Shown here: positions 1-64,000 of the stretch, one piece after another
How positions within the stretch are numbered: the first letter of the stretch is position 1
Layout: each line of letters opens with the position of its first letter
DNA from: Patescibacteria group bacterium
Lineage (GTDB): Bacteria; Patescibacteriota; WWE3; UBA101185; UBA10185
NCBI GenBank assembly: GCA_049322215.1
Contig: JBMORU010000001.1
Coordinates: forward strand, 324,023-388,022
DNA length: 64,000 nucleotides
Direction: 5' to 3'
Notes under the pieces: generated by a model
The model's database searches: none
What the model saw: only the letters and a program-made list of their open reading frames with translations
What the model was told of the DNA's origin: nothing
Position numbers and translations under genes: made by a program

Positions 1-1121
1 TTAAGTTTATTGCTTCTGGTGCTTCTTCAGTTCCTGAAAGTATTGGAATCTTAGTTCCTACAAGAAAACAAATTAACCAGTTATCAGCAGGTGAGGTAGG
101 TTATGTTTCTACGGGTTTAAAAGATATTACGAGTGTAAAGGTTGGGGATACTTTAACAGTTGTTTCTGCACAAAATGTTGTACCGTTGCCCGGATATAAA
201 GAAGTTATGCCGTTTGTTTTCGTTTCAATATATCCTTTAGAAAATGATAGATTCCCTGATTTAAGAACTGCTTTAGAAAAACTTTCACTATCTGATTCTG
301 CTTTAACATATGATCCGGAAAACAACAGTGCTTTAGGTTATGGATTTAGATGCGGCTTTTTAGGTTTGCTTCATGCTGATGTAATACAAGAACGCTTAGA
401 GAGGGAGTTTAATTTGGAACTTATTTCTACAACCCCAACAGTAGAATATAAGGTTGTTACAACTAAAGGGGAACAAATATCGGTAAAAACCCCCGCACAG
501 TTGCCTGATCCAACTTTTATAAGAGAAATTACAGAACCCTGGATTTTATTAACCATTATTGCCCCAACAGAGTATAACGGTAGTATTATTCAGCTTTGTG
601 AAAATAGAAGAGGCATTATGCGGAAAATGCATTACACATCAGAAAGTACAGTTATGTTTGAGTATGAGCTTCCTTTAGCCGAGCTTGTTTACAATTTTTT
701 TAGTGATTTGAAAACAGTATCTTCCGGGTATGCAAGTTTAGATTATGAACTTTTAGATTTTCGTTCTGTTAAAGCTGTTAAACTAAACATTTTAATTCAT
801 GGGGAGGCCATTGAACCCCTATCTCACATTGTTTTAAAAAGTAAAGCCGAAGAGGTGGGAAGAAAATTACTGATAAAACTCAAAGATGTGATACCAAAAC
901 AACAATATCAAGTTGCCTTACAAGCCTCAGTTGGCGGGAAAATTGTCGCGAGAGAAGACATTCCCGCTATGAGAAAAAACGTTTTGCAACATATTTATGG
1001 AGGACACCGCGAGAGAAAAGACAAACTACTAGATAGACAAAAAAAAGGAAAAGAACGTTTGAAACGTTTAGGTAAAGTTGATATTCCTCAAGAAGCTTTT
1101 AGGCAAATATTAAGCGTTTAG
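1..1121 (+). CDS. lepA: Elongation factor 4 (LepA), C-terminal portion; the gene continues upstream of the window (codon frame starts at nt 3)
   Basis: Frame 3 is open from nt 3 and reads ...GEVGYVSTGLKDITSVKVGDTLT..., typical of the LepA domain II/III junction. The listed ORF 186..1121 carries LepA-specific C-terminal motifs (GFRCGFLGLLH, unique LepA CTD). Basis: motif recognition, no search run. Confidence 0.85.
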   Translation, partial: KFIASGASSVPESIGILVPTRKQINQLSAGEVGYVSTGLKDITSVKVGDTLTVVSAQNVVPLPGYKEVMPFVFVSIYPLENDRFPDLRTALEKLSLSDSALTYDPENNSALGYGFRCGFLGLLHADVIQERLEREFNLELISTTPTVEYKVVTTKGEQISVKTPAQLPDPTFIREITEPWILLTIIAPTEYNGSIIQLCENRRGIMRKMHYTSESTVMFEYELPLAELVYNFFSDLKTVSSGYASLDYELLDFRSVKAVKLNILIHGEAIEPLSHIVLKSKAEEVGRKLLIKLKDVIPKQQYQVALQASVGGKIVAREDIPAMRKNVLQHIYGGHRERKDKLLDRQKKGKERLKRLGKVDIPQEAFRQILSV

Positions 1122-1182
1122 TTGCTTAATTCAAAAATTGGTGGTATTTAAACACCACAAGTAAAATCCAATCAAAAGGAGA

Positions 1183-1902
1183 ATGATAATGACTAACAAT
1201 ATCGTAGTTGTTCAGTTAGGTGCTCCCGGTTGTGGTAAAGATACACAGGCAGCACTATTTATTGAAATGTACGGCAAAGCAACAAAAAATACTGCAGAGA
1301 GATGGGATGTTATTTCAACAGGTGCTCATTTTCGCAGGCATCGCCGTGAAGGAACCGCATTAGGTAAATTAGCCAATCACTATATCCAACAAGGGTTGTT
1401 GGTTCCTAATGATGTTACGTTAGACATGCTTCGTGACGCGTTTTTTGGTTCTGAAGTTTTTGGTAAGAACGCATTACTAAACGGATTTCCGAGAAACACA
1501 GATCAGGCTAAGGCATTAGTTGCTCTTTTAAAAGAAAAAGCAATTAAGAGAACCTTAGCTGGCGTTGTTTATTTTGATGTACGTGATGATATTTTATTAG
1601 AACGCCTTACTGCAAGACGTGTTTGTAAAGCATGCAGTCACACTTACAATGTTTTATTTACACCTCCTTCCCAAGAGGGTGTTTGTGATCATTGTGGTGG
1701 TGAAGTTGTTCAACGGCATGATGATACACTAGAAGTACAACAAGTTCGCCTCGCCGTTTATCAAGAAGAAACATCACCACTAATTGCTTACTACCAAAAA
1801 CGCGGTGAGCTTGTAGCCATTGATGGAAATCGACCTATTGATGTTGTTTATAAAGATTTTGCATCGGCAGTGTTGGCTTTGGTTTCTGCTGTACGCTCTT
1901 AA
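1183..1902 (+). CDS. adk: Adenylate kinase with zinc-binding lid (CxxC...CxxC)
   Basis: P-loop GAPGCGKDTQA resembles GxPGxGKGTQ. NMP-binding and LID regions carry CKACSHTYN...CDHCGG, the four-Cys zinc lid. Length 239 aa. An RBS-like aaaggag lies 8 nt upstream. Confidence 0.8.
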   Translation: MIMTNNIVVVQLGAPGCGKDTQAALFIEMYGKATKNTAERWDVISTGAHFRRHRREGTALGKLANHYIQQGLLVPNDVTLDMLRDAFFGSEVFGKNALLNGFPRNTDQAKALVALLKEKAIKRTLAGVVYFDVRDDILLERLTARRVCKACSHTYNVLFTPPSQEGVCDHCGGEVVQRHDDTLEVQQVRLAVYQEETSPLIAYYQKRGELVAIDGNRPIDVVYKDFASAVLALVSAVRS

Positions 1903-1913
1903 CTTTAATTCAG

Positions 1914-1956
1914 TTTGGAGATAAACCCTTTAATTATAAGGATTTTTATCTCCAAA
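1914..1956 (+). terminator. 12-bp stem hairpin downstream of adk (tttggagataaa ... tttatctccaaa), without a clear U-tract
   Basis: Perfect inverted repeat read directly from the sequence. Its position after the adk stop suggests a terminator or RNA-stability hairpin. Confidence 0.35.
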
Positions 1957-1968
1957 CTATGTACTTCC

Positions 1969-1996
1969 TTGACACCTTTAGCACTCATGCTATATT
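1969..1996 (+). promoter_or_regulatory. Sigma70-like promoter upstream of hrcA (TTGACA, 16-nt spacer, TATATT)
   Basis: TTGACA at 1969-1974 and TATATT at 1991-1996. The hrcA ATG at 2006 implies a very short leader. Confidence 0.4.
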
Positions 1997-2005
1997 ACTG
2001 ATAAT

Positions 2006-2737
2006 ATGCTCTCAGAACTAACAGAAAGGCAAATAGTACTATTACAGGCCATAATAAATGAATATTTAGAATCCTCTAACCCTGTTGGTTCGGGTACTAT
2101 AGTAAAAAAGTATGGGATAAAATATTCAGCAGCTACTGTCCGCAATGATATGGCTGAGTTGCTTAAAAAAGGCCTATTAGAAATGATCCATACTTCATCT
2201 GGTAGAATCCCCTCCACCTTAGCTTATAGAATTTTTCTAGATGATCTTATGGAAGAGGAAGAACTTCCTGTATTACAGGAAGTTGCTATTAAGCAAAGGT
2301 TATGGGCAAGCCGTTTTCAATTAGATAGGCTTTTAAGGCAGTCAGCCTTAGCTTTATCTGACTTAACTAAAGAAGCAGCATTTGCAACTACTGATGATGG
2401 TTATTTAGTTCATGCAGGAACTGTTAACCTTCTTGATTATCAGGAATTTTGGGATATTAGTGTTACAAAATCTGCTTTATTTTTACTAGATCGTTACGAA
2501 TTACTTGAAAAAATTTTAAATAGTGTGCCTGCACCTCAAGATGTAGCTTGTTTAATTGGTGATGAATTAGCCAGTAATGATCTAACATCCTGCAGTATAC
2601 TTTTTTCAAGATTTCGTTTAGATTCTACATCTGGTTATATCGGGGTATTGGGTCCTGCAAGAATGCAGTATGCTAGCGTAGTACCTTCGATTAGATATAC
2701 TAAAAGTTTAATTCAAGAGTTAGCAGGATCCTGGTAA
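2006..2737 (+). CDS. hrcA: Heat-inducible transcription repressor HrcA (short form, 243 aa)
   Basis: N-terminal winged HTH typical of HrcA (LTERQIVLLQAIINEYLESSNPVGSGTIVKKYGIKYSAATVRNDMAELLKKGLLE). Lies immediately upstream of grpE-dnaK, the canonical hrcA-grpE-dnaK order. Confidence 0.75.
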   Translation: MLSELTERQIVLLQAIINEYLESSNPVGSGTIVKKYGIKYSAATVRNDMAELLKKGLLEMIHTSSGRIPSTLAYRIFLDDLMEEEELPVLQEVAIKQRLWASRFQLDRLLRQSALALSDLTKEAAFATTDDGYLVHAGTVNLLDYQEFWDISVTKSALFLLDRYELLEKILNSVPAPQDVACLIGDELASNDLTSCSILFSRFRLDSTSGYIGVLGPARMQYASVVPSIRYTKSLIQELAGSW

Positions 2738-2749
2738 TATTTTAAAGCT

Positions 2750-3214
2750 ATGAATAAAGATAAAAAACAAACAGAAAACAAAAATGATGAAATTGAGCAG
2801 TTAAATGCCAAAATTGAAGAATTAGAAAATAATTGGAAAAGAGCTTTAGCTGATTATATAAATTTGCAAAATAGAGTGGCTGATTTGAAAGAAGATTATA
2901 TTTCTTTTGCCTACAGTAGTATTTTGCAAAGGTTTTTACCTATTCTTGATAATTTGGAGATGGTTGAGAAACATGTAGATGATATGGGGATAAAATTGGT
3001 AGTTAAGGAATTTAAGCAAATACTAAGTGATGAAGGTGTGGTTGAAATTAAATCAGAAAATCAAGATTTCGATATAGAAACTATGGAAGCTACAGAAACA
3101 GTTGAAGGAGAAAAAGGAAAAGTTGTAGAAGTAGTGAAAAAAGGATATTTATATAAAGAAAAATTGTTGCGCCCTGCTTACGTAAAAGTTGGGCATGGCG
3201 CTGAAAAGGAATAA
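2750..3214 (+). CDS. grpE: Nucleotide exchange factor GrpE
   Basis: Coiled-coil N-terminus followed by a GrpE-like beta domain. Position between hrcA and dnaK. Confidence 0.8.
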   Translation: MNKDKKQTENKNDEIEQLNAKIEELENNWKRALADYINLQNRVADLKEDYISFAYSSILQRFLPILDNLEMVEKHVDDMGIKLVVKEFKQILSDEGVVEIKSENQDFDIETMEATETVEGEKGKVVEVVKKGYLYKEKLLRPAYVKVGHGAEKE

Positions 3215-3237
3215 TTAGTTTATTTAGGAGGTAAAAA

Positions 3238-5130
3238 ATGGGGAAAATAATTGGAATTGACCTTGGAACAACAAACTCAGCCATGGCTGTTATGGAAGGT
3301 GGTCAGGCAAAGGTTATACCTAGCCATGAAGGTACAAACACAACACCTTCTGTGGTTGCTTTAGGAACCAATGAGCTTGTTGGTGTTCCTGCAAAAAGAC
3401 AACAAGTAGTAAATCCAAAAAATACTGTATACAGTGCTAAGCGTTTAATGGGACGACGTTTTAAGGATGAAGAAGTTCAAACAATGCTAAAGGATGCACC
3501 ATTTGAAATAGTAGAAGGTAAAAATGGCCTTGCTGCAATAAAAGTAGAAGGTAAGGTTTATACACCTCAAGAAATTTCTGCGAAAATTTTAGGTAAATTA
3601 AAAGCTGACGCAGAAAAATACTTAGGACAACCAGTTACTGAAGCTGTAATTACTGTTCCTGCTTACTTTGATGATGCTCAACGAAATGCTACAAAAGAGG
3701 CAGGTCAAATTGCCGGCTTAGAGGTAAAACGAATAATAAACGAACCTACTGCCGCATCATTGGCGTATGGATTAGATAAAAAATCTAATGAAATAATTGC
3801 AATTTATGACTTGGGAGGCGGTACCTTTGATGTGTCTATTCTTGAAGTTGGGGATGGCGTTTTTGAAGTTAAAGCCACCAATGGAGACACTCACCTAGGT
3901 GGTGATGATTTTGATCAAAAAATAATTCAATGGCTAATAGAAGAGTTTAAGAAAACTGAAGGTATTGATTTATCTAAAGATAAACAGGCTCTACAAAGAT
4001 TAAAAGATGCTGCAGAAAAAGCTAAACAAGAATTATCTAGTGCTCAAGAGACCGAAATAAATATTCCGTTTATTACAGCGGATAACACAGGACCTAAGCA
4101 CCTAAACGTTAAGTTGACAAGGTCAAAGCTTGAGCAATTAGTTGATGATTTAGTTCAGAGAACAATAAAACCAATGGAAGCAGCACTTAAAGATGCAGAG
4201 CTTTCAAAGGGCGATATTAATGAAGTAATAATGGTAGGTGGCATGACACGTATGCCTAAAATTAATGAGGTAGTAAAAGAGTTTTTTGGTAAAGAACCCC
4301 ATAAAGGTGTAAATCCCGATGAAGTTGTAGCCATTGGTGCTGCTATTCAAGGAGGAGTGTTAGGTGGCGATGTTAAAGATGTTTTACTGCTTGATGTTAC
4401 ACCTTTAACGTTGGGACTTGAAACGCTTGGCGGTGTGAGCACCCCATTAATTAAGCGAAATACTACAATTCCAACATCCGCATCTCAGGTTTTTAGTACA
4501 GCTAGCGATAACCAGACTAGTGTTGAAATAAACGTACTGCAAGGTGAACGAGAAATGGCTTCTGATAACAAATCTTTAGGTAGATTTATATTAGATGGTA
4601 TTCCCCCAGCACCTAGGGGTGTTCCTCAAGTCGAAGTTAAATTTGATATAGATGCAAATGGTATATTAAAAGTTTCTGCTAAAGATAAGGCAACAGGAAA
4701 AGAGCAAAAAATAACGATTCAAGGTGGAACAGGCTTAAGTGATGATGAAGTTGAAAAGCTAGTAAAAGAAGCTGAGATAAATGCAGAAGCAGATAAAAAG
4801 AAAAAACAAGAAGTTGAGGCACGTAATATGGCAGATACTCTTGTTCACACTGCTGAAAAGTCACTTCGCGATGCTGGTGATAAAGTACCCGAAGACTTAA
4901 AGAAAGAAATTGAAGATCAGGTTAAAAAAGTAAAGGAAATAACTCCTACCGCAACTTTAGAAGAATTAGATGTTGAAACTAAGAAACTATCTGACTCTTT
5001 ACAAAAAATAGGTGAAATTATGTACAAAGATGCGGGTAGCGAAGAGGCACCTAAAGGTGAAACCTCTAAACAACCCGAATCTGAAGGAAATGAAGAAGAG
5101 CCTATTGAAGGCGAAGTAGTTGAGGAGTAA
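3238..5130 (+). CDS. dnaK: Chaperone DnaK (Hsp70)
   Basis: Hsp70 signatures [26 protein letters not shown] and an EEVD-like acidic C-terminus. Strong RBS ggaggtaaaaaATG. Confidence 0.95.
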
Positions 5131-5151
5131 GTGTTAGTAATTGGAGGATAA

Positions 5152-5181
5152 AAAAAGCCCGCTTTTGCGGGCTTTTTCTTT
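5152..5181. terminator. Rho-independent terminator (aaagcccgc tttt gcgggc ttttt), likely bidirectional between dnaK and a convergent small gene
   Basis: GC-rich 7-bp stem plus a T-run on the + strand and an A-run on the other side. Read directly from the sequence. Confidence 0.7.
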
Positions 5182-5191
5182 GTTTCAAAAG

Positions 5192-5446
5192 TTACTCTAC
5201 TTCTTCTGGGTCGTCGTACATGCTGGATGCAGTTTCTTCATCAAGAACATCGTCACGAATCTCTGCGCTTGTTGTCGGAAGATCCTCACCTGAAAAAGCG
5301 GTTTCTAAATCAACAGGTTGTTTCTGAACTTCTTGTGCTGCGATTTTTGCATCTACACGGTCTTCAACACTTTGCATAAATGTATCAGCACCTTCATCGT
5401 CTTCTGGTAAGTCTTCATAATCATCAGGTCTTCTCATATTTTCCAT
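5192..5446 (-). CDS. Small highly acidic protein (84 aa), function unknown
   Basis: ORF with GGAG about 9 nt upstream of the ATG on the minus strand. Composition is very D/E-rich with no TM segment and higher GC than its surroundings. Encoded antisense between dnaK and dnaJ. Confidence 0.4.
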   Translation of the reverse strand: MENMRRPDDYEDLPEDDEGADTFMQSVEDRVDAKIAAQEVQKQPVDLETAFSGEDLPTTSAEIRDDVLDEETASSMYDDPEEVE

Positions 5447-5563
5447 AGTAAAATTCTCCTGTAATCAATTACTAAAAGAAGTATAATTAATAACTACACA
5501 AAATGGTAGTTTTATAGCAAATTGCATCTAGCAAACAACTTACTTAATTGCTAAAATCCGCTT

Positions 5564-6481
5564 ATGACTCGAGATTATTACGAAGTGCTTGGAGTCGACA
5601 AAAAGGCTTCGGCAGAAGAAATAAAAAAAGCATATAGAAAACTTGCCCGCGAACATCATCCTGACATGGTAGCTGATCATGACAAAGATGGTGCAGAAGA
5701 ACGTTTTAAAGAAATAAATGAGGCATATCAGGTTTTAAGTGATCCTCAAAAGAAGCAAATGTACGATCAGTACGGACATGCTGGGTTTGGTGCGCAACAG
5801 AATGGTTTTGGTGGGAATCAGGGAGCACAAGGACAATGGGGTCCTTTTACATATACATACACCTCAGGGGGTAATAATGCTTACGGAAATATTGATCCTT
5901 TTGATGTGTTTGAAGAGTTTTTTGGTTTTAGGGGTTTTGGTGGTAATAGAAAGCCAAAGAGAGGTAAAAACCTTTATTATGAGTTTCATGTTACTTTTGG
6001 TGAAGCTGTTCACGGTGTAGAAAAAACTGTAGAAGTTGAAAGTGGCAAAGTAAAAATTAAAATACCTCAAGGTGTTAGAGATGGAAGTGAATTAAGATTT
6101 GCGGGTAAAGGAATGCCTGGTCCCGACGGACTTCCTTCAGGTGACTTGCTTTTAACTATAAGAGTTCCTACTCCAAGTGAATTTAGACGTGTTGGTGATA
6201 ACTTAGCCACTTTAGTAGAAATAGACTTTGTTCAAGCGATATTAGGCGATAAAGTAGAAATTCCCGTAGTAGACCTTGATTCGAAAACAGGCATAGGCAA
6301 AGTAAAGGTTAAAGTTCCTTCTGGAACACAGCCCGGCGCAACTATTCGCTTAAAAGGTAAGGGTATGCCTAAACTACATGGCTATGGTAGAGGTGATGTG
6401 TTAGTGCAGCTTTCAGTTGTTTTACCAAAAAAAATCAGTAGAAAACAAAAAAAGATTTTGGAAGATTACACAAAAGCCTAA
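5564..6481 (+). CDS. DnaJ-family co-chaperone lacking the CxxCxGxG zinc-finger domain (type II / CbpA-like architecture)
   Basis: J-domain with HPD (DYYEVLGV...EHHPD), a G/F-rich region and C-terminal DnaJ substrate-binding domains. No Cys repeats anywhere in 305 aa. Confidence 0.85.
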
Positions 6482-6487
6482 CTTTTT

Positions 6488-7204
6488 TTAGGTTTGTTGG
6501 TCAATTTCACTTAAATAGGTATAAGCAGTCATATATTCTTTTTTTATTTCATCTTGTCTTTGTAACCCATTTAATCGTTCTTTATAACCTTCTTTTGTAG
6601 GGCCTTCCGCGGCTTCGATTAGCCCGTTCAATTGCTTTATGCGTTCTTGTCTTTTTTGTGCATGCTGAGCTACTATTTCCCAAATTTCGGTTTGATTTGT
6701 ACCTGTTCTTAACGCAAGTTGTTTCCGTGCAAATCCTTTGCCTAGTTCATTTACATCTACGAGTTTTGATACGCGCATATACTCTAATAAATCGTTATCA
6801 CTTCCAAGAAAAAACGGTTCGTTTTTTGTTAAAGACTCCCATTCTTGAGGCAAATATTCTATTCTCACCTCATTTAAATGCGTTTCTGCTTCTTTAAGTT
6901 TAGGTTCAAAAACAGCTACATCTTGTGCAGCTTCAAGTAACACTTGCCCTGGTGTTTTATTGACCTCAGCCAATGGATTATTTTCTCCATCAATTGCTGC
7001 CAAAACTGCATCGGTTTCAGGGCTTTCTGAGTGATATGAAGTTCCCATATTTTTTTCTAAAGCTGTTTTTACTGTTTTAAGTGCTATGGTGTGTCCCTCT
7101 TTAAGTACCTCATACTCATCTTTAGCTTTTTCGTAATCGGCTTTTGTATAGGGTGTTTCTTCTTCAATCAAGTTTACTAATTTTTCAGTTACGCTCATTA
7201 ACAA
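6488..7204 (-). CDS. Hypothetical cytoplasmic protein (238 aa)
   Basis: Long ORF convergent with dnaJ (stops 6 nt apart). No motif recognised; a possible HTH-like stretch (KQLALRTGTNQTEIWEIV). Confidence 0.5.
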   Translation of the reverse strand: MLMSVTEKLVNLIEEETPYTKADYEKAKDEYEVLKEGHTIALKTVKTALEKNMGTSYHSESPETDAVLAAIDGENNPLAEVNKTPGQVLLEAAQDVAVFEPKLKEAETHLNEVRIEYLPQEWESLTKNEPFFLGSDNDLLEYMRVSKLVDVNELGKGFARKQLALRTGTNQTEIWEIVAQHAQKRQERIKQLNGLIEAAEGPTKEGYKERLNGLQRQDEIKKEYMTAYTYLSEIDQQT

Positions 7205-7338
7205 AATGATAGCCTAGTGCATGTTGGTGTTCAATAGCGGTTGATATATTTACATCTATATGTTAAGTTTGTAACCAGGTTTATAATGCGATTGCATTTG
7301 GAACAGCGGTTTAACCGGTTAGTTTCATAGAATTTTAT

Positions 7339-7365
7339 GAGGTGGGTATTTCCCGCCTTTTTAAT
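7339..7365 (+). terminator. Hairpin plus T-run in the nusA leader (GGTGGG tattt CCCGCC ttttt), possible attenuator
   Basis: 6-bp GC-rich stem (one G-U pair) followed by T5, 27 nt upstream of the nusA ATG. The upstream gene is on the opposite strand, so this is a leader element rather than an operon terminator. Confidence 0.35.
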
Positions 7366-7391
7366 TGAGTAATTTTAGGTAAAATAAAAAT

Positions 7392-8555
7392 ATGGCGATA
7401 ACAGAATTTAATTCAGCACTAAATCAAGTAGCAACCGAAAGAGGTATTTCGGTAGATAGTGTGTTGGAAACAATAAAACTAGCTTTAATTTCTGCATATA
7501 AAAAAGACTATGGTGATGACGAAGACGAGGTTGAGGGCGAAGTTGAGGAATCTATTGAAGTAGATTTAAATCCTGATACAGGTGAAGCACGTATTTTAAA
7601 AGAAGGCAAAGACATAACACCATCAGGTTTTGGAAGAATAGCAGCACAAACAGCTAAACAGGTGATTTTGCAAAAAATCCGTGAAACAGAAAAAGAAGTA
7701 ATTTTAGATGAATTTAAGTCAAAAGTTGGTACTTTAATTCGCGGAACTATTTTTAGAATTGAAAACGGTGTAGTTATTTTAGACCTAGGCCGTGCTCATG
7801 GTATTTTACCCCAGTCAGAACAAGTTCCTTCGGAAGATTACAAACTAAACCAAAGATTAAGAGTCTTAATAAAGGATATTAGAAAATCTAACAGAGGCAC
7901 CGAAATAATTGTTAGCCGCACAGATACTGACTTTATTGTAAAACTTTTTGAACAGGAAGTTCCTGAAATAGCCTCTGGTGTTGTAACTATTGAAGCTATT
8001 GCCCGTGAACCTGGCTCTCGTACAAAAATGGCTGTATCTTCCAGTGATGACAAAATTGACCCTGTTGGAAGTTGCGTTGGCCAAAAAGGTGTAAGAGTTC
8101 AAGCAATAATAACTGAAATATTTGGTGAAAAAATAGATATAGTTCCTTATTCACCAATAATTGAAAAATTTATTGCGGCAAGTTTATCTCCTGCTAAAGT
8201 TACCGAGGTAGACGCCGATTTAGAAAATAAAGAAGCACATGTTTCTGTTCCAGAAGATCAGTTGAGTTTGGCCATAGGTAAAGAAGGACAAAACGTACGG
8301 TTAGCGCACAAACTAACAAAATGGAAAATAGATATTAAAGGTGCTCCTAGCTTATTTGGTAGCATTGATTCTACTTTAGAAGTGCAAGAAGATGATGATA
8401 CTGTTGTAAGAGGTGTTTGGGACGAAGATATTAAAGCAAAAGAAGATGAAGTTGAATCTGAATCTTTAGAAGACGAAGTATCTGATACAGCTACTAGCGC
8501 TGAAGAGGAAGATATTGCCTCAGAAGATAGTAATCCTGAAAATGAAAATGCCTAA
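7392..8555 (+). CDS. nusA: Transcription termination/antitermination factor NusA with an acidic C-terminal tail
   Basis: NusA N-terminal domain, S1 and KH regions (GTLIRGTIFRIENGVVILDLG; VGSCVGQKGVRVQAIITE...). Confidence 0.9.
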   Translation: MAITEFNSALNQVATERGISVDSVLETIKLALISAYKKDYGDDEDEVEGEVEESIEVDLNPDTGEARILKEGKDITPSGFGRIAAQTAKQVILQKIRETEKEVILDEFKSKVGTLIRGTIFRIENGVVILDLGRAHGILPQSEQVPSEDYKLNQRLRVLIKDIRKSNRGTEIIVSRTDTDFIVKLFEQEVPEIASGVVTIEAIAREPGSRTKMAVSSSDDKIDPVGSCVGQKGVRVQAIITEIFGEKIDIVPYSPIIEKFIAASLSPAKVTEVDADLENKEAHVSVPEDQLSLAIGKEGQNVRLAHKLTKWKIDIKGAPSLFGSIDSTLEVQEDDDTVVRGVWDEDIKAKEDEVESESLEDEVSDTATSAEEEDIASEDSNPENENA

Positions 8556-8591
8556 CTTAAAAGACGCCAAAAGTAAGTTATATAGTTTAAT

Positions 8592-10085
8592 ATGTCAATG
8601 GAAAAAAACGCATCTACAAATGAATTATTATCAAGACCCCCAATTGTGGCCGTTATGGGGCATGTTGATCATGGAAAAACAAGCATACTCGATGCTATTA
8701 GACACACAAACGTAACTGCTAAAGAATATGGTGGAATAACCCAGCATATTGGTGCTTATCAAGTTTCTCACAATTCAGAACTAATTACATTTATAGATAC
8801 TCCTGGACATGCCGCTTTTACACAAATGCGTGCTCGAGGAGGAAAAGCTGCAGACATTGTAGTTTTAGTTGTTGCTGCTGATGATGGTGTGATGCCTCAA
8901 ACCAAAGAAGCTATTTCTCATGCTAAGGCAGCGGGCGTTCCTATTATAGTTGCAATTAATAAAATGGATACTGTAGGTGCTGACCCTCATAAAGTAAAGC
9001 AAGGGTTAGCTTTAGAAAATGTTTTAGTTGAAGATTGGGGTGGCGACGCTGTGGCGGTAGAAGTTTCTGCCAAAGAGGGTACCGGTCTTTCTAACTTACT
9101 GGATGCAATATTGGCAATTGCTGAGTTGTCTGAATTAAAGGCTAATTCTAGAGGGGAACTTGAAGCAATAATAATTGAGTCTAAATTGGATAAACGAAAA
9201 GGTGTTGTAGTAAACGCCATAATCCGAAACGGAACACTTAAAATTGGGTCAGAAGTAGTTGCTAGCGGTTTTAATGCACGTGTAAAGTCTTTAATGGATG
9301 ATAAAGGTAAAATGATTAAAGAAGCAGAGCCTTCTAAACCTGTGGAAGTTTTAGGTTTTAAAGAAGTTCCAAATATTGGGGACTTAATAGTTGAGCAAGG
9401 CAGTGAACTCGCTGAACTATCATTAGATGAAGGTCGTACCGAGATTGTAGGTCAAAATACTAAACGTGTAGTTGGCGTTATTGTTAGAGCAGATACTCAA
9501 GGTACCTTAGAGGCTGTAAAAGGTGGTTTATCTAAACTAGTTAGCGAAAACGTAGATGCTACTTACTCTATAAAATTTTTGCTAACAACTACGGGTGATG
9601 TTACAGAATCTGACGTTTTGCTTGCATCTAGTACTGGGGGCTTAATTGTTGGTTTTAATGTTAAAATACCCAATTCGGTTGACGAACTGGCTAAAAGTCA
9701 GAAAATTCCTTTAAAAACTTATAAAACAATTTATGAATTAATCGAAGAAGTAGAAGCAGTGCTTGCAGGAACAGCTTTTGATGAAGAGTCAAAAATTAAG
9801 GGAAGAGCTGAAGTTTTGAAAACGTTTAAGCTACCTTCAGGAGATATAATTGCAGGATGTAAAGTTATTGCAGGTGCTTTAAAAGAAGGTAAGCGTATTG
9901 CTATTTACGATAAAAACCCTTCGGATTTAACAGAACTCGATGAGCCTTTATATAGAGGAGCCATCAAAAAGCTTAAAATAAAGAAAGATGACGTTTCCAT
10001 AGTAGGAAAAGATGTTGAGTGTGGCGTATTGTTAAAGCCACAATATGATGATATTTCGACGGGGCAGTATATCGAAATGCTGTAA
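8592..10085 (+). CDS. infB: Translation initiation factor IF-2, short form lacking N-terminal extensions (497 aa)
   Basis: G-domain ([20 protein letters not shown]) followed by the IF2 beta-barrel domains. Canonical position after nusA. Confidence 0.9.
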
Positions 10086-10158
10086 TCCATTGACCCATAG
10101 TGTTTTTACCTCTATAATTACTACCTAAATCAAATAAAAATAATAAGGAGAGTAAATA

Positions 10159-10635
10159 ATGTTTTCACCATTGTTCATTCTAATTGGTGTTGTCGTTGCT
10201 TTACTTAGTAAACAAAAACAGCAGCAGTATGGTTTAGGTATGAGGTTGCTTTCTCTAATTTTCGTCTTAGGTATGCTGATTGCTTTGCGTGTAGTTACTC
10301 AGCTTGACTACTTCGCATATGCTGGTCTTGGGTACAGTGTTGTTAAACTTGTTTTACTTTACCAGCAGGTACAAAGTGAGGCTGTTCGCGTAGGGCCAAA
10401 AGGTGCCTATTTTGTGCATACTAAAAGTACTTTAGGCCAACGACCCATATATAAAATCGTACGCGCTTTTAAGGTATACCCGGTTTATGGTCACTACATT
10501 GGTATTGATCGCGAAAAAAACCGCGCTTTATTTGGTTACTATAATGAAAAAGGAGATTTTATAAAATCGGCACTTTCTCCTTGGGATTTTGTAACCATCG
10601 AGCACATAAACCGCGAGCGGCGTATTTTCAACTAA
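10159..10635 (+). CDS. Hypothetical membrane protein (158 aa)
   Basis: Two N-terminal hydrophobic helices and an RBS aaggagag. No recognisable motif; not RbfA despite its position. Confidence 0.5.
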   Translation: MFSPLFILIGVVVALLSKQKQQQYGLGMRLLSLIFVLGMLIALRVVTQLDYFAYAGLGYSVVKLVLLYQQVQSEAVRVGPKGAYFVHTKSTLGQRPIYKIVRAFKVYPVYGHYIGIDREKNRALFGYYNEKGDFIKSALSPWDFVTIEHINRERRIFN

Positions 10636-10653
10636 GACAAAAAGGAGTAGAAA

Positions 10654-11157
10654 ATGTCTGGGTTAGTACTGTTATTTACGACTTTGCTTGGAGTGGCTAT
10701 TGGTTACAAAGTTTTTGTGCTGGAGCCAACTTACACTGATGCGGGTTTGTTTATAAGGGGCAAAATTACCCTAGCGCTGCTAGTTGCTATGGGAGTGGCG
10801 TGTTTTATAAGCATTTACATAACAAGTGTACTATTGGGTTCTATAATTATCTGGGTACTTGAAAATTATAAAACCCTAACTCAAATATCGCCGTTGCTCA
10901 ACAAAAGAGGCATGTCGTTTGTTACGTCAAAATCGTACCATGTTTCGTATGCCCTTTTAATAAAGCCAAATGATACTGCTGGTACGCTAGTGGTGGTTCT
11001 TACTAACACTCCTGACAAATGGCCCGCCACCGTAGTTGATGCTGTAGTTTGGGCAGAAAATTCTACCTACAGTGACGCTAATGTTGAAGTTCCTGGTGAA
11101 AGTATTTACCAAGTAGGTAAGTATGATCTGATTCGAATGATGCATAAGCGCTTCTAA
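10654..11157 (+). CDS. Hypothetical membrane protein (167 aa)
   Basis: RBS aaaggag. Two or three TM helices followed by a soluble C-terminal domain. Followed by a strong terminator. Confidence 0.5.
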   Translation: MSGLVLLFTTLLGVAIGYKVFVLEPTYTDAGLFIRGKITLALLVAMGVACFISIYITSVLLGSIIIWVLENYKTLTQISPLLNKRGMSFVTSKSYHVSYALLIKPNDTAGTLVVVLTNTPDKWPATVVDAVVWAENSTYSDANVEVPGESIYQVGKYDLIRMMHKRF

Positions 11158-11162
11158 TTACT

Positions 11163-11210
11163 AAAGCATGTGACCTTAAATACATAAAATATAAGGTCAC
11201 ATGCTTTTAT
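11163..11210 (+). terminator. Rho-independent terminator with a perfect 16-bp stem (aaagcatgtgacctta / taaggtcacatgcttt)
   Basis: Perfect inverted repeat with a 13-nt loop followed by ttt, immediately after the stop at 11157. Confidence 0.7.
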
Positions 11211-11252
11211 CCAATAATTTGACTCTATAAGTCCTCTATAATATAATCCACT

Positions 11253-11957
11253 GTGGCTCAAAACTTTAAACCCACAAGTAATTCGTATTCCATGCCCAAT
11301 AAAGTTACTAATATGCAAGTAGATGACTTCAGTGTAGGTCAAATTTCTAAATTAATACAAGATGCAAAAGAGATTGCCGTTATACCTTCGGAAGGTTCTT
11401 CTATTGATGGTTTTTGTGCAGCTGTTGGTTTGTATCAAATGCTAAGGCGCAAAAAGAAGGATGTGCACTTTGTTTTTACTAAAAAACGACCTGAAGAAGC
11501 AAAAGACATAATCTCATTAGGGGAAATAACCTCTAACATTTCTCAGAGAGAACTTACAGTTAGTATTAACTATGCAAGTACAACTGCTGCAAAAGCTAAA
11601 TATTCTACAGAAAATGACGTACTAAAAGTTACTTTAGGTCCTGTTCCTAAAGAGTTTGATTTAAGTAATATTACATCAGAAATAACTGGCTACGATTTTG
11701 ATTTAGTATTTGTTTTGGGAGCAAAAAAGTTGGAAGATTTAAATGATATATATTCTTCATTAAAAGAAGAAATAAAAAAGGCAAAGGTTGTGAACGTAGA
11801 TATTTCTAAACATAATTCCCGTTACGGTACAGTGAATATTATAGATAACGAAGCCGATTCATTAAGCTTTTTAGTTTTTAATAAAGCGCCTTTATGGGCT
11901 TTAAAACCAGATAAAAAAGCAGCTAAATCTTTGCTAACAGGCTTATCTGTAGCCTAA
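11253..11957 (+). CDS. DHH-superfamily-like protein with degenerate catalytic motifs (NrnA-like N-terminal domain only, 234 aa)
   Basis: Resembles the NrnA/DHH N-domain layout (IAVIPSEGSSIDGFCAAVGLYQML ... VVNVDISKHNSRYGTVNIID ... LLTGLSVA), but DHH is replaced by SKH and no DHHA1 domain follows. Sits where rbfA/truB normally precede rpsO. Confidence 0.45.
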   Translation: MAQNFKPTSNSYSMPNKVTNMQVDDFSVGQISKLIQDAKEIAVIPSEGSSIDGFCAAVGLYQMLRRKKKDVHFVFTKKRPEEAKDIISLGEITSNISQRELTVSINYASTTAAKAKYSTENDVLKVTLGPVPKEFDLSNITSEITGYDFDLVFVLGAKKLEDLNDIYSSLKEEIKKAKVVNVDISKHNSRYGTVNIIDNEADSLSFLVFNKAPLWALKPDKKAAKSLLTGLSVA

Positions 11958-11961
11958 ACAG

Positions 11962-11989
11962 TTGATTTCTTGCCGTATTTTGTTAAAAT
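11962..11989 (+). promoter_or_regulatory. Putative promoter for rpsO (TTGATT, 16 nt, TAAAAT)
   Basis: Hexamers read from the sequence. About 14 nt upstream of the corrected rpsO start. Confidence 0.3.
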
Positions 11990-12002
11990 TGCTATTGCAT
12001 TT

Positions 12003-12272
12003 ATGTCTCTAAATAAAAATGATAAAAACAACATAATAAAATCTTCTAGATTACATCAAGAAGACACAGGTTCCCCTGAGGTTCAAGTTGCAATACTTTC
12101 AGAAAGAATAACGAAACTATCTGATCATCTAAAAGTGCACAAAAAAGATAATCACTCTAGAAGAGGACTGTTACAACTCGTAAATAAACGCAGACGTCTT
12201 TTAACATTCCTTAAAAATAAAAATGAAGAGCGATATCAATCACTTTTAGAAAAGTTAGAACTTTCTAAGTAA
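12003..12272 (+). CDS. rpsO: 30S ribosomal protein S15 (89 aa). The track ORF begins at 11970, but the conserved N-terminus MSLNKNDK... begins at 12003
   Basis: S15 signature ([51 protein letters not shown]). Canonical rpsO-pnp order. Confidence 0.85.
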
Positions 12273-12350
12273 AGTATTCTTGATATTATAGGTAATAAGA
12301 TAATAAATTAATCGGGGAGTGTATTGTTTGTAGAGATTAGGAATTGCAAT

Positions 12351-12372
12351 GATTTATCACTTTTGATAAATC
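12351..12372 (+). promoter_or_regulatory. Perfect 9-bp hairpin in the rpsO-pnp intergenic leader (gatttatca cttt tgataaatc)
   Basis: Read from the sequence. No U-tract, so this is more likely an RNase III-type processing or autoregulatory hairpin of the pnp leader, as in E. coli, than a terminator. Confidence 0.3.
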
Positions 12373-12415
12373 CTTACACCTCTTAATCTCAAGCTGTGCA
12401 TTTTCTCAGTAAAAA

Positions 12416-14620
12416 ATGAATAACAAAATAATAAAAAAAGAAATTGAGTTTGCCGGAAAAAAAATCACTCTTGAAACTGGTAAATTAGCTCCCATGTCAA
12501 ATTTGGCTGTAAAAGCAAGCTATGGTGACACTGTAATGCTTATCACAGCAAACTCTGGCGGGTATAACCCTGAGCTAGATTTTTTCCCATTAATGGTTAA
12601 TTACAATGAAAAGTTGTATGCAAGTGGAACTATTAAATCTTCTAGATTTGTAAAACGTGATGGACGTAGCACTGATGATGCTATTATTACAGGCCGTTTA
12701 TGCGATCATGCAATTCGTCCCTTGTTTCCTAGTGATTTCAGTGACGAAACACAAATTGTAGGTTCTGTAATGTCTTTGGAAGAAGATGCCGACGCAACAT
12801 TTTTATTTTTAAATGCTGTATCAGCTACTTTACAAGCTTCAACTATTCCTTGGAACGGCCCTATGCTTACAGCACGCGTTGGGTATATTAACAATGATTA
12901 CGTACTAAACCCAACAAGACATCAATTACATGATGAATCTACTTTGGATATGACTGTTTCATTTGTGGGTAAAGAAATGAAGTTTTTAGCTATAGAAGCT
13001 GAAGCTAATGTTTTACCTGAAAATGTTATTTTAGGCGCAATTGAGTTTGCAAGAAATGGCTTGAAACCTATTTATGACTTAATCGAAGACTTCGCTAAAG
13101 CAGTGAATCCTAAACATGAAAAGTTTGGGTACGAATCTGTAGCTTTAGAAGAAGACTTAACTAAAGATGTTCACGCTATTGCAAAAGAAAAAGTCATAAA
13201 ATTAATGCAGTCTGGTTTAGACAAGGTAGAAATGTCAACCAAACTAAGTGAACTTTTTGAAGAAGTTTACACTTCACTAGAAGGTAAATACAAAAAAGCT
13301 CGTATTGAAAAGGCTTTTTACGATATTGAAAAACACGCCTTACAACAAATGATTTTAGATCAAGGTAAACGCCCTGATGGTAGAGCTATAGACGAAGTTC
13401 GCCCCATAACCGTTGATATAGATGTTTTGCCTAGAGTACACGGTAGTGGTTTATTTACACGTGGTGTTACTCAAGTAATGACTATTGCAACTTTAGGTTC
13501 TCCATCGGATGAAATGTTGGTTCAAGATATGTACGGCGAAGTTTCTAAAAAATATATGCACTTTTACAACTTTCCTCCTTATGCAAGTGGTGAGATAGGA
13601 AGAGTAGGCGGTTTTCCTAAAAATAGAGAAATTGGTCATGGGATGCTTGCTGAGAAAGCACTAAAACCCGTATTGCCTGACACAAAAGATTTTCCTTACA
13701 CAATAGTATTGGTATCTGAAACATTATCATCAAGCGGTTCTACCTCTATGGCGGCTACTTGTGGTTCTACGTTGGCATTAATGGCTGCCGGTGTTCCTAT
13801 TAAAGATATGGTTGCCGGCATAGGAGTAGGTTTAATAGTTAACGACGATATGAGTAAACAGTTAATTATGACCGACTTAGCTTACATGGAAGATGCTTTT
13901 GGATTCTTAGACTTTAAAATGACTGGTACAAGAAATGGTGTTACTGCAATTCAGTGTGACATGAAAGCTGAAGGTATACCCATGGATTTACTTCCAAAAA
14001 TATTTGAGCAGTCAAAAGCTGGTAGATTACATGTTTTAGACAAAATGGAAGAAGTAATTAAGGAACCAAGAAAAGAAGTAAGTGAATATGCACCTAAATC
14101 AGCAATGACAAAAATTGATCCTGATAAAATTGGTATGGTAATTGGCCCAGGCGGAAAGGTAATTAAAGAGCTTCAGGAGCGTACTTCAACAGACATTTCT
14201 ATAGAAGAAGACGGTACAGTTGTTGCTACTGGTTTTTCACCCGAAGGTGTTGCAGAAGCCATAGCGCATATTGATGGAATGACTAAAGATGTTGAGGTTG
14301 GTGAAATTTACGATGGTGTAGTTAAAGAAATAGTAGACTTTGGTGCATTTGTTCAAATATTACCTGGTAAAGATGGCTTATTACATGTAAGTGAGATTTC
14401 TTCGGAATATGTTGATGATGTACGAAATGTGTTGTCTGAAGGACAAGAAGTACGTGTAAAAGTCATAAAAACTGAGGATGGAAAAGTAAGCTTGTCTAAA
14501 CGTGCTATTGATGACCCCGAAGGATATGAAAAGGCTGCTTCTAGGCCAAGTAACCGTGGTGGAAATAATAGAAGAGGTGGTCGCTTCAATGACAGAAAAG
14601 GACGTAACAACCGAAGATAA
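12416..14620 (+). CDS. pnp: Polyribonucleotide nucleotidyltransferase (PNPase) with a C-terminal RGG/RN-rich tail
   Basis: Two RNase PH domains plus KH (GMVIGPGGKVIKELQ) plus S1. 734 aa. Confidence 0.95.
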   Translation: MNNKIIKKEIEFAGKKITLETGKLAPMSNLAVKASYGDTVMLITANSGGYNPELDFFPLMVNYNEKLYASGTIKSSRFVKRDGRSTDDAIITGRLCDHAIRPLFPSDFSDETQIVGSVMSLEEDADATFLFLNAVSATLQASTIPWNGPMLTARVGYINNDYVLNPTRHQLHDESTLDMTVSFVGKEMKFLAIEAEANVLPENVILGAIEFARNGLKPIYDLIEDFAKAVNPKHEKFGYESVALEEDLTKDVHAIAKEKVIKLMQSGLDKVEMSTKLSELFEEVYTSLEGKYKKARIEKAFYDIEKHALQQMILDQGKRPDGRAIDEVRPITVDIDVLPRVHGSGLFTRGVTQVMTIATLGSPSDEMLVQDMYGEVSKKYMHFYNFPPYASGEIGRVGGFPKNREIGHGMLAEKALKPVLPDTKDFPYTIVLVSETLSSSGSTSMAATCGSTLALMAAGVPIKDMVAGIGVGLIVNDDMSKQLIMTDLAYMEDAFGFLDFKMTGTRNGVTAIQCDMKAEGIPMDLLPKIFEQSKAGRLHVLDKMEEVIKEPRKEVSEYAPKSAMTKIDPDKIGMVIGPGGKVIKELQERTSTDISIEEDGTVVATGFSPEGVAEAIAHIDGMTKDVEVGEIYDGVVKEIVDFGAFVQILPGKDGLLHVSEISSEYVDDVRNVLSEGQEVRVKVIKTEDGKVSLSKRAIDDPEGYEKAASRPSNRGGNNRRGGRFNDRKGRNNRR

Positions 14621-14686
14621 GTGCTAAAATTAACTTAATGCTATTTTTGTGCTGCCCTAGAGTAGTAAGTTATTTGAATATTTGTT

Positions 14687-15607
14687 ATGTCTAGAGTTTG
14701 CTCTAACTGTAATTCTACTTTAGGTAATTACGATAGTTTTTTCTGTTCTGAGTGCGGAAATTTGTTGCCCGAAAATGTAGTGCGTATTGATCCTGGTTTA
14801 CGTACAAAGGTTTTTGAGCCCCAATATCAAAAAGTTGCAAGTAAACACTCAAATAACTTAAATAAAGTATTTAATAAATCTACTGTTAAACTATTTCTAA
14901 CACTACTTCCGTTATTTTTATTAGCCGTTGTTTTATACTTAGGCATTCCATTTATAAACGCTTTAATAAACACAAAAACCTTGTCTGTTGAATTAGTTGA
15001 ATTACCTACAAACCTTAGTGTTATAGAGGTAGAAAATGATTTACATGAGGATTTTTTTGGAGCTGATTTAATTGACTCGTATGTTCCGTTTGATGCTGAC
15101 TTATATGTTGAAATCAATGATTTACAAGGTGTACTAAATAGTTATGTGCAAGATACTTCTTTAGGTGATGACTTTTCTAAAGAGTTTTTATCTCAGGTCA
15201 GCGATCATTTTGCTATATTTGCTATAGTTGACGAAAGTAATGTTTCTTGGGGAGCTGTGTTTATACCAAATTCTCCTGATGAAATAGCAACATTAGTAAA
15301 CTCGGTAGAAAACTCAACATGGAAATTTAAACTAATTGGTAACAGATTAATTGTTGCAAACAATGATCAAATTTTTAACGAAGTTGAGGCTGTTAGCACT
15401 AAACTTAGTAGGAGCTTATCATTAAATCCTTCTTATGCTAGGGTTAAAGCAGTACTTCCAAAAAGCGGTAAGTCGCTGATTATGTTTGTTGGTGATGAGG
15501 GTTTTCAATCTCTTAATACTATAAATCCTAATAGCGTAACACCTGAAATGCTTGATATTATTAATTTGGTTGCAGAATCAAATCTGCAGGCAGTTGTTAT
15601 TAAATAA
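14687..15607 (+). CDS. Zinc-ribbon (CxxC...CxxC), single-TM protein with a large extracytoplasmic domain (306 aa)
   Basis: N-terminal CSNCNS...CSECGN ribbon, a TM helix at about aa 65-90, and a C-terminal domain rich in N-glyco-like NxS/T. The stop is 2 nt from the next ATG, suggesting a co-operonic pair with the Lon-like ATPase. Confidence 0.55.
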   Translation: MSRVCSNCNSTLGNYDSFFCSECGNLLPENVVRIDPGLRTKVFEPQYQKVASKHSNNLNKVFNKSTVKLFLTLLPLFLLAVVLYLGIPFINALINTKTLSVELVELPTNLSVIEVENDLHEDFFGADLIDSYVPFDADLYVEINDLQGVLNSYVQDTSLGDDFSKEFLSQVSDHFAIFAIVDESNVSWGAVFIPNSPDEIATLVNSVENSTWKFKLIGNRLIVANNDQIFNEVEAVSTKLSRSLSLNPSYARVKAVLPKSGKSLIMFVGDEGFQSLNTINPNSVTPEMLDIINLVAESNLQAVVIK

Positions 15608-15609
15608 TT

Positions 15610-16734
15610 ATGGTAGCAGAAAATACAATTTCATTAACAGATCAAGATAATACAAATTCAAAAGATGCTGAATTTATTTTTGACGAATTGGCACAAGTAG
15701 CAAAAAAAGTTGAACTATGTCCCGAGCTTCCACAAGATTTAAAAGAACGCGCAGACCAGTTTCTTAACAGATTAAACCGTATGGCACATACAGGTGTGTA
15801 TGGTGCCGAGTTTGATACCATTTCACACTATATTGATGTCATAACTTCTATTCCATGGAATAAATATACAGAAGACAATTTAGATTTAGCGAGAATGAAG
15901 CAACAGCTTGATGCAGGACATTATGGTATGGAAGGAGTTAAAAATCTTATTTTAGAATACATGGCAACCATGCGTTTGCTTAAAGAGCGAAGCGAAATTG
16001 GAGAAGCGCCACGTGCTCCAATACTGCTTTTAGTAGGATTGCAAGGTGTTGGTAAAACCACTATTGCTATTTCTTTAGCAAAGGCTATGGGTAGAGAGTA
16101 TGTTCGTATCGCTATGGGAGCTATCGGAAGTGTTTTGGAAATAAGGGGAAAAAGTAAGGCGTTACCAAGCGCCGAACCTGGTCAAATAATTAAGGGTTTA
16201 ATGAAAGCTAAAGTTATGAACCCACTTATACTTCTTGATGAAATTGAAAAAGCTAGCGGTCAAGAAGGAACGCGAAGTGATATTATGGCTTCTTTACTTG
16301 AAATTTTGGATCCTAGCCAAAATATTGCTTTCAGAGACCATTATGTTGATTACCCTGTTAATTTATCAAAAGCTATGTTTATGTGTACTGCAAACAACAC
16401 AGGCACTTTGTCTGCAGCACTAATGGACAGAATGCACGTTGTAAAAATGCCTTCATATACTGACGAAGAAAAAATTGTAATCTCTCGAGATTACTTGCTG
16501 CCAGGAATTTTGAAGAACAATGGTTTAAAACCAGAGGAGATGCAGATTGACCCAAATTTATGGCCCTCTATTGTTAGACCTTTTGGGTTTGACTCAGGAA
16601 TCAGAAGTTTGGGTAGGACGTTAGAGGCTATGTGTCGTAAAGTTGCAAAAGAACTTGTAGAGGGTAAACACACTGGGGTTTATATAACTGCTGAAAACCT
16701 TAAAAACTATTTGCCCGATACGAGTATAAGATAA
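15610..16734 (+). CDS. Stand-alone Lon-type AAA+ ATPase module with no protease domain and no Lon N-domain
   Basis: Collinear with E. coli Lon residues about 330-600. Matches include YIDVITSIPWN, DAGHYGMEGVKNLILEYMA, Walker A GLQGVGKTT, Walker B LILLDEIEK, LLEILDPSQNIAFRDHY, sensor TANN and LMDRMHVV. The ORF ends exactly where the Lon S-K protease domain would start. Confidence 0.7.
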   Translation: MVAENTISLTDQDNTNSKDAEFIFDELAQVAKKVELCPELPQDLKERADQFLNRLNRMAHTGVYGAEFDTISHYIDVITSIPWNKYTEDNLDLARMKQQLDAGHYGMEGVKNLILEYMATMRLLKERSEIGEAPRAPILLLVGLQGVGKTTIAISLAKAMGREYVRIAMGAIGSVLEIRGKSKALPSAEPGQIIKGLMKAKVMNPLILLDEIEKASGQEGTRSDIMASLLEILDPSQNIAFRDHYVDYPVNLSKAMFMCTANNTGTLSAALMDRMHVVKMPSYTDEEKIVISRDYLLPGILKNNGLKPEEMQIDPNLWPSIVRPFGFDSGIRSLGRTLEAMCRKVAKELVEGKHTGVYITAENLKNYLPDTSIR

Positions 16735-16739
16735 AAAAG

Positions 16740-17372
16740 ATGTCTACAAAAAAATCTACAAAAAGCAAAGGTTTAACCGCGCCTTTAAACGTGGTTTATG
16801 TTTTAGTTTTAGTACTTTTAGCTAGTTTGTTTGGAAATGCTTATCAATATGCTAAAAGTAATCACTTATATCGTTTTGCAGAAGATGCTGTAAACAGTAA
16901 TCCATTATTAACAGGCGTAAACCCAGCTAAACCGATACCAGGTAAACCCTGGACTTTAGTTGGTAAGAGTTTAGGTAGTAAAAAAGGTCAAGTGGTTTTT
17001 AAGCATGAAAACGAAACTATACCTGCAAAAGTAGAATTTTGGAGTGATGTTCAAATTCTTGTTAAAGTACCTGAAAATTTAAAAATTGACACTACTTATC
17101 TAGTAGAAGTGTCTACAGTAGAACAAAGAACAAATGGAGATACATTAACCTTTCCTATAATTTGGGAAAACGGTGGGGAGTATACAACAGATTCGGATCA
17201 CTATTTATACACAGTTCAAACAGGTGATTCTTTATATAAAATAGCCAGAGATGAATTAGGTAGTGAAGCACGCTTTGAAGAAATCATAGAATTGAATAGA
17301 GTAAGCTATCCTGGTTTGTCTCAATACAGCCCTTTGTCTTTAGGGATGGAACTAAAATTACCAAATGAATAA
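16740..17372 (+). CDS. Membrane-anchored protein with a C-terminal LysM domain
   Basis: N-terminal TM helix and a C-terminal LysM-like segment (YTVQTGDSLYKIARDELGSEARFEEIIELN). The last 8 nt overlap the next gene. Confidence 0.6.
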   Translation: MSTKKSTKSKGLTAPLNVVYVLVLVLLASLFGNAYQYAKSNHLYRFAEDAVNSNPLLTGVNPAKPIPGKPWTLVGKSLGSKKGQVVFKHENETIPAKVEFWSDVQILVKVPENLKIDTTYLVEVSTVEQRTNGDTLTFPIIWENGGEYTTDSDHYLYTVQTGDSLYKIARDELGSEARFEEIIELNRVSYPGLSQYSPLSLGMELKLPNE

Positions 17373-18009
17373 AAAAGCTTTAATTGCTCAAGTAGAAGCC
17401 AATGTTAAAAACTGTTCAAAATGCCGTTTATGTGAAACGGCATTAAATGCTGTTCCTGGGGAAGGGAATATAAATTCAAAAATTGTTTTTATTGGAGAAG
17501 CTCCTGGAGCAACAGAAGACAAAACAGGTCGTCCTTTTGTTGGGCGTGCCGGAAATTTATTGGAAACATTATTAAATGAAATAGGTTATAAAAGAGAGGA
17601 TGTTTGGATTGGTAATATAATAAAACACCGTCCTCCCAATAATAGAGACCCCTTACCTGACGAAATTAAAGCATGTGAAGGTTATTTGGCAATGCAGTTA
17701 AAGGCTATAGATCCGTGGGTGGTTGTTACCTTGGGTAGATTTTCTATGAACTATTTTTACAAAGATGGAAAAATAACTAAAGATCACGGTCATCCGAGGA
17801 AAATAGGTGATTTAGTTTTATATCCTGTTTATCATCCTGCAGCTGCTCTACGCAATAAAAGTTTTGCAGATGCTTTAAGAAAAGACTTTAAAAGAATACC
17901 TAAGCTTATGGAGTATCTTAATAAGAATGGTTTTGGGAAAAGATCTAGTGATAAAACTCCCACCTCGGTAAGTGAAACCATTGATGGGCAATTAGGTTTA
18001 AGTTTTTAA
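17365..18009 (+). CDS. Uracil-DNA glycosylase, family 4 (Fe-S type)
   Basis: CSKCRLCE...GEGN...IVFIGEAPGATED..GRPFVGRAG...HP are UDG family 4 motifs. Confidence 0.8.
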   Translation: MNKKALIAQVEANVKNCSKCRLCETALNAVPGEGNINSKIVFIGEAPGATEDKTGRPFVGRAGNLLETLLNEIGYKREDVWIGNIIKHRPPNNRDPLPDEIKACEGYLAMQLKAIDPWVVVTLGRFSMNYFYKDGKITKDHGHPRKIGDLVLYPVYHPAAALRNKSFADALRKDFKRIPKLMEYLNKNGFGKRSSDKTPTSVSETIDGQLGLSF

Positions 18010-18010
18010 A

Positions 18011-18532
18011 ATGACTTCCATTAACTTAGATAAACTTAATGATTTGCGTAAACAGGGCTTTAGGCCTGTGGTTGTTGCAGCTATAGTGAAAAATTACAAA
18101 ATACTTATGTTTTATCATAAAAAATACTCAGTTTGGATGTTACCACAAGGGGGTATAAGCAGTGGAGAATTACCGCAAGAGGCATTACAAAGAGAACTTT
18201 CGGAAGAAATAAACTATACTTTTGTTGAAAATTTAAGATTTCCAGCAAAGCTTTTCCACGAACACAGATTAAAATTTCCACGCCACCAGCATGGCTCTCG
18301 TACCTTATTTGATGACTCTGGCGTTTATTATGAAATGAAAGGTAAGCACTATTTATTTCATGTTTTAGAGGCTATAGCACCTGTAAATACCCTAGCGGAA
18401 GAATTTGATGATGCCGCGTGGTTAGGCTATGAAAATGCACGTAATCTAGTGTTAGAGATGCCTCAAAAAAATAAAAAAGACATTATTTTAAAACTACTTG
18501 ATATGCTAGTTTCTGCAAACTATATAAAATAA
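18011..18532 (+). CDS. Nudix hydrolase
   Basis: Nudix box GGISSGELPQEALQRELSEEIN (Gx5Ex7REUxEExGU). Confidence 0.75.
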   Translation: MTSINLDKLNDLRKQGFRPVVVAAIVKNYKILMFYHKKYSVWMLPQGGISSGELPQEALQRELSEEINYTFVENLRFPAKLFHEHRLKFPRHQHGSRTLFDDSGVYYEMKGKHYLFHVLEAIAPVNTLAEEFDDAAWLGYENARNLVLEMPQKNKKDIILKLLDMLVSANYIK

Positions 18533-18594
18533 GGGTGTATAGCTTTGCTTGGTTAAGGTAAAATATAATAGTGAGAGAACGATATTAGTAAAAT

Positions 18595-20304
18595 TTGGAG
18601 CATTTGATGTTTAGTATTGCAAAAAAGAAACCGGAATTAAAAATAATTAAGTTAGGTGCAGAAGTTGGCGCAACTAAAAACTTAACCGTATATGAATGTG
18701 GTGACGATATTATTATGGTTGATTACGGTATAGGATTCCCTGACTCAGACTTACCTGGAGTTGATGTTGTTATACCTGATTACACTTATTTAATAGATAA
18801 TCAGGAAAAGATACGTGGTTTGATTATAACACATGGGCATGAAGATCACTTCGGCGCAGTTCCATACTTATTAGAAGAAATAAACGTTCCCATTTATTGT
18901 AGCGATTTGGTTGAAGGTTTTATTAGAAAAAGAATTGAAGATCGAACCAAGGGGGATGTTTCTGGAGTAAGTTTTCACAGGCTTGCTGCGAATGAACCCG
19001 ATATAGTATTGGGTAACTTTTCAATAAGCGCTTTCAAGGTTAATCACTCCGTTCCAGGCTCGCTAGGCATTGTAATACGCACACCACAAGGAACTATTTT
19101 ACATATGGCTGATTATAAAGTTGATTGGTCGCCTGTTTTAGATGATCCCATCGATTTAGGGCGCATTGCCGAATTAGGTGATGAGGGTGTTTTGTGTTTA
19201 TTATCCGACTGTTTAGGTGTTACTCATGAGGGTTATTCGGCTTCAGAAAAATCCCTTGCGGCCACTTACGACAGAATAATTGGCAACGCTGAAGGAAAAG
19301 GAATATTTATTACTACTATTTCTTCAAACATTTCCAGAATGCATCAAGTTATTGAAATAGCTATAAAGCATGGAAGAAAAATAGTTTTTGATGGAAGGTC
19401 AATTAAACAAAGTGCAGAAGTAGCAATAGCCTTAGGTTACTTTCCTTTTGCTGAAGATATATATGTGGATATAAAACATACTGACCAATACCGACGTGAC
19501 GAACTATTATTTATAGTTGCAGGTTGTTATGGTCAACCAAATTCAGCCCTTTACAAACTTGCCCATAACGAGCACAAATATTTAAGTTTAGTTGATAACG
19601 ATTTGGTAATATTTTCTGCTGACCCTGGTCCACCAAGCTCATATGAGCCAGTAGAAAACATACTACACTTTTTAACTGTTGCAGGGGCAGAAGTTATTTA
19701 TAGTGCTATTCAAGAAAATCTTCATGTTTCTGGGCACGGGATGCGTGGTGATTTGCAACTTGTTGCCGCCACTGCACGTGCAAAATTTCACATACCAATT
19801 GGCGGTACTGCTGCCAAAATGCGTGCGTACACACATATGATTGAAGAGTTAGGGCACGATGCTGAAACTGTTTTTGAATTATTAGAAGGCGAAACCGTAG
19901 TTTTTAATGACGGTTATGCTGAAAGATCAAAACCAGTGCCTGTACGCCAAATTTACGTAGATGGTCAAAGTGTTGGAGAAATAGGAAACGTAGTAATAAA
20001 AGACCGTGAAAAACTATCTGACGAAGGTTTATTTGTTGCCGTGGTTCCAATAACCGAAGACGACTCAGGTTTTCAGGTGGCGGGTAAAGTACAAGCTATA
20101 ACCCGAGGATTTGTTTATGTAAAAGAATCAAAAGCACTAATTGGACGTGCTCGTGACATAGTTTATAAAACAATAGATAAAAACACTTCTAGTGTAACTA
20201 CCTGGCAGGCCATGAAACCTTTAATTGAAAAAGATTTGGCTAAGTTTTTGTATGCAGAAACAGGTAGAAGACCCTTAGTAGTAATATCCGAAGTGCGAAT
20301 ATAA
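18595..20304 (+). CDS. rnj: Ribonuclease J (metallo-beta-lactamase/beta-CASP RNase)
   Basis: HGHEDH motif plus beta-CASP and a C-terminal domain; RNase J-like N-terminus (KIIKLGAEVGATKNLTVYECGDDIIMVDYG). Confidence 0.85.
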   Translation: MEHLMFSIAKKKPELKIIKLGAEVGATKNLTVYECGDDIIMVDYGIGFPDSDLPGVDVVIPDYTYLIDNQEKIRGLIITHGHEDHFGAVPYLLEEINVPIYCSDLVEGFIRKRIEDRTKGDVSGVSFHRLAANEPDIVLGNFSISAFKVNHSVPGSLGIVIRTPQGTILHMADYKVDWSPVLDDPIDLGRIAELGDEGVLCLLSDCLGVTHEGYSASEKSLAATYDRIIGNAEGKGIFITTISSNISRMHQVIEIAIKHGRKIVFDGRSIKQSAEVAIALGYFPFAEDIYVDIKHTDQYRRDELLFIVAGCYGQPNSALYKLAHNEHKYLSLVDNDLVIFSADPGPPSSYEPVENILHFLTVAGAEVIYSAIQENLHVSGHGMRGDLQLVAATARAKFHIPIGGTAAKMRAYTHMIEELGHDAETVFELLEGETVVFNDGYAERSKPVPVRQIYVDGQSVGEIGNVVIKDREKLSDEGLFVAVVPITEDDSGFQVAGKVQAITRGFVYVKESKALIGRARDIVYKTIDKNTSSVTTWQAMKPLIEKDLAKFLYAETGRRPLVVISEVRI

Positions 20305-20398
20305 ATTCATTTTTACTCATAACAGTTACCTCAAGATAATTCTATGGGTTTATAACAAAAAGGGATTTTTTGCCTTACATTTGCTAATATAAGTCCAC

Positions 20399-22669
20399 AT
20401 GGCACGAAGAGGAAGAAAGAAAGCAATCAAATTAAAAATGAAGCCAGATACGGCTAAATCTATCCTGTCTATTATTTTAATTGTTACAGGAGGGTTAGTG
20501 CTAGTATCTTTTATTACTCCTGACTACGCAATAAATTCTGTAATTCAAAAAGGCATTCGCGGTTTATTTGGCATAACTTCTATATTTTTAACCCCAGTTT
20601 TAATTGTTTGGGGTCTAATTTATATTCCATCAATAAAGTGGAAGTTTGCAGAACTACGTGTTTTATTTGGCTTATTGGCCTTACTAATTGGATCAAGCGG
20701 TTTGGTGCATACATTTTATAGTAGAGAGGACGCTAAGAGCATAGCCCAAGACGGTTTAGGTGGTGGTTTTGTTGGATACTTAATATCTAAGGTTTTAATA
20801 AATACGCTTAGTATATACGGGGCTGTTTTAATTTTATTAGCCTTTTTAGTAGTTACTCTTATATTTATCTGGGATAAGCCTTTAGATGAATTAATGTCCC
20901 GTTTACCTTCAAACTTGGGTTTTTTGAATAAGCTTAAGTTTAAGCGCAAAGCTAAACTTTCTGGTGAAATGGCAGAAGATGCGCATCAAGACGAAATTAA
21001 AATAAGCACTGGCGTGGCAGAAAGCGCTGTAGAAGTAAACTCTCACCCTGAAGAGGCTAAAAAACCAGCTAAAAAAGTCGTAGAAGAACCTTCTTTTGAA
21101 GTAATTCCTTCAATGGCAGAACCGCAGGCAGGTCTTGTAGTTCCTCAGCTTCCAACGGGTACTGAAGGTATAGCGCTTACTCCAAATTTGCCTTATAGCG
21201 ATAGAATTTGGGAACCACCTCCACTAGACATACTAAACCCACCATCAAATGCACCAGTTGACAGAGGAGATGTAAAAGCACGTGCCAAAATAATTGAAGA
21301 TACTTTAAGGTCATTTGGAATAGAGATTTCTGTAAAAGAAATAAATTATGGGCCTTCTGTAACTCAATACGCTCTTGAAACTCCTTCTGGAACAAAAATA
21401 GCTAAAATATCTAATTTACAATATGATTTGGCATTAGCATTAGCTTCACCTACAGGATCAGTACGTATAGAAGCTCCTATTCCTGGAAGATCTCTAATTG
21501 GTATCGAAGTTCCTAATAATAATCGTTTAGTAGTCAATTTTAAAGAAATTCTTACGTCTGATGCTATGAAGGGAAATAAAGCTCCTTTAGGTATTGTGCT
21601 AGGAAAAGATGTAAGCGGAGCTTCTAAAGTTTACGATATAGCAAAAATGCCTCACCTACTTGTTGCAGGAGCTACAGGTTCTGGTAAATCTATATTTTTG
21701 CAAAGCATAATGTTTTCTCTATTATTTAAAAAAGGGCCTGATGAAGTTAAATTCATACTGGTAGACCCCAAAAGGGTTGAATTAGTTTATTACCAGGATA
21801 TTCCCCATTTGTTAACTCCAGTCGTAACAGATAGTGAAAAGGCTCCTTCTGTTTTTGGTTGGTTAGTAGATGAAATGGAACGTCGATACAAGTTGCTAGA
21901 AGCAGCTAGAGTGAGAAATATTGTTGGATATAATGAAAAATCGGGTTTTCAGGCTATGCCTTACATTGTAGTTATAGTTGACGAAATGGCTGAAATAATG
22001 GTTAGAGACCCTGCTGCTGTAGAAAAAAACATCATTAGACTTGCGCAGTTATCTCGTGCAACGGGAATTCATTTAATCTTGACAGTACAGAGACCCTCTA
22101 CAAATATTATTACTGGTTTAATTAAAGCAAATATACCTTGTCGTGCTGCTTTTAATGTTACTAGCCAGGTAGACTCTAGAGTTATTATTGACCAGCCTGG
22201 TGCGGAAAAACTTTTGGGTAAAGGAGACATGCTTTTTGTTCCACCTGATGCATCTAAGCCGGTTCGTTTACAAGGGTCTTTTATAGACGAAAAAGAAATC
22301 AATCAATTAGTGTCTTATTTAAAAAGCACTGGAATGCCTCCTTCTTATAATGCGGAAATTTTATCAAAGCCGCCTATTGATACAAATAAAAGTATTTCTG
22401 CCGGGGGAGACGCAACTGATGATTTGTTTGATGATGCCGTAGAAGTGGTTGTTACTGCAGGTAAAGCGTCTGCATCTTTGTTGCAAAGACGTTTATCTAT
22501 TGGGTATGCTAGAGCTGCCCGTATTTTAGATGAACTAGAAGCTAAGGGAGTTATTGGACCTGCAAGAGGCAGCAAACCAAGAGATGTTTTAATGAGTGAT
22601 ACCTCTGCAACCGATCCATTAAGTGATACACTTGACACCGAGATTGAAGATCTTACTTTTGACTCATAA
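20399..22669 (+). CDS. ftsK: DNA translocase FtsK/SpoIIIE
   Basis: N-terminal TM helices, a linker, a motor domain (GATGSGKS, VVIVDEMAEIM) and a C-terminal gamma (winged-helix) domain. Confidence 0.85.
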   Translation: MARRGRKKAIKLKMKPDTAKSILSIILIVTGGLVLVSFITPDYAINSVIQKGIRGLFGITSIFLTPVLIVWGLIYIPSIKWKFAELRVLFGLLALLIGSSGLVHTFYSREDAKSIAQDGLGGGFVGYLISKVLINTLSIYGAVLILLAFLVVTLIFIWDKPLDELMSRLPSNLGFLNKLKFKRKAKLSGEMAEDAHQDEIKISTGVAESAVEVNSHPEEAKKPAKKVVEEPSFEVIPSMAEPQAGLVVPQLPTGTEGIALTPNLPYSDRIWEPPPLDILNPPSNAPVDRGDVKARAKIIEDTLRSFGIEISVKEINYGPSVTQYALETPSGTKIAKISNLQYDLALALASPTGSVRIEAPIPGRSLIGIEVPNNNRLVVNFKEILTSDAMKGNKAPLGIVLGKDVSGASKVYDIAKMPHLLVAGATGSGKSIFLQSIMFSLLFKKGPDEVKFILVDPKRVELVYYQDIPHLLTPVVTDSEKAPSVFGWLVDEMERRYKLLEAARVRNIVGYNEKSGFQAMPYIVVIVDEMAEIMVRDPAAVEKNIIRLAQLSRATGIHLILTVQRPSTNIITGLIKANIPCRAAFNVTSQVDSRVIIDQPGAEKLLGKGDMLFVPPDASKPVRLQGSFIDEKEINQLVSYLKSTGMPPSYNAEILSKPPIDTNKSISAGGDATDDLFDDAVEVVVTAGKASASLLQRRLSIGYARAARILDELEAKGVIGPARGSKPRDVLMSDTSATDPLSDTLDTEIEDLTFDS

Positions 22670-22693
22670 ATTTAGTGTTAATATACAAAAGTT

Positions 22694-23401
22694 ATGATTA
22701 CTGTAGGTGAACTTTTACGTTCCCAACGCGAAAAGAAAAAATTAACATTGGATGATATTCATAAGTTTATAAAAATTCATCCAAAGTTTTTGCTAGCCTT
22801 AGAAGAAGGTAACTATTCTGTGTTTTCGGATAAAGTACATGCGAAAGGTTTTTTAAAAAATTACGCTGAGTTTTTAGATTTAAATGTTGATGAAGTTTTA
22901 GCTTTTTGGCGTAGAGAGTATGGTGGGGAATTTGACAAAAAGACAACCTCAAAAGGGGCGGAGTTTGATTTAAAACCTTTACATTCAACCAAATTGGCTT
23001 TTACACCGGGTGTTATATTTGCATTTCTTTCAATTATTTTGGTGCTTGGGTTTTTTGGTTATTTATTTTTTCAATATAGCACTTACTCAGGCGCCCCAAA
23101 TTTAGAAGTGTATACTCCTGAAAACAATGCAGTTGTTTCTAGCGATTTAGTTGATATAACAGGTTTAGCTGAAAGAGATTCTGTATTATCTATAAATAAT
23201 CAGCGTGTTGTACTAAACACTGATGGTAGCTTTGCCACCACACTAAAGTTAAATGAAGGTCTAAACACACTCAACATACGTGTAGTCAATAATTTAGGGA
23301 GAGAAACAGAAAAAGTTTTGACTGTTATTTATAGACCAAATTTATTAGAAGTTACAGAAGTTAAGGAATCTACCGAGTCTTCGAGTGCCGTAGAACTTTA
23401 A
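22694..23401 (+). CDS. RodZ-like cytoskeleton protein (XRE-type HTH, TM helix, extracytoplasmic domain)
   Basis: N-terminal HTH (LTLDDIHKFIKIHPKFLLALEEGNY...HAKGFLKNYAEFL), a single TM helix and a C-terminal beta-rich domain. Confidence 0.6.
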   Translation: MITVGELLRSQREKKKLTLDDIHKFIKIHPKFLLALEEGNYSVFSDKVHAKGFLKNYAEFLDLNVDEVLAFWRREYGGEFDKKTTSKGAEFDLKPLHSTKLAFTPGVIFAFLSIILVLGFFGYLFFQYSTYSGAPNLEVYTPENNAVVSSDLVDITGLAERDSVLSINNQRVVLNTDGSFATTLKLNEGLNTLNIRVVNNLGRETEKVLTVIYRPNLLEVTEVKESTESSSAVEL

Positions 23402-23467
23402 GTTTACAAAGTGATGCCAAGCTAAAGTTTGTTGACGTGGTTGACTGAAAGTGCGACCATTTAAGTA

Positions 23468-23761
23468 ATGTCCGACGCCTCGCTTTATACTGATAAAGAT
23501 AACATAGAAACAATTTCTTCTTTAACTAGTGGTTTAGTTGTTGAATCAGAATCTGACACTAATGCACACCGAAGATCTGTATTATTTAACTTATTTACTA
23601 GTGTAGGTAGGTATACATTGCTTTTCATTATGTCTGCAAGTTTTTTGGTCTTAAGTGCGGGTTTAATGCTAGGTGAAAGCGCTTCTAGACTTAAGTTACA
23701 GGTCACCCTTAGTGGTTCTGGTTACCCTAGAATTGCTAATATAATTGTTACAGAACTTTAA
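23468..23761 (+). CDS. Small hypothetical membrane protein (97 aa)
   Basis: ORF with one TM helix and no motif. Confidence 0.35.
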   Translation: MSDASLYTDKDNIETISSLTSGLVVESESDTNAHRRSVLFNLFTSVGRYTLLFIMSASFLVLSAGLMLGESASRLKLQVTLSGSGYPRIANIIVTEL

Positions 23762-23775
23762 TGTAAACTTTACTT

Positions 23776-24813
23776 ATGGATTTACTGCCCTACAAAGAAA
23801 ACACAGCGAGCATTAACCATATTTTAATTCAGAGCTTTAATGCAATTGGTTTGCTAATTTTAATTTTTACAGCCTCTTCAGGTTTACTAGTGCTTAGTGG
23901 ATTTTTAACTTTTAAAAACAGTGTTCTTGATATGCAAAGCGTACAAAGTGAAGTTTTGGGGGCAAAAACATGTTCTGCCAACTTTAAATCAGTAAGTATG
24001 CCCCTAACGGGTTTAGCAGACTCTTACGTTACCATGGAAGGCCGCAAATTTGATTTAGAGGGGGGTCTTTATCCCAATTCCCAAAACAAATATTCAGTCG
24101 AACACGAGGCCTTAGGTTTGATGGTCGCTAATGAAGTAAGAGAAAACGAAAGTAATTTTGGTATGCTTGCTATTGGTGGTGATTCAGCATCAAAAATATT
24201 CACACACTTTATTCCTTTGCTTGCTACCGACTTGAGTGTTAACTCTAAGTTACACGTGATAAATGGTGCTTATGCAAATAGCACAATTTTGAGTTGGGCA
24301 TCTTCAGAAAATACAGCTGTTTGGGATAATGCTGTTAAGCATGTATATGATGCTGGAATTTCTCCCGCTGACGTTTCCATACTGTGGATTCAAATGGAAC
24401 CTGATCCATTTTTATTACAAACAGTTGAGTTTCCTAAAAACATAACGCTTTATAGTGAAAACTTGTCTAAAATAATGTCTACTGCGTTAGAAAATTTTCC
24501 AAGTATTGAGTTGGTCTATGTAACAAGCAGCTATCGTAATTATAGTTACGACAAAAATGTTCTTTCAGAGCCTGCATTTTTTGAAACGGGCTACGGGGTT
24601 AAGTCATTTGTAGCAAATAATTTGCATAATACATCTCCGTGGGTTTCTTGGGGCCCTTATTTATGGAGTAATTCGTCTGACTGGTCTGCAGCAAACCTAG
24701 ATACAGACTGCATATCTTTATCAAATAAGGGCGCTGCAATACTTAGTGAAACTTTAGTGTCCTTCTTTAAAGCAGATAAAGTCTCTTCTTTGTGGTTTTT
24801 AGATAGCAATTAG
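23776..24813 (+). CDS. Hypothetical exported/bitopic protein (345 aa)
   Basis: N-terminal TM/signal anchor and a large N-x-S/T-rich domain. No motif recognised. Confidence 0.5.
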   Translation: MDLLPYKENTASINHILIQSFNAIGLLILIFTASSGLLVLSGFLTFKNSVLDMQSVQSEVLGAKTCSANFKSVSMPLTGLADSYVTMEGRKFDLEGGLYPNSQNKYSVEHEALGLMVANEVRENESNFGMLAIGGDSASKIFTHFIPLLATDLSVNSKLHVINGAYANSTILSWASSENTAVWDNAVKHVYDAGISPADVSILWIQMEPDPFLLQTVEFPKNITLYSENLSKIMSTALENFPSIELVYVTSSYRNYSYDKNVLSEPAFFETGYGVKSFVANNLHNTSPWVSWGPYLWSNSSDWSAANLDTDCISLSNKGAAILSETLVSFFKADKVSSLWFLDSN

Positions 24814-24834
24814 TCAATAGACGCTATTGTCATC

Positions 24835-24865
24835 TTGACTTAGCCTAAGTTGGCCGTGGTATACT
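24835..24865 (+). promoter_or_regulatory. Putative extended -10 promoter (TTGACT ... TGgTATACT) ahead of the DUF948/YtxH/T4CP operon
   Basis: TTGACT at 24835-24840, TGgTATACT at 24857-24865, spacer 19 nt (a little long). It is the only promoter-like signal in the 130-nt gap before a run of tightly packed or overlapping genes extending to 32574. Confidence 0.35.
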
Positions 24866-24943
24866 TTTTAAAGTAGAAAGGTTACTGCCCTAACCCGTTT
24901 TGACTTTTAATTAAGTTTCTACTGGCCAAAGGCTAGATAAATT

Positions 24944-25231
24944 TTGGATATACAGGTAGTTTTAGTCATTTTATTAGCTCTTCTTACTGTCAATCTTCTT
25001 GTTGTCGGTGTTTACGTAGTTTTAGTTTTAAAAGAATTTCGCGAAACTGTAAAAAAGGCAAATGTAGTTTTAGATGATGTTGAAGCAGTTACCTCTACTG
25101 TAAGTAAAACTTTTTCCAGCCCAATTTCTACTTTAATCGGAGTTGCCACTGCTGCTTTTCAAGGTATGAGGGCAGTAAAATCTTTAGGATCTATAAGTAG
25201 TTTAGCGGGTAGTGACGAGGAGGAAGATTAA
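24944..25231 (+). CDS. DUF948-like small membrane protein
   Basis: N-terminal TM followed by a VRETVKKANVVLDDVEAVTSTV-type coiled segment, characteristic of DUF948 proteins that pair with YtxH. Confidence 0.55.
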   Translation: MDIQVVLVILLALLTVNLLVVGVYVVLVLKEFRETVKKANVVLDDVEAVTSTVSKTFSSPISTLIGVATAAFQGMRAVKSLGSISSLAGSDEEED

Positions 25232-25656
25232 TGTCTAAAAAACATACTCACGATGATGGAAGTTTTCATTCATTTGTAAATGGTGCAGTATTTGGTGCCA
25301 TTGCAGGTGTTGTATTAGGTGTTTTGTTTGCCCCAACTTCAGGTGTTGAATCGCGCAAAAAGTTAAAAGAAGTTTCAGACGATGCAGCTGAAAAATTTGA
25401 TGAGGTTAAAATAGCTGCAGAACCTTTAATTGCAGAAATAGAACAAAAAGTTGCCCCAGTAATGCAAAAAGTTAAAGAAGCTGAGGGTCCAATTAAATCT
25501 GAGGTTTTAGAAAGAGTAGCTCAATTGGTGGAAGAAGTAGATGTTATGACCGATGGAGCCGTTACTGAAAAAAAAGAAAAATTACAAAGCACTAAAGCTA
25601 AATTCTTTAAAAACACAAAAAAGTCCGAATCTGATCCTTCTCAAGAAAACGCTTAA
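25231..25656 (+). CDS. YtxH-like protein
   Basis: GAVFGAIAGVVLGVLFAPTSGVESRKKLKE is the YtxH glycine-zipper/APKSG motif. The stop overlaps the ATG (taATG). Confidence 0.6.
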   Translation: MSKKHTHDDGSFHSFVNGAVFGAIAGVVLGVLFAPTSGVESRKKLKEVSDDAAEKFDEVKIAAEPLIAEIEQKVAPVMQKVKEAEGPIKSEVLERVAQLVEEVDVMTDGAVTEKKEKLQSTKAKFFKNTKKSESDPSQENA

Positions 25657-25673
25657 AATGCTAGAATTGTCCT

Positions 25674-26582
25674 ATGCAGGACTTGCCCACAGATAACACA
25701 AACAATAATAATTCTGGTAGTCAGCACCCAAACCCATTTTATATTGATGATAGTACAGAAATTGATTTAAACTCTACCCAAGAGCAAGTATCTACGCTTA
25801 AACATGAAAGTGCTGTTGAACCTACTCCACCGACTGTTGCAGAACCTGTGCCTTCCCCTGATCCTACTTACATAAATCCTCAACCCGTTGTTGTTGCCGA
25901 GCCAGTACCTTCGGCACCTATACCTGCAGTACCTATACCCGTGCCCGAACCTGTTATACCAGAACCCTTGCCATCAGTGCCTTCCCCACCTGAGGTTTCT
26001 GCAATGCCCAGTATTTCAAGTACTACTATAGAAAATTCTGCCCCCAATGATTTTACACAAGAGAATGTTCCCGAGTGGATGCAAGTGCAACCAATAGCAG
26101 ATAGTAATATGCCTTCTCCCGATGAAGAAGAGGGTTTACTTGAGGACGGAAATCCGTTTGCTGAACCCTCAGATACCGCTGTGTCTCAGCCACCTGTTAC
26201 GCCTCAAACCCCTATAGTATCTAGCACTACAAGTGGAGGTTTAGAAGGAGTTGGAAGTGAAAGCTTAAGTTCATTTGCACCTGTTGAATCAGTACCTGAA
26301 GCTCTACCAAGCGAACTTGCCCCCGAGGTTTTGAGTACGTCTGAATCTGCAGAGTTTCAAACTCCGGCACCCGCAGCACCAACACCAGCCATGCCTCAGC
26401 AAGCGCCTGAAAATATTGTTCCTCAACAAATGCAAGCTTCTGATTTACAAGGGCATTTAATAGATAAAAGAACCTCCCATGAGCAGCTACACGAGGTTTC
26501 TAGCGTAGATCCTACTACCAAGTGGGCTGACGAAGAAGAGGAAGAGTTTATAGTTGGGGTAGAAGAAGCCCATAAACACTAA
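25674..26582 (+). CDS. Proline-rich, acidic, predicted intrinsically disordered protein (302 aa)
   Basis: Low-complexity PxPxP/EPVP repeats, no TM helix, acidic C-terminus (DEEEEEF). The stop codon overlaps the ATG of the downstream ATPase (TAATG). Confidence 0.55.
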   Translation: MQDLPTDNTNNNNSGSQHPNPFYIDDSTEIDLNSTQEQVSTLKHESAVEPTPPTVAEPVPSPDPTYINPQPVVVAEPVPSAPIPAVPIPVPEPVIPEPLPSVPSPPEVSAMPSISSTTIENSAPNDFTQENVPEWMQVQPIADSNMPSPDEEEGLLEDGNPFAEPSDTAVSQPPVTPQTPIVSSTTSGGLEGVGSESLSSFAPVESVPEALPSELAPEVLSTSESAEFQTPAPAAPTPAMPQQAPENIVPQQMQASDLQGHLIDKRTSHEQLHEVSSVDPTTKWADEEEEEFIVGVEEAHKH

Positions 26583-29008
26583 TGCAAGATATAACCACAA
26601 TATTCACGCTTTTGATAATAATAATTATTGTAGTTGGCGTTATAGCAGGTATTGTTACTTTTTTACTAAATAAAAAGCGCCGCCAATTAGAACAAAGCGA
26701 TCAATATAAATTAACTTTTTTACAGGTAAAGGTGCCTCCTAGTGATGAAAGCGAAATAAAGGTAGCAGAAAGTTTATTTTCTAGCTTAATGGGTATTTCG
26801 TCTAGTAATGCCTCATGGTTATTAAAGGGACATAGTCGTGTGTCTTTCGAAATTGTATCTAATACAGAAGGCATAAGCTTTTATGTTGTTGCCCCAGATG
26901 ATATTGCCGTGCTCGTTGAAAAACAAATAAACGGAGCTTATCCCGATGCTGAAATAGACATTATAGATCCCCAAGAAGTATGGGATAGAGGTGAGTATAC
27001 TTCAGTAGCCGAGTTAAGACTAAGTGGGCCTCACTACTATCCAATAAAAACTTATGAATCTCTAGGGAGCGATTCGTTAAGTGGCATTACTACAGCCATG
27101 AGTAAGTTAAAGCCCGATGAAGTGTTAGCCTTACAAGTAATTATAAAACCAGCCGGGGACTTTTGGCGTGACAGAGGTAGCCAATATATTTACGATGTGA
27201 AAAACAAAGCATCTGCAACAGAAAATTCAGCACCGGTAGACCAAAATTTAGTTCAAGGCATAGAAAAGAAAATATCTAAACCTGGTTTTTACACAACTAT
27301 ACGTGTAATTTCTATAGCCAAAGATCGTTTTTCTGCAGAAAGTAATGTTACAAACTTAACTAATGCGTTCGAGCAATTCACGGACCCCACATTTAATAGG
27401 TTAACACGCAAAAGTGTGAAAACAGCAATTTTTATTGATGACTTTATATACAGACGTCCTAATTTCACGGACATTCGCATACCTGGTTTAGGTTGGCAGA
27501 TCAAAAGAAACACATCGGTATTAAACATTGAAGAATTGGCAACTATATTTCATTTTCCAAACAAAAATGTTAAAACACCAAGCATTAATTGGCTGCGTGC
27601 GCGTAAATCTTCGGCGCCCATTAATTTACCTACTGATGGCTTATATTTAGGACAAAGTTTATTCAGAGGTGTTTCTACAGATGTTTACATTAAAGATAAA
27701 GACCGTAGGCGCCATATGTATATAATTGGACAAACAGGTACAGGTAAATCTGAGTTTTTAAAGGGTATGGCTTTACAAGATATTGTGAACGGTGAGGGGC
27801 TTGCAATAATAGATCCACACGGTAGTGCTGTAGATGACATAATGCAAAAAATCCCAAGAGAACGGGCTGAAGATGTTGTTTTGTTTAATGCTTCAGATAC
27901 CGAAATGCCTATTGGTTTAAATGTTCTTGAGTGGAAAGACGAGCGCGAAAAAAACATTATTATTAACGCTTTTATTGGCTTGCTAAAAAAACTTTATGAT
28001 CCTAATAATCAAGGTGTTGTGGGGCCAAAACTTGAACGTGCCGTTAGAAACGTAATGTTAACCGCAATGTATGATAAAGACTCCACTTTAATAGATGTGT
28101 TGCGCTTACTAATTGATTCTGAATATTCAAAGAAGTTTTTTCCTTTAATTAAAGATCCTCTTGTAATGCGTTACTGGACAGATGAAGTAGCAAAAACAAG
28201 TGATTTTCATAAAAGTGAAACCATGGGATATTTTGTTTCTAAGTTTGACAGATTTATTACCGAAAGATCTATGCGAAATATGTTAGGCCAACCACATTCG
28301 TCACTTGACTTTGAATACATTATGGAAAACAAAAAGATTTTATTGGTCGACCTTTCTAAAGGTAAAATAGGTGAGGAAAATTCAACTTTCTTGGGATTAA
28401 TTATCGTTCCACGTATATTAACTGCCGCCTTAAAAAGAGCACAGGTGTTGGCAGAAGGGGGAGATTTTCCTGATTTTTACTTATATGTTGATGAGTTTCA
28501 AAACTTTGCAACTCCTGATTTTGCCACAATTTTGTCGGAAGCACGAAAATATAAACTAGACTTGATAGTTGCTAACCAATTCATAGGGCAACTAACCGAA
28601 GGAATAAAAGATGCAATATTTGGTAATGTAGGTACTTTGGTATCTTTTCGAGTGGGTATTGATGACGCAGATTATTTGGAAAAGCAGTTTGAGCCTACAT
28701 TTATGTCAAATGACTTATTAAATAATGCCATGGGTAACTGCTATATGCGTTTGCTTATCGATGGACATCCCTCAGAACCGTTTTCAATGCGTGTAGATTG
28801 GGATGCAGATCGAGATGATATTTCTACAAAATATGTAAACATTGATAAAAATATTGAAATGGCAAGATATATTCGTCAGCTATCAAGGCAAAAATACGGA
28901 AAGTACTTTGCAGATGTTGAAGCATTTATTCAAAAGCGGGCTGGTTTTGATACACCTCCTCAAATGCCAGAACCTCCCAAACCCAAAAGGCGACGCCCTG
29001 CATTTTAG
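26582..29008 (+). CDS. TrwB/TraD/VirD4-family (type IV coupling protein-like) P-loop ATPase with one N-terminal TM helix and a roughly 350-aa extra N-domain
   Basis: Collinear with TrwB motifs: HMYIIGQTGTGKSEFLKGMALQDIVNGEGLAIIDPHGS resembles HLLVNGATGTGKSVLLRELAYTGLLRGDRMVIVDPNGD. Walker B region FYLYVDEFQNFATPDFATILSEARKYKLDLIVANQFIGQL resembles LWLFIDELASLEKLASLADALTKGRKAGLRVVAGLQSTSQL. Recalled from memory, no alignment run. Confidence 0.7.
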   Translation: MQDITTIFTLLIIIIIVVGVIAGIVTFLLNKKRRQLEQSDQYKLTFLQVKVPPSDESEIKVAESLFSSLMGISSSNASWLLKGHSRVSFEIVSNTEGISFYVVAPDDIAVLVEKQINGAYPDAEIDIIDPQEVWDRGEYTSVAELRLSGPHYYPIKTYESLGSDSLSGITTAMSKLKPDEVLALQVIIKPAGDFWRDRGSQYIYDVKNKASATENSAPVDQNLVQGIEKKISKPGFYTTIRVISIAKDRFSAESNVTNLTNAFEQFTDPTFNRLTRKSVKTAIFIDDFIYRRPNFTDIRIPGLGWQIKRNTSVLNIEELATIFHFPNKNVKTPSINWLRARKSSAPINLPTDGLYLGQSLFRGVSTDVYIKDKDRRRHMYIIGQTGTGKSEFLKGMALQDIVNGEGLAIIDPHGSAVDDIMQKIPRERAEDVVLFNASDTEMPIGLNVLEWKDEREKNIIINAFIGLLKKLYDPNNQGVVGPKLERAVRNVMLTAMYDKDSTLIDVLRLLIDSEYSKKFFPLIKDPLVMRYWTDEVAKTSDFHKSETMGYFVSKFDRFITERSMRNMLGQPHSSLDFEYIMENKKILLVDLSKGKIGEENSTFLGLIIVPRILTAALKRAQVLAEGGDFPDFYLYVDEFQNFATPDFATILSEARKYKLDLIVANQFIGQLTEGIKDAIFGNVGTLVSFRVGIDDADYLEKQFEPTFMSNDLLNNAMGNCYMRLLIDGHPSEPFSMRVDWDADRDDISTKYVNIDKNIEMARYIRQLSRQKYGKYFADVEAFIQKRAGFDTPPQMPEPPKPKRRRPAF

Positions 29009-29049
29009 GTAGTATGGACTTATTCTCCTAACTGTGAAAAAATATTTGT

Positions 29050-32000
29050 ATGCCTGCAGATGTTATTGAAGCACAAGATAAACAAGACGTATTTGAAAAA
29101 GCCCATAATATTGAATCTGAAAACGAACCCGAAGGTCGTGCCTCTAGAGCTACTTCTAGAGCAATAGAGTTTGGTGAACGTGCTATAGAGGGCATGAATA
29201 GAGATGAAAAAAGACACCATCAGGAGATACTAAACTCCTTTAAAGAGCGTGTTCAAAACCTCAACCCTGATCAACAACCGCCTGACTCTCCTGATAACCA
29301 AGCCTATCATGATCTTCCAAATGAAATTAACGATTATTTGTTTGAACAATGGCAGTTAGGTATAGTTGAAGGGCTTAATTTAATTACCGATCAGGCTGAC
29401 GCCGCCTTACAAAATCCAGATGTTAGAGAAGCAGTATTTCAAGTAATGAATGTGATAGCTGAAAATGGGATTGATTTAGATGATGATGATTTAGAATTAA
29501 GTGATAGGTTAACTCCTATTGTTACCGCTGCGAATCAGTATGTGGAAAATCACTTTATTTCTTTTAATGATTTTGTAGAAAGGCATAACTTAAGAGAATA
29601 TGATGAAAACACAGAACTAGATGAAGTTTATGATTTTCGTGCAGAACAAACTGACTCGCGAGAGGCTGATGTTCAAACTTTAAGTGCTGCTTTAGAAGAA
29701 ATTATTCCCGACCCTAACGCCGAAATAGATAGATCCCCCACCATGGAAATGGGTGATACTACCTGGGGACATTTTGTTCCTAACAGGGAGGCATGGAACA
29801 ATACATTTTTTAATGATTCTAGCGAAGTACTATCTGCGGTAGTTTCTGAAGAATTACGAGATAGAAAGGGAGAAATTCCAAAAGATTTACGTCCTTCCCA
29901 ACATGTCAGTTTAGTAAGTGGTTATACTAGAAGAAAGGGCGACAACGCAATTGTACAAGCGCCAATTTTAAGCATTAATATTAAAAAAACAGAGTTACAG
30001 GTACCACATAACGAAGTTGTAACAGATATAAGAAAATTACGTCCCGACCACCCCACTGTAATGAATCGTCGTATTACTAACCCAGGAGCTTTATATGAAT
30101 GGGAACAACAACTAATGAACGCAGTTATAGAAGAGAATGAGTTTAAAAAGCCAGATGAAAGGCGTGTTCGCTTTGTAACAACTAGTGTAGATAAACAAAT
30201 GAAACCCGTAAATAAACTATTAGAAGTCAGTTATGAAGATTACAATCAAATGGTGCGTGCAACTCAAAGTGCTAGAGCTCAGTATGAACGTGTAGGTATA
30301 AAAGTGGAAAAAGATCCTGAGGCTGAGAAAGAAACTTTAACTGAGTTTGGTAAAAGTTTAAATCGTGCTGAGTATTTAAAAACAAGAGAAAGAATGGCGT
30401 CGTATTTAGATGCAGAAATTTCACGTTTACGTGAAGAGGGCAATGATTATTTGGCAGATCAAATGGAATCTTCTAAAGATAGTTTGGTATATATGTATCA
30501 AGAACTTTCAATTCATTATGATAGTGATGCCTACCATAACGCCGCTGCAAAAGAAAACTTACGCAGTCGACTAGAAGGTGATGATTCAATAGCAGAGGGT
30601 AGCGACGAATGGAATACTATGCTTACCGATGAGATTGCTCAATTACGCTTAGAATATTCTTATAAAGCTGTTGTATATAAAGATCATGCAGAATATTTAG
30701 GCTCTCAAATTGATATGTTGCTAGAAAGTGGAGATCGTGCAAGTGCTCAAGCAATGCTGTTAAACTTGGACAAATTAATAGAAATAGAAGCAAGAGCTTA
30801 TTACTTGACCGATGTTCAAGATATAGTAGAAAATCCTGAAACCTCTACAGACGAAGACCCTGATTATTTACCTTTGAAGTCGGTAGATGAGTTTAGGCAA
30901 GAAATGTACGCTTTATCCGAAGGATTTTTACGTAAAGGCACAAACAAAGAAGCTGAGCTAGTTACAATAGGTGCTGAGATGCAAGAAGAGTGGGGAGAAG
31001 CAATTAGTTTATGGCAACAATTAGATGAAACTTTTGGTGATGAGTTGCATAACCTAAGTTTATTCGAATTAGAGGTTTTAGCTGTATTAGAGGATAAGCA
31101 CTTATTAGGCGCAAGAGTAGAGGCTTTGCAACCAAGTGAAGCAGACATACATACCAGCGACTTTTTGGAAACGCAGTTTAAAGGAATGTTTGGTAGAGAA
31201 CCAACTGAGGAGGAGTGGTATTTTGTAACTTTACAAATGATGCGTCAGCAGTATGACGATAATTTAGCTTCTACTACACACCTAAACGGTGGTATAGAAA
31301 GCTTGATGACTTATGTTTCAAATAACTACAATCAAAACTCTTTAGTAGAGCGCTCGAATAATGGGCTTTTTGAGCATGCTCGTTACTTATTAGATGTTAA
31401 TGAGGTATCTCATTTAGAAGCTGAAAGATTAAGATTGCAAACACAAGCAGGATTAGCTGCAGAAAATGAAGATTTAGAAAGAAAAGATCAAATCAGAGAA
31501 TATATGCAAAAACGCGCACGTGATCGTCAAGAGCATAACGCCGCTGTTCGAAAAATGAATGAGCAGGTTGAACTAAATAACAGAGAACGTAAGAATCAAG
31601 AAGAATTAAGAAAAGCTAATGCTGAATTGTTAAAGAAAAGAAATGAAGCGCGGGATCGCCAACAGCAAGAAATTATAGATCAGGAAGCAAAAGCAAAATT
31701 ACGTGAATCAGAGTCACTTGCTCGTGAGGTGGCAAAGGAAAATTCCGCCGCTTTAGATAATTCTGAGCAAATTGCCGAAGCTCGGGCTGTGCTTCGCGCT
31801 GCTGAAGAGAGGGCTCGTGCCGTAGCAGAAGAAAATGCACAAGGGGTGGATAATTCTGAACAAGTAGCTGCAGCTCAAGAAGAATTACGTGCTGCTGAAG
31901 ACCATGTTCGTGAAATAGCAGAAGAAAATGCAGCTGCAGAATCGGAGCTAAATAATTTACCTGAAGACATAGTTGATGAGGTAGAGCAAGTTACAGAAAT

Positions 32001-32574
32001 TGTTGAACCTGAACCTTCGCCAATAGAGTTTCAAGGTTCGGTAGAAGCTGATGTTGCCTCTATTAAAGAGCTTCTTAGCGTAGGGGAACTTCGTGGATTT
32101 GCTCATAACTACAGAGGTTGGGGTGGTGAAGGACAGCGTAATTTTCATGGAGGTATTTCAGGTAACGAGGCCGATTGGATGCATACCTGGCTTGAAGAAG
32201 AAGTCGCTGTTGATGCTGACTTTGTACAAAATGGTGGCTCACAAGTTGACTTGATAACCTCTCCAGAAATTTTAGAACCCTTAGACTTACAACCGGGGCA
32301 AGCAGTTTTACGTTTAACTTACAGAGTAAATCAAACTGAAGGAAACGAACCTGGTGAAGGTGCCACATTTAATGCATATATGGTTGTTCCAGAAGCTGCA
32401 GGAAACGCTTTTTGTGATTCTATAGAAGCCAATGAACAACAATTTGATTATGCTGCACGTGTAATGGCAGAAGCTTTAGACGAAAAGCTTTATTTAGATA
32501 ACGAAGGGTATAACGTTCCTGCTGGACAGGGTAACAATATACTAAACGTCAGTGGAGTTAAAGTTAATCGTTAG
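29050..32574 (+). CDS. Giant (1174 aa) highly acidic, coiled-coil-rich protein with no TM segment; possible secreted substrate or partner of the upstream ATPase
   Basis: Uninterrupted ORF that is D/E-rich throughout, with a central ERK-rich coiled coil and internal imperfect repeats. No catalytic motif recognised. Confidence 0.6.
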   Translation: MPADVIEAQDKQDVFEKAHNIESENEPEGRASRATSRAIEFGERAIEGMNRDEKRHHQEILNSFKERVQNLNPDQQPPDSPDNQAYHDLPNEINDYLFEQWQLGIVEGLNLITDQADAALQNPDVREAVFQVMNVIAENGIDLDDDDLELSDRLTPIVTAANQYVENHFISFNDFVERHNLREYDENTELDEVYDFRAEQTDSREADVQTLSAALEEIIPDPNAEIDRSPTMEMGDTTWGHFVPNREAWNNTFFNDSSEVLSAVVSEELRDRKGEIPKDLRPSQHVSLVSGYTRRKGDNAIVQAPILSINIKKTELQVPHNEVVTDIRKLRPDHPTVMNRRITNPGALYEWEQQLMNAVIEENEFKKPDERRVRFVTTSVDKQMKPVNKLLEVSYEDYNQMVRATQSARAQYERVGIKVEKDPEAEKETLTEFGKSLNRAEYLKTRERMASYLDAEISRLREEGNDYLADQMESSKDSLVYMYQELSIHYDSDAYHNAAAKENLRSRLEGDDSIAEGSDEWNTMLTDEIAQLRLEYSYKAVVYKDHAEYLGSQIDMLLESGDRASAQAMLLNLDKLIEIEARAYYLTDVQDIVENPETSTDEDPDYLPLKSVDEFRQEMYALSEGFLRKGTNKEAELVTIGAEMQEEWGEAISLWQQLDETFGDELHNLSLFELEVLAVLEDKHLLGARVEALQPSEADIHTSDFLETQFKGMFGREPTEEEWYFVTLQMMRQQYDDNLASTTHLNGGIESLMTYVSNNYNQNSLVERSNNGLFEHARYLLDVNEVSHLEAERLRLQTQAGLAAENEDLERKDQIREYMQKRARDRQEHNAAVRKMNEQVELNNRERKNQEELRKANAELLKKRNEARDRQQQEIIDQEAKAKLRESESLAREVAKENSAALDNSEQIAEARAVLRAAEERARAVAEENAQGVDNSEQVAAAQEELRAAEDHVREIAEENAAAESELNNLPEDIVDEVEQVTEIVEPEPSPIEFQGSVEADVASIKELLSVGELRGFAHNYRGWGGEGQRNFHGGISGNEADWMHTWLEEEVAVDADFVQNGGSQVDLITSPEILEPLDLQPGQAVLRLTYRVNQTEGNEPGEGATFNAYMVVPEAAGNAFCDSIEANEQQFDYAARVMAEALDEKLYLDNEGYNVPAGQGNNILNVSGVKVNR
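31729..31950 (+). repeat. Imperfect tandem repeat of about 93 nt x 2.4 inside the giant ORF (encodes AEENAxxxDNSEQxAxAxxxLRAAExxxR)
   Basis: Direct comparison of 31729-31821, 31822-31914 and 31915-31950 shows roughly 60-70% nucleotide identity and a repeated peptide motif. Confidence 0.5.
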
Positions 32575-33300
32575 TTAAACATAGGCTAGTTCTTTAGGAT
32601 AGAACTTTTTATGTTCAACATTTAATTCCTTATATTTTTCCATATCATTTGTAAGCCTTGCTAATATTATGTTACTTTGTTGCACGCGTTCTAATAACTT
32701 TATTCGTGTAGTTTGTTGAGCTTTTTCTATATCGTTTGTTTTGTTGGTTTCCATATCCATGTAATCTCTTAATTCTTGGCGTGCAAGAGTATCTCTGTAA
32801 TCAGTACTATCTCTATATTTTTCAAACTTTCTTGCAGCATTTGCCATATGAGCCATATGCTCTCTTTTTTCTATATAAGCCTTTTCCTCAGTTTGTTGTA
32901 TATCACTCATTAAGGCGTCAGTATATTCTACAAAGTCTAATATTTCTTTTTGTAGTTCATTATTTTCAAATAAGCCTATGTACTCATTTAATATAATTAA
33001 TCTTCTTAGTACTTTTTTTGATTGAGTGGCATGTTGAATATTAAATATAGAATTTAATTCAATATCATGCTCTAGCATAGTTAAAAACGTTTTTAATCTA
33101 ATAAGTTCTGCTTCTAACATTTCTATTAGCTTTCTGGTTTTTTTCTTTTTTTCTACTATTACAGCAATATTTTCACTACCGCTTTTTCTTATATAAGTGG
33201 CTATTATGATTAATAAGGACACTAAAGATAGTGCCCAAATAACCCAAAGGTATTCCTCAGAGTAAATCAGAAAATTGTCTTGAATAAACTGTAAAGTCAT
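32575..33300 (-). CDS. Bitopic membrane protein with a long cytoplasmic coiled-coil domain (241 aa)
   Basis: One TM helix (aa 17-37), the rest E/K/R-rich heptad-like. Convergent with the giant ORF and abutting its stop. Confidence 0.5.
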   Translation of the reverse strand: MTLQFIQDNFLIYSEEYLWVIWALSLVSLLIIIATYIRKSGSENIAVIVEKKKKTRKLIEMLEAELIRLKTFLTMLEHDIELNSIFNIQHATQSKKVLRRLIILNEYIGLFENNELQKEILDFVEYTDALMSDIQQTEEKAYIEKREHMAHMANAARKFEKYRDSTDYRDTLARQELRDYMDMETNKTNDIEKAQQTTRIKLLERVQQSNIILARLTNDMEKYKELNVEHKKFYPKELAYV

Positions 33301-33361
33301 TAAGATCTTTTTAATTTTAAAATTTTAGATATACCTATAGTACTATAGGTCTAGACAAAAG

Positions 33362-35194
33362 TCAATTATTTGTTGTTCTTTTAAGGTAAACTCTTAGTAA
33401 GCCTTTTCCTATTGATTTTTGTTTGTACAGCTTCATTTTAGGCAGCTCGTTAAGGTTTTGCACATGTGGGCCTCCACAAAACTCTTTACTGAAGGCATTT
33501 TCTAGAGACTTGCCAATATAATAAACTTTCACTTTGTCTCCATATTTTTCTCCAAAAAAGTGTAGTGCACCTGTGTTTTTTGCCTCCTCAATGGGTAATG
33601 TTTCATGTTTCATAGGAATATCTTTACCTGCCTTGCTATTTATTAGTTGTTCTATTTGGTCAATTTCTTGTTCAGTCAGTTTCTTGTCATGAGAAAAGTC
33701 AAATCTTAAGCGTTCCCCTGTAATATTGCTTCCTTTTTGTTCTACCGTTTCACCTAAAGTTTCTCTTAATGCCCAGTGCAATAAGTGTGTTGCTGTATGA
33801 TACTTTATAACATCTTCACTATGATCTGCTAACCCGCCTGCAAATTTTTGCTTTGCCCCTTCGCGAGAAAGTTTTTTGTGTTCTTCAATGTATGAATCTA
33901 TTGCCTGTTCGATATTTTTTATATTTGCATCACTAATGTAATCGGCAACATCTTGTACAAAAATTTCTGAGGGATATCCTAGAGATTGATATAAATCGAA
34001 GCCTATTTTAGCTAGGTTTTCAGTGCTAGTATCGTTTAAGCTTTCAAGAATTTTGGTAGTTTCTTTAAAACCTTTAACCAAGACCTTTCTAAACTTTTCT
34101 TCTTCTTTATGAAAAATTGTTTCTATTTCTTCTTGTTTATTATCAAGTTGTGGATATAGCCACTTAAAGTTTTTTATAACTGATTGTACTAGCGATACAG
34201 AAATATCTTTTTCTATTCCTAATACTTTACCTGCGCGCACCATACGGCGTAACAAACGTCTTAAAATGTATCCTTGGTCTTTGTTACCTGGAGTAACTCC
34301 GTCCATTGCCAAAAATGTTGAGGCTCTCATATGATCTGCAAGTACTCTCATTGCTCGAGTAGTTTCTATGGATTCTTTGTACTGTAAACCTGTAATACTT
34401 TGAATTTTTTCAATAATTGGCCAAAAGTTATCAGTTTCGAAAATATCTTGTTTGTTTTGAACTGCCATTGCTATTCTTTCGAGGCCACCACCAAAGTCTA
34501 CGTTTTTTTGAGAAAGCTCTGCCCAGCCGGTTTCGTTTTTTTTGTATTGCATAAATACGCTGTTTCCGATTTCTAAAAATTCGCTCTCGTTTTGGGCAGG
34601 ATTTTTGCCTAAACCATTTCCATCTTTTCCTACGTAATAAAAAATTTCACTATCGGGACCACCTAATTCCCCAATTGCATCTCCACGTTTCCACCAATTG
34701 TCTTTTTTTCCGTATGCAAAAATTCTTTCGCCAACTTTTGCATCAATGCCGTATTTTTTATAAATTTGGGTGATTATCTTTATAGATTCCTCATCTCTTG
34801 GTGCATCATCGTCCCCCTCAAAAACCGAAGCATACATTTTGTTAATATCCAGCTTGAGAACTTCTACCATAAATTCCCAAATCCAGGGCAACTGCTCACT
34901 TTTAAAGTAGTCGCCTAAGCTCCAGTTTCCTACCATATGAAAAGCTACAGTGTGGTTGTAATCTCCAACTTCTTCTAAATCATCAAAGCGCAAGCATCTT
35001 TGTACATTTAAAATTTTTTTGCCCAAAGGATGGAGCTCTCCAGATAAATAAGGAACTAGGGGAAACATTCCCGAATTTACAAATAGCAAGGTTGGGTCGT
35101 TTTCTGGCACCAAAGATACATTGGGCACTTGCTTGTGACCTTTGTCTTTAAAAAAATTCAGATATTTATTAAGTATTTCTTTAGAACTAAACAT
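33362..35194 (-). CDS. alaS: Alanine--tRNA ligase, short form (catalytic, tRNA-recognition and editing domains; no C-Ala domain; 610 aa)
   Basis: N-terminus FLNFFKDKGH...VPNVSLVP..DPTLLFVNSGM..RCLRFDDLEEVG...HTVAFHMVGNWSLGDYFK is the AlaRS class II signature. The C-terminal HTATHLLHWAL...CGGPHV is the editing-site HxxxH/CxxxH pair. Confidence 0.85.
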   Translation of the reverse strand: MFSSKEILNKYLNFFKDKGHKQVPNVSLVPENDPTLLFVNSGMFPLVPYLSGELHPLGKKILNVQRCLRFDDLEEVGDYNHTVAFHMVGNWSLGDYFKSEQLPWIWEFMVEVLKLDINKMYASVFEGDDDAPRDEESIKIITQIYKKYGIDAKVGERIFAYGKKDNWWKRGDAIGELGGPDSEIFYYVGKDGNGLGKNPAQNESEFLEIGNSVFMQYKKNETGWAELSQKNVDFGGGLERIAMAVQNKQDIFETDNFWPIIEKIQSITGLQYKESIETTRAMRVLADHMRASTFLAMDGVTPGNKDQGYILRRLLRRMVRAGKVLGIEKDISVSLVQSVIKNFKWLYPQLDNKQEEIETIFHKEEEKFRKVLVKGFKETTKILESLNDTSTENLAKIGFDLYQSLGYPSEIFVQDVADYISDANIKNIEQAIDSYIEEHKKLSREGAKQKFAGGLADHSEDVIKYHTATHLLHWALRETLGETVEQKGSNITGERLRFDFSHDKKLTEQEIDQIEQLINSKAGKDIPMKHETLPIEEAKNTGALHFFGEKYGDKVKVYYIGKSLENAFSKEFCGGPHVQNLNELPKMKLYKQKSIGKGLLRVYLKRTTNN

Positions 35195-35440
35195 AAAAAA
35201 ACCTCATCACTACAAACCATACACTAAATGATTTGCAAGGACGAGGTTTTTACCACGTGGTACCACCTTACTTTGTATTTATCTTTCAATAAATACCTTT
35301 TTAGCATTTAAGCATCCATATTCCTTTTACCACAGTATGGTTTCTGTGCTTACTCATCGCAAGTAGCTTACAGGTTGGCATTTTAAACCTGGTCATAACT
35401 AGTGCTGCAAATTTACTAGCAATTGCGTTTTATGTCAACA
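35195..35440 (-). promoter_or_regulatory. T-box riboswitch-like leader upstream of alaS (T-box sequence AAGGUGGUACCACGUGG and a terminator hairpin whose U-tract abuts the AUG)
   Basis: The minus-strand transcript reads ...AAAGUAAGGUGGUACCACGUGGUAAAAACCUCGUCC-loop-GAUGAGGUUUUUUU-AUG. This matches the T-box consensus AGGGUGGNACCGCG; UGGU fits an A73 discriminator as in tRNA-Ala. A 9-bp terminator stem lies at + coords 35197-35250. Stem I and specifier loop not mapped confidently. Confidence 0.5.
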
Positions 35441-35482
35441 TACATTTGTCATTATTTGGAGCATCCAATATAATTTTGGTAC

Positions 35483-36697
35483 ATGTCCCTATTTAATTCT
35501 TCAAAAAAACCTGCTCGCTTTTTAACTGTAGACATAGGTTCAAATTTGGTTAAGTGTATGGTGTTTGAAGTTGACCCTGAGCAAAACTCCAAAATAGTAA
35601 ATGTAATAGGTGAAGGTGCCGAATCGTTGCCAATGGGTGCTACTAGAGGTGGTGTTATTGTGCATCCCGAAGAAGTAGAAGATGCCTTAAAAATGGCACT
35701 AAACAAAGCTACCGAAGATTTAGATCACAAAGTTAAAGATGTGATTTTTGGTGTGAGTGGTGATTTAGCTTTAGGTTTAATGACAACTGTAAAAATAGTT
35801 AGAGGTAAAAACGATGCTGTGTCAGAGAAAGAATTAAATAAAGTTTACGACAAAATTTATCAGGCTTCTTTAGACGAAGCCTCTACACAACTTTATGAAT
35901 ATACCGGTAACTCCGATGTAGACCTTGAAATAGTTACTTCTTCTATGGTTTATACTAAGTTGGACGAAAAGCTTGTATCTAACCCAGTGGGTATGGAAGC
36001 GTCTAAAATGGAAATTGCTTTTTACGCCTGCTTTTGTCCTAGTTTTCATATTCAATCTCTTCAGAATTTAGCAAAAGCACTAGGTTTAAACATTATTGCT
36101 ATTGGTTCCCAAATGTATGCTGCAGCAAAAGCACTACAGCTGTCGAGTTCTGAAGTATTAGATTGTGCCTTAATGGATATAGGCGGGGAACAAACCGATG
36201 TAGCCATAGTTTTTGGTGGCGGCATTGTGGCAACACGTAGCTTGCCAATTGGTGGAAATCATTTTACTTCCGAAATTAGTAAAAAAATGAACATCCCTTT
36301 TGCAGATGCAGAAAAAGTGAAGCAAGAATATTCTTTTGGCAATTTATCTGAAAGCGAAAACATGGTTTTGCAGGATAGTATTGTACCAATAATGGAAACG
36401 TGGCTTAGCGGTGTAGAATTGTTGTTTACAGAGTTTACTGGTGTTAAAACATTTGCTTCCAAAATATTTTTAATTGGTGGTGGTGCAGAACTTCCGGATA
36501 TTGAAGAGTTTATAGCCAAAGAACCTTGGACTCGTTCAATACCGTTTAAATCACCTCCGGAATTTAGTAAACTCTCTTTGGCAGACTTATCACATATAGT
36601 AGATAAAACCGGATCCTTACAGTCTATGTCTGATTTACTACCTGCCTCTTTATCTATAATTTATTTGGAGTTAAACGGGTTTTTAGATGAAAGATAA
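35483..36697 (+). CDS. FtsA-like actin-fold ATPase (FtsA/PilM family)
   Basis: Phosphate-1 LTVDIGSNLVK, connect/phosphate-2 DIGGEQTDVAIVFGGGIVATRSLPIGGNHFTSEISKKMNIPFADAEKVKQEY (like FtsA DIGGGTMDIAVY...GG..T.DIA...). 404 aa. Confidence 0.6.
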   Translation: MSLFNSSKKPARFLTVDIGSNLVKCMVFEVDPEQNSKIVNVIGEGAESLPMGATRGGVIVHPEEVEDALKMALNKATEDLDHKVKDVIFGVSGDLALGLMTTVKIVRGKNDAVSEKELNKVYDKIYQASLDEASTQLYEYTGNSDVDLEIVTSSMVYTKLDEKLVSNPVGMEASKMEIAFYACFCPSFHIQSLQNLAKALGLNIIAIGSQMYAAAKALQLSSSEVLDCALMDIGGEQTDVAIVFGGGIVATRSLPIGGNHFTSEISKKMNIPFADAEKVKQEYSFGNLSESENMVLQDSIVPIMETWLSGVELLFTEFTGVKTFASKIFLIGGGAELPDIEEFIAKEPWTRSIPFKSPPEFSKLSLADLSHIVDKTGSLQSMSDLLPASLSIIYLELNGFLDER

Positions 36698-38240
36698 ATT
36701 AGTTTTAGAATTACATGACGATATAGTATCTGTACTTGCACGAATAGAAGATATTAATGTTAATGAAATAACTGTAGAAATTCCTGAAGGGTCTGTACTG
36801 TTTGATAACAGTATAAGTATTAAACTGTTGTTAAAAGAAGCAGAGAAGTTAGGTAAAAATCTAACTTTGGAGACAACCGATTCTAATGGGCAACAGATTT
36901 TGGCTATGCTCGACCAGGGTGTTAATTCTGGTTTTGATGGCTTTAGGTCAAAGGAAATATCGGAATCAGATTTTGAAGAAGCTCCTACAATGTCTAAAAG
37001 GAAGTTTTCTAAACCAAAATTACCTGCGTTTAAAGTTCCTAGACTCAAATTTCCAAAGCTCAATTTTAAACTTCCTTTAATAATTATTGCAATTTTAATT
37101 TTACTGGGTGGCGTAGGTTACGCTTTAGTTTGGCGTGCTCCTGAAGCAACAGTACGCATGATTGTTGATATTGATCCCTTAACAAAAAGCTTAACTGTTA
37201 AAGTTGTTGGTGATGGCGCAAATACTGAAACCGAACTTCCAACATTGCCCGGGAAAACTATAACAGCTTCTGTAAGTGATCAACTAACAATTGAAACCAC
37301 TGGAGAAAAAACAGTAGGTGAGGTTGCTGAGGGTAAAATAACGGTTTATAACCGAACTGATACTGAAGTAAAGTTGGATAAAGGTACAGTTATTACGTAT
37401 AAAGAAGATGATTCAGATTTAAGTTTTAAACTAAATGACGATGTCACTATTCCGCCCGAAACTTTAGAAGACCCTGCAGATTTAACAAGCCCCAGCATTC
37501 CCGGGCAAGCTGATGTAGATGTAACTGCTTTAGAATTTGGAGAAGCATATAACATTGACAATGATGAAACTTTAGAATTTGAAGACTATAAAAAAGGTGA
37601 GCTTTTTGCAAAATCATCGGGAGCTTTTGAAGGGGGTTCTAGCGAAACAGTTAAAGTTGTTACCGAAGAGGATTTAACCGAGTTATCGGCTAAACTAAAA
37701 GAGCAGCTTACTGAATCCAGTTTGTCTTCTTTAGAAAAAAAGCTAAGTAGTGGTACAAAGCAAATTCCAGGATCACAAGAGGTAACAGTTTCAACAGAAG
37801 ATTTTAGCGCAGAAGTTGGGGATGAAGAAGATGAACTTACCTTAACTCAGGTGGCTACAGCTACGGTTCTTACTTATTCTGAAAGCGAACTCAACAAATT
37901 ATTGGACACTTTGGTAGATAACTTAGTTCCAGATGGCTTTGTTTTATCCGACAAAGATAGAGAGGTGAACGTTGAGATACTTGGTTCTACAGATAGCACT
38001 GCCTTAAGTCTTACTGAAGCAGATTTACAAGTGACTTTAAAAGCTTTTGTAGTGCCCGACATAAATGAGGAGTCAATTAAGTCAGATTTAGCCGGTAAGA
38101 AACTTGCTGAAGCAGAGAAAGTTTTAGGTGGTGTTAGAAACATTTACAAATATGAAATTGAATTAAAAAATTCTGTGCCTTTCTTCCAGCGCATGCCTAC
38201 AAATACCGAGAATATTTCAATAAACATCGAAAGAAAATAA
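36687..38240 (+). CDS. Bitopic protein: cytoplasmic N-domain of about 125 aa, a TM helix, and a large acidic extracytoplasmic domain (517 aa). Possible FtsA-partner or divisome protein
   Basis: Overlaps the FtsA-like gene by 11 nt. Hydrophobic segment LPLIIIAILILLGGVGYALVW. No motif recognised. Confidence 0.5.
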   Translation: MKDKLVLELHDDIVSVLARIEDINVNEITVEIPEGSVLFDNSISIKLLLKEAEKLGKNLTLETTDSNGQQILAMLDQGVNSGFDGFRSKEISESDFEEAPTMSKRKFSKPKLPAFKVPRLKFPKLNFKLPLIIIAILILLGGVGYALVWRAPEATVRMIVDIDPLTKSLTVKVVGDGANTETELPTLPGKTITASVSDQLTIETTGEKTVGEVAEGKITVYNRTDTEVKLDKGTVITYKEDDSDLSFKLNDDVTIPPETLEDPADLTSPSIPGQADVDVTALEFGEAYNIDNDETLEFEDYKKGELFAKSSGAFEGGSSETVKVVTEEDLTELSAKLKEQLTESSLSSLEKKLSSGTKQIPGSQEVTVSTEDFSAEVGDEEDELTLTQVATATVLTYSESELNKLLDTLVDNLVPDGFVLSDKDREVNVEILGSTDSTALSLTEADLQVTLKAFVVPDINEESIKSDLAGKKLAEAEKVLGGVRNIYKYEIELKNSVPFFQRMPTNTENISINIERK

Positions 38241-38704
38241 TGGCGGGTAAAAAAAAATTCACTAAAAAGTCGCATACTAACAGCAAAGAAAAAAAACTTG
38301 GAGAAGTTTTACTTGGTATTGATTATGGCGAACGTAACATTGGGTTAGCTTTAGGGCATAATGGGCTAACAATGCCTTTGCATGTTGTTAACGGTGCTGA
38401 CGGTTTGAGTGCCCTTAATGATATTAATATTTTAGTTAAAGAAAATAAGGTAAATAGGCTAATTATGGGTTTACCCTTAAACGCTGAAGGCAAAGAAACT
38501 ATTATGGCAAAAAAAATTAGAATTTTTGCAAAGCTTTTAAAGGTAGAGTTAAAACTTCCTGTTGATTTTGTAAGTGAATATGCAAGTTCTATTGAGTCTA
38601 TGAAAAGTGCTTTAAATCAAGATGTATCTCAAAAAAGACGTCAACTTATTGATCATTTATCTGCTGCTATAATTCTAAAAAATTATTACGAATCTCTAAA
38701 TTAA
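38240..38704 (+). CDS. ruvX: YqgF/RuvX-like Holliday-junction resolvase / pre-16S rRNA nuclease
   Basis: LLGIDYGERNIGLALG ... LIMGLPLNAEGKE matches the RNase H-fold YqgF pattern. An N-terminal K-rich extension is unusual. Confidence 0.65.
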   Translation: MAGKKKFTKKSHTNSKEKKLGEVLLGIDYGERNIGLALGHNGLTMPLHVVNGADGLSALNDINILVKENKVNRLIMGLPLNAEGKETIMAKKIRIFAKLLKVELKLPVDFVSEYASSIESMKSALNQDVSQKRRQLIDHLSAAIILKNYYESLN

Positions 38705-38708
38705 ATTT

Positions 38709-38930
38709 TTAGTCGTTTACTATTGTCATAGTAACTTCTTTAGAATCGCATTTCATGCATTGAAAGTTTTCACCGGGTTTTAAACAAGAAGGACACATAT
38801 ACATTTCGTTTTCGTATATAAGTTCATCTTGACTGCAATGATTGCATAAAAAAACCACATCGTCTCTTTCAAGTTCCCCACAGTTAGGGCAAGTAAATAC
38901 GGCATTTTCATGGTGTTGAGTATCAGTCAT
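38709..38930 (-). CDS. Small double zinc-ribbon protein (73 aa, four CxxC pairs)
   Basis: CPNC...CNHC...CPSC...CMKC read from the translation. Confidence 0.5.
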   Translation of the reverse strand: MTDTQHHENAVFTCPNCGELERDDVVFLCNHCSQDELIYENEMYMCPSCLKPGENFQCMKCDSKEVTMTIVND

Positions 38931-38997
38931 AAATAAATCGTATCATATTGACATTAGAAATCTAGTAAGATAACAAAATTTTTGTTAATCTAATTGT

Positions 38998-39174
38998 ATG
39001 ACTGTAGCAGAAATTGCTTTGTACATTTATTTAGGTATCGGTCTCATTTATGGTCTTTACATTTTGGTTAATGGCCTAGATAGATGGTATGTTTTTCCTA
39101 TTAATGTTTTAGGGGGTCCTATTGCTTTGATTTATATTGTTTATTTGGCTCTTGCCAACAAAATGCCTAAGTAG
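38998..39174 (+). CDS. Unlisted small membrane ORF (58 aa, two predicted TM helices)
   Basis: Hand translation gives MTVAEIALYIYLGIGLIYGLYILVNGLDRWYVFPINVLGGPIALIYIVYLALANKMPK. It lies below the ORF-track length cutoff and fills an otherwise empty 250-nt gap. Confidence 0.35.
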   Translation: MTVAEIALYIYLGIGLIYGLYILVNGLDRWYVFPINVLGGPIALIYIVYLALANKMPK

Positions 39175-39180
39175 GTAACT

Positions 39181-39912
39181 ATGTATAAAAATACTTTTTC
39201 AAACAAAAAAGCAGCAATATTTGATTTAGACGGTACTTTGGTAGATACCGAGAGTTACTGGAAGCGTGCTTTTTTAGCAGTTGCCAATACTTTGACCGGA
39301 TATTGGGTGTATCCTGAAGGTAAAGAGTTTTCAGGGTATTCAATGATAGATAAATGGGAACATGCTATAAGAGAGCAACCCCGAGAGGTAAATATTACAC
39401 TAGGTGAGTTGGTAGAAAAAACTAATCAAAAGTTTTTACAAATGCTTCCTGACGATTTTGATGTAAAAGATGGCTTTTGGCCTTTAACAGTTAAACTAAA
39501 AGATGAACGTGGCTTTAAACTGGGCTTAGTTACAAACACTTATAGAGAAGTAGCTAATGAAATATTAAACAAGCTTGGTATAAAACAAACTTTTGATGTG
39601 GTTATTTGTGGTGATGAGGTAGATGTTAGAAAACCAAATCCAGAAATTTATAAATTAGCTTCGGAAAAATTAAAAATTAACCCTAAACATATGATTGCCT
39701 TTGAAGACTCTGTTGCAGGAGCTACCGCTGCTTCGCGTGCCGGATTGCAAACCATAGTCATTTGGGATGGTATCAACTCTCAAGATGATTATCCTGAGTC
39801 TGTAGTTGATTTCTTACCTGACTTTACACCCATAACAAATGAGGTCATTGATAATACAACTATGGATATTTTAACTAAAGCAAAAGAGTTATTAAGCGGG
39901 AATAGCAATTAG
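39181..39912 (+). CDS. HAD-superfamily hydrolase (beta-phosphoglucomutase/phosphatase-like)
   Basis: Motif I AAIFDLDGTLVDTE, motif II LVTNT, motif IV FEDSVAG. HAD subfamily IA layout. Confidence 0.75.
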   Translation: MYKNTFSNKKAAIFDLDGTLVDTESYWKRAFLAVANTLTGYWVYPEGKEFSGYSMIDKWEHAIREQPREVNITLGELVEKTNQKFLQMLPDDFDVKDGFWPLTVKLKDERGFKLGLVTNTYREVANEILNKLGIKQTFDVVICGDEVDVRKPNPEIYKLASEKLKINPKHMIAFEDSVAGATAASRAGLQTIVIWDGINSQDDYPESVVDFLPDFTPITNEVIDNTTMDILTKAKELLSGNSN

Positions 39913-39938
39913 CTAATTAAAAAGTAAGTTATTAGTGT

Positions 39939-40355
39939 TTATCTAACGCCTACAAGTTCGCTAGCAGCAACTTCAACATCTGCTTCTTCGGTTAAGGTTT
40001 CAATATCAAAGTCTGTGAATTTAATTAACACCTCATCAACTGTAGTTAATACAGGACCAGTTTTTGCCCAACCTACCATTTCCCACAGAACTTTTCTATC
40101 ACCTTCAAAAACAGCTTCTATATGCGTTTCAGAGTGGTGATGAATTACATGAGTAGTTAAACCTAAGGCTCTAGCTTTTCTTAATATATCTGTGTGCACA
40201 ATGCCTCTTTTAACTTTTTTTGTAACGCTTCCCATTGTTTTATCTATGAGATTTGTTTTGGGATCATCAAGCTTAATATTAAGATGTAATTTTTTTACGT
40301 TTTTCATAAATTTATATGCCTCTAACGCGACAGACCACAATACCAGAAATATCAT
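39939..40355 (-). CDS. Acylphosphatase-fold protein with a substituted active site and a 40-aa hydrophobic N-terminal extension
   Basis: ALGLTTHVIHHHSETHIEAVFEGDRKVLWEMVGWAKTGPVLTTVDEV resembles the acylphosphatase core LGLTGWVRNxxDGSVEAVFEGDEEAVEKMLEWLRHGPPxARVDRV. The catalytic VRN...DG is replaced by VIHHH and the upstream VQGVxFR motif is altered. Confidence 0.5.
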   Translation of the reverse strand: MIFLVLWSVALEAYKFMKNVKKLHLNIKLDDPKTNLIDKTMGSVTKKVKRGIVHTDILRKARALGLTTHVIHHHSETHIEAVFEGDRKVLWEMVGWAKTGPVLTTVDEVLIKFTDFDIETLTEEADVEVAASELVGVR

Positions 40356-40374
40356 TTAGTGTCAACCCTGGTTT

Positions 40375-41514
40375 TTAGTTTTGTGTTTTTGGAAATTCGT
40401 AAACAATATGTCTAACCTTTTTGTTTAGATCTTCAAGTGAGCCTTTATTCACAATTCTTATGTGGGGAACAGTTGCGTATTCACGTGCGTCAATGTCTCT
40501 TTCAACTGTAGCAGGAGTAGCTTCGCTTGTGTCTCTTTCTTCGTATTCAGGAGATGCAGGAGAAATTCCTTTTTCTACAACATCTAGTGTGGCAGCTAGT
40601 GTTTCCATTGCAATTTCTTCTTCTGATCTTATTCTTGCCAAGGCATTTTCTTTGGTAGTCACTACGTCAATATAAGTAACATTCATTTCTTCCGGAGGGG
40701 TGTTTAGTTTTTCTGCAACTTTTGCTACAGCGGCTTGTCTTTTACCTTCGGTTAAGTTTGTTGCATCTAAAATTGCCATTCCACCTTGTTCTAGCACTTG
40801 CGCTGCATTTGCATACACTAAATCATAAACTTCTTCTCTACGCTCAGCAGAGTAAAGGCGCTTATTAACTTCGTTGTTAAAAGCTTTTTGAGAAATTTTG
40901 GTAGGGTATCCGGGAACTAATTTTCTTGTTTCTTCTGTTTCGTCTTCTGCAAAGGCTAAATTTAATTCACCGTTTTGGAGCTCTTGCGCTATCTCTTGCA
41001 AAACATCAAGCTTTACTAAGTTTCTTAAATTGTCTGTATTAACGTGATCCACATATAAATCAGGGTTTTCTTCGTTAAGTTTTTGCACTAGCGCTTTTGA
41101 TACACTTCCCTTTCCCGCACGTGGGGGTCCAAATATAATAACTAATTGGTTTCCTTCTGGTTTCAGTTTTTCACTTGGTTTTAACAATTCAGGGGGGATT
41201 CCAAGTTCACGGGATTCTAAAAAGTCTCTGATTTCTTGCGGGGGTCTGCCTTGTGCAACCATTTCATCATAAGCAGTATTTATTTCGTTAGCTTCGTCCC
41301 ACAACTCGTCTCTTAGTTTTATATAGTCATATGCGTCTTCAATTGTTTCTATATCTTCATCATCTAAATGTTTAATTACTTCATGTACTGTAAAAGCTGC
41401 CTGTTCTTTACTTTCACCCTTTTCTATTACATCGTCGTAAATACTATTTATTTCATTTGCTTCATCAAATAAATCAGGATCAATTTCACTTATTGGGGTG
41501 TAGCCTTCTGCCAT
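40375..41514 (-). CDS. P-loop NMP-kinase-like protein (GPPRAGKGS) with N-terminal tandem helical repeats and a long C-terminal extension (379 aa)
   Basis: Walker A IIFGPPRAGKGSVSKAL matches the adenylate-kinase-type GxPGxGKG[ST]. ILDATNL resembles the PNK/AAA_33-type D-x-T-N motif. The N-terminus has two copies of LxDEANEINxxYDxxVxxG. Confidence 0.5.
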   Translation of the reverse strand: MAEGYTPISEIDPDLFDEANEINSIYDDVIEKGESKEQAAFTVHEVIKHLDDEDIETIEDAYDYIKLRDELWDEANEINTAYDEMVAQGRPPQEIRDFLESRELGIPPELLKPSEKLKPEGNQLVIIFGPPRAGKGSVSKALVQKLNEENPDLYVDHVNTDNLRNLVKLDVLQEIAQELQNGELNLAFAEDETEETRKLVPGYPTKISQKAFNNEVNKRLYSAERREEVYDLVYANAAQVLEQGGMAILDATNLTEGKRQAAVAKVAEKLNTPPEEMNVTYIDVVTTKENALARIRSEEEIAMETLAATLDVVEKGISPASPEYEERDTSEATPATVERDIDAREYATVPHIRIVNKGSLEDLNKKVRHIVYEFPKTQN

Positions 41515-41596
41515 ATAACAAATGGTAGACTACATTTTCCTTTAAAACCAGCCACAAACTTTTTATTAAAAAAAAGTATGTTACAATGAGCGGTGA

Positions 41597-43096
41597 TTGG
41601 AGGAAAGTAAAATTATGAATAAAGGATTAAACTATTTAAAATCTGGAGAGATTTTTTCAGGTGATGTAAAAATTATTAAAAAGGCCAAACCAGGTCCAGT
41701 TGTTTTTATTGTAACAAATGGTGCAGGTGCTATTGAAGCTGTTATTAAAGACTCTGACTTTGAAGTGGGAGATGTTGTGTTTTTAAAAGGTCATGTAAAC
41801 GAGCATAGAGGTAGACTACAAATTGAAATCGAAAAAATAACCAAATCTGATATGGATTTTGACACAATTGTTAATGAAAAAGCTAAACCTGTAAGAACTG
41901 AATTTAGTATTGAATCAGACAGATACGAAAAAATGAAACCTGTAATGATCAAAATAGCAACTCGTATAAGACGTGCTATTTTAGAAGGCCAGCCTATTAT
42001 GATACGCCATCACAATGATGCGGATGGGATTACATCAGGAGCTAGTATTGAGCACGCATGTTTAGGATTTATGCAATCTTTAGGTATAGATTCAAGATAC
42101 TTACTATTTAGAAGTCCTTCACGTGCTCCTTTTTACGCTGCGGGTGATGTTTTAAGAGATTTAGTTCTTTCTAAGCGCTTTGTAGAGGGTGATTCAAATA
42201 TTAAACCTTTAATTATTGTTGCAGACAATGGTTCTACTCCCGAAGATGTAATGGGTTTGAAAACACTAAAAACTTTGGGATACGAAGCAATGGTTATTGA
42301 TCATCATAATCCTGTTGTGTTAAATAATGGTGTTACAGCTATTGATGATTATGTTTCATTACATTTAAACCCATATAAACATGATTTAGACAGCAAAACG
42401 TCTGCAGGAATGCTTTGTTACGAAATAGCACGTTTTGTTTATGAAGACTTTAACAACGAAAAGATGCCCGCAGTTGCAGGAATTGCTGACAGATGTGATA
42501 TAGAAGAAACAGAAAAATATATTCAAAAAACGGGTTTATCTAGAGAAGAATTATCAAAAATTGGTACCGCAATGGACTACATTTCTTACCAACTCAGGCA
42601 TGATGCAGGAAAAGGTGTTTACGAGGAACTTTATGAAAATATGGGTTTTGTAAACATAATTAACGAAGAAGTTAGAAAAGGTTCTGAGAACCAATTACAA
42701 AGTACATTACCTTACTTACGTACCTTTAATATTAACGAAATAATCTTTTCTACAATTGACTTAGAAAAGTACACTATGCGCTTTACGTTTCCGGCTCCGG
42801 GTGGTGTTTTAAGCAGAATTCATGAAATAGTAAATTCTAACAATGAATCTAGTCCTGTGCTAACAATGGGTTATTTGTCGGATATGATTATTGTGCGTGC
42901 AAATCAGCCTATTTTACCGGTTCAAGTTATTATTGATCACTTAAAAGAAAAGTTTCCCGCAGCAAATGTAGATGGTGGGGGTCACGAAATGGCTGGAGCT
43001 ATTAAGTTTGTTAGTGCCCATCAAGAAGAGATTTTAGAGGAAATTAAAGAAATGTTAAAAGGTGTTACTTTACCTAAGGCTGATTCTGAAATTTAA
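41597..43096 (+). CDS. DHH-family phosphoesterase with an N-terminal OB-fold (RecJ-like / archaeal-type RecJ architecture)
   Basis: OB-like N-terminus (GDVVFLKGHVNEHRGRLQIEIEKI), motif I IRHHNDADGITSGAS and motif III MVIDHHNP. Confidence 0.65.
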   Translation: MEESKIMNKGLNYLKSGEIFSGDVKIIKKAKPGPVVFIVTNGAGAIEAVIKDSDFEVGDVVFLKGHVNEHRGRLQIEIEKITKSDMDFDTIVNEKAKPVRTEFSIESDRYEKMKPVMIKIATRIRRAILEGQPIMIRHHNDADGITSGASIEHACLGFMQSLGIDSRYLLFRSPSRAPFYAAGDVLRDLVLSKRFVEGDSNIKPLIIVADNGSTPEDVMGLKTLKTLGYEAMVIDHHNPVVLNNGVTAIDDYVSLHLNPYKHDLDSKTSAGMLCYEIARFVYEDFNNEKMPAVAGIADRCDIEETEKYIQKTGLSREELSKIGTAMDYISYQLRHDAGKGVYEELYENMGFVNIINEEVRKGSENQLQSTLPYLRTFNINEIIFSTIDLEKYTMRFTFPAPGGVLSRIHEIVNSNNESSPVLTMGYLSDMIIVRANQPILPVQVIIDHLKEKFPAANVDGGGHEMAGAIKFVSAHQEEILEEIKEMLKGVTLPKADSEI

Positions 43097-43166
43097 CCTT
43101 TAGGTTTAAAAAAAAACCAAGTTGACAAAATATTTTGTTTATATTGCCAACTTGGGTACGTGTTAC

Positions 43167-43613
43167 TTAAAACCCAGGAATTTCAATAAGCATGCTTAAC
43201 CCATAGGTTCCGAGTACGATGTAGGCTAGTGTTTCAGGCATTTGGATTAAGAACTCAATAAAGGTGACGATCGCTATAACCACAACGCCCTGTTTGTCTA
43301 GCAATGTTTCAAGCTCAGTTGGAGGTTGCAGCGCACCTGTAAAGTAGCTTATTACGATCACAATTAGCACCGCGGCATACCAAAGGTATTTATGTGAACG
43401 CACTTCTCTACTTACGAACTCACCAAACAGAATTACCGAGCCGAAGGTTACTACCGCTGGTTCTAATGGGTGTAGCACTCCTGGAGTCTGTGCCAATACG
43501 ATTAGAAACAGAGCTGGAACGATATATAAGATATCTTTTGGCATAAAAACCGTTTTTCCTGCTGGCCAAACTATACGTTTATACGAATTAGTCGGGATTT
43601 GTTTGTTGCTCAT
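43167..43613 (-). CDS. Hypothetical polytopic membrane protein (148 aa)
   Basis: Four hydrophobic helices and no motif. Confidence 0.5.
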   Translation of the reverse strand: MSNKQIPTNSYKRIVWPAGKTVFMPKDILYIVPALFLIVLAQTPGVLHPLEPAVVTFGSVILFGEFVSREVRSHKYLWYAAVLIVIVISYFTGALQPPTELETLLDKQGVVVIAIVTFIEFLIQMPETLAYIVLGTYGLSMLIEIPGF

Positions 43614-43732
43614 ATTATTTATCTCCTTACTCTGACCAATATTTGCATCAAATTATACATCAGTTGACCTATAGTGTAAATACTGTCGTTTATGTTATTT
43701 TCAACTAAGTTGTTTGTGATACTATATCTCCA

Positions 43733-44077
43733 ATGCAAAGCCTTAAAGAAACTATTGAGTATGAAGATTTCGCCAAACTCGACATTCGGGTTGGTACCAT
43801 TGTCTCGGTAGAACCTGTTGAAGGATCTAGTAAACTTTTGAAATTACAGGTTAATTTTGGTGAAGAAGAAAGACAAATATTAACCGGAATGCAAAAGTGG
43901 TACAAACCGGAAGATTTCGAAGGAAAACAGTCTTTATTTATTGTTAACTTAGCTCCTCGCAAAATGATGGGTTTGGAATCGCAGGGTATGTTGCTTTCGA
44001 TTGGATCTGATTTTAGTAAAAAACCCATATTAATTCTTCCTAGTAATCCTGCTGAGAACGGCGACGGCGTTGCTTAG
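43733..44077 (+). CDS. tRNA-binding protein (CsaA/Trbp111/EMAP-II-like OB domain)
   Basis: FAKLDIRVGTIVSVEPVEGSSKLLKLQVNFGEEERQI...NLAPRKMMGLESQGMLLS is the classic tRNA-binding domain signature. Confidence 0.7.
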   Translation: MQSLKETIEYEDFAKLDIRVGTIVSVEPVEGSSKLLKLQVNFGEEERQILTGMQKWYKPEDFEGKQSLFIVNLAPRKMMGLESQGMLLSIGSDFSKKPILILPSNPAENGDGVA

Positions 44078-44136
44078 TGACACCCCATAGTATATAATAC
44101 TCGTACAAAACACAAATCTATAAAAAGGAGGGTAAC

Positions 44137-44727
44137 ATGACGTTACTGCTGTATATTTTAGTCGCCTTCTTCTTAGTTCGTTTTTTTGTTTGGTTTTACT
44201 TGCAAACGCTTATTGCTGAACTAGAAAAAATAGTTGAGGATATTAACGAAAATTTTAGTCCTTACTATTGGGAGGCAATAAAAAATTACCACTTACATGC
44301 AGAAGCTGGTGAAAAAGCACTAAAGCGAGCCTTTAGAGATATTGATGATATTGATGAGGCTGCAACTCAGGCTTTTGGTTATCATATTAAACAACTACGA
44401 AGTTTGAGTGATGTACGCTTTTATATAAAAAGTGAGGCCAAAGCAAGAAAACTTCAAAAGCAAGGTACTTCTTTATATGTTAAGGCTTTGCCTTGTGCTG
44501 CGTTTTTGCATTTAGGTTCCTATGGTGGAAAATTAACCGATTATTTTGTGCGCAGAAAAATTACAAATGTCGGGTACTATAAAAATCAAATGGGATCTTA
44601 CCTAATTGCAGCAGAGCAATTTAGAGGTAGTTTAATTGTAAACGATATAAAGTGGTATCAAGCATTAGCTATGCTAGAAAGCCGACTAGCTGCGTTAAAA
44701 GCTGCTAAAATATTTTTTATCATTTAG
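44137..44727 (+). CDS. Hypothetical protein with an N-terminal TM helix (196 aa)
   Basis: RBS aaaggagg. No motif recognised. Confidence 0.5.
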   Translation: MTLLLYILVAFFLVRFFVWFYLQTLIAELEKIVEDINENFSPYYWEAIKNYHLHAEAGEKALKRAFRDIDDIDEAATQAFGYHIKQLRSLSDVRFYIKSEAKARKLQKQGTSLYVKALPCAAFLHLGSYGGKLTDYFVRRKITNVGYYKNQMGSYLIAAEQFRGSLIVNDIKWYQALAMLESRLAALKAAKIFFII

Positions 44728-44782
44728 GGTTTTACTTGTATGCCTACATGTCATATAAGTTTAACCCTTTTCTTTTGTTATA

Positions 44783-46000
44783 ATGCAACTCATGGCAAGT
44801 TATGCTCCAAAAAAATATTTAATAGAAACGCTTGGATGTCAGGCTAACGTGGCGGACTCTAACACAATGACTGGAATTTTAGATTCTCTTGGATTTGAGC
44901 CTGCAACGTCATTTGATGAAACAGACTTATTTATTGTAAACACGTGTTCTGTAAGGCAAAAAAGTGAGGATAAGGCCTATGGAATGGGAAAAAAGGTTTT
45001 AAAACGTCAGCGTGAAAAAGGTAACAAACCTTTTACTATTATGTCTGGCTGTATGGTTGGTTCTGTAACAGGTGATAGGCAACGCTATGAATTCGAAGAA
45101 CTTCAAAAACGTACTCCCTGGGTAGATGCATATATGAACCCTTCGCAACTTATGGATTTGCCCAGAGTGTTAAAAGAGGGAAATATGTTAAGTGAATGGG
45201 CTTTACAAAAGTTTGACCCAAACAATGTAATTGCTAGTCAATCTGACAATAGGCATGCTTTTGTAAATATATCATCAGGCTGCGACAATTTTTGCACATT
45301 TTGCGTGGTTCCTTACGCCAGGGGACAGGAAACATCAAGGAAAAAAGAACACATTATAGGAGAAATCAAACACCTATTAAAGCGTGATATAACAACAATA
45401 ACTTTATGTGGTCAAAATGTAAATTCTTGGGGTTTAGATATGTCTGAAAAGTTTAATATTCGTACTGGAAGTGATCAAAAGCTTCCTTTTGCACAGTTGC
45501 TTAGGGAAGTGCATGAACTTCCAAACATAGAAAAAATCGATTTTATTTCCTCAAACCCGTTTGATTTCACAAAAGACTTAATTGAAACTTTAAAATTACC
45601 TAAAATTTCAGACTATCTTCATATTGCGGTTCAGTCTGGGAATAACGACGTCTTAAAAAGAATGAATAGAAGACATACTGTAGAGGAATTTATTGCCTTA
45701 ATGGATTTGATAAAAGAAGCAAAGCCTACTGTAGAACTTGGCACAGATGTAATTGTTGGTTTCCCTGGTGAAACCCGCGAACAATTTATGGACACTGTTA
45801 AACTTTTTGAAAAAATTAAATTCAACGTTGCATATATTTCTATATACTCACCAAGAAAAGGTACACCTGCTGAAAAATTTTTTAAGGATGATGTTTCGGT
45901 AGAAGAAAAAAAGTGGCGTCACGCGTATTTAACTGATATTTGGGTTAATAATAAGCCTGAAAGAATTTTCATTAGCAATGAAACAAGTAATATCCAATGA
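44783..46000 (+). CDS. miaB: Radical-SAM methylthiotransferase, MiaB-like (tRNA ms2i6A37)
   Basis: MTTase N-domain (YLIETLGCQANVADSNTM) and radical-SAM CxxxCxxC (SGCDNFCTFCVVPYARG). Adjacent to and overlapping miaA. The C-terminus is short, so the TRAM domain may be reduced. Confidence 0.7.
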   Translation: MQLMASYAPKKYLIETLGCQANVADSNTMTGILDSLGFEPATSFDETDLFIVNTCSVRQKSEDKAYGMGKKVLKRQREKGNKPFTIMSGCMVGSVTGDRQRYEFEELQKRTPWVDAYMNPSQLMDLPRVLKEGNMLSEWALQKFDPNNVIASQSDNRHAFVNISSGCDNFCTFCVVPYARGQETSRKKEHIIGEIKHLLKRDITTITLCGQNVNSWGLDMSEKFNIRTGSDQKLPFAQLLREVHELPNIEKIDFISSNPFDFTKDLIETLKLPKISDYLHIAVQSGNNDVLKRMNRRHTVEEFIALMDLIKEAKPTVELGTDVIVGFPGETREQFMDTVKLFEKIKFNVAYISIYSPRKGTPAEKFFKDDVSVEEKKWRHAYLTDIWVNNKPERIFISNETSNIQ

Positions 46001-46880
46001 AATAAAGGTTATAGTAGGTCCCACTTCTAGTGGCAAGACTTCCCTAGCTATAAAAATTGCAAAAGAGCAAGGAAACACTTCTATAGTTTCGGCGGATTCA
46101 CGTCAAATATATAAACATATGGATATAGGTACAGGTAAAGTACCTGTTGACGCAAGTTACCCTTGGGAGAAAAAAGCAGATAAGTATGTTTTAAATGGCA
46201 TTGATGTTTGGGGCTATGATTTGGCTTTGCCTGACGAACCTTTTACAGCAGTAGATTATGCTAAGTATGCCTTAACAAAAATGAGGGAGTTGTTGAATTC
46301 TGGCGAGAGAGTGTTGCTTGTGGGTGGAACTGGGTTTTACATTGATGTTGTATGTAAAAGAATAGTTTTAGATTTGGGCGAACCTGATTTAGAGCTTAGA
46401 AATACCCTTGAAAAACAAGCACTTAAGGATTTAGTGAAAAAGTTAACGTCGTTAAACCCAGAAGTGACTTTTTCTATAGATTTAAAAAACAAAGTTCGGG
46501 TGGTTCGTGCTATTGAGCGAGAGTTAAACAATTCTAACCCCCCTACCCTACTCCCCTATCTTACTAACGTTAATTTTGAATTTTTAGGTTTAACTTTTGA
46601 TCGTGACATTTTATATAAGCGTGCCGATTTATGGCTCGAACAAATTTGGGAAAATGGGCTAATTGATGAAACGCAAAAATTACTTTCAATGGGATTTGAA
46701 AACTCTCGACCTCTTAGGGGATTGATTTATAAAAGTGTGGTTTCTTGTTTAAATGGAGAACTAACTGAAAAGGAAGCTAAGCAGCGTTGCAAGTTTGACT
46801 TGCATGCATACATTAGGCGTCAACAAACTTGGTTTAAACGAAATAATGAAATAGAGTGGAGCGGGACTAATACCCTATAG
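45978..46880 (+). CDS. miaA: tRNA dimethylallyltransferase
   Basis: P-loop VIVGPTSSGKTSLAIKIAKE and a DSRQIYK-type motif (ADSRQIYKHMDIGTGK). Overlaps miaB by 23 nt. Confidence 0.8.
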   Translation: MKQVISNEIKVIVGPTSSGKTSLAIKIAKEQGNTSIVSADSRQIYKHMDIGTGKVPVDASYPWEKKADKYVLNGIDVWGYDLALPDEPFTAVDYAKYALTKMRELLNSGERVLLVGGTGFYIDVVCKRIVLDLGEPDLELRNTLEKQALKDLVKKLTSLNPEVTFSIDLKNKVRVVRAIERELNNSNPPTLLPYLTNVNFEFLGLTFDRDILYKRADLWLEQIWENGLIDETQKLLSMGFENSRPLRGLIYKSVVSCLNGELTEKEAKQRCKFDLHAYIRRQQTWFKRNNEIEWSGTNTL

Positions 46881-46967
46881 TTTACAGATGGGCTTTACTA
46901 TATTATAATAAGTCTTACTGATATCATTTCTGCCACTTACAAATAAAAAAACATAAGGAGATTAAGC

Positions 46968-47297
46968 ATGAAAATCAAACTTCATGGTTCTGACATTGCA
47001 CGAGGTGTTTTTCAAAAGTTAGCCCCAGGTCTTAAATCCCCCTTACCTGCTAAAGGAAAAACATTGCAAATCAACGTTCAGCTCAATGTACGTGAAAAAG
47101 AAGGCAGTCCGGGAGAGTACGAAGTTGTGCTTGAAAATTTACCGTTGCAAAACTTATTGAAGCAAGCGCAACGCGAAGGTGCTGAAAAAGTAATTGCTAT
47201 GCTTGAGACCAAGCGCACGGTAGCATTCGACTCCTGGTTCACAGATGATTCACGAAAAGCTTGGAGTTGGTTCAACGACTGGAAGCCCTTCAAGTAG
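46968..47297 (+). CDS. Hypothetical small soluble protein (109 aa) with noticeably higher GC than its neighbours
   Basis: Strong RBS aaggag, followed by a strong terminator. No motif recognised. Confidence 0.45.
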   Translation: MKIKLHGSDIARGVFQKLAPGLKSPLPAKGKTLQINVQLNVREKEGSPGEYEVVLENLPLQNLLKQAQREGAEKVIAMLETKRTVAFDSWFTDDSRKAWSWFNDWKPFK

Positions 47298-47310
47298 CCC
47301 ACTATACCAA

Positions 47311-47366
47311 GGGGAATCGGTACTAAGTTAGCTAAAACTAATTTATACCGATTCCTCTTTTTTTTA
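47311..47366 (+). terminator. Rho-independent terminator (ggaatcggta ... taccgattcc + T8)
   Basis: 10-bp perfect stem, 23-nt loop and a T-run read from the sequence. Confidence 0.65.
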
Positions 47367-47408
47367 CTTTAGCTCTACAAACCCTTATAATTCTAGTATT
47401 ATTGAATC

Positions 47409-48401
47409 ATGAATAGAGACATTGTAATTTCTATTAAAACTGTAATTTTCACTCTTCTATTATTTTTAGGCATATATGTTGTGTATTTAGTTGGCCCCTT
47501 TTTAGTGCTAGCTCTTATTTCTCTTATTCTTATGCTTGCATTAGAGCCTGCAATTAAATATTTAATGAATAAGCATTTTTTAAACAAACCAGTTTCAAGA
47601 TCACTAGCGGTTACCATAACTTATTCACTCTTTCTTTTAGCTGTAATTTTTATTTTAGCTACCGGGTTACCTCCTGTTTTGTCACAAGCCAGAAAATTGA
47701 TAGCAAATATTTCAGGAGCTTTAAGCGGAATTCCCGGTTTTGAGCAGTATAGTGATATTTCTTCAAGCATCTTGTCTCAAATTCCTCAAATATCTGATAA
47801 TGCACTTTCAGCTGTTTTTTCGTTTTTTTCAAATGTATTCGCTGCTATTACAGTAATTGTGTTAGCTGTTTATATGTCTTTAGATTGGCCAAACATTAAA
47901 GAACGCTTTTTACAGCTTTTTCCGTCCAAAATTAAAAAAGAGGTAGCTGCAGGTATTATTGAAGTGGAAAGCAATATTGGTAGTTGGATTAAAGGACAAC
48001 TACTATTAATGGTTTTTGTTGGATCTTTAAGCTTTATTGGGTTAGCCGCTATAGGAGTTGATTATCCTCTTGCTTTAGGGCTAATATCAGGTTTATTAGA
48101 AATAGTTCCATTGATTGGGCCCTTAATTTCAGCAGTTTTAGCTGGTGTGGTAGGGTTTTCTGAGTCCCCTTTGCAAGGATCCGCAGTAATAGGTTTATTT
48201 GTTTTAATTCAACAAATAGAAAATAATTTTTTGGTTCCTAAAATCATGCAAAAAGTTGTTGGTTTTAGCCCCTTAGTTATTTTAATAGCAGTATTAATTG
48301 GTAACGATGTTTTTGGATTTTTGGGTGCTCTTTTATCTATACCTGTAATGTTAATTGGAGTTGTTATTGTTAAAAGATTTTTGCATTATTCTGATTCGTA
48401 A
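47409..48401 (+). CDS. AI-2E family (UPF0118/PerM-like) transporter
   Basis: Eight TM helices in a pattern typical of AI-2E family permeases (GxLxxIPLIGP motif: LEIVPLIGPLIS). Confidence 0.65.
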   Translation: MNRDIVISIKTVIFTLLLFLGIYVVYLVGPFLVLALISLILMLALEPAIKYLMNKHFLNKPVSRSLAVTITYSLFLLAVIFILATGLPPVLSQARKLIANISGALSGIPGFEQYSDISSSILSQIPQISDNALSAVFSFFSNVFAAITVIVLAVYMSLDWPNIKERFLQLFPSKIKKEVAAGIIEVESNIGSWIKGQLLLMVFVGSLSFIGLAAIGVDYPLALGLISGLLEIVPLIGPLISAVLAGVVGFSESPLQGSAVIGLFVLIQQIENNFLVPKIMQKVVGFSPLVILIAVLIGNDVFGFLGALLSIPVMLIGVVIVKRFLHYSDS

Positions 48402-48782
48402 TTGCAGGAGGCGTATAAGCCAGATTCTGTTTAAAGTGGCCATCTATCTTTGCCCCGTCTTTTTACCTTGTCGAGCAAACTTCATTCTACTGTGTAGAAA
48501 ACGGTAATGTCGCGGGTTGCTGCGGGTGGGATTGCCCGTTTCACTCCTTTTCCATACCTGAGATATTTTTAGCGATTAGCTAAATGCAATCATGTGGTTT
48601 AGGAAAAAGCTCGTCTCTGCTGCTCTCAAAGAATGTCAATTCATTCTCTGCCTTAATGCCTTTTCAAGCATTAAGTACCAGCTGTTGCCAGTCGGAGGTT
48701 ACCCTCCGTTCCCTTGCTCTATGCAGTCTGGACTTTCCTCTAGCTAAAGTTAGCCAGCGACCACACCGCCTCCTGCGCTGTT
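48402..48782 (-). ncRNA. rnpB: RNase P RNA, bacterial type (rnpB)
   Basis: The minus strand reads 5'-GCAGGAGGCGG...GAGGAAAGUCCAGACUGCAUAGAGCAAGGGAACGGAGGGUAAC... ...ACAGAAUCUGGCUUAUACGCCUCCUGC-3'. P4 halves GGAAAGUCCaGaC / ACAGAAuCUGGCUUA carry compensatory changes versus the E. coli GGAAAGUCCGGGC / ACAGAACCCGGCUUA. A P1 helix joins the two ends. Length about 380 nt; a GC-rich island with no ORF. Confidence 0.8.
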
Positions 48783-48840
48783 AAGTATACCAGTCAAATG
48801 TTATTATGACAATCTTTGCTGCTTATGTTAAGATACTGTC

Positions 48841-49911
48841 ATGGTAGAATTGGATCCCGAAAAATATCACTCATTCAAGGTAAAAAACAAATTAGTTTAT
48901 TTAGTGGTAGTGCTGATTTTTGTGCTTTCGGGTTTGGTTGCTTCAATAAAATACTATGAGTTTGCTGTTAATCGTGCAGCACAAACCGTAGACGAAAGTA
49001 CATTTGATATAAAAAAGGGCGAAGGTATTAGTACTATATCTGAGAATTTGTTTTCTGCAGGTTTAATTAATTCTCCTAACATTTTCAAAATTTATCTTTA
49101 CTTGAATAACTTGTCTAGCAAAATTCAAGCGGGTGTTTATACAATACCCGCAGGTACTTCGGTGGTTGAACTTGCTGAGTTGTTTCAACATGGAACTAAC
49201 GATAAAAGTGTAACTTTAATTGAGGGTTGGCGTGTAGAAGAATTTGCTATTAAGCTTACTGATGAGTTTGAGAATATTGATTACGCCACTTTTGTTTCTC
49301 AAGCACGTCGTTATGAAGGTTATTTATTTCCTGATACTTATAGTTTTGCATCTGATGTAGGTGCTGTTGAAGTGTTAAACAAACTTGTTTCTACATTTGA
49401 AACAAAAACAGAGGATATTCTTACAGATGAAAATTTAGCTAAAGCGGGTTTAACCAAAGAGGAAGCTGTTATTTTTGCATCAATTCTTGAACGTGAAGTA
49501 AATACTAATGAGGATATGCCTATTGTGGCTGGAATACTTATTAAAAGATGGCGCAATGGAGAATTAATAGGTGCTGATGCTACAACCCAGTATGCGGTAG
49601 CTACAGTAGATACTGATTGCACGGCTGCTGACGACTTAACGGTGTGTCCTGGCGAAACGGAAGCTCGTGCTATAACTTGGTGGAAGTCAGACTTATATCA
49701 AACTGATTTGGCTTACGAAAGCCCTTACAATACAAGATTGCGTGCAGGTTTACCTCCTACACCAATATCAAATCCAGGATTAGCCTCCATTGAGGCGGTA
49801 ATAAACCACGTTCCTACGTCGTATAATTATTATTTAACAGATGCTGATGGTGTTACGCACTATGCAGAAACGCTTGAGCAGCATAATTTAAATATCTCTA
49901 CTTATCTTTAA
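48841..49911 (+). CDS. mltG: Endolytic murein transglycosylase MltG (YceG-like)
   Basis: N-terminal TM, a LysM-like segment, and a YceG core (IIEGWRVEEFA...EASIIEREV motif region FASILEREVNTNEDMPIVAGILIKR). Confidence 0.7.
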   Translation: MVELDPEKYHSFKVKNKLVYLVVVLIFVLSGLVASIKYYEFAVNRAAQTVDESTFDIKKGEGISTISENLFSAGLINSPNIFKIYLYLNNLSSKIQAGVYTIPAGTSVVELAELFQHGTNDKSVTLIEGWRVEEFAIKLTDEFENIDYATFVSQARRYEGYLFPDTYSFASDVGAVEVLNKLVSTFETKTEDILTDENLAKAGLTKEEAVIFASILEREVNTNEDMPIVAGILIKRWRNGELIGADATTQYAVATVDTDCTAADDLTVCPGETEARAITWWKSDLYQTDLAYESPYNTRLRAGLPPTPISNPGLASIEAVINHVPTSYNYYLTDADGVTHYAETLEQHNLNISTYL

Positions 49912-50022
49912 TAGTATTTATAGTTAGCCAAATTTGTTTATGGTATTATTTACTAAGATGTTTTTTGGGAAATAAGTTAAAGTAAAATTTAATTTCCAAG
50001 AATAGCAACTTAGATAACTATT

Positions 50023-53000
50023 ATGAGAAAATTTGCAACTGTCTTTATTGTTTTATTAGGCGTTTTTGTTTACTCTTTGGGCTTATTGCCTCAAGGTTTA
50101 GTATCTGTGCCTTCTGCAAAAGGCCAAACTCTTACTCAAGGTCCTACCGTACATGTACACCCTCAAAACCCAAAGTATTTTGCGGATTCTAATGGGAATC
50201 CCTTATATTTAACAGGTTCACACACTTGGGCTTTATTACATCAACATCCTGATATTTCAGCGACCGACACGTCCGACGCGCATATGGCGGAGTTTTTAGA
50301 TACTGTGCAGGGTCATGGAAATAATTTTGTGAGATTTTGGTCTAACAGTTCTTATTTAGAATCAAAGCCATTCCCTTGGAAAAGAACTGGCCCAGGTACT
50401 GCTGCAGATGGACTTCCAAAATTTGACATGAAAAGTTTTGATAATAGCTATTTTACGAACTTACGTAAAAAAGTTGAAATGATAGAAAATAGAGGAATGT
50501 ATGCTTCGGTGATGCTGTTTGGCTCTTACAATGGGATTAAAAGTGACTGGGCAAATAATTCTGCTTGGTATCCAGGGAATAACATTAATCCTGAGTTGGC
50601 TTCTGCTTTTACCAATAGTAATCCACAGTCCTTTTTTACTACAAATTCAGCTGCTTTAGCTATACAAAAGTCATTAGTAAAACGAACAATTGATGAATTA
50701 AACCATTTGGACAACATAATGTGGGAAATTATGAATGAGCCAGATATGCCCCCAAGCGAAGTTTGGCATAATGAAATTATTGCCTATATTCGTGACTATG
50801 AAGCTACTAAACCAAAACAACATTTAATTGTAGCAACAACCGGCGGTGCTAGTGGCAATTTAAATAGCAGTTTATACAAAACAACAGCCGACGTAATTGC
50901 GCCTACAGTACGTGAGGTGAATTATAAAGATGGTGGCCCTGTGAATTACGACGCTAAATTAGTATTTGTTGATAGTGATCACTTATATGGGTATTCAAAA
51001 CTAGCCCAGAAACCCGATATATTAGATACACTATGGAAAAGTGTAACAAGAGGGAATCATTTCATATTTATGGACTCTTATGATACTGTCGATCCTGTTG
51101 GTAATGATGGTTTTGTAGATCCCGCTTGGAATGTTGTGCGAGACTCTATGGGAATTTCGAGAGAGTATTTAGGTAAAATGGATTTAGTCAAAGTTACGCC
51201 TAGCATTACTATATCTAGCACTGGTTATAGTTTAGTAAATCCTGGGAAGGAATATTTGGTATATCAACCTAGCAGTAAAGCTTTTACTGTTAATTTAACT
51301 GCTGGAGACTATGATTATGAATGGTTTAATACAAGTACCGCGAAAGCTTCGAATACAGGTACTATAACTGCTTCTGGTGGTAATTATAATTTCACTTCCC
51401 CTTTTGGTTATCCTGCCCTATTGTTTATAAAGGCTTCTACATCTACACCTCCTCCCCCTCCTGCTGACCCAGTGTGTGGGGACAACCAATGTAATGGGAA
51501 TGAAACATGTAGCACGTGTGCTTCGGACTGTGGTGTATGTGCTCCGCCACCATCTATTCCTCCTGCAGTAGGAAAGTTAGAAGCGGAGGATGCTGCCTTT
51601 GGGGATACATCCGCAGGCACCACTAAAATTTCTCAAGTACACACGGGATATAGCGGTAGTGGTTATATAGATATGAGTGACTTTCCAAACGGAAAAGACA
51701 GTTTTATTGAATGGACCATGGATGTAGCTACTGCCGGGAAATACAAATTAGACTTTAGCTATGCTTTAAATGGAACCACACGTTCTGTAGATCTTTTTAT
51801 AAATGGGCAAAATGTTGGCACTATAAACTTTACTTCAACAGGTTCTTGGACTTCAAGGGTAGAGATTGGGAATGAATATGATTTGCCTAAAGGCATTGTT
51901 AAGGTGCGCATACAGGCTACGGGTTTATATGGCGGGCCTGATGTAGATTACATGCGTGTAACCGAAGTTTCTGTGCTTCCTCCAGCACCCCCTATCTGTG
52001 GAGATAATGAGTGTAATAATGGTGCTGAGACCTGTGATACTTGTTCTGCGGATTGTGGTACTTGCCAAGATCCCACACCACCACCATCTAACACTGGTAA
52101 ACTCGAAGCTGAAGACGCCTCCTATGGAGACAATTACAAATTAGGTACTACTAAAGTGGCCACTGAGCATTCTGGTTACAGTGGTAGCGGTTTTGTTGAT
52201 ATAAGTGACTATCCTAATGGTAAAGGTGGTTATGTAGAATGGGAATTTAATGTAGAGAATGCGGGTACCTACAGCTTAGATATAGCCTATGCCCTGTATG
52301 GAGGTAAGAGGTATATGAATTTGATTGTTAACGGATCTTCGTTGGGAGAATTACCTTTTGCTAAAACTGGCGCGTGGGACAAATGGAGTATGGCAACAAA
52401 AGCTGTGGTGCTTAAGAATGGAACAAACACAGTACGTTTAGAAGGTACTCGAAGTAATGGCGGCCCTAATATAGATTATTTAAACACCCAATTACTAGTA
52501 TCTTCTAGCACTAAGTACGAAGCTGAAAATGCAGTTTTTGGAGATATTGTTGGTGGGGGTAAAACTAAGGTAGCAAAAGATTTTAATGGATATAGTGGCA
52601 CAGGGTTTATAGACTATAGTGATTTACCTGCCGGAACAGGCAGTTTTGTTGAATGGTCTGTAGATACTGGCGACGCAGGTGAATACCTTTTAAAGTTTGC
52701 ATATGCATTAGATTCGAAAAGTACTTGGATAGCTCCAAGCGGGGGTAGACCCTTAGACTTAACAGTAAACGGTAAACTAATTGAAAATATAACCTTTTTT
52801 GGAACCGGGAACTCTTGGGAAGCCTGGGATTCTTTAAGCACTATGGTGCCATTAAATGAAGGTACAAATAAAATTCGATTACAGGCAACCCACATGTCAG
52901 GAGGTCCCAATATGGATTATTTAGAGGTTACTCCCGTAAATGGGCTTCAGCCTACTGGGGGTGCCGCATCAGCTAACTCTTCTGAAGTTACGCTGTCTCC

Positions 53001-53586
53001 ATTTAGTAATAGTTCTTTAAACGCTGTAAACAACACAGTTGATTCTCAAGGTGATGAAGTACCTCAAAGTATTGAGCCTGTAACTTCTTCTGAATCCGAA
53101 TACGTTACTCCAACAGAATCTAATATGGTTTTTAGCACTAGTTTTGAAAAAGATCCAATGGGGGATTTCAGTACAAGCGGGAGACAGGCTGAATTTTCGT
53201 GGGCATCTGATACTGCACATACAGGGGGGCACTCATTAAAAACTGTAGTAAAAGACAGTAGATATTATGGAAGTTGGACAAGCAAACGCACTTATGTACA
53301 AGCTGAGGCTAATCAAACATATGATCTTTCACTATGGTTAAAAGGAGTAAACGTAACCGATGGGATGACTGTAACAATGAGCTATTACGGGGGTTTATCA
53401 GGCACACAATATTTAGGTAGATTTGAAACTACTGTGCCTTCTTCTAAGGTTACTCCCTCATGGAGTCAAACGGCTGTTCAAGGCGCAGCTCCAGAAAACA
53501 CAACATATATACGTGTGTCTATTAGTCTTAAAGGTTCTGGAACCTTATGGGTGGATGATTTAGAGGTGCAAAAGGTTTTGCCCTAA
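50023..53586 (+). CDS. Secreted multidomain glycoside hydrolase: GH5-like (clan GH-A, DUF4038/GH140-like) catalytic domain, 3 CBM6/CBM35-like modules, a CBM4_9-like module, and Cys-rich/Pro-Thr linkers
   Basis: Signal peptide, then a catalytic NEP motif (MWEIMNEP). Three repeats follow of LEAEDAxxGD...GYSGSGxxDxSDxPNGK...WxxxVxxAGxYxLxxxYA...GxR...LxxNG......GPxxDY. The C-terminal ...TLWVDDLEV is CenC-type. Linkers: CGDNQCNGNETCSTCASDCGVC and CGDNECNNGAETCDTCSADCGTC. Confidence 0.7.
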   Translation: MRKFATVFIVLLGVFVYSLGLLPQGLVSVPSAKGQTLTQGPTVHVHPQNPKYFADSNGNPLYLTGSHTWALLHQHPDISATDTSDAHMAEFLDTVQGHGNNFVRFWSNSSYLESKPFPWKRTGPGTAADGLPKFDMKSFDNSYFTNLRKKVEMIENRGMYASVMLFGSYNGIKSDWANNSAWYPGNNINPELASAFTNSNPQSFFTTNSAALAIQKSLVKRTIDELNHLDNIMWEIMNEPDMPPSEVWHNEIIAYIRDYEATKPKQHLIVATTGGASGNLNSSLYKTTADVIAPTVREVNYKDGGPVNYDAKLVFVDSDHLYGYSKLAQKPDILDTLWKSVTRGNHFIFMDSYDTVDPVGNDGFVDPAWNVVRDSMGISREYLGKMDLVKVTPSITISSTGYSLVNPGKEYLVYQPSSKAFTVNLTAGDYDYEWFNTSTAKASNTGTITASGGNYNFTSPFGYPALLFIKASTSTPPPPPADPVCGDNQCNGNETCSTCASDCGVCAPPPSIPPAVGKLEAEDAAFGDTSAGTTKISQVHTGYSGSGYIDMSDFPNGKDSFIEWTMDVATAGKYKLDFSYALNGTTRSVDLFINGQNVGTINFTSTGSWTSRVEIGNEYDLPKGIVKVRIQATGLYGGPDVDYMRVTEVSVLPPAPPICGDNECNNGAETCDTCSADCGTCQDPTPPPSNTGKLEAEDASYGDNYKLGTTKVATEHSGYSGSGFVDISDYPNGKGGYVEWEFNVENAGTYSLDIAYALYGGKRYMNLIVNGSSLGELPFAKTGAWDKWSMATKAVVLKNGTNTVRLEGTRSNGGPNIDYLNTQLLVSSSTKYEAENAVFGDIVGGGKTKVAKDFNGYSGTGFIDYSDLPAGTGSFVEWSVDTGDAGEYLLKFAYALDSKSTWIAPSGGRPLDLTVNGKLIENITFFGTGNSWEAWDSLSTMVPLNEGTNKIRLQATHMSGGPNMDYLEVTPVNGLQPTGGAASANSSEVTLSPFSNSSLNAVNNTVDSQGDEVPQSIEPVTSSESEYVTPTESNMVFSTSFEKDPMGDFSTSGRQAEFSWASDTAHTGGHSLKTVVKDSRYYGSWTSKRTYVQAEANQTYDLSLWLKGVNVTDGMTVTMSYYGGLSGTQYLGRFETTVPSSKVTPSWSQTAVQGAAPENTTYIRVSISLKGSGTLWVDDLEVQKVLP

Positions 53587-54011
53587 GCTTTCTCAACTAT
53601 TTCTTTGGTAACTTTTATAGCTTCTCTATCTAAAACTTCTTGTTCAACAAAAATATCAGAGTCAAACCTAATTGCCAACGCAACGGCATCTGTAACTCGT
53701 GCGTCCACGTCAAGTTCCATTTGACCTAGTTTTAAACGCACATGTGCGTAATAAATATCTTCTTTACTGTAGTAAATCACTGCTGATGTAATTGAGGCTC
53801 CCATAGAGCTTATTAATCGCCTAGTTGTATCATGAATATGCGGTCTGGCGCAGGGTATAGCGTGTTCTGCCATAGTAAGAGCTTTTGCAGAGTCACTTTC
53901 AATATTTATTGGTAATAGTATGTTAGATTGTTCGTCAAACAGATAAACAGTGTATTCTGCTGCGTTGTTTGGGTCAGGAACTATAGCTTTTATAAGCACC
54001 TGTTTTAACAT
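53583..54011 (-). CDS. Bifunctional nuclease family protein (BFN/DUF151)
   Basis: A 142-aa protein starting MLKQVLIKAIVPDPNNAAEYTVYLFDEQSNILLPINIESDSAKAL... matches the BFN-domain pattern (VxxxxDxxxNxPVVLLxxxxxxRxLPIxIGxxEAxAI). Confidence 0.6.
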   Translation of the reverse strand: MLKQVLIKAIVPDPNNAAEYTVYLFDEQSNILLPINIESDSAKALTMAEHAIPCARPHIHDTTRRLISSMGASITSAVIYYSKEDIYYAHVRLKLGQMELDVDARVTDAVALAIRFDSDIFVEQEVLDREAIKVTKEIVEKA

Positions 54012-54080
54012 TTTATTGCTAGAGCAGAATTACAATAGTAATATAACATATCTTGGCTGAATACCTTATAAGTATGTATA

Positions 54081-54542
54081 ATGGTTTTGCTTATGGAAAA
54101 TCTTAACCTGCCCAATTCTCAATTGTCGAAAATTCAAGGCTTAAAGGGCAAAAAATTGATTATTTTCTTATTATCTATTTTTGTGATTTTTGCATCAGTT
54201 GGCGCTGGTGTGGGTTTTGTAATTGTAAAAGATGACAAGCCCGCGCAATCTGCAGATAATAATACTGCGCAGGACGTTCCCATAAATGTGACCCAGGAGA
54301 TTATGTACAAAGGACGTATAACTTTTGTAGAGCCTTTGCTTTATCCAGAAGACGAGATATCATTTGCTTTGGTGAACTCTTCCAGTGAGCGAATTATTTT
54401 ACTCAAGGCCTTTGATCAAAAGTTAGAAGTTGCAGAGGGACATTTTGCAGAAGTTTACGGTAAACTTATAAAGACAAAAAATGGTAAGGAAGATGTATTA
54501 TTAGTAAATAAAGTTGTAATTGCTAATCAGTTATCTAAATGA
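54081..54542 (+). CDS. Hypothetical membrane-anchored protein (153 aa)
   Basis: One TM helix and no motif. Confidence 0.45.
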   Translation: MVLLMENLNLPNSQLSKIQGLKGKKLIIFLLSIFVIFASVGAGVGFVIVKDDKPAQSADNNTAQDVPINVTQEIMYKGRITFVEPLLYPEDEISFALVNSSSERIILLKAFDQKLEVAEGHFAEVYGKLIKTKNGKEDVLLVNKVVIANQLSK

Positions 54543-54543
54543 T

Positions 54544-55230
54544 ATGTCACTATTAAAATTTGAGAATGTAAAAAAAGAATATCCTACCGGAGTTATCGCA
54601 TTAGATACAGTAAACTTGACTGTTGAACCAGGTGATTTTGTTTTTTTGGTTGGACATTCTGGTGCTGGTAAATCTACCTTGGTTAAGTTGCTTATAAGAG
54701 AAATTTTACCTTCTTCAGGAGATATAAAAATTGATGGACAAAGTATTGTTGAACTTTCTAAAGATATGTTACCAACATTACGTCGTAAGGTAGGTGTAGT
54801 ATTTCAAGATTTCAAAGTCTTAAATTCAAAAACAGTTTTTGAAAATGTGGCTATAGCCTTAGAAGTTGTCGATACCCCCTGGCATGAAATAAAAGAGGTT
54901 GTTCCTAATGTTTTGGCTCTTGTGGGTTTAGCAGATAAGGCCGAAAGGTTTCCTGATCAGCTGTCGGGTGGTGAGCTACAAAGATTATCTATTGCCCGTG
55001 CTTTAGCACATGAACCCTTACTTTTGGTTGCCGATGAACCGACAGGCATGATAGATCCAAAAGCATCTGAAGAAGTAATGCAAATTCTTGAAAAAATAAA
55101 TGATTTAGGTACCACTATAATAATGGCTACACATGATCAAGCAATTGTAGACAAAATGAAAAAGCGAGTACTACGCTTAGAAAAAGGGCGTTTAAGTTCG
55201 GATAAGCAAGGAGGTAAGTACCATGCATAA
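54544..55230 (+). CDS. ftsE: Cell-division ABC ATPase FtsE (likely start at MSLLKF..., 54544; the track ORF starts at 54520)
   Basis: Walker A GHSGAGKST, ABC signature LSGGELQR, Walker B LLVADEPTG. Followed by ftsX overlapping by 8 nt. Confidence 0.85.
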   Translation: MSLLKFENVKKEYPTGVIALDTVNLTVEPGDFVFLVGHSGAGKSTLVKLLIREILPSSGDIKIDGQSIVELSKDMLPTLRRKVGVVFQDFKVLNSKTVFENVAIALEVVDTPWHEIKEVVPNVLALVGLADKAERFPDQLSGGELQRLSIARALAHEPLLLVADEPTGMIDPKASEEVMQILEKINDLGTTIIMATHDQAIVDKMKKRVLRLEKGRLSSDKQGGKYHA

Positions 55231-56131
55231 AACTTGGACAGCTTTTACAACAACTTTAAGACGTGAAAAATTACTTAGCCTTACAAATATTTCTGCTATG
55301 ACTGTTACGTTTTTCTTTTTAGGGATTTTTGTTACTGTTGGTGTTATTTCCCAAACAGCTATTACCCTTCTTGAAGATCAAGCGCAAACAACAATATTTT
55401 TTAAAGACGATTTCCCTGAAAATTCTATAATTAATCTAAAAGAAACATTAGAGTCTGATGCGCGCATTTCTTCAGTTGTTTATATATCAAAACAAGACGC
55501 ATTTAATATTTTTAAAGAAATCAACAAAGATGATCCAATTTTGTTAGAAGCTATCACTCCTGATATTCTTCCTGCAAGCCTAGAAATAAAAACAGAAGAT
55601 ATTAACGACCTTTCAATAGTTGCTGGTGAATTTGAGAGCTTAGATGGTGTAGAAGAGGTTAAATTTTTTGAAGATGTAATTTCTCGATTTAGAAATTGGA
55701 CTCAAACCATTTATGCTTATGGAATTATTTTAATGGCTATGTTTTTCTTAATTTCTTATTCCGTTGTGGTTGTGACTCTGCGAATGACAATTAACTCAAA
55801 AGGTGCTGAGTTAGAAATTATGAAGTTAGTTGGTGCTTCAGATTCTTATGTTAAGTCACCTTTGCTGTTACAGGGAGTGTTTTTCGGCTTTGTATCTGCC
55901 ATTGCGTCCTCAGTACTTTTGTTAATTGTATATTTATTGTATTTTGAGTTTAATGTGTTTAATATTTCAGGTTTGATTGGGTTATCAAATTATTCTGTTA
56001 CTGTACTTAGAGGTGTTACTGTTACTCAGTATGTTTATTTAGGTATTTTATCGTTGGTCTTAGTTATATCAGGTGTTATTTTGGGATATTTGGGAAGTTG
56101 GACTGCTGTTAGAAAATACTTAAAGTATTAA
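55223..56131 (+). CDS. ftsX: Cell-division permease-like protein FtsX
   Basis: TM1, a large periplasmic domain, then three C-terminal TM helices. Immediately downstream of ftsE. Confidence 0.8.
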   Translation: MHKTWTAFTTTLRREKLLSLTNISAMTVTFFFLGIFVTVGVISQTAITLLEDQAQTTIFFKDDFPENSIINLKETLESDARISSVVYISKQDAFNIFKEINKDDPILLEAITPDILPASLEIKTEDINDLSIVAGEFESLDGVEEVKFFEDVISRFRNWTQTIYAYGIILMAMFFLISYSVVVVTLRMTINSKGAELEIMKLVGASDSYVKSPLLLQGVFFGFVSAIASSVLLLIVYLLYFEFNVFNISGLIGLSNYSVTVLRGVTVTQYVYLGILSLVLVISGVILGYLGSWTAVRKYLKY

Positions 56132-56133
56132 GT

Positions 56134-57411
56134 ATGAAAAAACTATTATTTATATTTTTGCCCTTTTTAATTTTTACCCTTTTGTATTTTGGAGGGGAAT
56201 TTGTTGTTCATGCTCATCCCGAAGGGTTTTTAAGCCACATAGGGGGCACTGAGTCTGAAGATGCTCCGGTAAAAGATGAATCTACTAAAGCAGCCGAAGA
56301 AGCTCAAAAGGAATATGAAGAAAAAGTTGAGGAGCTTGAAGAAAAAATAGAAGAATATGAAGATAAAATAGATAATTTGCATAACGAAGCTTCCTCATTA
56401 TCTAAAGAAATCGAGCTGACTGACAGCCAAATTGGCTTAACTACATTAAGGATTCAAAGTACTCAAACCGAAATAAATCAAAAAGAACATGCCATAACCA
56501 ATTTGGCAGAAGATATAGATGAATTGAAGCTTCGTATAGAAAAACTTAAAGATAATATGGATTACCAGCAAGTTGTACTTTCTGAAAGACTACGCGCTCG
56601 TTACAAAGTTGTAGATAATTCTTTTGTTTTGGTTTTATTTGGCTCGGATGATTTATCGAGTGCTATACAAAAATCGGAATACTTAAAAATAATGAGTCGG
56701 TATGATCAAAAACTTCTGGATCAAATGCGTGAAACAAAAGAAGCTTTTGGTTTGCAACGCGACATTTTCGAAGAAAAAAAGCAGCAAGAAGAGAGTTTAA
56801 AAGCACAAATTGAGCAACAAAAACAAGAATTAGAAGTTTATAAAGTACAACTTGATCGTCAAAAAGAAGATAAAGAAGATTTACTAGAGGAAACACAAAA
56901 TGATGAGCAGAAGTATCAGCAACTACTGGCTCAAGTTCAGTCCGAGTTAGCTGCGCTTCAATTGGCAATAGACTTGCCCGAAGGAGAAGGTGAAAAAGTT
57001 AAGGAGGGGGATATTATTGGACTAATGGGTAATACCGGCTGCTCCTCTGATGCCCACTTACATTTTGGTTATGTGAAGAATGGGACTGCCCGCGACCCAC
57101 TGTCTCAACTGGACTCTGGTAACATAGCTTGGCCCGTGGACAACCCTAGAATTACGCAGGGTTTTGGGGCGAACTATACTTTTTACATGAATAATTTTGG
57201 TATTCCTGGTCACGATGCTTTAGATTTGGTTTCAGGTCAATGTTATGGGTCTGCATGTGCTGGTGCCCCCATCAGGGCAGCTAAAGATGGCGAGCTATAC
57301 TATGCCAAAGACGCTAAAGTTTACTGCCCACGGTTAAATAACTCCATTGGAAAAGGCGCGATAATCGACCATGGTGACGGAGAACGCACCATTTACTGGC
57401 ATCTACAGTAA
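56134..57411 (+). CDS. EnvC-like coiled-coil protein with a C-terminal M23 metallopeptidase domain
   Basis: Long coiled coil (aa 50-280), then an M23 LytM-like region (GLMGNTGCSSDAHLHFGY; HxxxD/HxH motifs). Adjacent to ftsEX, the conserved FtsEX-EnvC module. Confidence 0.75.
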   Translation: MKKLLFIFLPFLIFTLLYFGGEFVVHAHPEGFLSHIGGTESEDAPVKDESTKAAEEAQKEYEEKVEELEEKIEEYEDKIDNLHNEASSLSKEIELTDSQIGLTTLRIQSTQTEINQKEHAITNLAEDIDELKLRIEKLKDNMDYQQVVLSERLRARYKVVDNSFVLVLFGSDDLSSAIQKSEYLKIMSRYDQKLLDQMRETKEAFGLQRDIFEEKKQQEESLKAQIEQQKQELEVYKVQLDRQKEDKEDLLEETQNDEQKYQQLLAQVQSELAALQLAIDLPEGEGEKVKEGDIIGLMGNTGCSSDAHLHFGYVKNGTARDPLSQLDSGNIAWPVDNPRITQGFGANYTFYMNNFGIPGHDALDLVSGQCYGSACAGAPIRAAKDGELYYAKDAKVYCPRLNNSIGKGAIIDHGDGERTIYWHLQ

Positions 57412-57466
57412 TTCTATTTTTATTAGAGTTTAAACACTTTTTCTTTTTTTTACTCTTAGTTACTCT

Positions 57467-58141
57467 TTGACCATGTTTAAGTTCTTTTCTTTATTTTTTT
57501 TAGTATTTCCCTTAGTGTATGCACAAGAGGCAAACTATATTCAAATTACAGCCTTGAGAAATTATCCCAATTTAGAAAGCAGTATTGATTTTGAGTTTTC
57601 GGGCAATATTCAAAATTACAAAGTACGGCCAAGAGTAAGTAGTGGCTCTGTTAGCGTTTATGACTCCAAAAATGATAAATGGGTTAACTCTACAGAGGTA
57701 TGGAGTAATTTACCTGACATAAATAGCATAATGTCATTTAAATTTACTGGAAATGCTACTAAAGAGTTGCATTTTGAACTTTTTAATATAAACAACGGCT
57801 TAATATATACCTCCGATACATTTAAGGTTAAAGGAGCTACCTACCAAGAACATAAAGTAGACCATATAAATAATTCTCTTAACGAGAACTCAACTAAACT
57901 GCAAGTTTCTAAAGAAAAGTTTGAGCTTTCAGAAACTTCTGTAATTAAACAAAGTAGTATATCTAAGTTAAGTCTATACTACTTACTTGGCAGTTATCTT
58001 GTTAGTGCAGTAATTGGTGTAATTATTAAAAAGCTTAATATAGTGATAAAATTAGCAAATGCTGTACCGGCTTATAAAAAGGTGGTTACCTTCTATATTG
58101 TTAATATCCGTGATTTTTTACTTTTCCACGCTAGAGGGTAG
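57467..58141 (+). CDS. Hypothetical secreted protein with a C-terminal TM segment (224 aa); the 3' end overlaps the vanZ-like ORF and may be over-extended
   Basis: Signal peptide MTMFKFFSLFFLVFPLVYAQ. No motif. Confidence 0.45.
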   Translation: MTMFKFFSLFFLVFPLVYAQEANYIQITALRNYPNLESSIDFEFSGNIQNYKVRPRVSSGSVSVYDSKNDKWVNSTEVWSNLPDINSIMSFKFTGNATKELHFELFNINNGLIYTSDTFKVKGATYQEHKVDHINNSLNENSTKLQVSKEKFELSETSVIKQSSISKLSLYYLLGSYLVSAVIGVIIKKLNIVIKLANAVPAYKKVVTFYIVNIRDFLLFHARG

Positions 58142-58436
58142 CGAAGTAAAACAAGCAGGTTTAGATTCTGAGTCATATCATATTTGGGGTCACATGTTAA
58201 TTTACATGCTTTTAGTGGTTGCTCTTTACCGAGGTATAAAAAGAATTGTTAGTGCTGCAGGGCTGTCTTTTTTGTATGGTTTGAGTTTAGAATATTATCA
58301 GAGTTTTATCCCAGGCAGAGCTCCACAGTGGTTTGATGTTGGTGTGAATGGATTTGGTATATTAATTTCTGCTATTTTCCTATGGAGATTTTATCAAAAT
58401 CTACCGAAGATACTAAAAACTTGGTTAGAAGTTTAA
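58059..58436 (+). CDS. VanZ-like membrane protein
   Basis: Four TM helices with a LEYYQSFIPGRAPQWFDVGVNGFG pattern like the VanZ family (E..Q...PGR...D...N..G). Confidence 0.55.
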   Translation: MLYRLIKRWLPSILLISVIFYFSTLEGSEVKQAGLDSESYHIWGHMLIYMLLVVALYRGIKRIVSAAGLSFLYGLSLEYYQSFIPGRAPQWFDVGVNGFGILISAIFLWRFYQNLPKILKTWLEV

Positions 58437-58825
58437 TTCAACCTATAAAACCTGGTACAATAATTTTGCTTCATGGTGATCTAGGAAGCGGTAAAACTAC
58501 CTTTACACGTTATTTGGTAGAAAGTTTAGGTTTTGATTCTAAAGTACAAAGTCCCACATTCGTTTTAATGCGACAATATAAAGCTTCTAATGCTAAATCA
58601 GATATACATAAAATAAATCATTTAGACTTGTATAGACTTTCTTCTTTAGATGAGGCTGAGGACTTAGGACTATTAGAACTTTTAAGCGACACTTCTGCTA
58701 TTACTATTGTGGAATGGCCGGAAACTGCCTTGCCTATTTTTGATAAATTTGGGAAAAAAGTGATAAATGTCTATTTTGAATATTTATCTATGAATGAACG
58801 TAGAATTAAAGTAAAAGGAATATAA
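58382..58825 (+). CDS. tsaE: tRNA t6A37 biosynthesis protein TsaE (YjeE ATPase)
   Basis: IILLHGDLGSGKTTFTRYLVESLG is the TsaE P-loop signature. Followed directly by tsaB. Confidence 0.75.
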   Translation: MEILSKSTEDTKNLVRSLIQPIKPGTIILLHGDLGSGKTTFTRYLVESLGFDSKVQSPTFVLMRQYKASNAKSDIHKINHLDLYRLSSLDEAEDLGLLELLSDTSAITIVEWPETALPIFDKFGKKVINVYFEYLSMNERRIKVKGI

Positions 58826-59143
58826 ATGTATAAAATATTTATTGACTCAACTAAACGTTTTGAAAAACAAGTTAGCTTGTTTTCAGATGGCAAAGAAATC
58901 GCACATAAGCAAGGGGACATTGATATTGTTGCATCAATTGATTCCCTTTTGAAGGAGTCAAACTTATCGACAAAAGATATCCAAATTTTTGATGTAAATA
59001 AAGGCCCTGGGTCTTTTACAGGGTTAAAAATAGGTGTAACAATTGCCAATGTATTAAATTGGGCACTTAAAGGCATACCTGTTTCAGACTTAGTTTTACC
59101 AGATTATGGGAAAGACCCTAATATTCAACCTCGTAAATCTTGA
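58826..59143 (+). CDS. tsaB: Mini-TsaB (YeaZ-like N-terminal half only, 105 aa)
   Basis: Start (ATG 58826-58828) overlaps the tsaE stop TAA (58823-58825) by one base (TAAATG). NKGPGSFTGLKIGVTIANVLNWALKGIPV matches the TsaB GPGSFTGLRIG motif. The second actin-like half is absent. Confidence 0.55.
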   Translation: MYKIFIDSTKRFEKQVSLFSDGKEIAHKQGDIDIVASIDSLLKESNLSTKDIQIFDVNKGPGSFTGLKIGVTIANVLNWALKGIPVSDLVLPDYGKDPNIQPRKS

Positions 59144-61016
59144 CTTCATTATTTGTAACTTTTTCTTTGGCTATTTGTGAAAACACTTTATTATCATATT
59201 CTTCGCTAATTATATATTTTGCGTTGTATTTTTTTAGCAAATTTAAAACTTCATTTGTATCGTTTGAGAAAAATATCAAATTAATATCTTTTTTTCTTTC
59301 TTCAATATCTTGCGTGTTATTTCTCCAGCCCATTTCGTGGTTTGCCCATCCTAATATTGTTGGAACACCAGAAAATGTTGTGTATAGAGATTTATTATCG
59401 TTTGCATTTCCATAAAATTCTGCAGTTACAGAACTTGACGGCAAACTTTGTAAAAATTTTACGCCTTCTTTTTGACTTTTGCTTAAAAAACTTGTTCCTT
59501 CTAAAGTACTGTTTGTACCTGCATAAAAGGTCCCAAGTATCAAAAACGATGGGTAAATTACACTCATAACAATGACTAGTTCTATGAACAAATATTTAAA
59601 CTTATGCAAGCGGGATTGTACATGCGTTTGTAATATTTCTGTCACCATAATTGCTGAGCTTATTCCCCATAATATCCATGCTTGATACCATAGTTTGTAT
59701 AAAGTATTGGCTCGGTAAAATGGTGTGTTTTCAGAAAAGTAAATATCTTTAACAAAAACCAACTCTCCTATCAAAATAAGCACCAGTGCTGTTAGCAACG
59801 TTGTAGCAATAGTTTTATTTTTTAAATTTTTAAAATAAAAAAAGTAAAACATAGTTATTAAAGCAAAACTACCAAACATTAACCCAATTGCCTTGAAACC
59901 AGAGAAGTTTGTATTTAAACCTATACCCTGAACAGGTACTTTAAATGTTTGTAAAAAGGGTAATACCAAAATAATTGACACCAATAGTGGAATAGCAAAA
60001 TACTTGAAGCCAATTAGCTCTTGCTTTTTGCGTTTATATATTAATATACCAATTCCTAGAAAAACTAGGTAGATAAAAAAATCCCAACTATTTATTAAAT
60101 ACATTAAGGCAAATGCTATTCCTAAAAAATATTGTGCGTTTCGGCTTTTTTCGCTTAAAGATAAAAATATTAAACAAATTGTAAAAATAACTACAGGAAT
60201 ATTCATTACGTGAGCATGAATACCCCCTCCAAAGAAACTATAAGAAGGCATATCATTTATTGTGTAAGGTACTATTCTAGTCGTTTTAGAAAAGTCTAAA
60301 TCTATGCCTGTGGGGTTTGCAAAAAGTAAAATGATTGAATACATATTCCCACTAAGTACTACAAAAAGTACTGTTAAAAGGCCTGTTAAGTATTTTTTTG
60401 AAATTAAAACACCAAGTCCGAAAACTGAAGTTACTGTTTGTGCAAATATTCCCGCAAAACCAAGATTAAAGGCAACTTCTGGAATAGTACTTGTTAACTT
60501 AGTCAGAGTAGCTAAAGTTAAGTGTCCAAAATAATAATAATTTATAGACTTTCCTGAAAACCAAATATCTATAGGAGGCATATGCTCAAATTTAACTAAG
60601 CTATTAAAAATAGCGAAATTGGTGAAGTCTTCGGGTTTTATGAGTTTTCCAAAGTTAGTAGTTAAATAGAAAAGCATAAAAAAGAAGCTGATTACAAACA
60701 TAAGCTCAGATATGGCGAAAACTTTAATTGTATTAAAACTAAATGCGCGGTGTCTATGAAACATGGCTAATGCAATTGCTATAAGGCTTAGTAATAGTAA
60801 TACTATAATTGTTAGTTTTTGACTAAATGCTGTTATATTTGCTATAGAAATAAGCCATGCTATGTAGCTTATCAGTGCAACTCCTAAAACCTTTCCAAAA
60901 AAAACACTTAATTTTAAGTTTTTGGTTGAGGAGTATAAAATTATTGTTCCGATGATTCCTAAGTATAAATATGTCGAATACCAAAGTAACACCTGACCTA
61001 AGTTTTCATAAGACAT
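59118..61016 (-). CDS. Large polytopic YYY-motif membrane protein (DUF2298 / Chlor_Arch_YYY family), putative GT-C-type glycosyltransferase
   Basis: About 14 TM helices, the hallmark SINYYYFGH motif, and a C-terminal soluble domain. Family assignment recalled from memory. Confidence 0.6.
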   Translation of the reverse strand: MSYENLGQVLLWYSTYLYLGIIGTIILYSSTKNLKLSVFFGKVLGVALISYIAWLISIANITAFSQKLTIIVLLLLSLIAIALAMFHRHRAFSFNTIKVFAISELMFVISFFFMLFYLTTNFGKLIKPEDFTNFAIFNSLVKFEHMPPIDIWFSGKSINYYYFGHLTLATLTKLTSTIPEVAFNLGFAGIFAQTVTSVFGLGVLISKKYLTGLLTVLFVVLSGNMYSIILLFANPTGIDLDFSKTTRIVPYTINDMPSYSFFGGGIHAHVMNIPVVIFTICLIFLSLSEKSRNAQYFLGIAFALMYLINSWDFFIYLVFLGIGILIYKRKKQELIGFKYFAIPLLVSIILVLPFLQTFKVPVQGIGLNTNFSGFKAIGLMFGSFALITMFYFFYFKNLKNKTIATTLLTALVLILIGELVFVKDIYFSENTPFYRANTLYKLWYQAWILWGISSAIMVTEILQTHVQSRLHKFKYLFIELVIVMSVIYPSFLILGTFYAGTNSTLEGTSFLSKSQKEGVKFLQSLPSSSVTAEFYGNANDNKSLYTTFSGVPTILGWANHEMGWRNNTQDIEERKKDINLIFFSNDTNEVLNLLKKYNAKYIISEEYDNKVFSQIAKEKVTNNEVKIYEVEY

Positions 61017-61076
61017 ACAACAATTATATATAATTGCCTTTATACAATACAGCTTAAATGATAGAATAATCCCGTT

Positions 61077-62051
61077 ATGAAAGTACTAATCACAGGTGTT
61101 GCAGGTTTTATAGGTTCAAATTTAGCGGAATATTTACTAAATAATGATTACGAAGTGGTAGGTATAGATAACTTTAATGAGTTTTATAAACGAAAAATTA
61201 AAGACTATAACATTAAAGACTTTGTTAACAATCCAAATTTTAAGTTGTACGAAATAGATATTACCGATGAAGCCTCTTTAGAAAATACTTTTAAAGAGGA
61301 AAGTGGTTTTGATGCCGTAGTTCACTTAGCTGCTTGGGCAGGGGTTACGCTTTCTATAGAAAAAGCTGTTGTTTATGTAAAAAACAATGTAGAGGGTACC
61401 GTAAAACTTTTGGATACTATGGTTAAATATGATACTAAGAATATAATTTTTGCTTCTACATCTTCTGTTTACGGAAATAATCCAACGCCATTTAAAGAAA
61501 ACATGATCACAGATCACCCCTTTGCGCCGTATCCTGCTACAAAAAAGGCCTGTGAAATTATGCTTAGCACCTATTCTAGAAATTTTGGTGTTAACGTTAG
61601 TGTTTTTAGAATTTTTAATCCGTTAGGTCCTAGAGTAAGACCCGACTTGGCGATGCCTAAACTTATTAGGTCTTGTTTATATGGCACTGAGTTTCCACAA
61701 TACCAGGACTCAGAAAAAACCGGGCGTGATTACACTTATGTGAAACATCTTTTTGAAGCTATGGAATATGTTTTTCAACATCCTTTTACCTACGAAATTT
61801 TCAATGTTGGTAATTCTTCACCTGTTACTTTAGGAGAATTAGTTAATACAGTAGAAAAGGTAGTGGGTAAAAAAGCAAATATCAAAGCTATGCCTCAACG
61901 TCAGGGTGAAATGGTTCAAACCTATGCAGATATAAGTAAAGCAAAGTCTATGCTAAACTACAATCCTTCTACTACAATAGAAGAAAGCGTTAGTATTTAT
62001 TACGAATGGTTTATAGCCCAGGAAGACTGGTATAAAAAAGGTGAATTTTAG
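61077..62051 (+). CDS. NAD-dependent sugar epimerase/dehydratase (SDR, UDP-glucose/glucuronate 4-epimerase-like)
   Basis: Rossmann GxxGxxG (ITGVAGFIGSNLAEYLL) and the catalytic YxxxK (PYPATKK). Confidence 0.8.
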   Translation: MKVLITGVAGFIGSNLAEYLLNNDYEVVGIDNFNEFYKRKIKDYNIKDFVNNPNFKLYEIDITDEASLENTFKEESGFDAVVHLAAWAGVTLSIEKAVVYVKNNVEGTVKLLDTMVKYDTKNIIFASTSSVYGNNPTPFKENMITDHPFAPYPATKKACEIMLSTYSRNFGVNVSVFRIFNPLGPRVRPDLAMPKLIRSCLYGTEFPQYQDSEKTGRDYTYVKHLFEAMEYVFQHPFTYEIFNVGNSSPVTLGELVNTVEKVVGKKANIKAMPQRQGEMVQTYADISKAKSMLNYNPSTTIEESVSIYYEWFIAQEDWYKKGEF

Positions 62052-62071
62052 CCTGCTCAGATAAGGACATT

Positions 62072-63031
62072 ATGAGTAAATTAGTATCAATAATAATACC
62101 CTGCTACAACGAAGAAAAAAACATTAATAGGACTTTTGAAGGTTTAATGAAACTGGCTGAAACACACAAGTACGATTTTGAAATTATTGCTGTAAACGAT
62201 GGAAGCAAAGATAATACCTGGAACGTAATTAAGGAATATGCCAATAAATATGAAATGATTCAAGGTATTAACTTTATGACCAATTTTGGTCAAAGTTGTG
62301 CTTATCAAGCAGGTTTTGACGCTTCAAAAGGTGACTACGTAATAACTGTGTCTGCTGATTTAGAAATCCCATTGGAAAACATAAACAACGTAATAGATAA
62401 ACTGGATGAAGGTTACGATTTTGTTAATACACACAGAGTAGGACGTTGGTCTGATGAAAAGGCATCTAGGCAGGCAAAAAGCGGTATGGCTAATAAAATT
62501 ATTACTGCTATTTCTGGTGTACATATGAACGATAGAGGTTCGGGACTTAAAGGCTTTAAGCGCGTAATTATAGATAATCTACGTCTTTATGGAGAAATGC
62601 ACCGTTTTATTCCTGATTACGTTTCAGTATATGGAGCAAAAATGACCGAGTTTGAAGTGGAATTTAAAGATAGAGATTTTGGCACTTCAGCATACTCTGG
62701 ACACAAAAGAACTATAAAAGTGCTCTTAGATTTAGTAACACTAGCCTTTATGTTGCAGTTTGCTAAAAAGCCTTTCTTAATGAAGCCTGGGCGTTTATTC
62801 GGTGCTACTGGGGCCGTTATATCAGGATTTGGATTTTTAATTGGCATTTATCTTACTGTGCTTAAATTAATGGGGGAAAGTATAGGGGGAAGACCCTTAC
62901 TACTTGTAGGCGCTATATTAATTATTGTTGGTATCCAGTCAATTATGCTTGGTATGTTTGGTGAGTTGCTTGTACGAATTTACTTTGAATCGTCAGGTAG
63001 AAAAACATACACAGTAAGAGAAAACGCATAA
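62072..63031 (+). CDS. GT2 polyprenyl-phosphate glycosyltransferase (DPM1/ArnC/GtrB-like) with two C-terminal TM helices
   Basis: VSIIIPCYNEEKNI..., a DxD (NDGSKD), a ...SGLKGFKR motif and a C-terminal TM hairpin typical of GtrB/ArnC. Confidence 0.8.
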   Translation: MSKLVSIIIPCYNEEKNINRTFEGLMKLAETHKYDFEIIAVNDGSKDNTWNVIKEYANKYEMIQGINFMTNFGQSCAYQAGFDASKGDYVITVSADLEIPLENINNVIDKLDEGYDFVNTHRVGRWSDEKASRQAKSGMANKIITAISGVHMNDRGSGLKGFKRVIIDNLRLYGEMHRFIPDYVSVYGAKMTEFEVEFKDRDFGTSAYSGHKRTIKVLLDLVTLAFMLQFAKKPFLMKPGRLFGATGAVISGFGFLIGIYLTVLKLMGESIGGRPLLLVGAILIIVGIQSIMLGMFGELLVRIYFESSGRKTYTVRENA

Positions 63032-63051
63032 ATTAATGCATAGTTTTTAAT

Positions 63052-63600
63052 ATGAAGCTCTCATCAATAGCTGCCTTAAATATACTTTTAAAGCTTTTGC
63101 TAATACTAAGTTTTGTCATTGCCTTGTTTTTTGATTTGCCCCAACTTGAGGGTAAAGGTATGTTGTTTAGGGCTCCCTTTTTCATTTTAGGCGCATTTAT
63201 TGTGCCTATTGCTTCGGTTTTTAAGAAACCTGCCAAATATCCTTTTTTTGCCGATATATATTTAACGCTTCCTTTTTTGTTAGACACATTAGGAAACATT
63301 TTTGGCTTATTTGATTCCATAGTTGTTTTTGATGATGTTATTCATATGGTTAATTGGGTTTTTATAGTAATGGCGTTTCAAGCACTTAAATTGGGAAAAA
63401 GATCGCTACTACAAGGAATGTTATTTGGAGTAGGTTTAATTATTATTTGGGAGATTCTTGAATGGACAATATCTGTAGATGGTTTTGGAATTCTAAATGG
63501 TCTTAATCTTTCTTTAGCCGATACTTTAGGTGATTTATTTACTTCTTCATTAGGTTCATTAGTTGGAGCTTATTTTGGAATGAAACACCGGTCTTTATGA
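63052..63600 (+). CDS. Hypothetical polytopic membrane protein (182 aa), possible flippase/accessory subunit of the glycosylation module
   Basis: Five or six hydrophobic helices. Its position between the GT2 and GT-C genes mirrors GtrA/ArnEF-type small membrane proteins, but there is no sequence motif. Confidence 0.4.
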   Translation: MKLSSIAALNILLKLLLILSFVIALFFDLPQLEGKGMLFRAPFFILGAFIVPIASVFKKPAKYPFFADIYLTLPFLLDTLGNIFGLFDSIVVFDDVIHMVNWVFIVMAFQALKLGKRSLLQGMLFGVGLIIIWEILEWTISVDGFGILNGLNLSLADTLGDLFTSSLGSLVGAYFGMKHRSL

Positions 63601-63630
63601 ATTATCTTGAAAATTGCTATTATCTTAATA

Positions 63631-64000
63631 ATGCTTAGTCAAATTATTAGAAAACTTAAAAACCTGAATTTTTATACGTGGTTATTTATAGTTGTCTTTA
63701 TAATTGCAGCCTTTTTTGGCTACTACAAAATAGGTTCCGCTTCGATAAATAACGATGCCCACTTTTGGTATACCCGCACTCAAGATTTTTGGTGGGGTAT
63801 ACAGCATGGTAAATTAAATAGAACTTATCAAGATGCTAAACCTGGCGTAACGGTCATGTGGCTTTCAGGATTGAGTTTGGAGGCATTTTTAAACTTATAT
63901 GAAACTGTATTTAAGTTTAGACCCGAAATATATACTCATGCCACTTTTTATTTAGTACACTTTTCAGTTATTGCCCCATTAGTAACTGTTCACTTATTGT
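63631..64000 (+). CDS. GT-C glycosyltransferase (PMT/ArnT-like, GT39/GT83 family), 5' portion; runs off the window end
   Basis: Not in the ORF track because it has no stop. ATG at 63631 is preceded by an in-frame TAA. TM1 is followed by a first-loop motif NDAHFWYTRTQDF resembling the DE-x-H-F/DE-x-R-Y loop-1 motif of PMT/ArnT enzymes. Confidence 0.5.
   Translation, partial: MLSQIIRKLKNLNFYTWLFIVVFIIAAFFGYYKIGSASINNDAHFWYTRTQDFWWGIQHGKLNRTYQDAKPGVTVMWLSGLSLEAFLNLYETVFKFRPEIYTHATFYLVHFSVIAPLVTVHLL

Follow-up and report, generated by a model that had tools for sequence, protein, structure and literature searches.

Textbooks present Lon as the model case of an AAA+ motor permanently fused to a protease, and a chaperone activity has been proposed for it from protease-dead mutants. 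The locus described here lies in a 64-kb window of Patescibacteria (CPR) DNA, the window being the whole stretch that was analysed, and it raises the question of how to read a Lon motor whose gene ends where the protease should begin. The original prediction had offered two readings of this gene, a decayed lon or a neo-functionalised unfoldase working with a zinc-ribbon membrane protein, and had placed it in one operon with that protein and a LysM protein. We sought to establish which of these readings is favoured by the gene, its family and its neighbourhood.

A stand-alone AAA+ module of the LonA type

The three ORFs lie on one strand exactly where the original prediction had placed them (Table 1), and direct reading bore out both of its short junctions: TAA-tt-ATG, a gap of 2 nt, between the zinc-ribbon/TM gene (ZnTM) and the ATPase gene, and TAA-aaaag-ATG, a gap of 5 nt, between the ATPase gene and the LysM gene. 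The two motifs that it quoted, YIDVITSIPWN and LLEILDPSQNIAFRDHY, are both present in the ATPase translation. The same protein, identical throughout, is found on two independent assemblies.

Table 1. Features of the locus, with positions in the 64-kb window
Feature	Positions	Strand	Basis or remark
pnp (PNPase), preceded by rpsO	12416..14620	+	widespread upstream neighbour
Zinc-ribbon/TM protein (ZnTM, ORF1), 306 aa	14687-15607	+	clade-specific neighbour; ORF, zinc ribbon, TM
Stand-alone LonA-derived AAA+ ATPase, 374 aa	15610..16734	+	ORF, Pfam, TIGR00763 alignment, predicted fold
Walker A, GLQGVGKTT, residues 143-151	16036..16062	+	K149 invariant in 218/218
Pore-loop-1 region, RGKSKALPSAEPG, residues 179-191	16144..16182	+	Leu185 at canonical LonA Tyr position
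Walker B, LILLDE, residues 206-211	16225..16242	+	D210, E211 invariant
Sensor-1 N262 to arginine finger R274 (CTANN...LMDRM)	16393..16431	+	both invariant, 218/218
Lon-type lid, PF22667, residues 302-354	16513..16671	+	holds invariant sensor-2 R332
TM/LysM protein (ORF3), 210 aa	16740-17372	+	N-terminal TM, C-terminal LysM domain
UDG	17365-18009	+	downstream array
NUDIX	18011-18532	+	downstream array
RNase J (rnj)	18595-20304	+	widespread downstream neighbour
ftsK	20399-22669		after RNase J

The ATPase consists of a disordered N-terminal tail (residues 1-16), a three-helix bundle (~25-127), an AAA+ alpha/beta region (~135-300) and the Lon lid. Pfam profiles matched AAA (PF00004, E 2e-17) and Lon_lid (E 2e-11) in this protein; Lon_C (PF05362), which the original prediction had expected to be absent, gave no match, nor did the N-terminal LON substrate-binding domain (PF02190). 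The TIGR00763 'lon' model was covered at positions 253-570 of 795 only (E 1e-95), and its 322 bits fell short of the curated whole-protein threshold of 608; for NF008053 the score was likewise too low, at 251 where 891 is required. Bacillus subtilis Lon (3m6a) aligned with residues 26-368 of the ATPase (E 2e-74), the alignment ending where the protease domain of 3m6a starts, and upstream of the Lon-homologous region the ATPase has just ~25 residues, which are disordered and poorly conserved. Lon structures were the best matches both by sequence and by fold, and an AF2 monomer model (pLDDT 86.6) superposed on the AAA+ fragment of E. coli Lon (6n2i) with a TM score of 0.91 and an rmsd of 2.4 A. 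Pfam, TIGR00763 and the 3m6a alignment thus agree with the earlier assignment of the ORF as a LonA ATPase module that stops at the AAA+/protease junction. The three-helix bundle, the AAA+ alpha/beta region and the Lon lid are common to the ATPase and to LonA (3m6a, 6n2i/6u5z and human LONP1, at 37-42% identity), whereas the N-terminal substrate-binding domain and the Ser-Lys protease domain of LonA (endopeptidase La, MEROPS S16) are both missing from the ATPase.

Conservation of the family and the case against decay

Truncation relative to LonA is the sole feature that favours a decayed lon, whether as a pseudogene remnant or as a full-length Lon that an assembly error or a frameshift error makes look shorter. 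We searched for the missing parts by tblastn, with nine canonical Lon N- and C-parts as queries and with the window and 84 related loci, which reach ~7 kb either side of the ATPase gene, translated in all six frames. Nothing below E 0.3 was found for Lon_C or the Lon N-domain in any frame of the window or the 84 loci, and in particular no frameshifted protease domain lies downstream of the ATPase gene. A frameshifted or split lon nearby was rejected on this result.

The same architecture recurs far beyond this genome. Stand-alone orthologues of 350-420 aa are present in at least 590 species-level Patescibacteria genomes (GTDB), ranging over WWE3, Saccharibacteria, Dojkabacteria, Microgenomates and Nomurabacteria, and the best 120 homologues are all 352-422 aa long with AAA and Lon_lid as their domains. 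The original prediction had called protease-less Lon modules rare, which is wrong for Patescibacteria. Median identity to the window orthologue, calculated over the same loci, was 47% for the ATPase, 43% for pnp, 41% for infB, 45% for ftsK and 36% for rnj. By this measure the rate of divergence of the ATPase does not exceed that of PNPase, IF-2 or FtsK; purifying selection on it is comparably strong, and the family is retained as strictly as core housekeeping genes across hundreds of ultra-small CPR species. In a neighbour-joining tree the protease-less representatives formed one clade, separate from canonical LonA, with tandem Lon proteins as its nearest relatives. Taken together, these results place the ATPase in an uncharacterised but conserved family of Patescibacteria (CPR) proteins derived from LonA. 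No curated family for a protease-less Lon ATPase was found, and a full-text literature search returned no paper on protease-less Lon in CPR.

Because this architecture is shared by so many species, the ATPase residues are invariant, purifying selection is strong and no Lon remnant exists in any frame of the loci searched, we regard decay as refuted, with a residual probability close to nil; the identical protein on two assemblies likewise speaks against an artefact. Of the two earlier readings, that of a functional, neo-functionalised Lon ATPase module stands, whereas its operation in a unit of three genes with the zinc-ribbon and LysM proteins is not supported. The gene is apparently missing in the cultivated Saccharibacterium Southlakia epibionticum, for which the supplement of a CPR Tn-seq study contains no Lon-type protein besides YifB/ComM, and the ATPase would therefore not be universally required in CPR.

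Catalytic residues, pore loop 1 and a partner peptidase in trans

We compared the residues expected of a working AAA+ ring across 218 family sequences. The window protein and all 218 sequences have K149, D210/E211, N262, R274 and R332, the residues of Walker A, Walker B, sensor-1, arginine finger and sensor-2, all of which LonA also has; the Walker A motif itself reads GPPGVGKTS in LonA and GLQGVGKTT in the ATPase. By these alignments the protein keeps all the residues that ATP binding and hydrolysis in a ring require, the trans-acting arginine finger among them.

Pore loop 1 is different. The canonical LonA motif is GHRRTYVGAMPG. None of the 85 canonical LonA representatives lacks its tyrosine, but the window protein has Leu185 at that position. 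The family pattern is G(K/R)SK.(F/L/Y/H/S)PEAEPG as against GHRRTY(I/V)GAMPG in LonA, with the tyrosine unconserved: among the 218 sequences the residue is Phe in 97, Leu in 34, Tyr in 25, His in 20 and Ser in 11. An aromatic residue occurs somewhere in the pore loop of 129 members (59%) and nowhere in that of the other 89. Most members of the clade closest to the window protein carry Phe or Tyr in the loop, and many Microgenomates members lack any aromatic residue there. The tyrosine with which Lon grips its substrate is thus free to vary in the protease-less family, although many lineages may still thread substrates in the classical way, given the Phe or Tyr of the closest clade. Leu185 is a point absent from the original prediction.

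These observations bear on a split Lon, in which a peptidase encoded elsewhere in the 1.11-Mb genome (a stand-alone Lon_C/S16, ClpP or HslV) would dock onto the ATPase in trans as in ClpXP and HslUV. Separate genes for ATPase and peptidase are the norm for ClpX and HslU, which belong to the same AAA+ clade (HCLR), at least some CPR genomes encode ClpP (S. epibionticum SEML1_0493), the protein ends at the exact AAA+/protease junction and most close relatives retain an aromatic pore-loop residue, all of which would fit such a partnership. However, the complete loss of that residue from many Microgenomates members argues against it, as does the C-terminus, which lies 1-2 residues past a conserved YLP in 181/218 family sequences with no recognisable docking tail in the family. 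The tblastn searches described above also revealed no Lon_C-like sequence in the window or the 84 loci, Pfam profiles run on the window ORFs, all but ~7 smaller ones of 125-236 aa, found no ClpP, HslV or like protease partner, and the sole Lon_C-like match in S. epibionticum is YifB/ComM. We consider a split Lon unlikely.

The zinc-ribbon and LysM neighbours

A membrane machine in line with the original prediction would have ZnTM as the obligate anchor or adaptor of the ATPase and the LysM protein as a third component. If this were the case, the three genes should occur together in relatives, and they do not. The LysM gene adjoins the ATPase gene in 1/74 judgeable loci, that of this genome only, and ZnTM does so in 9/74, all of them in the closest clade with an ATPase identity of at least 61%. 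Within that clade, the loci L002, L005 and L013 have no ZnTM beside the ATPase, and neither does any Microgenomates, Dojkabacteria or other-clade locus among the 74. No distant ZnTM homologue emerged from an HMM search of the genes that precede the ATPase gene elsewhere in the family, which are L25-like, SufS-like, Met-tRNA-synthetase-like or of no known kind. The block of ZnTM, ATPase and LysM genes is not conserved in relatives. The LysM protein carries a single TM at its N-terminus and the LysM domain (E 8e-6) at its C-terminus. Since its adjacency is limited to this genome, we regard the LysM gene as an incidental insertion and a bystander, outside any conserved system.

ZnTM carries an invariant C4 zinc ribbon (C5, C8, C20, C23), a linker, one TM at ~64-96 and, outside the cytoplasm, a domain of ~200 aa whose fold was not recognised. 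By the positive-inside rule its N-terminus and zinc ribbon are predicted to be cytoplasmic. In 8 of the 9 loci that have it, the gap to the ATPase gene is between -8 and +15 nt. An invariant, predicted cytoplasmic zinc ribbon, tight coupling in nine syntenic loci and the short junctions read in this genome all favour the membrane machine, and an adaptor acting in trans is plausible because the ATPase has no N-domain of its own. Set against these points, besides the patchy adjacency of both neighbours, is the fast evolution of ZnTM, which is just 21-30% (about 25%) identical where the ATPases of the same genomes share 61-66% identity, and for which no more than 12 homologues were found in the database. 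Nor did a search for Rosetta-stone fusions join the two: the N- and C-terminal extensions of family members are disordered P/Q/S/T-rich tails of low complexity that contain neither a zinc ribbon nor a TM nor any further domain. We therefore hold the complete machine to be quite unlikely, and regard ZnTM as the best candidate for an adaptor, membrane tether or client in the clade of the window, not as an obligate partner of the family.

Genomic context of the ATPase family

The tight gene array continues past the three genes, the UDG gene overlapping the LysM gene by 8 nt and the NUDIX gene starting 1 nt after UDG. Scans for promoters and terminators gave nothing above shuffled expectation that marks an operon boundary, and Rfam had no matches in the 64-kb window. 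The widespread context of the family is rpsO-pnp-[ATPase]-(udg)-rnj-ftsK: pnp lies at most three genes upstream of the ATPase gene in 49/74 loci and RNase J at most four genes downstream in 50/74, with a gap from ATPase to rnj that is often 1-25 nt in Microgenomates.

This placement could mean that the ATPase works with the machinery of RNA decay or of the chromosome that its neighbours encode (PNPase, RNase J, UDG and FtsK), perhaps as an ATP-driven motor that remodels a degradosome-like complex. Strong conservation combined with steady placement between pnp and rnj at such short distances could point there, and DNA binding is a property of LonA, whose 6n2i entry bears the molecule name 'DNA-binding ATP-dependent protease La', chosen by its depositors. 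However, S. epibionticum keeps the order pnp...rnj-ftsK without the ATPase, and this order resembles the ancestral arrangement pnpA...rnjB...spoIIIE of Bacillus subtilis, so that common descent, not function, may explain the synteny. The gene also turns up in unrelated contexts, such as beside rplY or sufS-like genes, at loci of Dojkabacteria and at some of Saccharibacteria, and no nucleic-acid-binding domain was detected in the ATPase by Pfam. A nucleic-acid role of this kind is in our estimate rather improbable.

Membership of an anti-phage defence system was also considered. With PADLOC models the ATPase gave nothing beyond weak AAA matches of a generic kind (DolB the best, E 3e-6, 25 bits), and the ZnTM and LysM proteins gave no match. 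Given this negative result and a housekeeping genomic context, defence was rejected.

Discussion

The reading that we favour, at a probability of about 0.55, is that the ATPase is a ring motor without a fused protease, acting as a protein remodeller or chaperone. It would assemble into a Lon-like hexamer that remodels, unfolds or releases its clients without degrading them, and it would thus be the chaperone-only Lon of very small genomes. Clients might be recognised through the three-helix bundle, the variable disordered N-terminal tail or separate adaptors, and in the clade of the window the translationally coupled ZnTM would be a candidate adaptor, membrane tether or client.

Several known systems offer comparisons. 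Like ClpX and HslU, the ATPase has a gene of its own with no fused peptidase; it differs from them in being clearly Lon-type in sequence, in having no recognisable equivalent of the ClpP-docking IGF loop or the HslV-docking C-terminal tail, and in that no partner peptidase was found nearby. ClpX recognises adaptors and substrates through its own N-terminal C4 zinc-binding domain, whereas in one CPR clade a C4 zinc ribbon is encoded by the adjacent gene, ZnTM. The tandem Lon proteins among the database representatives are 900-1400 aa long, with Lon_C behind two or three Lon AAA+ modules. They have these modules and the Lon lid in common with the ATPase but keep the S16 protease domain, and one of them, P0144, is encoded amid transposase and resolvase genes, outside any housekeeping array. 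A further parallel is LonC of Meiothermus taiwanensis, which has kept its protease and lost its ATPase activity and for which chaperone-like activity has been reported (PMC3391209, PMC13069640). Both are Lon-family members that lack one of two coupled activities and are still retained as functional proteins, and they are mirror images of each other, since the CPR ATPase keeps the motor and has lost the protease.

A bolder version, which we consider very unlikely, holds that much of the CPR radiation has converted Lon into an indispensable, protease-free ATPase with a relaxed pore loop and no degradative threading, which, encoded steadily between PNPase and RNase J, would serve as the ATP-driven remodelling subunit of a CPR-specific assembly for RNA decay or ribonucleoprotein quality control and would carry a zinc-ribbon membrane anchor in one clade.

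For the window itself the message is more modest: the gene is real and, as judged from sequence, functional, and the three-gene operon story fails. Beyond it, a whole bacterial radiation appears to keep the Lon motor alone, conserved as tightly as genes for translation and RNA decay. This amounts to a natural experiment on what the motor does without proteolysis, in which the proposed chaperone activity of Lon could be tested, and it adds one more unannotated core gene to CPR-specific biology. In public annotations members of the family appear as 'AAA family ATPase' or, wrongly, as 'ATP-dependent Lon protease'.

The ATPase is a Lon AAA+ module

The 374-aa protein encoded between a zinc-ribbon/TM protein (ZnTM) and a TM/LysM protein consists solely of a Lon AAA+ module. 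In its 374 residues Pfam matched AAA at E 2e-17 and, at E 2e-11, the lid PF22667 that is specific to Lon; it found neither Lon_C, whose absence had been foreseen, nor the LON N-domain. The NCBIfam Lon equivalog TIGR00763 was covered only at model positions 253-570 of 795 (E 1e-95), with a score of 322 bits versus a cut-off of 608. The top phmmer matches among PDB sequences were the Lons of B. subtilis, Yersinia, E. coli, Meiothermus and human (E 1e-74 to 1e-63), with an alignment that spans residues about 25 to 368 and ends at the start of the protease domain, bearing out the proposed stop at the AAA+/protease boundary. An AF2 model built from 20 family sequences (pLDDT 86.6) superposed on the engineered E. 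coli Lon AAA+ fragment 6n2i (TM 0.91, rmsd 2.4 A), and also on LONP1 and Lon subunits (E about 1e-30); disorder was predicted for residues 1-16. The original identification as a Lon AAA+ module was thus confirmed by Pfam, TIGR00763, phmmer and the predicted fold.

The three ORFs and the 2-nt and 5-nt gaps described between them agreed exactly with the window sequence, where the junctions read TAA-tt-ATG (ZnTM to ATPase) and TAA-aaaag-ATG (ATPase to LysM). Close packing extends 3' of the LysM gene, which a family-4-type UDG gene overlaps by 8 nt; NUDIX follows UDG after 1 nt, RNase J lies 62 nt after NUDIX, and ftsK comes next. On the upstream side of the three-gene block are rpsO and pnp. The window is low in GC (about 36%) and carries housekeeping genes (hrcA-grpE-dnaK-dnaJ, nusA, infB, rpsO, pnp, rnj, ftsK, alaS, ftsA-like, miaA, miaB-like, mltG). 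NCBI places a protein identical to the ATPase on a 1.11-Mb contig and labels it a Patescibacteria MAG protein.

Positions of the three adjacent genes in the window
Feature	Position	Strand	Basis
ZnTM gene	14687-15607	+	ORF, 306 aa
Stand-alone Lon AAA+ ATPase gene	15610-16734	+	ORF, 374 aa
LysM gene	16740-17372	+	ORF, 210 aa

A conserved family and not a decayed lon

A homologue search of 5.8 billion clustered proteins returned about 2000 matches, the best 120 of which were all 352-422 aa long, contained AAA and Lon_lid only and were 62-71% identical to the query; the sources named among them were WWE3, Saccharimonadales or Patescibacteria. Relatives occurred in at least 590 genomes in a scan of one genome per GTDB species, which does not support the original supposition that protease-less Lon modules are rare, at least for this lineage. 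The best 80 of these genomes belonged to WWE3, Saccharibacteria, Dojkabacteria, Nomurabacteria and Microgenomates (Woese-, Levy-, Gottesman-, Shapiro- and Daviesbacteria). In a neighbour-joining tree of Lon AAA+ modules from representatives at 50% identity, one clade united 25 protease-less proteins, the query among them, and the modules of 85 canonical full-length LonA stood apart; the tree is rough, coming from a distance method and having no support values.

The ATPase diverges no faster than core genes of the same loci: median identity to the window orthologue was 47%, and the corresponding medians were 43% (PNPase), 41% (IF-2), 45% (FtsK), 36% (RNase J) and 54% (S15). In 218/218 family sequences the alignment showed Walker A Lys149, Walker B Asp210/Glu211, sensor-1 Asn262, the arginine finger Arg274 and sensor-2 Arg332. 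Searching with nine canonical Lons (tblastn), we found no Lon N- or C-parts below E 0.3 in any frame of the window and 84 related loci, about 1 Mb, and hence no protease domain displaced into another frame nearby. Family spread, core-gene-like rate, invariant ATPase residues and the lack of Lon remnants in the window and the 84 loci rule out a pseudogene or decayed lon, a reading that we give practically no weight. As the original prediction had argued from the intact ORF and conserved residues, the gene is functional; we conclude that it represents a family of stand-alone AAA+ ATPases, derived from LonA and conserved in CPR bacteria (Patescibacteria).

The pore loop is relaxed

Canonical LonA grips its substrate with the Tyr of GHRRTY(I/V)GAMPG, which was present in 85/85 full-length LonA representatives. 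The query loop, GKSKALPSAEPG, has Leu185 at this position, a feature missing from the original prediction. Among 218 family members the residue was F in 97, L in 34, Y in 25, H in 20, S in 11 and others in the rest, and only 129 had any aromatic residue in the loop; many Microgenomates carry loops such as RGVPRHEMDSEPG or RGQSRVRPDAEIG. The flanks RG...EPGQIIKA are almost invariant. ATP hydrolysis is thus under an absolute constraint that the classical translocation paddle escapes. Invariant ATPase residues combined with a relaxed pore loop would be expected of an ATPase that no longer has to thread substrate processively into a protease chamber, which suggests that the family has given up that task. 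As most members of the closest clade retain Phe or Tyr, gripping may persist there to some extent.

We favour, at a probability of about 0.55, a Lon-like ring that would spend ATP on remodelling or unfolding client proteins, leaving them undegraded. Threading could instead serve a peptidase partner in trans, encoded elsewhere in the genome. Our peptidase search spanned the window and, at each related locus, at most about 7-10 kb of flanking sequence; ClpP, HslV and S16 peptidase were absent from the Pfam-scanned window ORFs, a set that excludes about seven smaller ORFs of 125-236 aa. We consider such a partner unlikely.

Neighbouring genes across related loci

ORFs called in the 84 loci took their labels from phmmer comparison with the window proteins; 74 of the loci were judgeable. 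The widespread context is rpsO-pnp-[ATPase]-(UDG/NUDIX)-RNase J-FtsK, with pnp at most three genes upstream in 49/74 and RNase J at most four genes downstream in 50/74; in Microgenomates the spacing from ATPase to RNase J is often just 1-25 nt. Unrelated contexts were seen in Dojkabacteria and several Saccharibacteria-labelled loci. A role with the adjacent RNA-decay or chromosome genes is improbable, being weakened by a pnp-rnj-ftsK order that resembles the Bacillus order and that persists without the ATPase in Southlakia epibionticum, a cultivated Saccharibacterium. In the supplement of PMC10633639, the pnp-RNase J slot of this genome (SEML1_0093-0096) holds a non-essential 296-aa hypothetical membrane protein annotated as DUF4064 and 'IpaD-like', and no Lon ATPase; YifB/ComM is the sole Lon_C-like match listed there.

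In 9/74 loci, each from the closest clade (ATPase identity 61-66%), the ZnTM gene lay directly upstream of the ATPase; the spacing between the two genes is -8 to +15 nt in eight of these loci. It was missing beside the ATPase at closest-clade loci L002, L005 and L013, and no other clade's loci contained it, HMM search included. ZnTM is a true, fast-evolving family (21-30% identity; 12 database homologues by profile) with an invariant C4 ribbon, predicted to be cytoplasmic by the positive-inside rule, and one TM; its ectodomain of about 200 aa gave a low-confidence model that matched no solved fold. The LysM gene adjoins the ATPase in this genome only, among the loci compared. The three-gene partnership is not supported, and the operon story behind the original finding does not hold. 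An obligate machine of ATPase and ZnTM, as first modelled, is improbable in view of the patchy ZnTM distribution and the mismatch in rate between the two proteins. For a client-remodelling ring, co-translated ZnTM would in the closest clade be a candidate adaptor, tether or client.

No fused zinc ribbon, TM or other partner-indicating domain was seen in family members whose termini are extended. Their extensions (N-terminal in the database representatives P0130, P0142, P0152, P0157 and P0171, C-terminal in P0149 and P0150) are 90-330 aa of pure low-complexity, P/Q/S/T-rich sequence, including about 328 aa of Q/P repeats in P0157, and probably form disordered tails on the ATPase ring.

Relation to known Lon proteins

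The ATPase descends from the LonA motor and presumably works like it; its function remains inferred. It falls short of the LonA protease family in three defining respects (protease domain, N-domain and curated score cut-off) and the query lacks the invariant pore-loop Tyr, so it should not be filed as a Lon protease, the label that JGI annotations give it. LonC, which kept the protease and lost ATPase activity (PMC3391209, PMC13069640), is its mirror image. The nearest sequence relatives besides LonA are tandem proteins, which keep Lon_C: two or three full AAA+ and lid modules followed by one Lon_C, 890-1400 aa or longer, which account for 30 of the 150 best representatives at 50% identity (P0122-P0128, P0131-P0133, P0138-P0146 and others; locus L085:5001-7670). 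In the neighbour-joining tree, which has no support values, some of these tandem proteins are sister to the protease-less clade. P0144 (889 aa), encoded on a 494-kb contig, has resolvase and transposase genes around it. NCBIfam and Pfam hold no curated family specific for the ATPase, PADLOC gave no link to defence systems, and open-access full text, to which our search was limited, yielded no paper on a protease-less Lon ATPase family, an absence that is not proof. A protease-less Lon with a relaxed pore loop, conserved across much of the CPR radiation, is a real, testable curiosity for AAA+ and CPR specialists.

Other observations

The CPR-type array rpsO-pnp-LonAAA-RNase J-FtsK is present in numerous TPA MAG records under the titles 'uncultured Gammaproteobacteria', 'Pseudomonadales' or 'Candidatus Methanoperedens' (loci L029, L033, L040, L041, L043, L045, L054, L057, L059, L061, L083 and others), whose organism labels are probably wrong. 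Rfam gave no family at gathering score anywhere in the window (1-64000). The infB-rpsO slot, which holds rbfA/truB in many bacteria, is filled in the window (11253-11957, +) and at least 27 related loci by a fast-evolving protein of about 220-245 aa (about 25% identity), for which DHH was the only match, weak and below threshold (E 9e-5). In the hrcA-grpE-dnaK-dnaJ cluster, DnaJ (5564-6481, +) has a J-domain and DnaJ C-terminal domain only; the CXXCXGXG zinc-finger domain had no match in it, so it looks class-B type. Two adjacent large ORFs (26582-29008 and 29050-32574, +; 808 and 1174 aa) had no Pfam match at E<=1e-5. Precomputed annotation of the 808-aa ORF gives DUF8128 with faint DUF87 and TraG-D_C matches, by which it may be a secretion- or conjugation-type ATPase beside a giant protein lacking a Pfam match. 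A 1187-aa protein (50023-53586, +) combines a GH5 cellulase/apiosidase-like catalytic domain with CBM6/CBM35 and CBM13-like modules, a large secreted glycoside hydrolase in a very small genome.

Follow-up and report, generated by a model that had tools for sequence, protein, structure and literature searches.

The 808-aa ATPase encoded at positions 26582-29008 of the analysed DNA (a stretch of 64 kb, below called the window) is the WWE3 orthologue of a Patescibacteria-wide chromosomal ATPase, which is apparently inherited vertically. The protein is very probably a domesticated type IV coupling protein (T4CP) of the DUF8128 type. Overall, its best explanation (probability about 0.5) is that of a domesticated coupling ATPase, probably serving a relaxase-less chromosomal type IV secretion system (T4SS) encoded elsewhere. 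The ultra-small, host-dependent Patescibacteria account for much of bacterial diversity. A phylum-wide family carrying a VirB4-like N-domain on a T4CP motor, together with a dedicated small partner, is a candidate for the missing coupling ATPase of their chromosomal T4SS, which proved essential in the single species studied.

Gene order and chromosomal setting

The ORF and coordinate reading places five closely spaced genes on the + strand between 24944 and 32574. The initial annotation had described seven tightly packed genes; the packing is as described, and the number is reduced to five because the gaps are too small for further genes. Two TAATG stop/start overlaps are located at 25231 and 26582, and the remaining junctions measure 17 nt and 41 nt, the latter being the largest gap, as originally reported. 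The features are as follows:

24835-24865, + strand: promoter-like element, TTGACT (24835-24840), 19-nt spacer and TGgTATACT ending at 24865
24944-25231, + strand: DUF948-like 95-aa protein with a single TM helix, TTG start
25231-25656, + strand: YtxH-family 141-aa protein, membrane-anchored (PF12732)
25674-26582, + strand: acidic Pro-rich 302-aa partner of the ATPase, probably disordered (composition, synteny)
26457-26579, + strand: C-terminal motif of the partner (…SSVDPTTKWADEEEEEFIVGVEEAHKH), from an alignment of WWE3 relatives
26582-29008, + strand: DUF8128-type coupling-protein-like ATPase, 808 aa (PF26449, DUF87, TraG-D_C)
29050-32574, + strand: acidic 1174-aa protein, lineage-specific neighbour (composition, homologue search)
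32575-33300, - strand: convergent 241-aa protein with a single TM helix, outside the ATPase module (synteny in the relative L083)

The upstream promoter-like element noted earlier does match the consensus, but its spacer is non-optimal, and sigma-70-like matches occur in the region at chance level (31 observed vs 29.5 expected in the promoter scan); therefore the element is regarded as a consensus match only. It is unlisted by the scanner because the latter accepts only spacers of 16-18 nt.

The Pfam scan of ORFs of at least 120 aa (precomputed Pfam labels were used for a few already-named ORFs) yielded neither VirB4 nor VirB11 in the window, and likewise no relaxase, integrase or transposase. 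According to these scans, the window is housekeeping chromosome throughout, and the GC content of the locus (0.37-0.39) is unremarkable compared to the window range (~0.32-0.40). The description of the ATPase gene as an orphan is thus upheld, with T4SS, relaxase and mobile-element genes missing from the window, and with T4SS and relaxase genes not seen in the CPR loci examined either.

Architecture, class and spread of the ATPase

The ATPase is 100% identical to NCBI MFZ5424524.1. The motifs quoted for it at the outset (IIGQTGTGKS...IIDPHGS and YVDEFQNF...RKYKLDLIVANQFIGQL) are present, and both sequence and model agree with the proposed single N-terminal TM helix followed by ~350 aa ahead of Walker A. 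The AF2 model (pLDDT 84.8) and the sequence delimit the following parts:

26603-26671, + strand: TM helix, residues 8-30, followed by KKRR (within a long helix at residues 2-40 in the AF2 model)
26699-27643, + strand: DUF8128 domain, residues 40-354, with a fold like the VirB4 N-terminal domain
27644-28816, + strand: RecA-type nucleotide-binding domain, Walker A GQTGTGKS at nt 27728-27751, Walker B YLYVDE at nt 28478-28495
27941-28327, + strand: all-alpha insertion, residues 454-582, equivalent of the T4CP all-alpha domain (AF2 model, TrwB alignment)

By the positive-inside rule, the protein beyond the TM helix should be cytoplasmic. Both Walker motifs are intact in the RecA domain, which is of the FtsK/HerA type. 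The all-alpha insertion comprises eight helices between the strands E432-436 and E586-590 in the AF2 model, and TrwB aligns with the ATPase over 360-422 residues. The Pfam model TraG-D_C passes its cut-off (25.1 bits vs 22), while TrwB_AAD_bind remains slightly below (19.8 vs 20.5 bits); the latter is recorded for several members of the DUF8128 ATPase family.

The N-domain is indeed missing from classical T4CPs, as had been pointed out, but it is not unique to this protein: it is Pfam DUF8128, which shares its fold with the VirB4 N-terminal domain and is also present in plasmid coupling proteins. The homologue search with the ATPase returned 3557 matches. PF26449 is precomputed on the 808-aa ATPase and on all homologues among the matches listed. 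The PF26449 domain query gave 2114 clusters, the domain being N-terminal in near-full-length matches. The DUF8128 family architecture, i.e., N-terminal PF26449, a P-loop in the C-terminal half and a length of ~800-1100 aa, is found in the ATPase.

The earlier assignment to T4CP-like proteins rather than to generic HerA/FtsK ATPases is borne out by NCBIfam matches, matches of the family profile to DotL and TrwB, and the family HMM. Among 40 family members, NCBIfam TraD and VirD4-like models matched 40, CedD 35, VirB4 16 and HerA one. DotL and TrwB are the solved structures best matched by the family profile, and neither a HerA HAS-barrel nor the FtsK 4TM, alpha/beta and gamma domains were the best match of the 808-aa ATPase. 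One point against the preferred explanation is that the cut-offs of the curated NCBIfam T4CP models are all missed by a wide margin: TraD/VirD4-like scores of the 808-aa ATPase do not exceed 43 bits vs cut-offs of 250-800.

VirB4 identity was also considered and rejected. The N-domain fold fits it, but sequence models, family HMM grouping and gene neighbours do not. TIGR00929 (VirB4) gives 14.9 bits on the 808-aa ATPase vs a cut-off of 643, its matches in the family are weak as well, and CagE_TrbE_VirB (PF03135) has no match in the 808-aa protein. The CPR family HMM misses the VirB4-position ATPases of Bacillus and haloarchaeal plasmids and matches the T4CP-position proteins (253, 177 and 109 bits). 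VirB3-, VirB6- or VirB8-type genes were not found beside the ATPase, the scanned neighbours being housekeeping in every class examined. In Southlakia, the true VirB4 is a separate gene, SEML1_0008 (PMC10633639).

Full-length relatives, 34-68% identical, span at least 594 species of Patescibacteria, among them members of WWE3, Dojkabacteria, Saccharimonadia, Parcubacteria and Peribacteria, and 96 positions, Walker A and B included, are at least 95% conserved phylum-wide. The genes stand in class-specific synteny amid housekeeping genes. T4SS domains were absent from the Pfam-scanned neighbours in six representative CPR loci, and among 77 neighbourhoods whose gene sizes and composition were tabulated, none resembled a T4SS cluster. 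The locus had been put forward as an undescribed system. This is only half true: Pfam already catalogues the family, the inferred Southlakia orthologue stands in the Tn-seq table of PMC10633639, and Quinonero-Coronel et al. 2025 (PMC12102498) counted T4CP homologues in Patescibacteria; the family is nevertheless uncharacterised.

The closest non-CPR counterparts belong to plasmids. Protein WP_213380696.1 of the conjugative B. subtilis plasmid NZ_OX419568.1 is collinear with the ATPase over 714 aa (24% identity, E=5e-41), the homology extending through the DUF8128 and ATPase domains alike; its gene directly precedes that of a replication-relaxation protein, with TcpE and a distinct VirB4-position ATPase encoded downstream. 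In a haloarchaeal plasmid, a DUF8128 protein and a TraM-recognition ATPase are separate (WP_317175933.1 and WP_317175934.1) and encoded right after a 'conjugal transfer protein'. The ATPase of Patescibacteria probably descends from a coupling protein used in conjugation by monoderms or archaea.

Neighbouring genes and the putative Southlakia orthologue

The most widely conserved neighbour of the ATPase is the small acidic upstream protein, the gene of which often overlaps the ATPase start. In the window it has a pI of 4.05, 17% Pro and no Pfam match. A homologue is encoded directly upstream of the ATPase in all 23 WWE3-type loci, conservation among WWE3 relatives being confined to the C-terminal motif. 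Most other classes have a short same-strand ORF in this position with class-specific motifs (positional analogues); homology between the class-specific partner families was not demonstrable by hhalign (E=0.1, 0.0015 and 0.75).

DUF948 and YtxH proteins had been assigned to the block. The YtxH assignment holds (PF12732, E=2.5e-12, 47.5 bits vs cut-off 37.5), whereas the 95-aa copy of the window has no DUF948 (PF06103) match of its own at E<=0.1, although 10 of its 13 homologues match this model (best E=6e-5). A homologue of the 95-aa protein is encoded upstream of the ATPase in 19 of the 23 WWE3-type loci (two of the remaining four have <500 bp upstream), and a YtxH protein in 17; the YtxH copy of the window is 46% identical to its counterpart in L002. 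Both genes are linked to the ATPase in WWE3 only, where these membrane proteins would be co-transcribed with it.

The 1174-aa protein is highly acidic (20.6% D+E, pI 4.47, net charge -123), with a repetitive charged stretch at residues 860-960 and, as read from its sequence, neither signal peptide nor TM helix. It is fast-evolving, with two detectable homologues only, plus one at 25% identity in L084, and most WWE3 loci lack it, the ATPase there being followed directly by an FtsA-like gene. In L083, its closest homologue comes after a CBM giant protein instead of the ATPase, and adjoins the homologue of the 241-aa convergent protein and AlaRS, apart from the ATPase. The 241-aa protein has no Pfam match, and its gene is absent from L084 and L002. 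Rather than a core component of the ATPase module, the 1174-aa protein is a variable neighbour. The view of the block as one unit is not sustained, since the giant protein is rare and separable, DUF948 and YtxH occur in WWE3 only and the 241-aa gene lies apart in L083.

Cell-wall or division genes near the ATPase include RodZ-like and FtsA/PilM-like ones in WWE3, those for L,D-transpeptidase in Saccharimonadia and PBP2 in Parcubacteria, and SpoIID in L033.

From synteny and architecture we infer that SEML1_0142 and SEML1_0141 of Southlakia epibionticum, the only Patescibacteria species amenable to genetics, are the orthologues of the ATPase and its partner, because the gene order at SEML1_0142 is identical to that of the DUF8128 locus L085 (IF3, YifB, small genes, DUF8128 ATPase, 188 aa (-), PKD/DUF11 (-), GyrB, GyrA). 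As in the 808-aa ATPase, the P-loop domain of SEML1_0142, starting at about residue 381, stands behind an N-region (unassigned in SEML1_0142), and a small gene lies directly upstream. SEML1_0142 differs in length (1019 aa), having a C-terminal extension typical of Saccharimonadia, and its locus contains neither DUF948 nor YtxH. In the Tn-seq data of Wang et al. 2023 (PMC10633639, Table S1), SEML1_0142 is called ES/ES/ES and belongs to a core, Patescibacteria-enriched family; the small upstream gene SEML1_0141 (139 aa) is called GD/ES/ES. The text of that paper does not discuss these calls. An essential core function of the ATPase in Patescibacteria is therefore likely. The published statement that the Southlakia t4cp homologue is dispensable needs qualifying: the putative orthologue pair is called essential, and the statement fits the non-essential paralogue SEML1_0293.

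Possible functions and comparison with known systems

Like its relatives TrwB, VirB4 and HerA, the ATPase could form a membrane-tethered hexameric ring. This ring would spend ATP handing a substrate to, or energising, a relaxase-less chromosomal T4SS-like apparatus, which Patescibacteria encode apart from the ATPase, usually near oriC. The acidic partner could act as an adaptor or regulator; CagZ, TraM and IcmSW play such roles for other coupling proteins. Transport could proceed as export or as CedD-like import.

The published T4SS cluster of Southlakia is essential and has no recognisable coupling protein or relaxase. Only 148 of 5713 patescibacterial T4CP homologues are near virB4 (Quinonero-Coronel et al. 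2025, PMC12102498). T4SS genes were not seen beside the ATPase in the CPR loci examined, so its link to a T4SS is one of homology and shared essentiality, and functional coupling is given slightly less than even chances. SEML1_0142 is ES already at T0, while most T4SS genes are GD at that point, which could point to another process. For T4CP homologues, 2918 genomes are reported vs 2417 for VirB4 (PMC12102498); therefore the ATPase may persist in some genomes that lack a T4SS.

Rather unlikely, the ATPase could be a stand-alone, Patescibacteria-specific essential membrane ATPase no longer working with a T4SS: an envelope dislocase or assembly motor, or a division or envelope factor, with the acidic partner as a cofactor. 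It would then be an essential lineage-specific machine of a major lineage. This agrees with the consistent lack of T4SS linkage in the CPR loci examined, with the recurrence of cell-wall and division genes near the ATPase, with the T0 call of SEML1_0142, which differs from most T4SS genes (PMC10633639), and with the wider spread of T4CP homologues compared to VirB4; exaptation is held possible by Quinonero-Coronel et al. (PMC12102498). The envelope-gene neighbours vary by class, though, and could be there by chance, and outside the CPR the nearest homologues are coupling proteins of plasmids. To our knowledge, every characterised member of the VirB4/VirD4/CedB/CedD clade has a T4SS-derived channel as its partner, which also speaks against a stand-alone role. 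It is improbable that the ATPase and partner constitute a self-sufficient, Patescibacteria-specific essential motor uncoupled from T4SS, moving large and highly acidic proteins without signal peptide, such as the 1174-aa neighbour, or host-derived macromolecules across the single membrane; if they did, the episymbiotic lifestyle would be underpinned by a secretion or uptake pathway that is new.

Export or translocation of the giant acidic protein, through a non-canonical envelope system with DUF948, YtxH and the convergent membrane protein, had been the original proposal. It is now unsupported and seems quite improbable. Within three genes of the ATPase, acidic proteins of at least 450 aa with at least 19% D+E show an enrichment of ~10-fold (20/334 vs 3/478, Fisher p=1e-5, uncorrected for phylogeny), the position of the 1174-aa protein is taken by acidic giants without homology to it in L002 and L021 and by a remote homologue in L084, and the lack of a signal peptide and TM helix in the 1174-aa protein would suit such a route. 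On the other hand, a large acidic neighbour occurs in only 16 of 77 loci and in few WWE3 ones, the closest homologue of the giant, in L083, does not adjoin the ATPase, the 241-aa gene there also lies apart from it, DUF948 and YtxH are restricted to WWE3, and in Southlakia the ATPase is essential and its large neighbours are dispensable (PMC10633639).

Membership in the FtsK-HerA superfamily, the matches to CedD, an archaeal DNA-import ATPase, and the proximity of the WWE3 gene to ftsK could point to a DNA-uptake or DNA-segregation translocase partnered by ComEC and type IV pili, or active at the septum, instead of one working with a T4SS; this is very improbable. The reading as an ordinary coupling protein from an integrative or conjugative element, or as a defence ATPase of the HerA/DptH kind, is effectively refuted by the housekeeping content of the window (no relaxase, integrase, transposase, VirB4 or mating-pair-formation genes), normal GC, class-wide synteny, the 34-68% identity across at least 594 species and the essentiality of the Southlakia orthologue (PMC10633639).

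The preferred reading, a domesticated coupling ATPase probably serving an unlinked T4SS, has a precedent in the CedD/TedD proteins of crenarchaeal Ced/Ted DNA import. These VirD4-like ATPases are also membrane-bound, chromosomal and without a relaxase, and CedD of Sulfolobales is encoded apart from the other components of the T4SS-derived Ced machinery, with which it works and for which it is required (PMC11823120). By contrast, CedD is UV-induced and non-essential, neither a DUF8128 domain nor an acidic partner has been reported for it (PMC11823120), and matches of its model to the ATPase family are weak (best E=7.5e-10, far below cut-off).

Classical T4CPs (TrwB of R388, TraD, VirD4, DotL, Cag-beta) have two TM helices, whereas the 808-aa ATPase has one, with a 310-aa VirB4-like domain inserted between this anchor and the ATPase domain; it also differs from them in being chromosomal, without nearby relaxase or T4SS genes, and apparently vertical, as judged by class-specific synteny. 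From VirB4 (TrwK of R388; the C-terminal domain of Thermoanaerobacter VirB4) it is distinguished by the lack of VirB4 sequence-model membership. Plasmid DUF8128 ATPases, unlike those of the CPR loci examined, adjoin a relaxase, or a 'conjugal transfer protein' and VirB3/VirB4-type genes, and the Bacillus plasmid homologue has neither the N-terminal TM helix nor the small acidic upstream partner. The DUF8128 and ATPase domains are two proteins in haloarchaeal plasmids and one fused protein in CPR and Bacillus plasmids. The architecture of the ATPase, with the same modules either split or fused, bears on the divergence of VirB4 and VirD4.

The coupling-protein-like ATPase and its family

The 808-aa protein, identical to MFZ5424524.1 on a 1.11-Mb Patescibacteria contig, is a membrane-tethered ATPase of the type IV coupling protein (T4CP) type with intact catalytic motifs, a VirB4-like N-terminal domain and a conserved small partner. 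PF26449 (DUF8128) is present at the N-terminus of all listed homologues. With each species represented by a single genome, a scan detected full-length relatives (34–60% identity) in at least 594 species, including WWE3, Dojkabacteria, Woykebacteria, Parcubacteria groups, Saccharimonadia and Peribacteria. The N-domain alone as a query retrieved 2114 clusters at 50% identity, with DUF8128 N-terminal in near-full-length matches of about 800–1100 aa. In a set of 76 sequences from across the phylum, conservation reaches 95% or more at 96 positions, among them Walker A, Walker B and candidate arginine and sensor residues. The AlphaFold model (pLDDT 84.8) comprises an N-terminal helix, an alpha/beta domain (residues 40–354) and a RecA core with an all-alpha insertion (residues 454–582). 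The gene belongs to the core set of the phylum and is probably essential.

The initial annotation had classified this protein as a T4CP-type motor, and by sequence its ATPase half indeed resembles coupling proteins most. The best matches of this half among solved structures are DotL and TrwB; the NCBIfam TraD and VirD4-like models are matched by 40 of 40 family members and HerA by one of 40, all scores being far under the curated cut-off. A HerA/FtsK assignment therefore does not outscore the T4CP one. The DUF8128 ATPase family is already catalogued, yet uncharacterised, and fits best as a variant form of coupling protein.

The C-terminal ends differ between classes: [IL]PF in WWE3 and GFGGFF in Dojkabacteria. 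The [IL]PF tail was considered as a docking motif of the whole family and rejected, being WWE3-specific. Long Saccharimonadia ATPases (960–1500 aa; loci L042, L047, L050, L054 and L072) possess a Pro-rich C-terminal extension ending in conserved GE[IV][YF]VD[ED]xGN[VI] or MYID[KN][DE]G[NK]IHYKE. The short and long DUF8128 forms of this class could not be treated as two paralogues, because L050 joins both contexts.

Genes adjoining the ATPase

The block in the window comprises the following ORFs.

24944–25231, +: 95-aa ORF, TTG start, no Pfam match
25231–25656, +: 141-aa ORF, YtxH by Pfam
25674–26582, +: 302-aa Pro-rich ORF (the acidic partner), no Pfam match
26582–29008, +: 808-aa ORF (the ATPase), weak Pfam matches to DUF87, TraG-D_C and TrwB_AAD_bind
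29050–32574, +: 1174-aa ORF, no Pfam match
Convergent on the 1174-aa gene: 241-aa ORF, no Pfam match

The block, initially described as seven plus-strand genes at 24944–32574, is real but holds five ORFs; two TAATG overlaps occur as described, and so do the remaining gaps, which measure 17 nt and 41 nt. The stop codons of the 1174-aa and 241-aa genes abut with zero spacer (window 32572–32577). The proposed promoter-like element (24835–24865) could be located as TTGACT, 19 nt and TGgTATACT, but its spacer is long, and a promoter and terminator scan of the region gave matches at chance level. As for the DUF948/YtxH pair, YtxH is confirmed for the 141-aa protein, while the 95-aa copy has no Pfam match, though 10 of its 13 homologues match DUF948.

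In WWE3, DUF948, YtxH, the acidic partner and the ATPase follow one another in a conserved order (partner in 23/23 loci, DUF948 in 19/23, YtxH in 17/23), and the upstream context varies (DnaK, RodZ, other genes). In the window, genes for 97-aa and 345-aa proteins (23468–24813), with one predicted TM helix each and no Pfam match, separate the block from the RodZ-like gene; none of the other WWE3 loci examined has a counterpart of them. In most WWE3 loci the ATPase is directly followed by a trio, found in 13–15 loci, which in the window is represented by:

35483–36697: FtsA/PilM/MreB-like protein, 404 aa
36687–38240: 517-aa single-TM protein of an uncharacterised family, no Pfam match
38240–38704: RuvX

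Outside WWE3 the ATPase is accompanied by PheS, PheT and an L,D-transpeptidase, by SmpB, or by PBP2 with transporters. In Saccharimonadia, Dojkabacteria and Parcubacteria, the sizes of genes beside the ATPase (about 940 aa and about 890 aa, with multi-TM proteins) had suggested VirB4. This was rejected: by Pfam they are PheT, an 895-aa protein without assignment, a P-type ATPase, a Na/Ca exchanger and an amino-acid permease. The 941-aa Saccharimonadia PheT (locus L046, 3225–6050), whose gene adjoins that of an L,D-transpeptidase, carries an NlpC/P60 peptidase domain (residues 447–520, E=1.5e-12) between B3_4 and B5.

The element that the neighbourhoods have in common is an acidic, often Pro-rich ORF of 65–240 aa, directly upstream on the same strand, with C-terminal motifs specific to each class. 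Homology among the class-specific partners was not significant by hhalign, and they are treated as positional analogues. The seven-gene system does not stand as one unit; it separates into a two-gene core that is conserved, a pair of additions specific to WWE3 and a variable neighbour.

Export of the 1174-aa acidic protein by the ATPase had been proposed. This protein occurs in few genomes only; a homologue search gave just the protein itself and one further match, and its only detectable relatives are of 944 aa (40% identity) and 1196 aa (25% identity). The latter follows the ATPase; the former (locus L083) follows a 2548-aa CBM protein instead. Giants in the same position in loci L002 and L021 show no similarity to it. 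Large acidic proteins are over-represented around the ATPase (p=1e-5, with no phylogenetic correction), but only 16 of 77 loci have one; export of such giants is considered quite improbable. In the close relative L083, the 2548-aa protein directly upstream of the homologue (333–7979) bears CBM9/CBM35/CBM6 modules, and the homologue is adjoined by the 241-aa protein and by an AlaRS that is short, at 610 aa.

Chromosomal setting and plasmid relatives

According to Pfam scans of ORFs of at least 120 aa and precomputed labels for a few, the window ORFs are housekeeping only: LepA, Adk, HrcA-GrpE-DnaK-DnaJ, NusA, IF-2, PNPase, RNase J, FtsK, a RodZ-like protein, AlaRS, an FtsA/PilM-like protein, RuvX, MiaB, MiaA, YceG and FtsEX-M23. 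The same scans and labels bear out the statement that VirB4, relaxase, integrase and transposase are absent from the window; tRNA genes and Rfam families were not found there either, and the GC content of the locus is unremarkable. Readings of the ATPase as part of a mobile element, as a defence system or as a DNA translocase are accorded little probability. The window also encodes a 1187-aa GH5 cellulase-like protein with CBM6 and CBM35 modules (50023–53586, +), in a reduced WWE3 genome.

Outside CPR, the spread of the DUF8128 fold was followed by a plasmid search (tblastn), which gave collinear matches reaching into the N-domain. A 913-aa 'DUF87' protein of B. subtilis plasmid NZ_OX419568.1 was aligned over 714 residues (E=5e-41); its gene directly precedes that of a replication-relaxation protein, and genes for a TcpE-family protein and, in VirB4 position, a separate 854-aa ATPase lie downstream. 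In haloarchaeal plasmids the N-domain is a 391-aa protein of its own, flanked by a 'conjugal transfer protein' and a TraM-recognition ATPase. The CPR-family HMM scored 253, 109 and 177 bits against these Bacillus and haloarchaeal proteins and did not match VirB4-position ATPases, relaxase or FtsK. The DUF8128 plus ATPase architecture is therefore a genuine, little-noticed coupling-protein type, and the CPR ATPases are its chromosomal, TM-anchored descendants. Plasmid loci L086 (11687–19246) and L087 (6111–15743) are 'non-mobilizable' by MOB-suite, yet they encode what look like conjugation modules: a DUF8128 ATPase in the coupling position, another ATPase in the VirB4 position, TcpE and a relaxase-like protein.

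Probable Southlakia counterpart and candidate role

A 1-Mb Saccharimonadia contig with a PF26449 ATPase (L085) has the gene order of Southlakia epibionticum: IF-3, YifB, small genes, ATPase, a gene of about 190 aa (-), PKD/DUF11 (-), GyrB, GyrA. SEML1_0142 is therefore taken to be the orthologue of the ATPase, by synteny and architecture, not by sequence. The two Southlakia T4CP-like paralogues have opposite Tn-seq calls, SEML1_0142 being essential and SEML1_0293 NE (Wang et al. 2023, PMC10633639, Table S1). In the same source, SEML1_0141 (139 aa, before SEML1_0142) is GD/ES/ES, and SEML1_0143 and SEML1_0144 are non-essential. Wang et al. do not discuss SEML1_0142 in their text, and describe the essential T4SS cluster as having no recognisable coupling or relaxase proteins. 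Quinonero-Coronel et al. (2025) reported 5713 T4CP homologues in 2918 genomes, 148 of them near virB4, and a non-essential Southlakia t4cp; the DUF8128 family may not be included, and its accessions had no match among the rows listed in the supplement. The 'dispensable t4cp' description fits SEML1_0293 (NE), not SEML1_0142; the later literature names only a dispensable paralogue.

Coupling of the ATPase to the T4SS is the preferred, still tentative reading (probability about 45%); an independent envelope role is considered less likely. The ATPase would assemble as a hexamer and could act as the receptor or the motor of a domesticated T4SS whose genes lie elsewhere, and the acidic partner may be an adaptor or regulator. 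Small partners are common for coupling proteins (CagZ, TraM, IcmSW). In the R388 structure the VirB4 N-terminal domain contacts the VirB3 and VirB8 tails, which suggests that DUF8128 could dock on membrane components. A precedent is CedD, an unlinked VirD4-like ATPase needed by the archaeal Ced import machine.

Follow-up and report, generated by a model that had tools for sequence, protein, structure and literature searches.

The T-box riboswitch is the classic example of a structured RNA that reads another RNA. The locus described here raises the question of whether the region ahead of alaS, the gene for alanyl-tRNA synthetase (AlaRS), in a Patescibacteria MAG encodes such a switch and, if it does, how so small a leader would read its tRNA and what it would control. 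The window, as we call the whole 64,000-nucleotide stretch of DNA that was analyzed, comes from this MAG, and the nearest named relatives of its AlaRS, at 59–65% identity, are mostly labeled 'candidate division WWE3'. Family similarity, anatomy, mutually exclusive folds, alanine specifiers and covariation were computed here for the alaS leader, and all of the evidence is computational. Based on these data, we propose, with considerable confidence, that the leader (approximately 35403-35195, minus strand) is a tRNA-Ala-specific T-box that acts by transcription antitermination and uses a minimal decoding module.

Setting of the alaS leader and its match to the T-box family

The AlaRS encoded in the window has its catalytic and editing domains and lacks the C-terminal C-Ala domain. 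As the preliminary description of this DNA had stated, a run of seven uridines leads straight into the AUG of the gene (35194-35192, minus strand); the last nucleotide of the T-box element, 35195, directly precedes the first of the AlaRS open reading frame, 35194, on the same strand, which places the element in the 5' leader. The length of 288 nt that had been given for this leader is the intergenic distance to the divergent FtsA/PilM-like gene, and the leader itself is shorter. Its promoter (Table 1) ranks among the best promoter-like sites in the 20 kb scanned, and from the promoter spacing we predict that transcription starts near 35403, at the foot of Stem I, which would give a leader of about 209 nt. 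An exact TTGACA also lies just upstream of Stem I in the two homologous leaders described below (L163 and L171), with an A/T-rich -10 region. With ARAGORN, neither the window nor any collected AlaRS locus yielded a tRNA-Ala.

The T-box family model of Rfam, RF00230, matches 35405-35234 of the minus strand from end to end (model positions 1-219) with 43.8 bits. The E-value of this match is 1.8e-8 locally and 2.3e-6 when the whole window, both strands and 4227 families are taken into account, and in E-value mode the alaS leader is the sole T-box-like match in the 64-kb window. A minus-strand search with RF00230 had been suggested at the outset as a check on the T-box assignment, and its outcome is twofold: the match is complete and its E-value significant, but the score is less than half of the gathering score of 93. 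A whole-window Rfam scan at the gathering threshold accordingly reported no family, and the element emerges only in E-value mode. The score is low because the leader has only 9 nt in place of the roughly 72 model positions that make up the distal two-thirds of Stem I. Alignment to the model is also poor around Stem II; the K-turn and proximal stem of Stem I are retained in the alignment.

The near match to the T-box consensus that was noted earlier is likewise present: AAGGUGGUACCACG, at 35269-35256 of the minus strand, agrees with the consensus AGGGUGGNACCGCG at 12 of 14 positions. By itself, the short T-box motif is not beyond chance, as a match with at most one mismatch is expected 0.63 times per window and at least one such match occurs in 45 of 100 shuffles. 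It is the full covariance-model match, together with the homologous leaders found elsewhere, that makes the T-box call significant.

Our comparison covered 160 AlaRS loci from genome and metagenome collections, all at most 59% identical to the window AlaRS, and 12 further loci (L161-L172) that hold the nearest AlaRS proteins in the assembly index; a protein search seeded with P0004 returned nothing nearer than the window itself. None of the 160 loci has a leader of the ultrashort-Stem-I class. Among the 12 nearest, L163 (AlaRS 67% identical, with the same divergent pilM-like neighbor) has a leader that scores 49.0 bits against RF00230, and L171 (AlaRS 62% identical) has one that scores 45.1 bits. 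Stem I is cut back alike in both, 74 model positions being reduced to 10 nt in L163 and 73 to 8 nt in L171. Together with the RF00230 match, these two leaders confirm the T-box-like element that the preliminary description had placed on the minus strand before alaS. The other 10 of the 12 loci have short intergenic regions, several of them with an upstream tRNA-Cys gene, and no T-box. The element is absent in 11 of the 13 nearest relatives, including L161 and L162, which have the window's gene order. The distribution of the element among these relatives is patchy, and the class, as found here, has only three members.

When the window and all loci were searched with a covariance model of the discriminator domain (R1), for which eight T-box sequences were used, T-boxes were detected only in the window, in L163 and L171, in a Gottesmanbacteria alaS leader (L038, the same as L114 and L154), in L103 and in several Firmicutes-type loci. 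The Gottesmanbacteria leader scores 40 bits against the Rfam model and combines an intermediate Stem I with a Stem II that carries an S-turn; L103 is a full-length T-box leader of 121.9 bits. Among the first 80 related loci, GGTGGNACCNCG was present as an exact match in a Bacillales leader only, and looser regular expressions were noisy. Since T-boxes of the kind found in the window score about half of the Rfam gathering score, standard annotation overlooks them.

Table 1. Features of the alaS locus in the window (coordinates count from the first nucleotide of the window; paired strands are given 5' strand first).
Feature	Coordinates	Strand	Basis or remarks
alaS, short AlaRS of 610 aa	33362-35194	-	Pfam tRNA-synt_2c, E 7.8e-108, and tRNA_SAD
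FtsA/PilM-like gene, divergent from alaS	35483-36697	+	neighbor across the 288-nt gap
-35 hexamer TTGACA of the alaS leader promoter	35433-35438	-	10/12 match with 17-nt spacer
-10 hexamer TAAATT	35410-35415	-	promoter TTGACA-17-TAAATT, 35438-35410
Ultrashort Stem I	35364-35401	-	RF00230 alignment, helix tables and independent MFE folding
Stem I base helix UAGU/GCUA	35401-35398 with 35367-35364	-	
Stem I K-turn	5' UAU-GA 35397-35393; 3' UAA 35370-35368	-	
Stem I upper stem CAGG/CCUG	35391-35388 with 35374-35371	-	
Stem I apical loop, 13 nt	35387-35375	-	
Specifier GCC (Ala)	35377-35379	-	preceded by U 35380, followed by conserved purine A 35376
Minimal Stem II hairpin CUUGC-GAUGA-GUAAG	35349-35363	-	without distal helix or S-turn internal loop
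Stem IIA hairpin CACAG-AAACCAUA-CUGUG, then F-box-like GUGGUAA	35331-35348	-	
Candidate IIB partner UAUGG	35320-35316	-	
Purine run AAAAAG ('RAG' position)	35302-35297	-	
Stem III GUAUUUAU(U)-GAAA-(G)AUAAAUAC	35296-35275	-	
Discriminator/antiterminator	35237-35269	-	Rfam alignment, posterior probabilities near 1
T-box bulge UGGUACC, 7 nt	35265-35259	-	
Terminator (possible sequestrator) hairpin	35197-35251	-	bipartite, 12 + 11 bp, -26.2 kcal/mol
GAGG, possible Shine-Dalgarno	35202-35205	-	7 nt upstream of AUG, within terminator 3' arm
U7 tract	35195-35201	-	directly 3' of hairpin, abutting start codon

A shortened Stem I and the helices that follow it

The alaS leader is not a standard T-box, a point that the preliminary description overlooked: it has no elbow platform, its specifier is apical and only a mini-hairpin stands for Stem II. 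In each of the three leaders (window, L163 and L171), Stem I terminates in the specifier loop, and the distal platform of interdigitated T-loops (AG bulge and distal loop) is absent. The Stem I that is left is fully paired in all three leaders, except for one U.U that ends the base helix of L171. Its upper part, of 4–6 bp, has compensatory changes, with CAGG/CCUG in the window, CAGA/UCUG in L163 and CGGA/UCCG in L171. The K-turn signature, UGA...(G/A)A, is canonical in L171; in L163 its bulge has 4 nt, and the window has a degenerate version, in which an A.A stands in place of A.G (3' AA) and is followed by C.U.

A Stem I with a specifier loop holding GCU or GCC had been named as something that a T-box at this site should have, and it is found above the K-turn in each leader. 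The specifier loops, of 11–13 nt, read UUUAAAAU-GCC-AA in the window, AUGUAGU-GCU-AC in L163 and UUAAAAU-GCC-A in L171. At the specifier position the three leaders thus have in common a conserved U, a synonymous alanine codon (GCC, GCU and GCC, respectively) and a 3' purine, A. The specifiers of other alaS T-boxes among the collected loci are GCC (L038), GCA (L103) and GCU (L079).

The counterparts of the window's Stem II, CUGC-GAAA-GCAG in L163 and UGCUGA-GAGA-UCAGCA in L171, differ in sequence and all pair. They are similarly small, with 15 nt in the window, 12 nt in L163 (18 nt with an extended base) and 16 nt in L171. No S-turn is recognizable, and Stem II is without an internal loop in all three leaders. 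The loops are of the GNRA type in L163 and L171, and the GAUGA pentaloop of the window is GNRA-like in sequence and could adopt a GNRA-like fold. Stem IIA is represented by CGUG-AACUUA-CACG-UUA in L163 and ACGG-AAGCCUAA-CCGU-AAG in L171. Its F-box-like portion reads CACGUUA in L163, the best match to the consensus CCGUUA, CCGUAAG in L171 and CUGUGGUAA in the window. For a IIA/B pseudoknot, two alternative candidate partners each fit all three leaders. Stem III, of 8–9 bp, follows AAAG in the window and L163 and CAAG in L171, and is closed by a GAAA loop in the former two and by GCAA in the latter.

Comparison of the window with L163 suggests that these helices have been maintained. All 33 pairs examined in upper Stem I, Stem III and the terminator are standard in both leaders. 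Nine double compensatory changes separate the two sequences (one in Stem I, five among the eight pairs of Stem III and three in the inner terminator), along with five one-sided changes to another standard pair, all in the terminator, which keeps 21 of its 21 pairs in L163. When the 3' partner was shifted by 1–3 columns as a control, 39–53% of positions paired, with 0–2 double changes. RNAalifold, applied to the three leaders, found 13 compensated pairs and recovered the terminator along with Stem IIA and Stem III. These counts come from two or three sequences, a small sample, and we regard the structure as supported by them and not proven. A covariance model of the whole leader was dropped because MAFFT misregisters the base helix, Stem II and Stem IIA, and the helices outside the discriminator domain were analyzed by hand.

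RNAalifold also paired the specifier loop with the T-box sequence, a consequence of the resemblance of GCY-A to NCCA. This pairing, which competes with Stem I, was not adopted.

Exclusive folds and the proposed regulatory output

The antiterminator consists of helix A1, AAGG/CCUU (4 bp), and helix A2, ACGUGG/CCUCGU (5 bp and one U.U), the latter being variable across leaders. Against the discriminator model R1, the window scores 45.3 bits as a member of the training set, and L171, which is outside the training set, scores 37.1 bits. The hairpin that follows had been described as one of 9 bp; it is actually a far longer, bipartite structure (Table 1) in which an outer stem, AAAAACCUCGUC/GAUGAGGUUUUU, and an inner stem, UUGCAAAUCAU/AUGGUUUGUAG, are capped by the loop UUAGUGU. 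The U-tract after it is U7 in the window and in L163 and U5 in L171. In the two relatives the start codon lies outside the hairpin, about 45 nt (L163) and 80 nt (L171) downstream of the terminator. A simple scan of 20 kb for intrinsic terminators found 19, against 13.5 +/- 3.7 in shuffled sequence, which is no clear enrichment.

The 3' strand of the antiterminator (35246-35237, CCUCGUCCUU) is part of the 5' arm of the terminator. Because both folds use these 10 nt, they are mutually exclusive, which settles in the affirmative the exclusivity proposed earlier as a check. The calculated free energies of terminator and antiterminator are -26.2 and -4.4 kcal/mol in the window and -31.2 and -3.5 kcal/mol in L163; for known T-boxes, TBDB gives -19.5 +/- 7.9 and -7.4 +/- 4.2 kcal/mol, respectively.

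The RF00230 match, the alanine specifiers and the exclusive folds support the original interpretation of the leader as a tRNA-Ala-sensing T-box; tRNA binding, the response to charging and the choice between termination and translational masking are inferred. We propose that the nascent leader would fold the K-turn-based Stem I of 4–6 bp, the apical loop of which would offer GCC-A to the anticodon (GGC) of tRNA-Ala. The discriminator base of tRNA-Ala is generally A73, and the 3' ACCA of an uncharged tRNA would pair with the UGGU of the 7-nt bulge, stabilizing the weak antiterminator (35269-35237). While the antiterminator is held, RNA polymerase would continue into alaS. With a charged tRNA, or none, the far more stable 23-bp hairpin (35251-35197), followed by U7, would be expected to form and to terminate transcription just before the AUG. 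We favor transcription termination as the main output because the U-tract is kept in all three leaders and the start codons of L163 and L171 lie outside the hairpin.

It is also possible that the hairpin of the window has a second role. Use of Shine-Dalgarno motifs in the window is limited, with GGAG or GAGG at -15 to -8 in about 10 of 53 long ORFs, and the GAGG before alaS is spaced as in this minority of genes. Because this GAGG lies inside the 3' arm of the terminator, the hairpin may also mask the ribosome-binding site, in the window only. Transcripts that escape termination there would probably be poorly translated unless the antiterminator stays open, the GAGG being otherwise buried. The translational control that the preliminary description had added to its proposal is therefore plausible for the window, but it is not a general property of the class, given the distance of the L163 and L171 terminators from their start codons.

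Three other explanations of the leader were weighed. A purely translational T-box similar to actinobacterial ileS, in which the hairpin is a sequestrator, the U-tract an AU-rich spacer and no termination takes place, would agree with the fact that short and ultrashort Stem I have so far been tied to translational T-boxes (PMC7583486). The window lends it some weight, with its GAGG at -11 to -8 in the 3' arm and its hairpin 7 nt from the AUG, as does the Gottesmanbacteria leader L038, in which the hairpin is 13 nt from the AUG. We nevertheless consider it unlikely: hairpin and U-tract precede the start by about 45 nt in L163 and 80 nt in L171, the latter with an AAAGGG outside the hairpin; a run of 5–7 U after a hairpin of -26 to -31 kcal/mol is kept in the three leaders; and most genes of the window have no Shine-Dalgarno motif.

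Less likely still is that the leader is a decayed remnant of a standard T-box, its hairpin being just a constitutive attenuator or 5' stabilizer. Decay could account for the absence of parts deemed essential elsewhere (distal Stem I and most of Stem II) and for the loss of the element in the closest syntenic loci, L161 and L162, and in most near relatives. However, the AlaRS proteins differ by 33–38%, and yet the promoter, the K-turn, the alanine specifier with its purine, the GNRA-type Stem II loop and Stem III are kept; the T-box sequence differs at 1 of 14 positions across the three leaders, the overlap of antiterminator and terminator is preserved, and the changes in helices are compensatory, with no broken pairs. 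Moreover, a terminator of -26 kcal/mol that could not be opened would be harmful before an essential single-copy synthetase gene. Chance resemblance, whereby an AU-rich intergenic region happens to carry GGUGGUACC beside a hairpin, could draw on a 12-nt motif expected about 0.6 times per window at up to one mismatch and on an Rfam score under the gathering score, but it is effectively refuted by the covariance-model E-value of 2.3e-6 for the whole window, by the location of the element immediately before an aminoacyl-tRNA synthetase gene and in the same orientation, and by two independent homologous leaders with covariation. The reading that we prefer, a tRNA-Ala-specific antitermination T-box, has points against it as well: an RF00230 score below half of the gathering score; the absence of both the elbow platform and an S-turn Stem II, parts that would account for sufficiently tight or rapid binding of tRNA; the imperfect K-turn of the window; the absence of a tRNA-Ala gene from the window and the collected loci; the lack of clear terminator enrichment in the 20-kb scan; and a class of just three members that is missing from several of the closest relatives.

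Comparison with known T-boxes and significance

The same gene is regulated by the transcriptional alaS T-boxes of Firmicutes (RF00230; Clostridium acetobutylicum alaS, PMC4695836), for which our comparison loci of this type were L079, L129, L132 and L135, along with the full-length leader L103. With these standard alaS T-boxes, the leaders described here share the basal K-turn, Stem III, the UGGU bulge, an antiterminator that overlaps the terminator, and the U-tract. In contrast to them, about 72 distal positions of Stem I are gone, and with these the AG bulge and the distal loop, which make up the tRNA-elbow platform; the specifier occupies the apical loop, whereas theirs is in a side bulge; and Stem II is a hairpin of 14–19 nt without an S-turn. 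The base after the alanine specifier is a purine in L103 and C in L079, compared with A in the window. The RF00230 scores differ correspondingly, at 44–49 bits here and about 120 bits for L079 and L103, and the host of the window element is a Patescibacteria MAG.

Ultrashort-Stem-I T-boxes are described for ileS of Mycobacterium smegmatis, M. tuberculosis and Nocardia farcinica (6UFG, 6UFM; Sherwood et al. 2015, as cited in PMC7583486). These actinobacterial elements bind tRNA-Ile, act on translation only and depend on a long Stem II (~70 nt with a pseudoknot), the S-turn of which clamps the codon-anticodon helix (PMC7583486); tRNA binding was lost when this stem was shortened (PMC7583486 and a single-molecule study). 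In TBDB, translational T-boxes are described only as Ile elements from Actinobacteria. The leaders described here resemble them in lacking an elbow platform, in the truncation of Stem I directly above the K-turn and in an apical specifier with a purine after it; in the window alone, the hairpin also covers a Shine-Dalgarno-like GAGG next to the AUG. They differ in having an alanine specifier, a mini-hairpin Stem II with a GNRA-type loop and U5–U7 after the hairpin. Unlike the ileS sequestrators, the hairpin of two members, L163 and L171, lies a long way from the start codon, which fits transcription termination.

Transcriptional T-boxes generally need a long Stem I to capture the tRNA in time (PMC7583486). 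The glyQS T-boxes do without a Stem II S-turn, which has been attributed to their all-G-C codon-anticodon helix, GGC:GCC (PMC7583486). An alanine GCC:GGC helix would likewise consist of three G-C pairs, and this offers a partial rationale for the leaders described here, one that does not extend to L163 with its GCU. In contrast to glyQS, the element has no platform, and it keeps a small Stem II and the Stem IIA hairpin.

The combination of an ultrashort Stem I, a minimal Stem II and a terminator in an Ala-sensing element of Patescibacteria is a variant of the T-box; a limited literature search found nothing joining T-boxes with CPR or Patescibacteria names, which is not proof of novelty. A more far-reaching proposal, which we advance tentatively and regard as possible rather than probable, is that this is the smallest natural T-box decoding module so far, a K-turn with a Stem I of 4–6 bp and a mini Stem II that acts transcriptionally without elbow contact, that the hairpin of the window is both terminator and ribosome-site mask, and that the T-box is native to bacteria of the candidate phyla radiation. 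If true, this would contradict the rule that transcriptional T-boxes require a long Stem I platform. In the current picture, tRNA is gripped either by such a platform, in transcriptional T-boxes, or by a long S-turn Stem II, in the translational T-boxes of Actinobacteria, and the leaders described here apparently have neither, although a strong terminator and the other functional parts of a T-box appear to be retained. If functional, they would mark a lower limit for the decoding of tRNA by mRNA and provide a compact scaffold (~170 nt) for structural and engineering work. It would also follow that feedback of tRNA charging on a synthetase gene exists in the small-genome bacteria of the candidate phyla radiation.

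Complementarity between the specifier loop and the T-box sequence

In the alaS leader, the T-box sequence AAGGUGGUA has a complement in the specifier loop taken together with Stem I's 3' strand (UGCCAACCUG), because U-GCY-A resembles the NCCA 3' end of tRNA. Six or seven pairs, G.U included, can form in all three minimal leaders, those of the window and of its relatives L163 and L171; the run of pairs is unbroken in the two relatives, and in the window a single A.G mismatch breaks it. RNAalifold, given the three leaders, chooses this pairing. The complementarity may be a coincidence, or it may reflect a contact in cis by which the leader imitates the end of the tRNA.

The alaS neighborhood in the window and in relatives

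The divergent FtsA/PilM-like gene is preceded by the top-ranking promoter-like site within 20 kb, TTGTCA-17-TATAAT. This site ends 8 nt upstream of the ATG, which would leave the predicted mRNA with little or no leader. The site lies back to back with the promoter of the alaS leader, with 7 nt between them. AlaRS itself is only 610 aa long and is without the C-terminal C-Ala domain. This short form recurs across CPR and DPANN MAGs, and a few reduced MAGs of Bacilli type, Scatosoma among them, have it too, at 40-48% identity. Pfam searches at E <= 0.001 returned no match for the three ORFs adjoining alaS.

Several relatives that are devoid of the T-box carry a tRNA-Cys(GCA) gene upstream of alaS, directly so in L164 and L167 and at a distance of ~580 nt in L001; ARAGORN identified six such genes over the AlaRS loci compared. 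In L171, a second hairpin followed by U6 may form a tandem terminator.

Coordinates of features in the window and in the AlaRS loci compared
Feature	Location	Strand	Remark
ORF, 1174 aa	window 29050-32574	+	no Pfam match
ORF, 241 aa	window 32575-33300	-	no Pfam match
AlaRS gene (alaS)	window 33362-35194	-	
T-box sequence	window 35261-35269	-	
Specifier loop and Stem I 3' strand	window 35371-35380	-	
Promoter-like site	window 35446-35483	+	11/12 positions match
ORF, 517 aa	window 36687-38240	+	no Pfam match
Divergent bacterial RNase P RNA (RF00010, class A)	window 48400-48776	-	covariance-model match
tRNA-Cys(GCA) gene	L001 2342-2416		
tRNA-Cys(GCA) gene	L164; L167 1085-1156		
Second hairpin, GUGGUC...GACCGC then U6	L171 1139-1172		between T-box terminator and alaS start codon
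Sub-threshold alaS T-box	L038 2790-2995		

RNA genes and translation signals across the window

No tRNA genes were found in the whole window (1-64000, 64 kb), and Rfam at its gathering threshold gave zero matches across it. The RNase P RNA covers the model in full (1-367; E 3.5e-24) and would be overlooked by a standard scan because its 84.7 bits fall under the gathering score of 100. Shine-Dalgarno use looks limited among the window's genes, since a GGAG/GAGG motif precedes only ~10 of the 53 long ORFs.

An alaS T-box in Gottesmanbacteria

Candidatus Gottesmanbacteria GW2011_GWA2_43_14 (L038, identical to L114 and L154) has a sub-threshold alaS T-box of 40.2 bits. Its specifier, GAA-GCC-G, occupies a side bulge beneath one 6-bp distal hairpin. 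Stem II contains an S-turn (GAA/AGUA), and the AUG lies 13 nt beyond the end of a 9-bp hairpin with UUUAUUU. The leader is a further alaS T-box in a CPR genome, reduced differently from that of the window.
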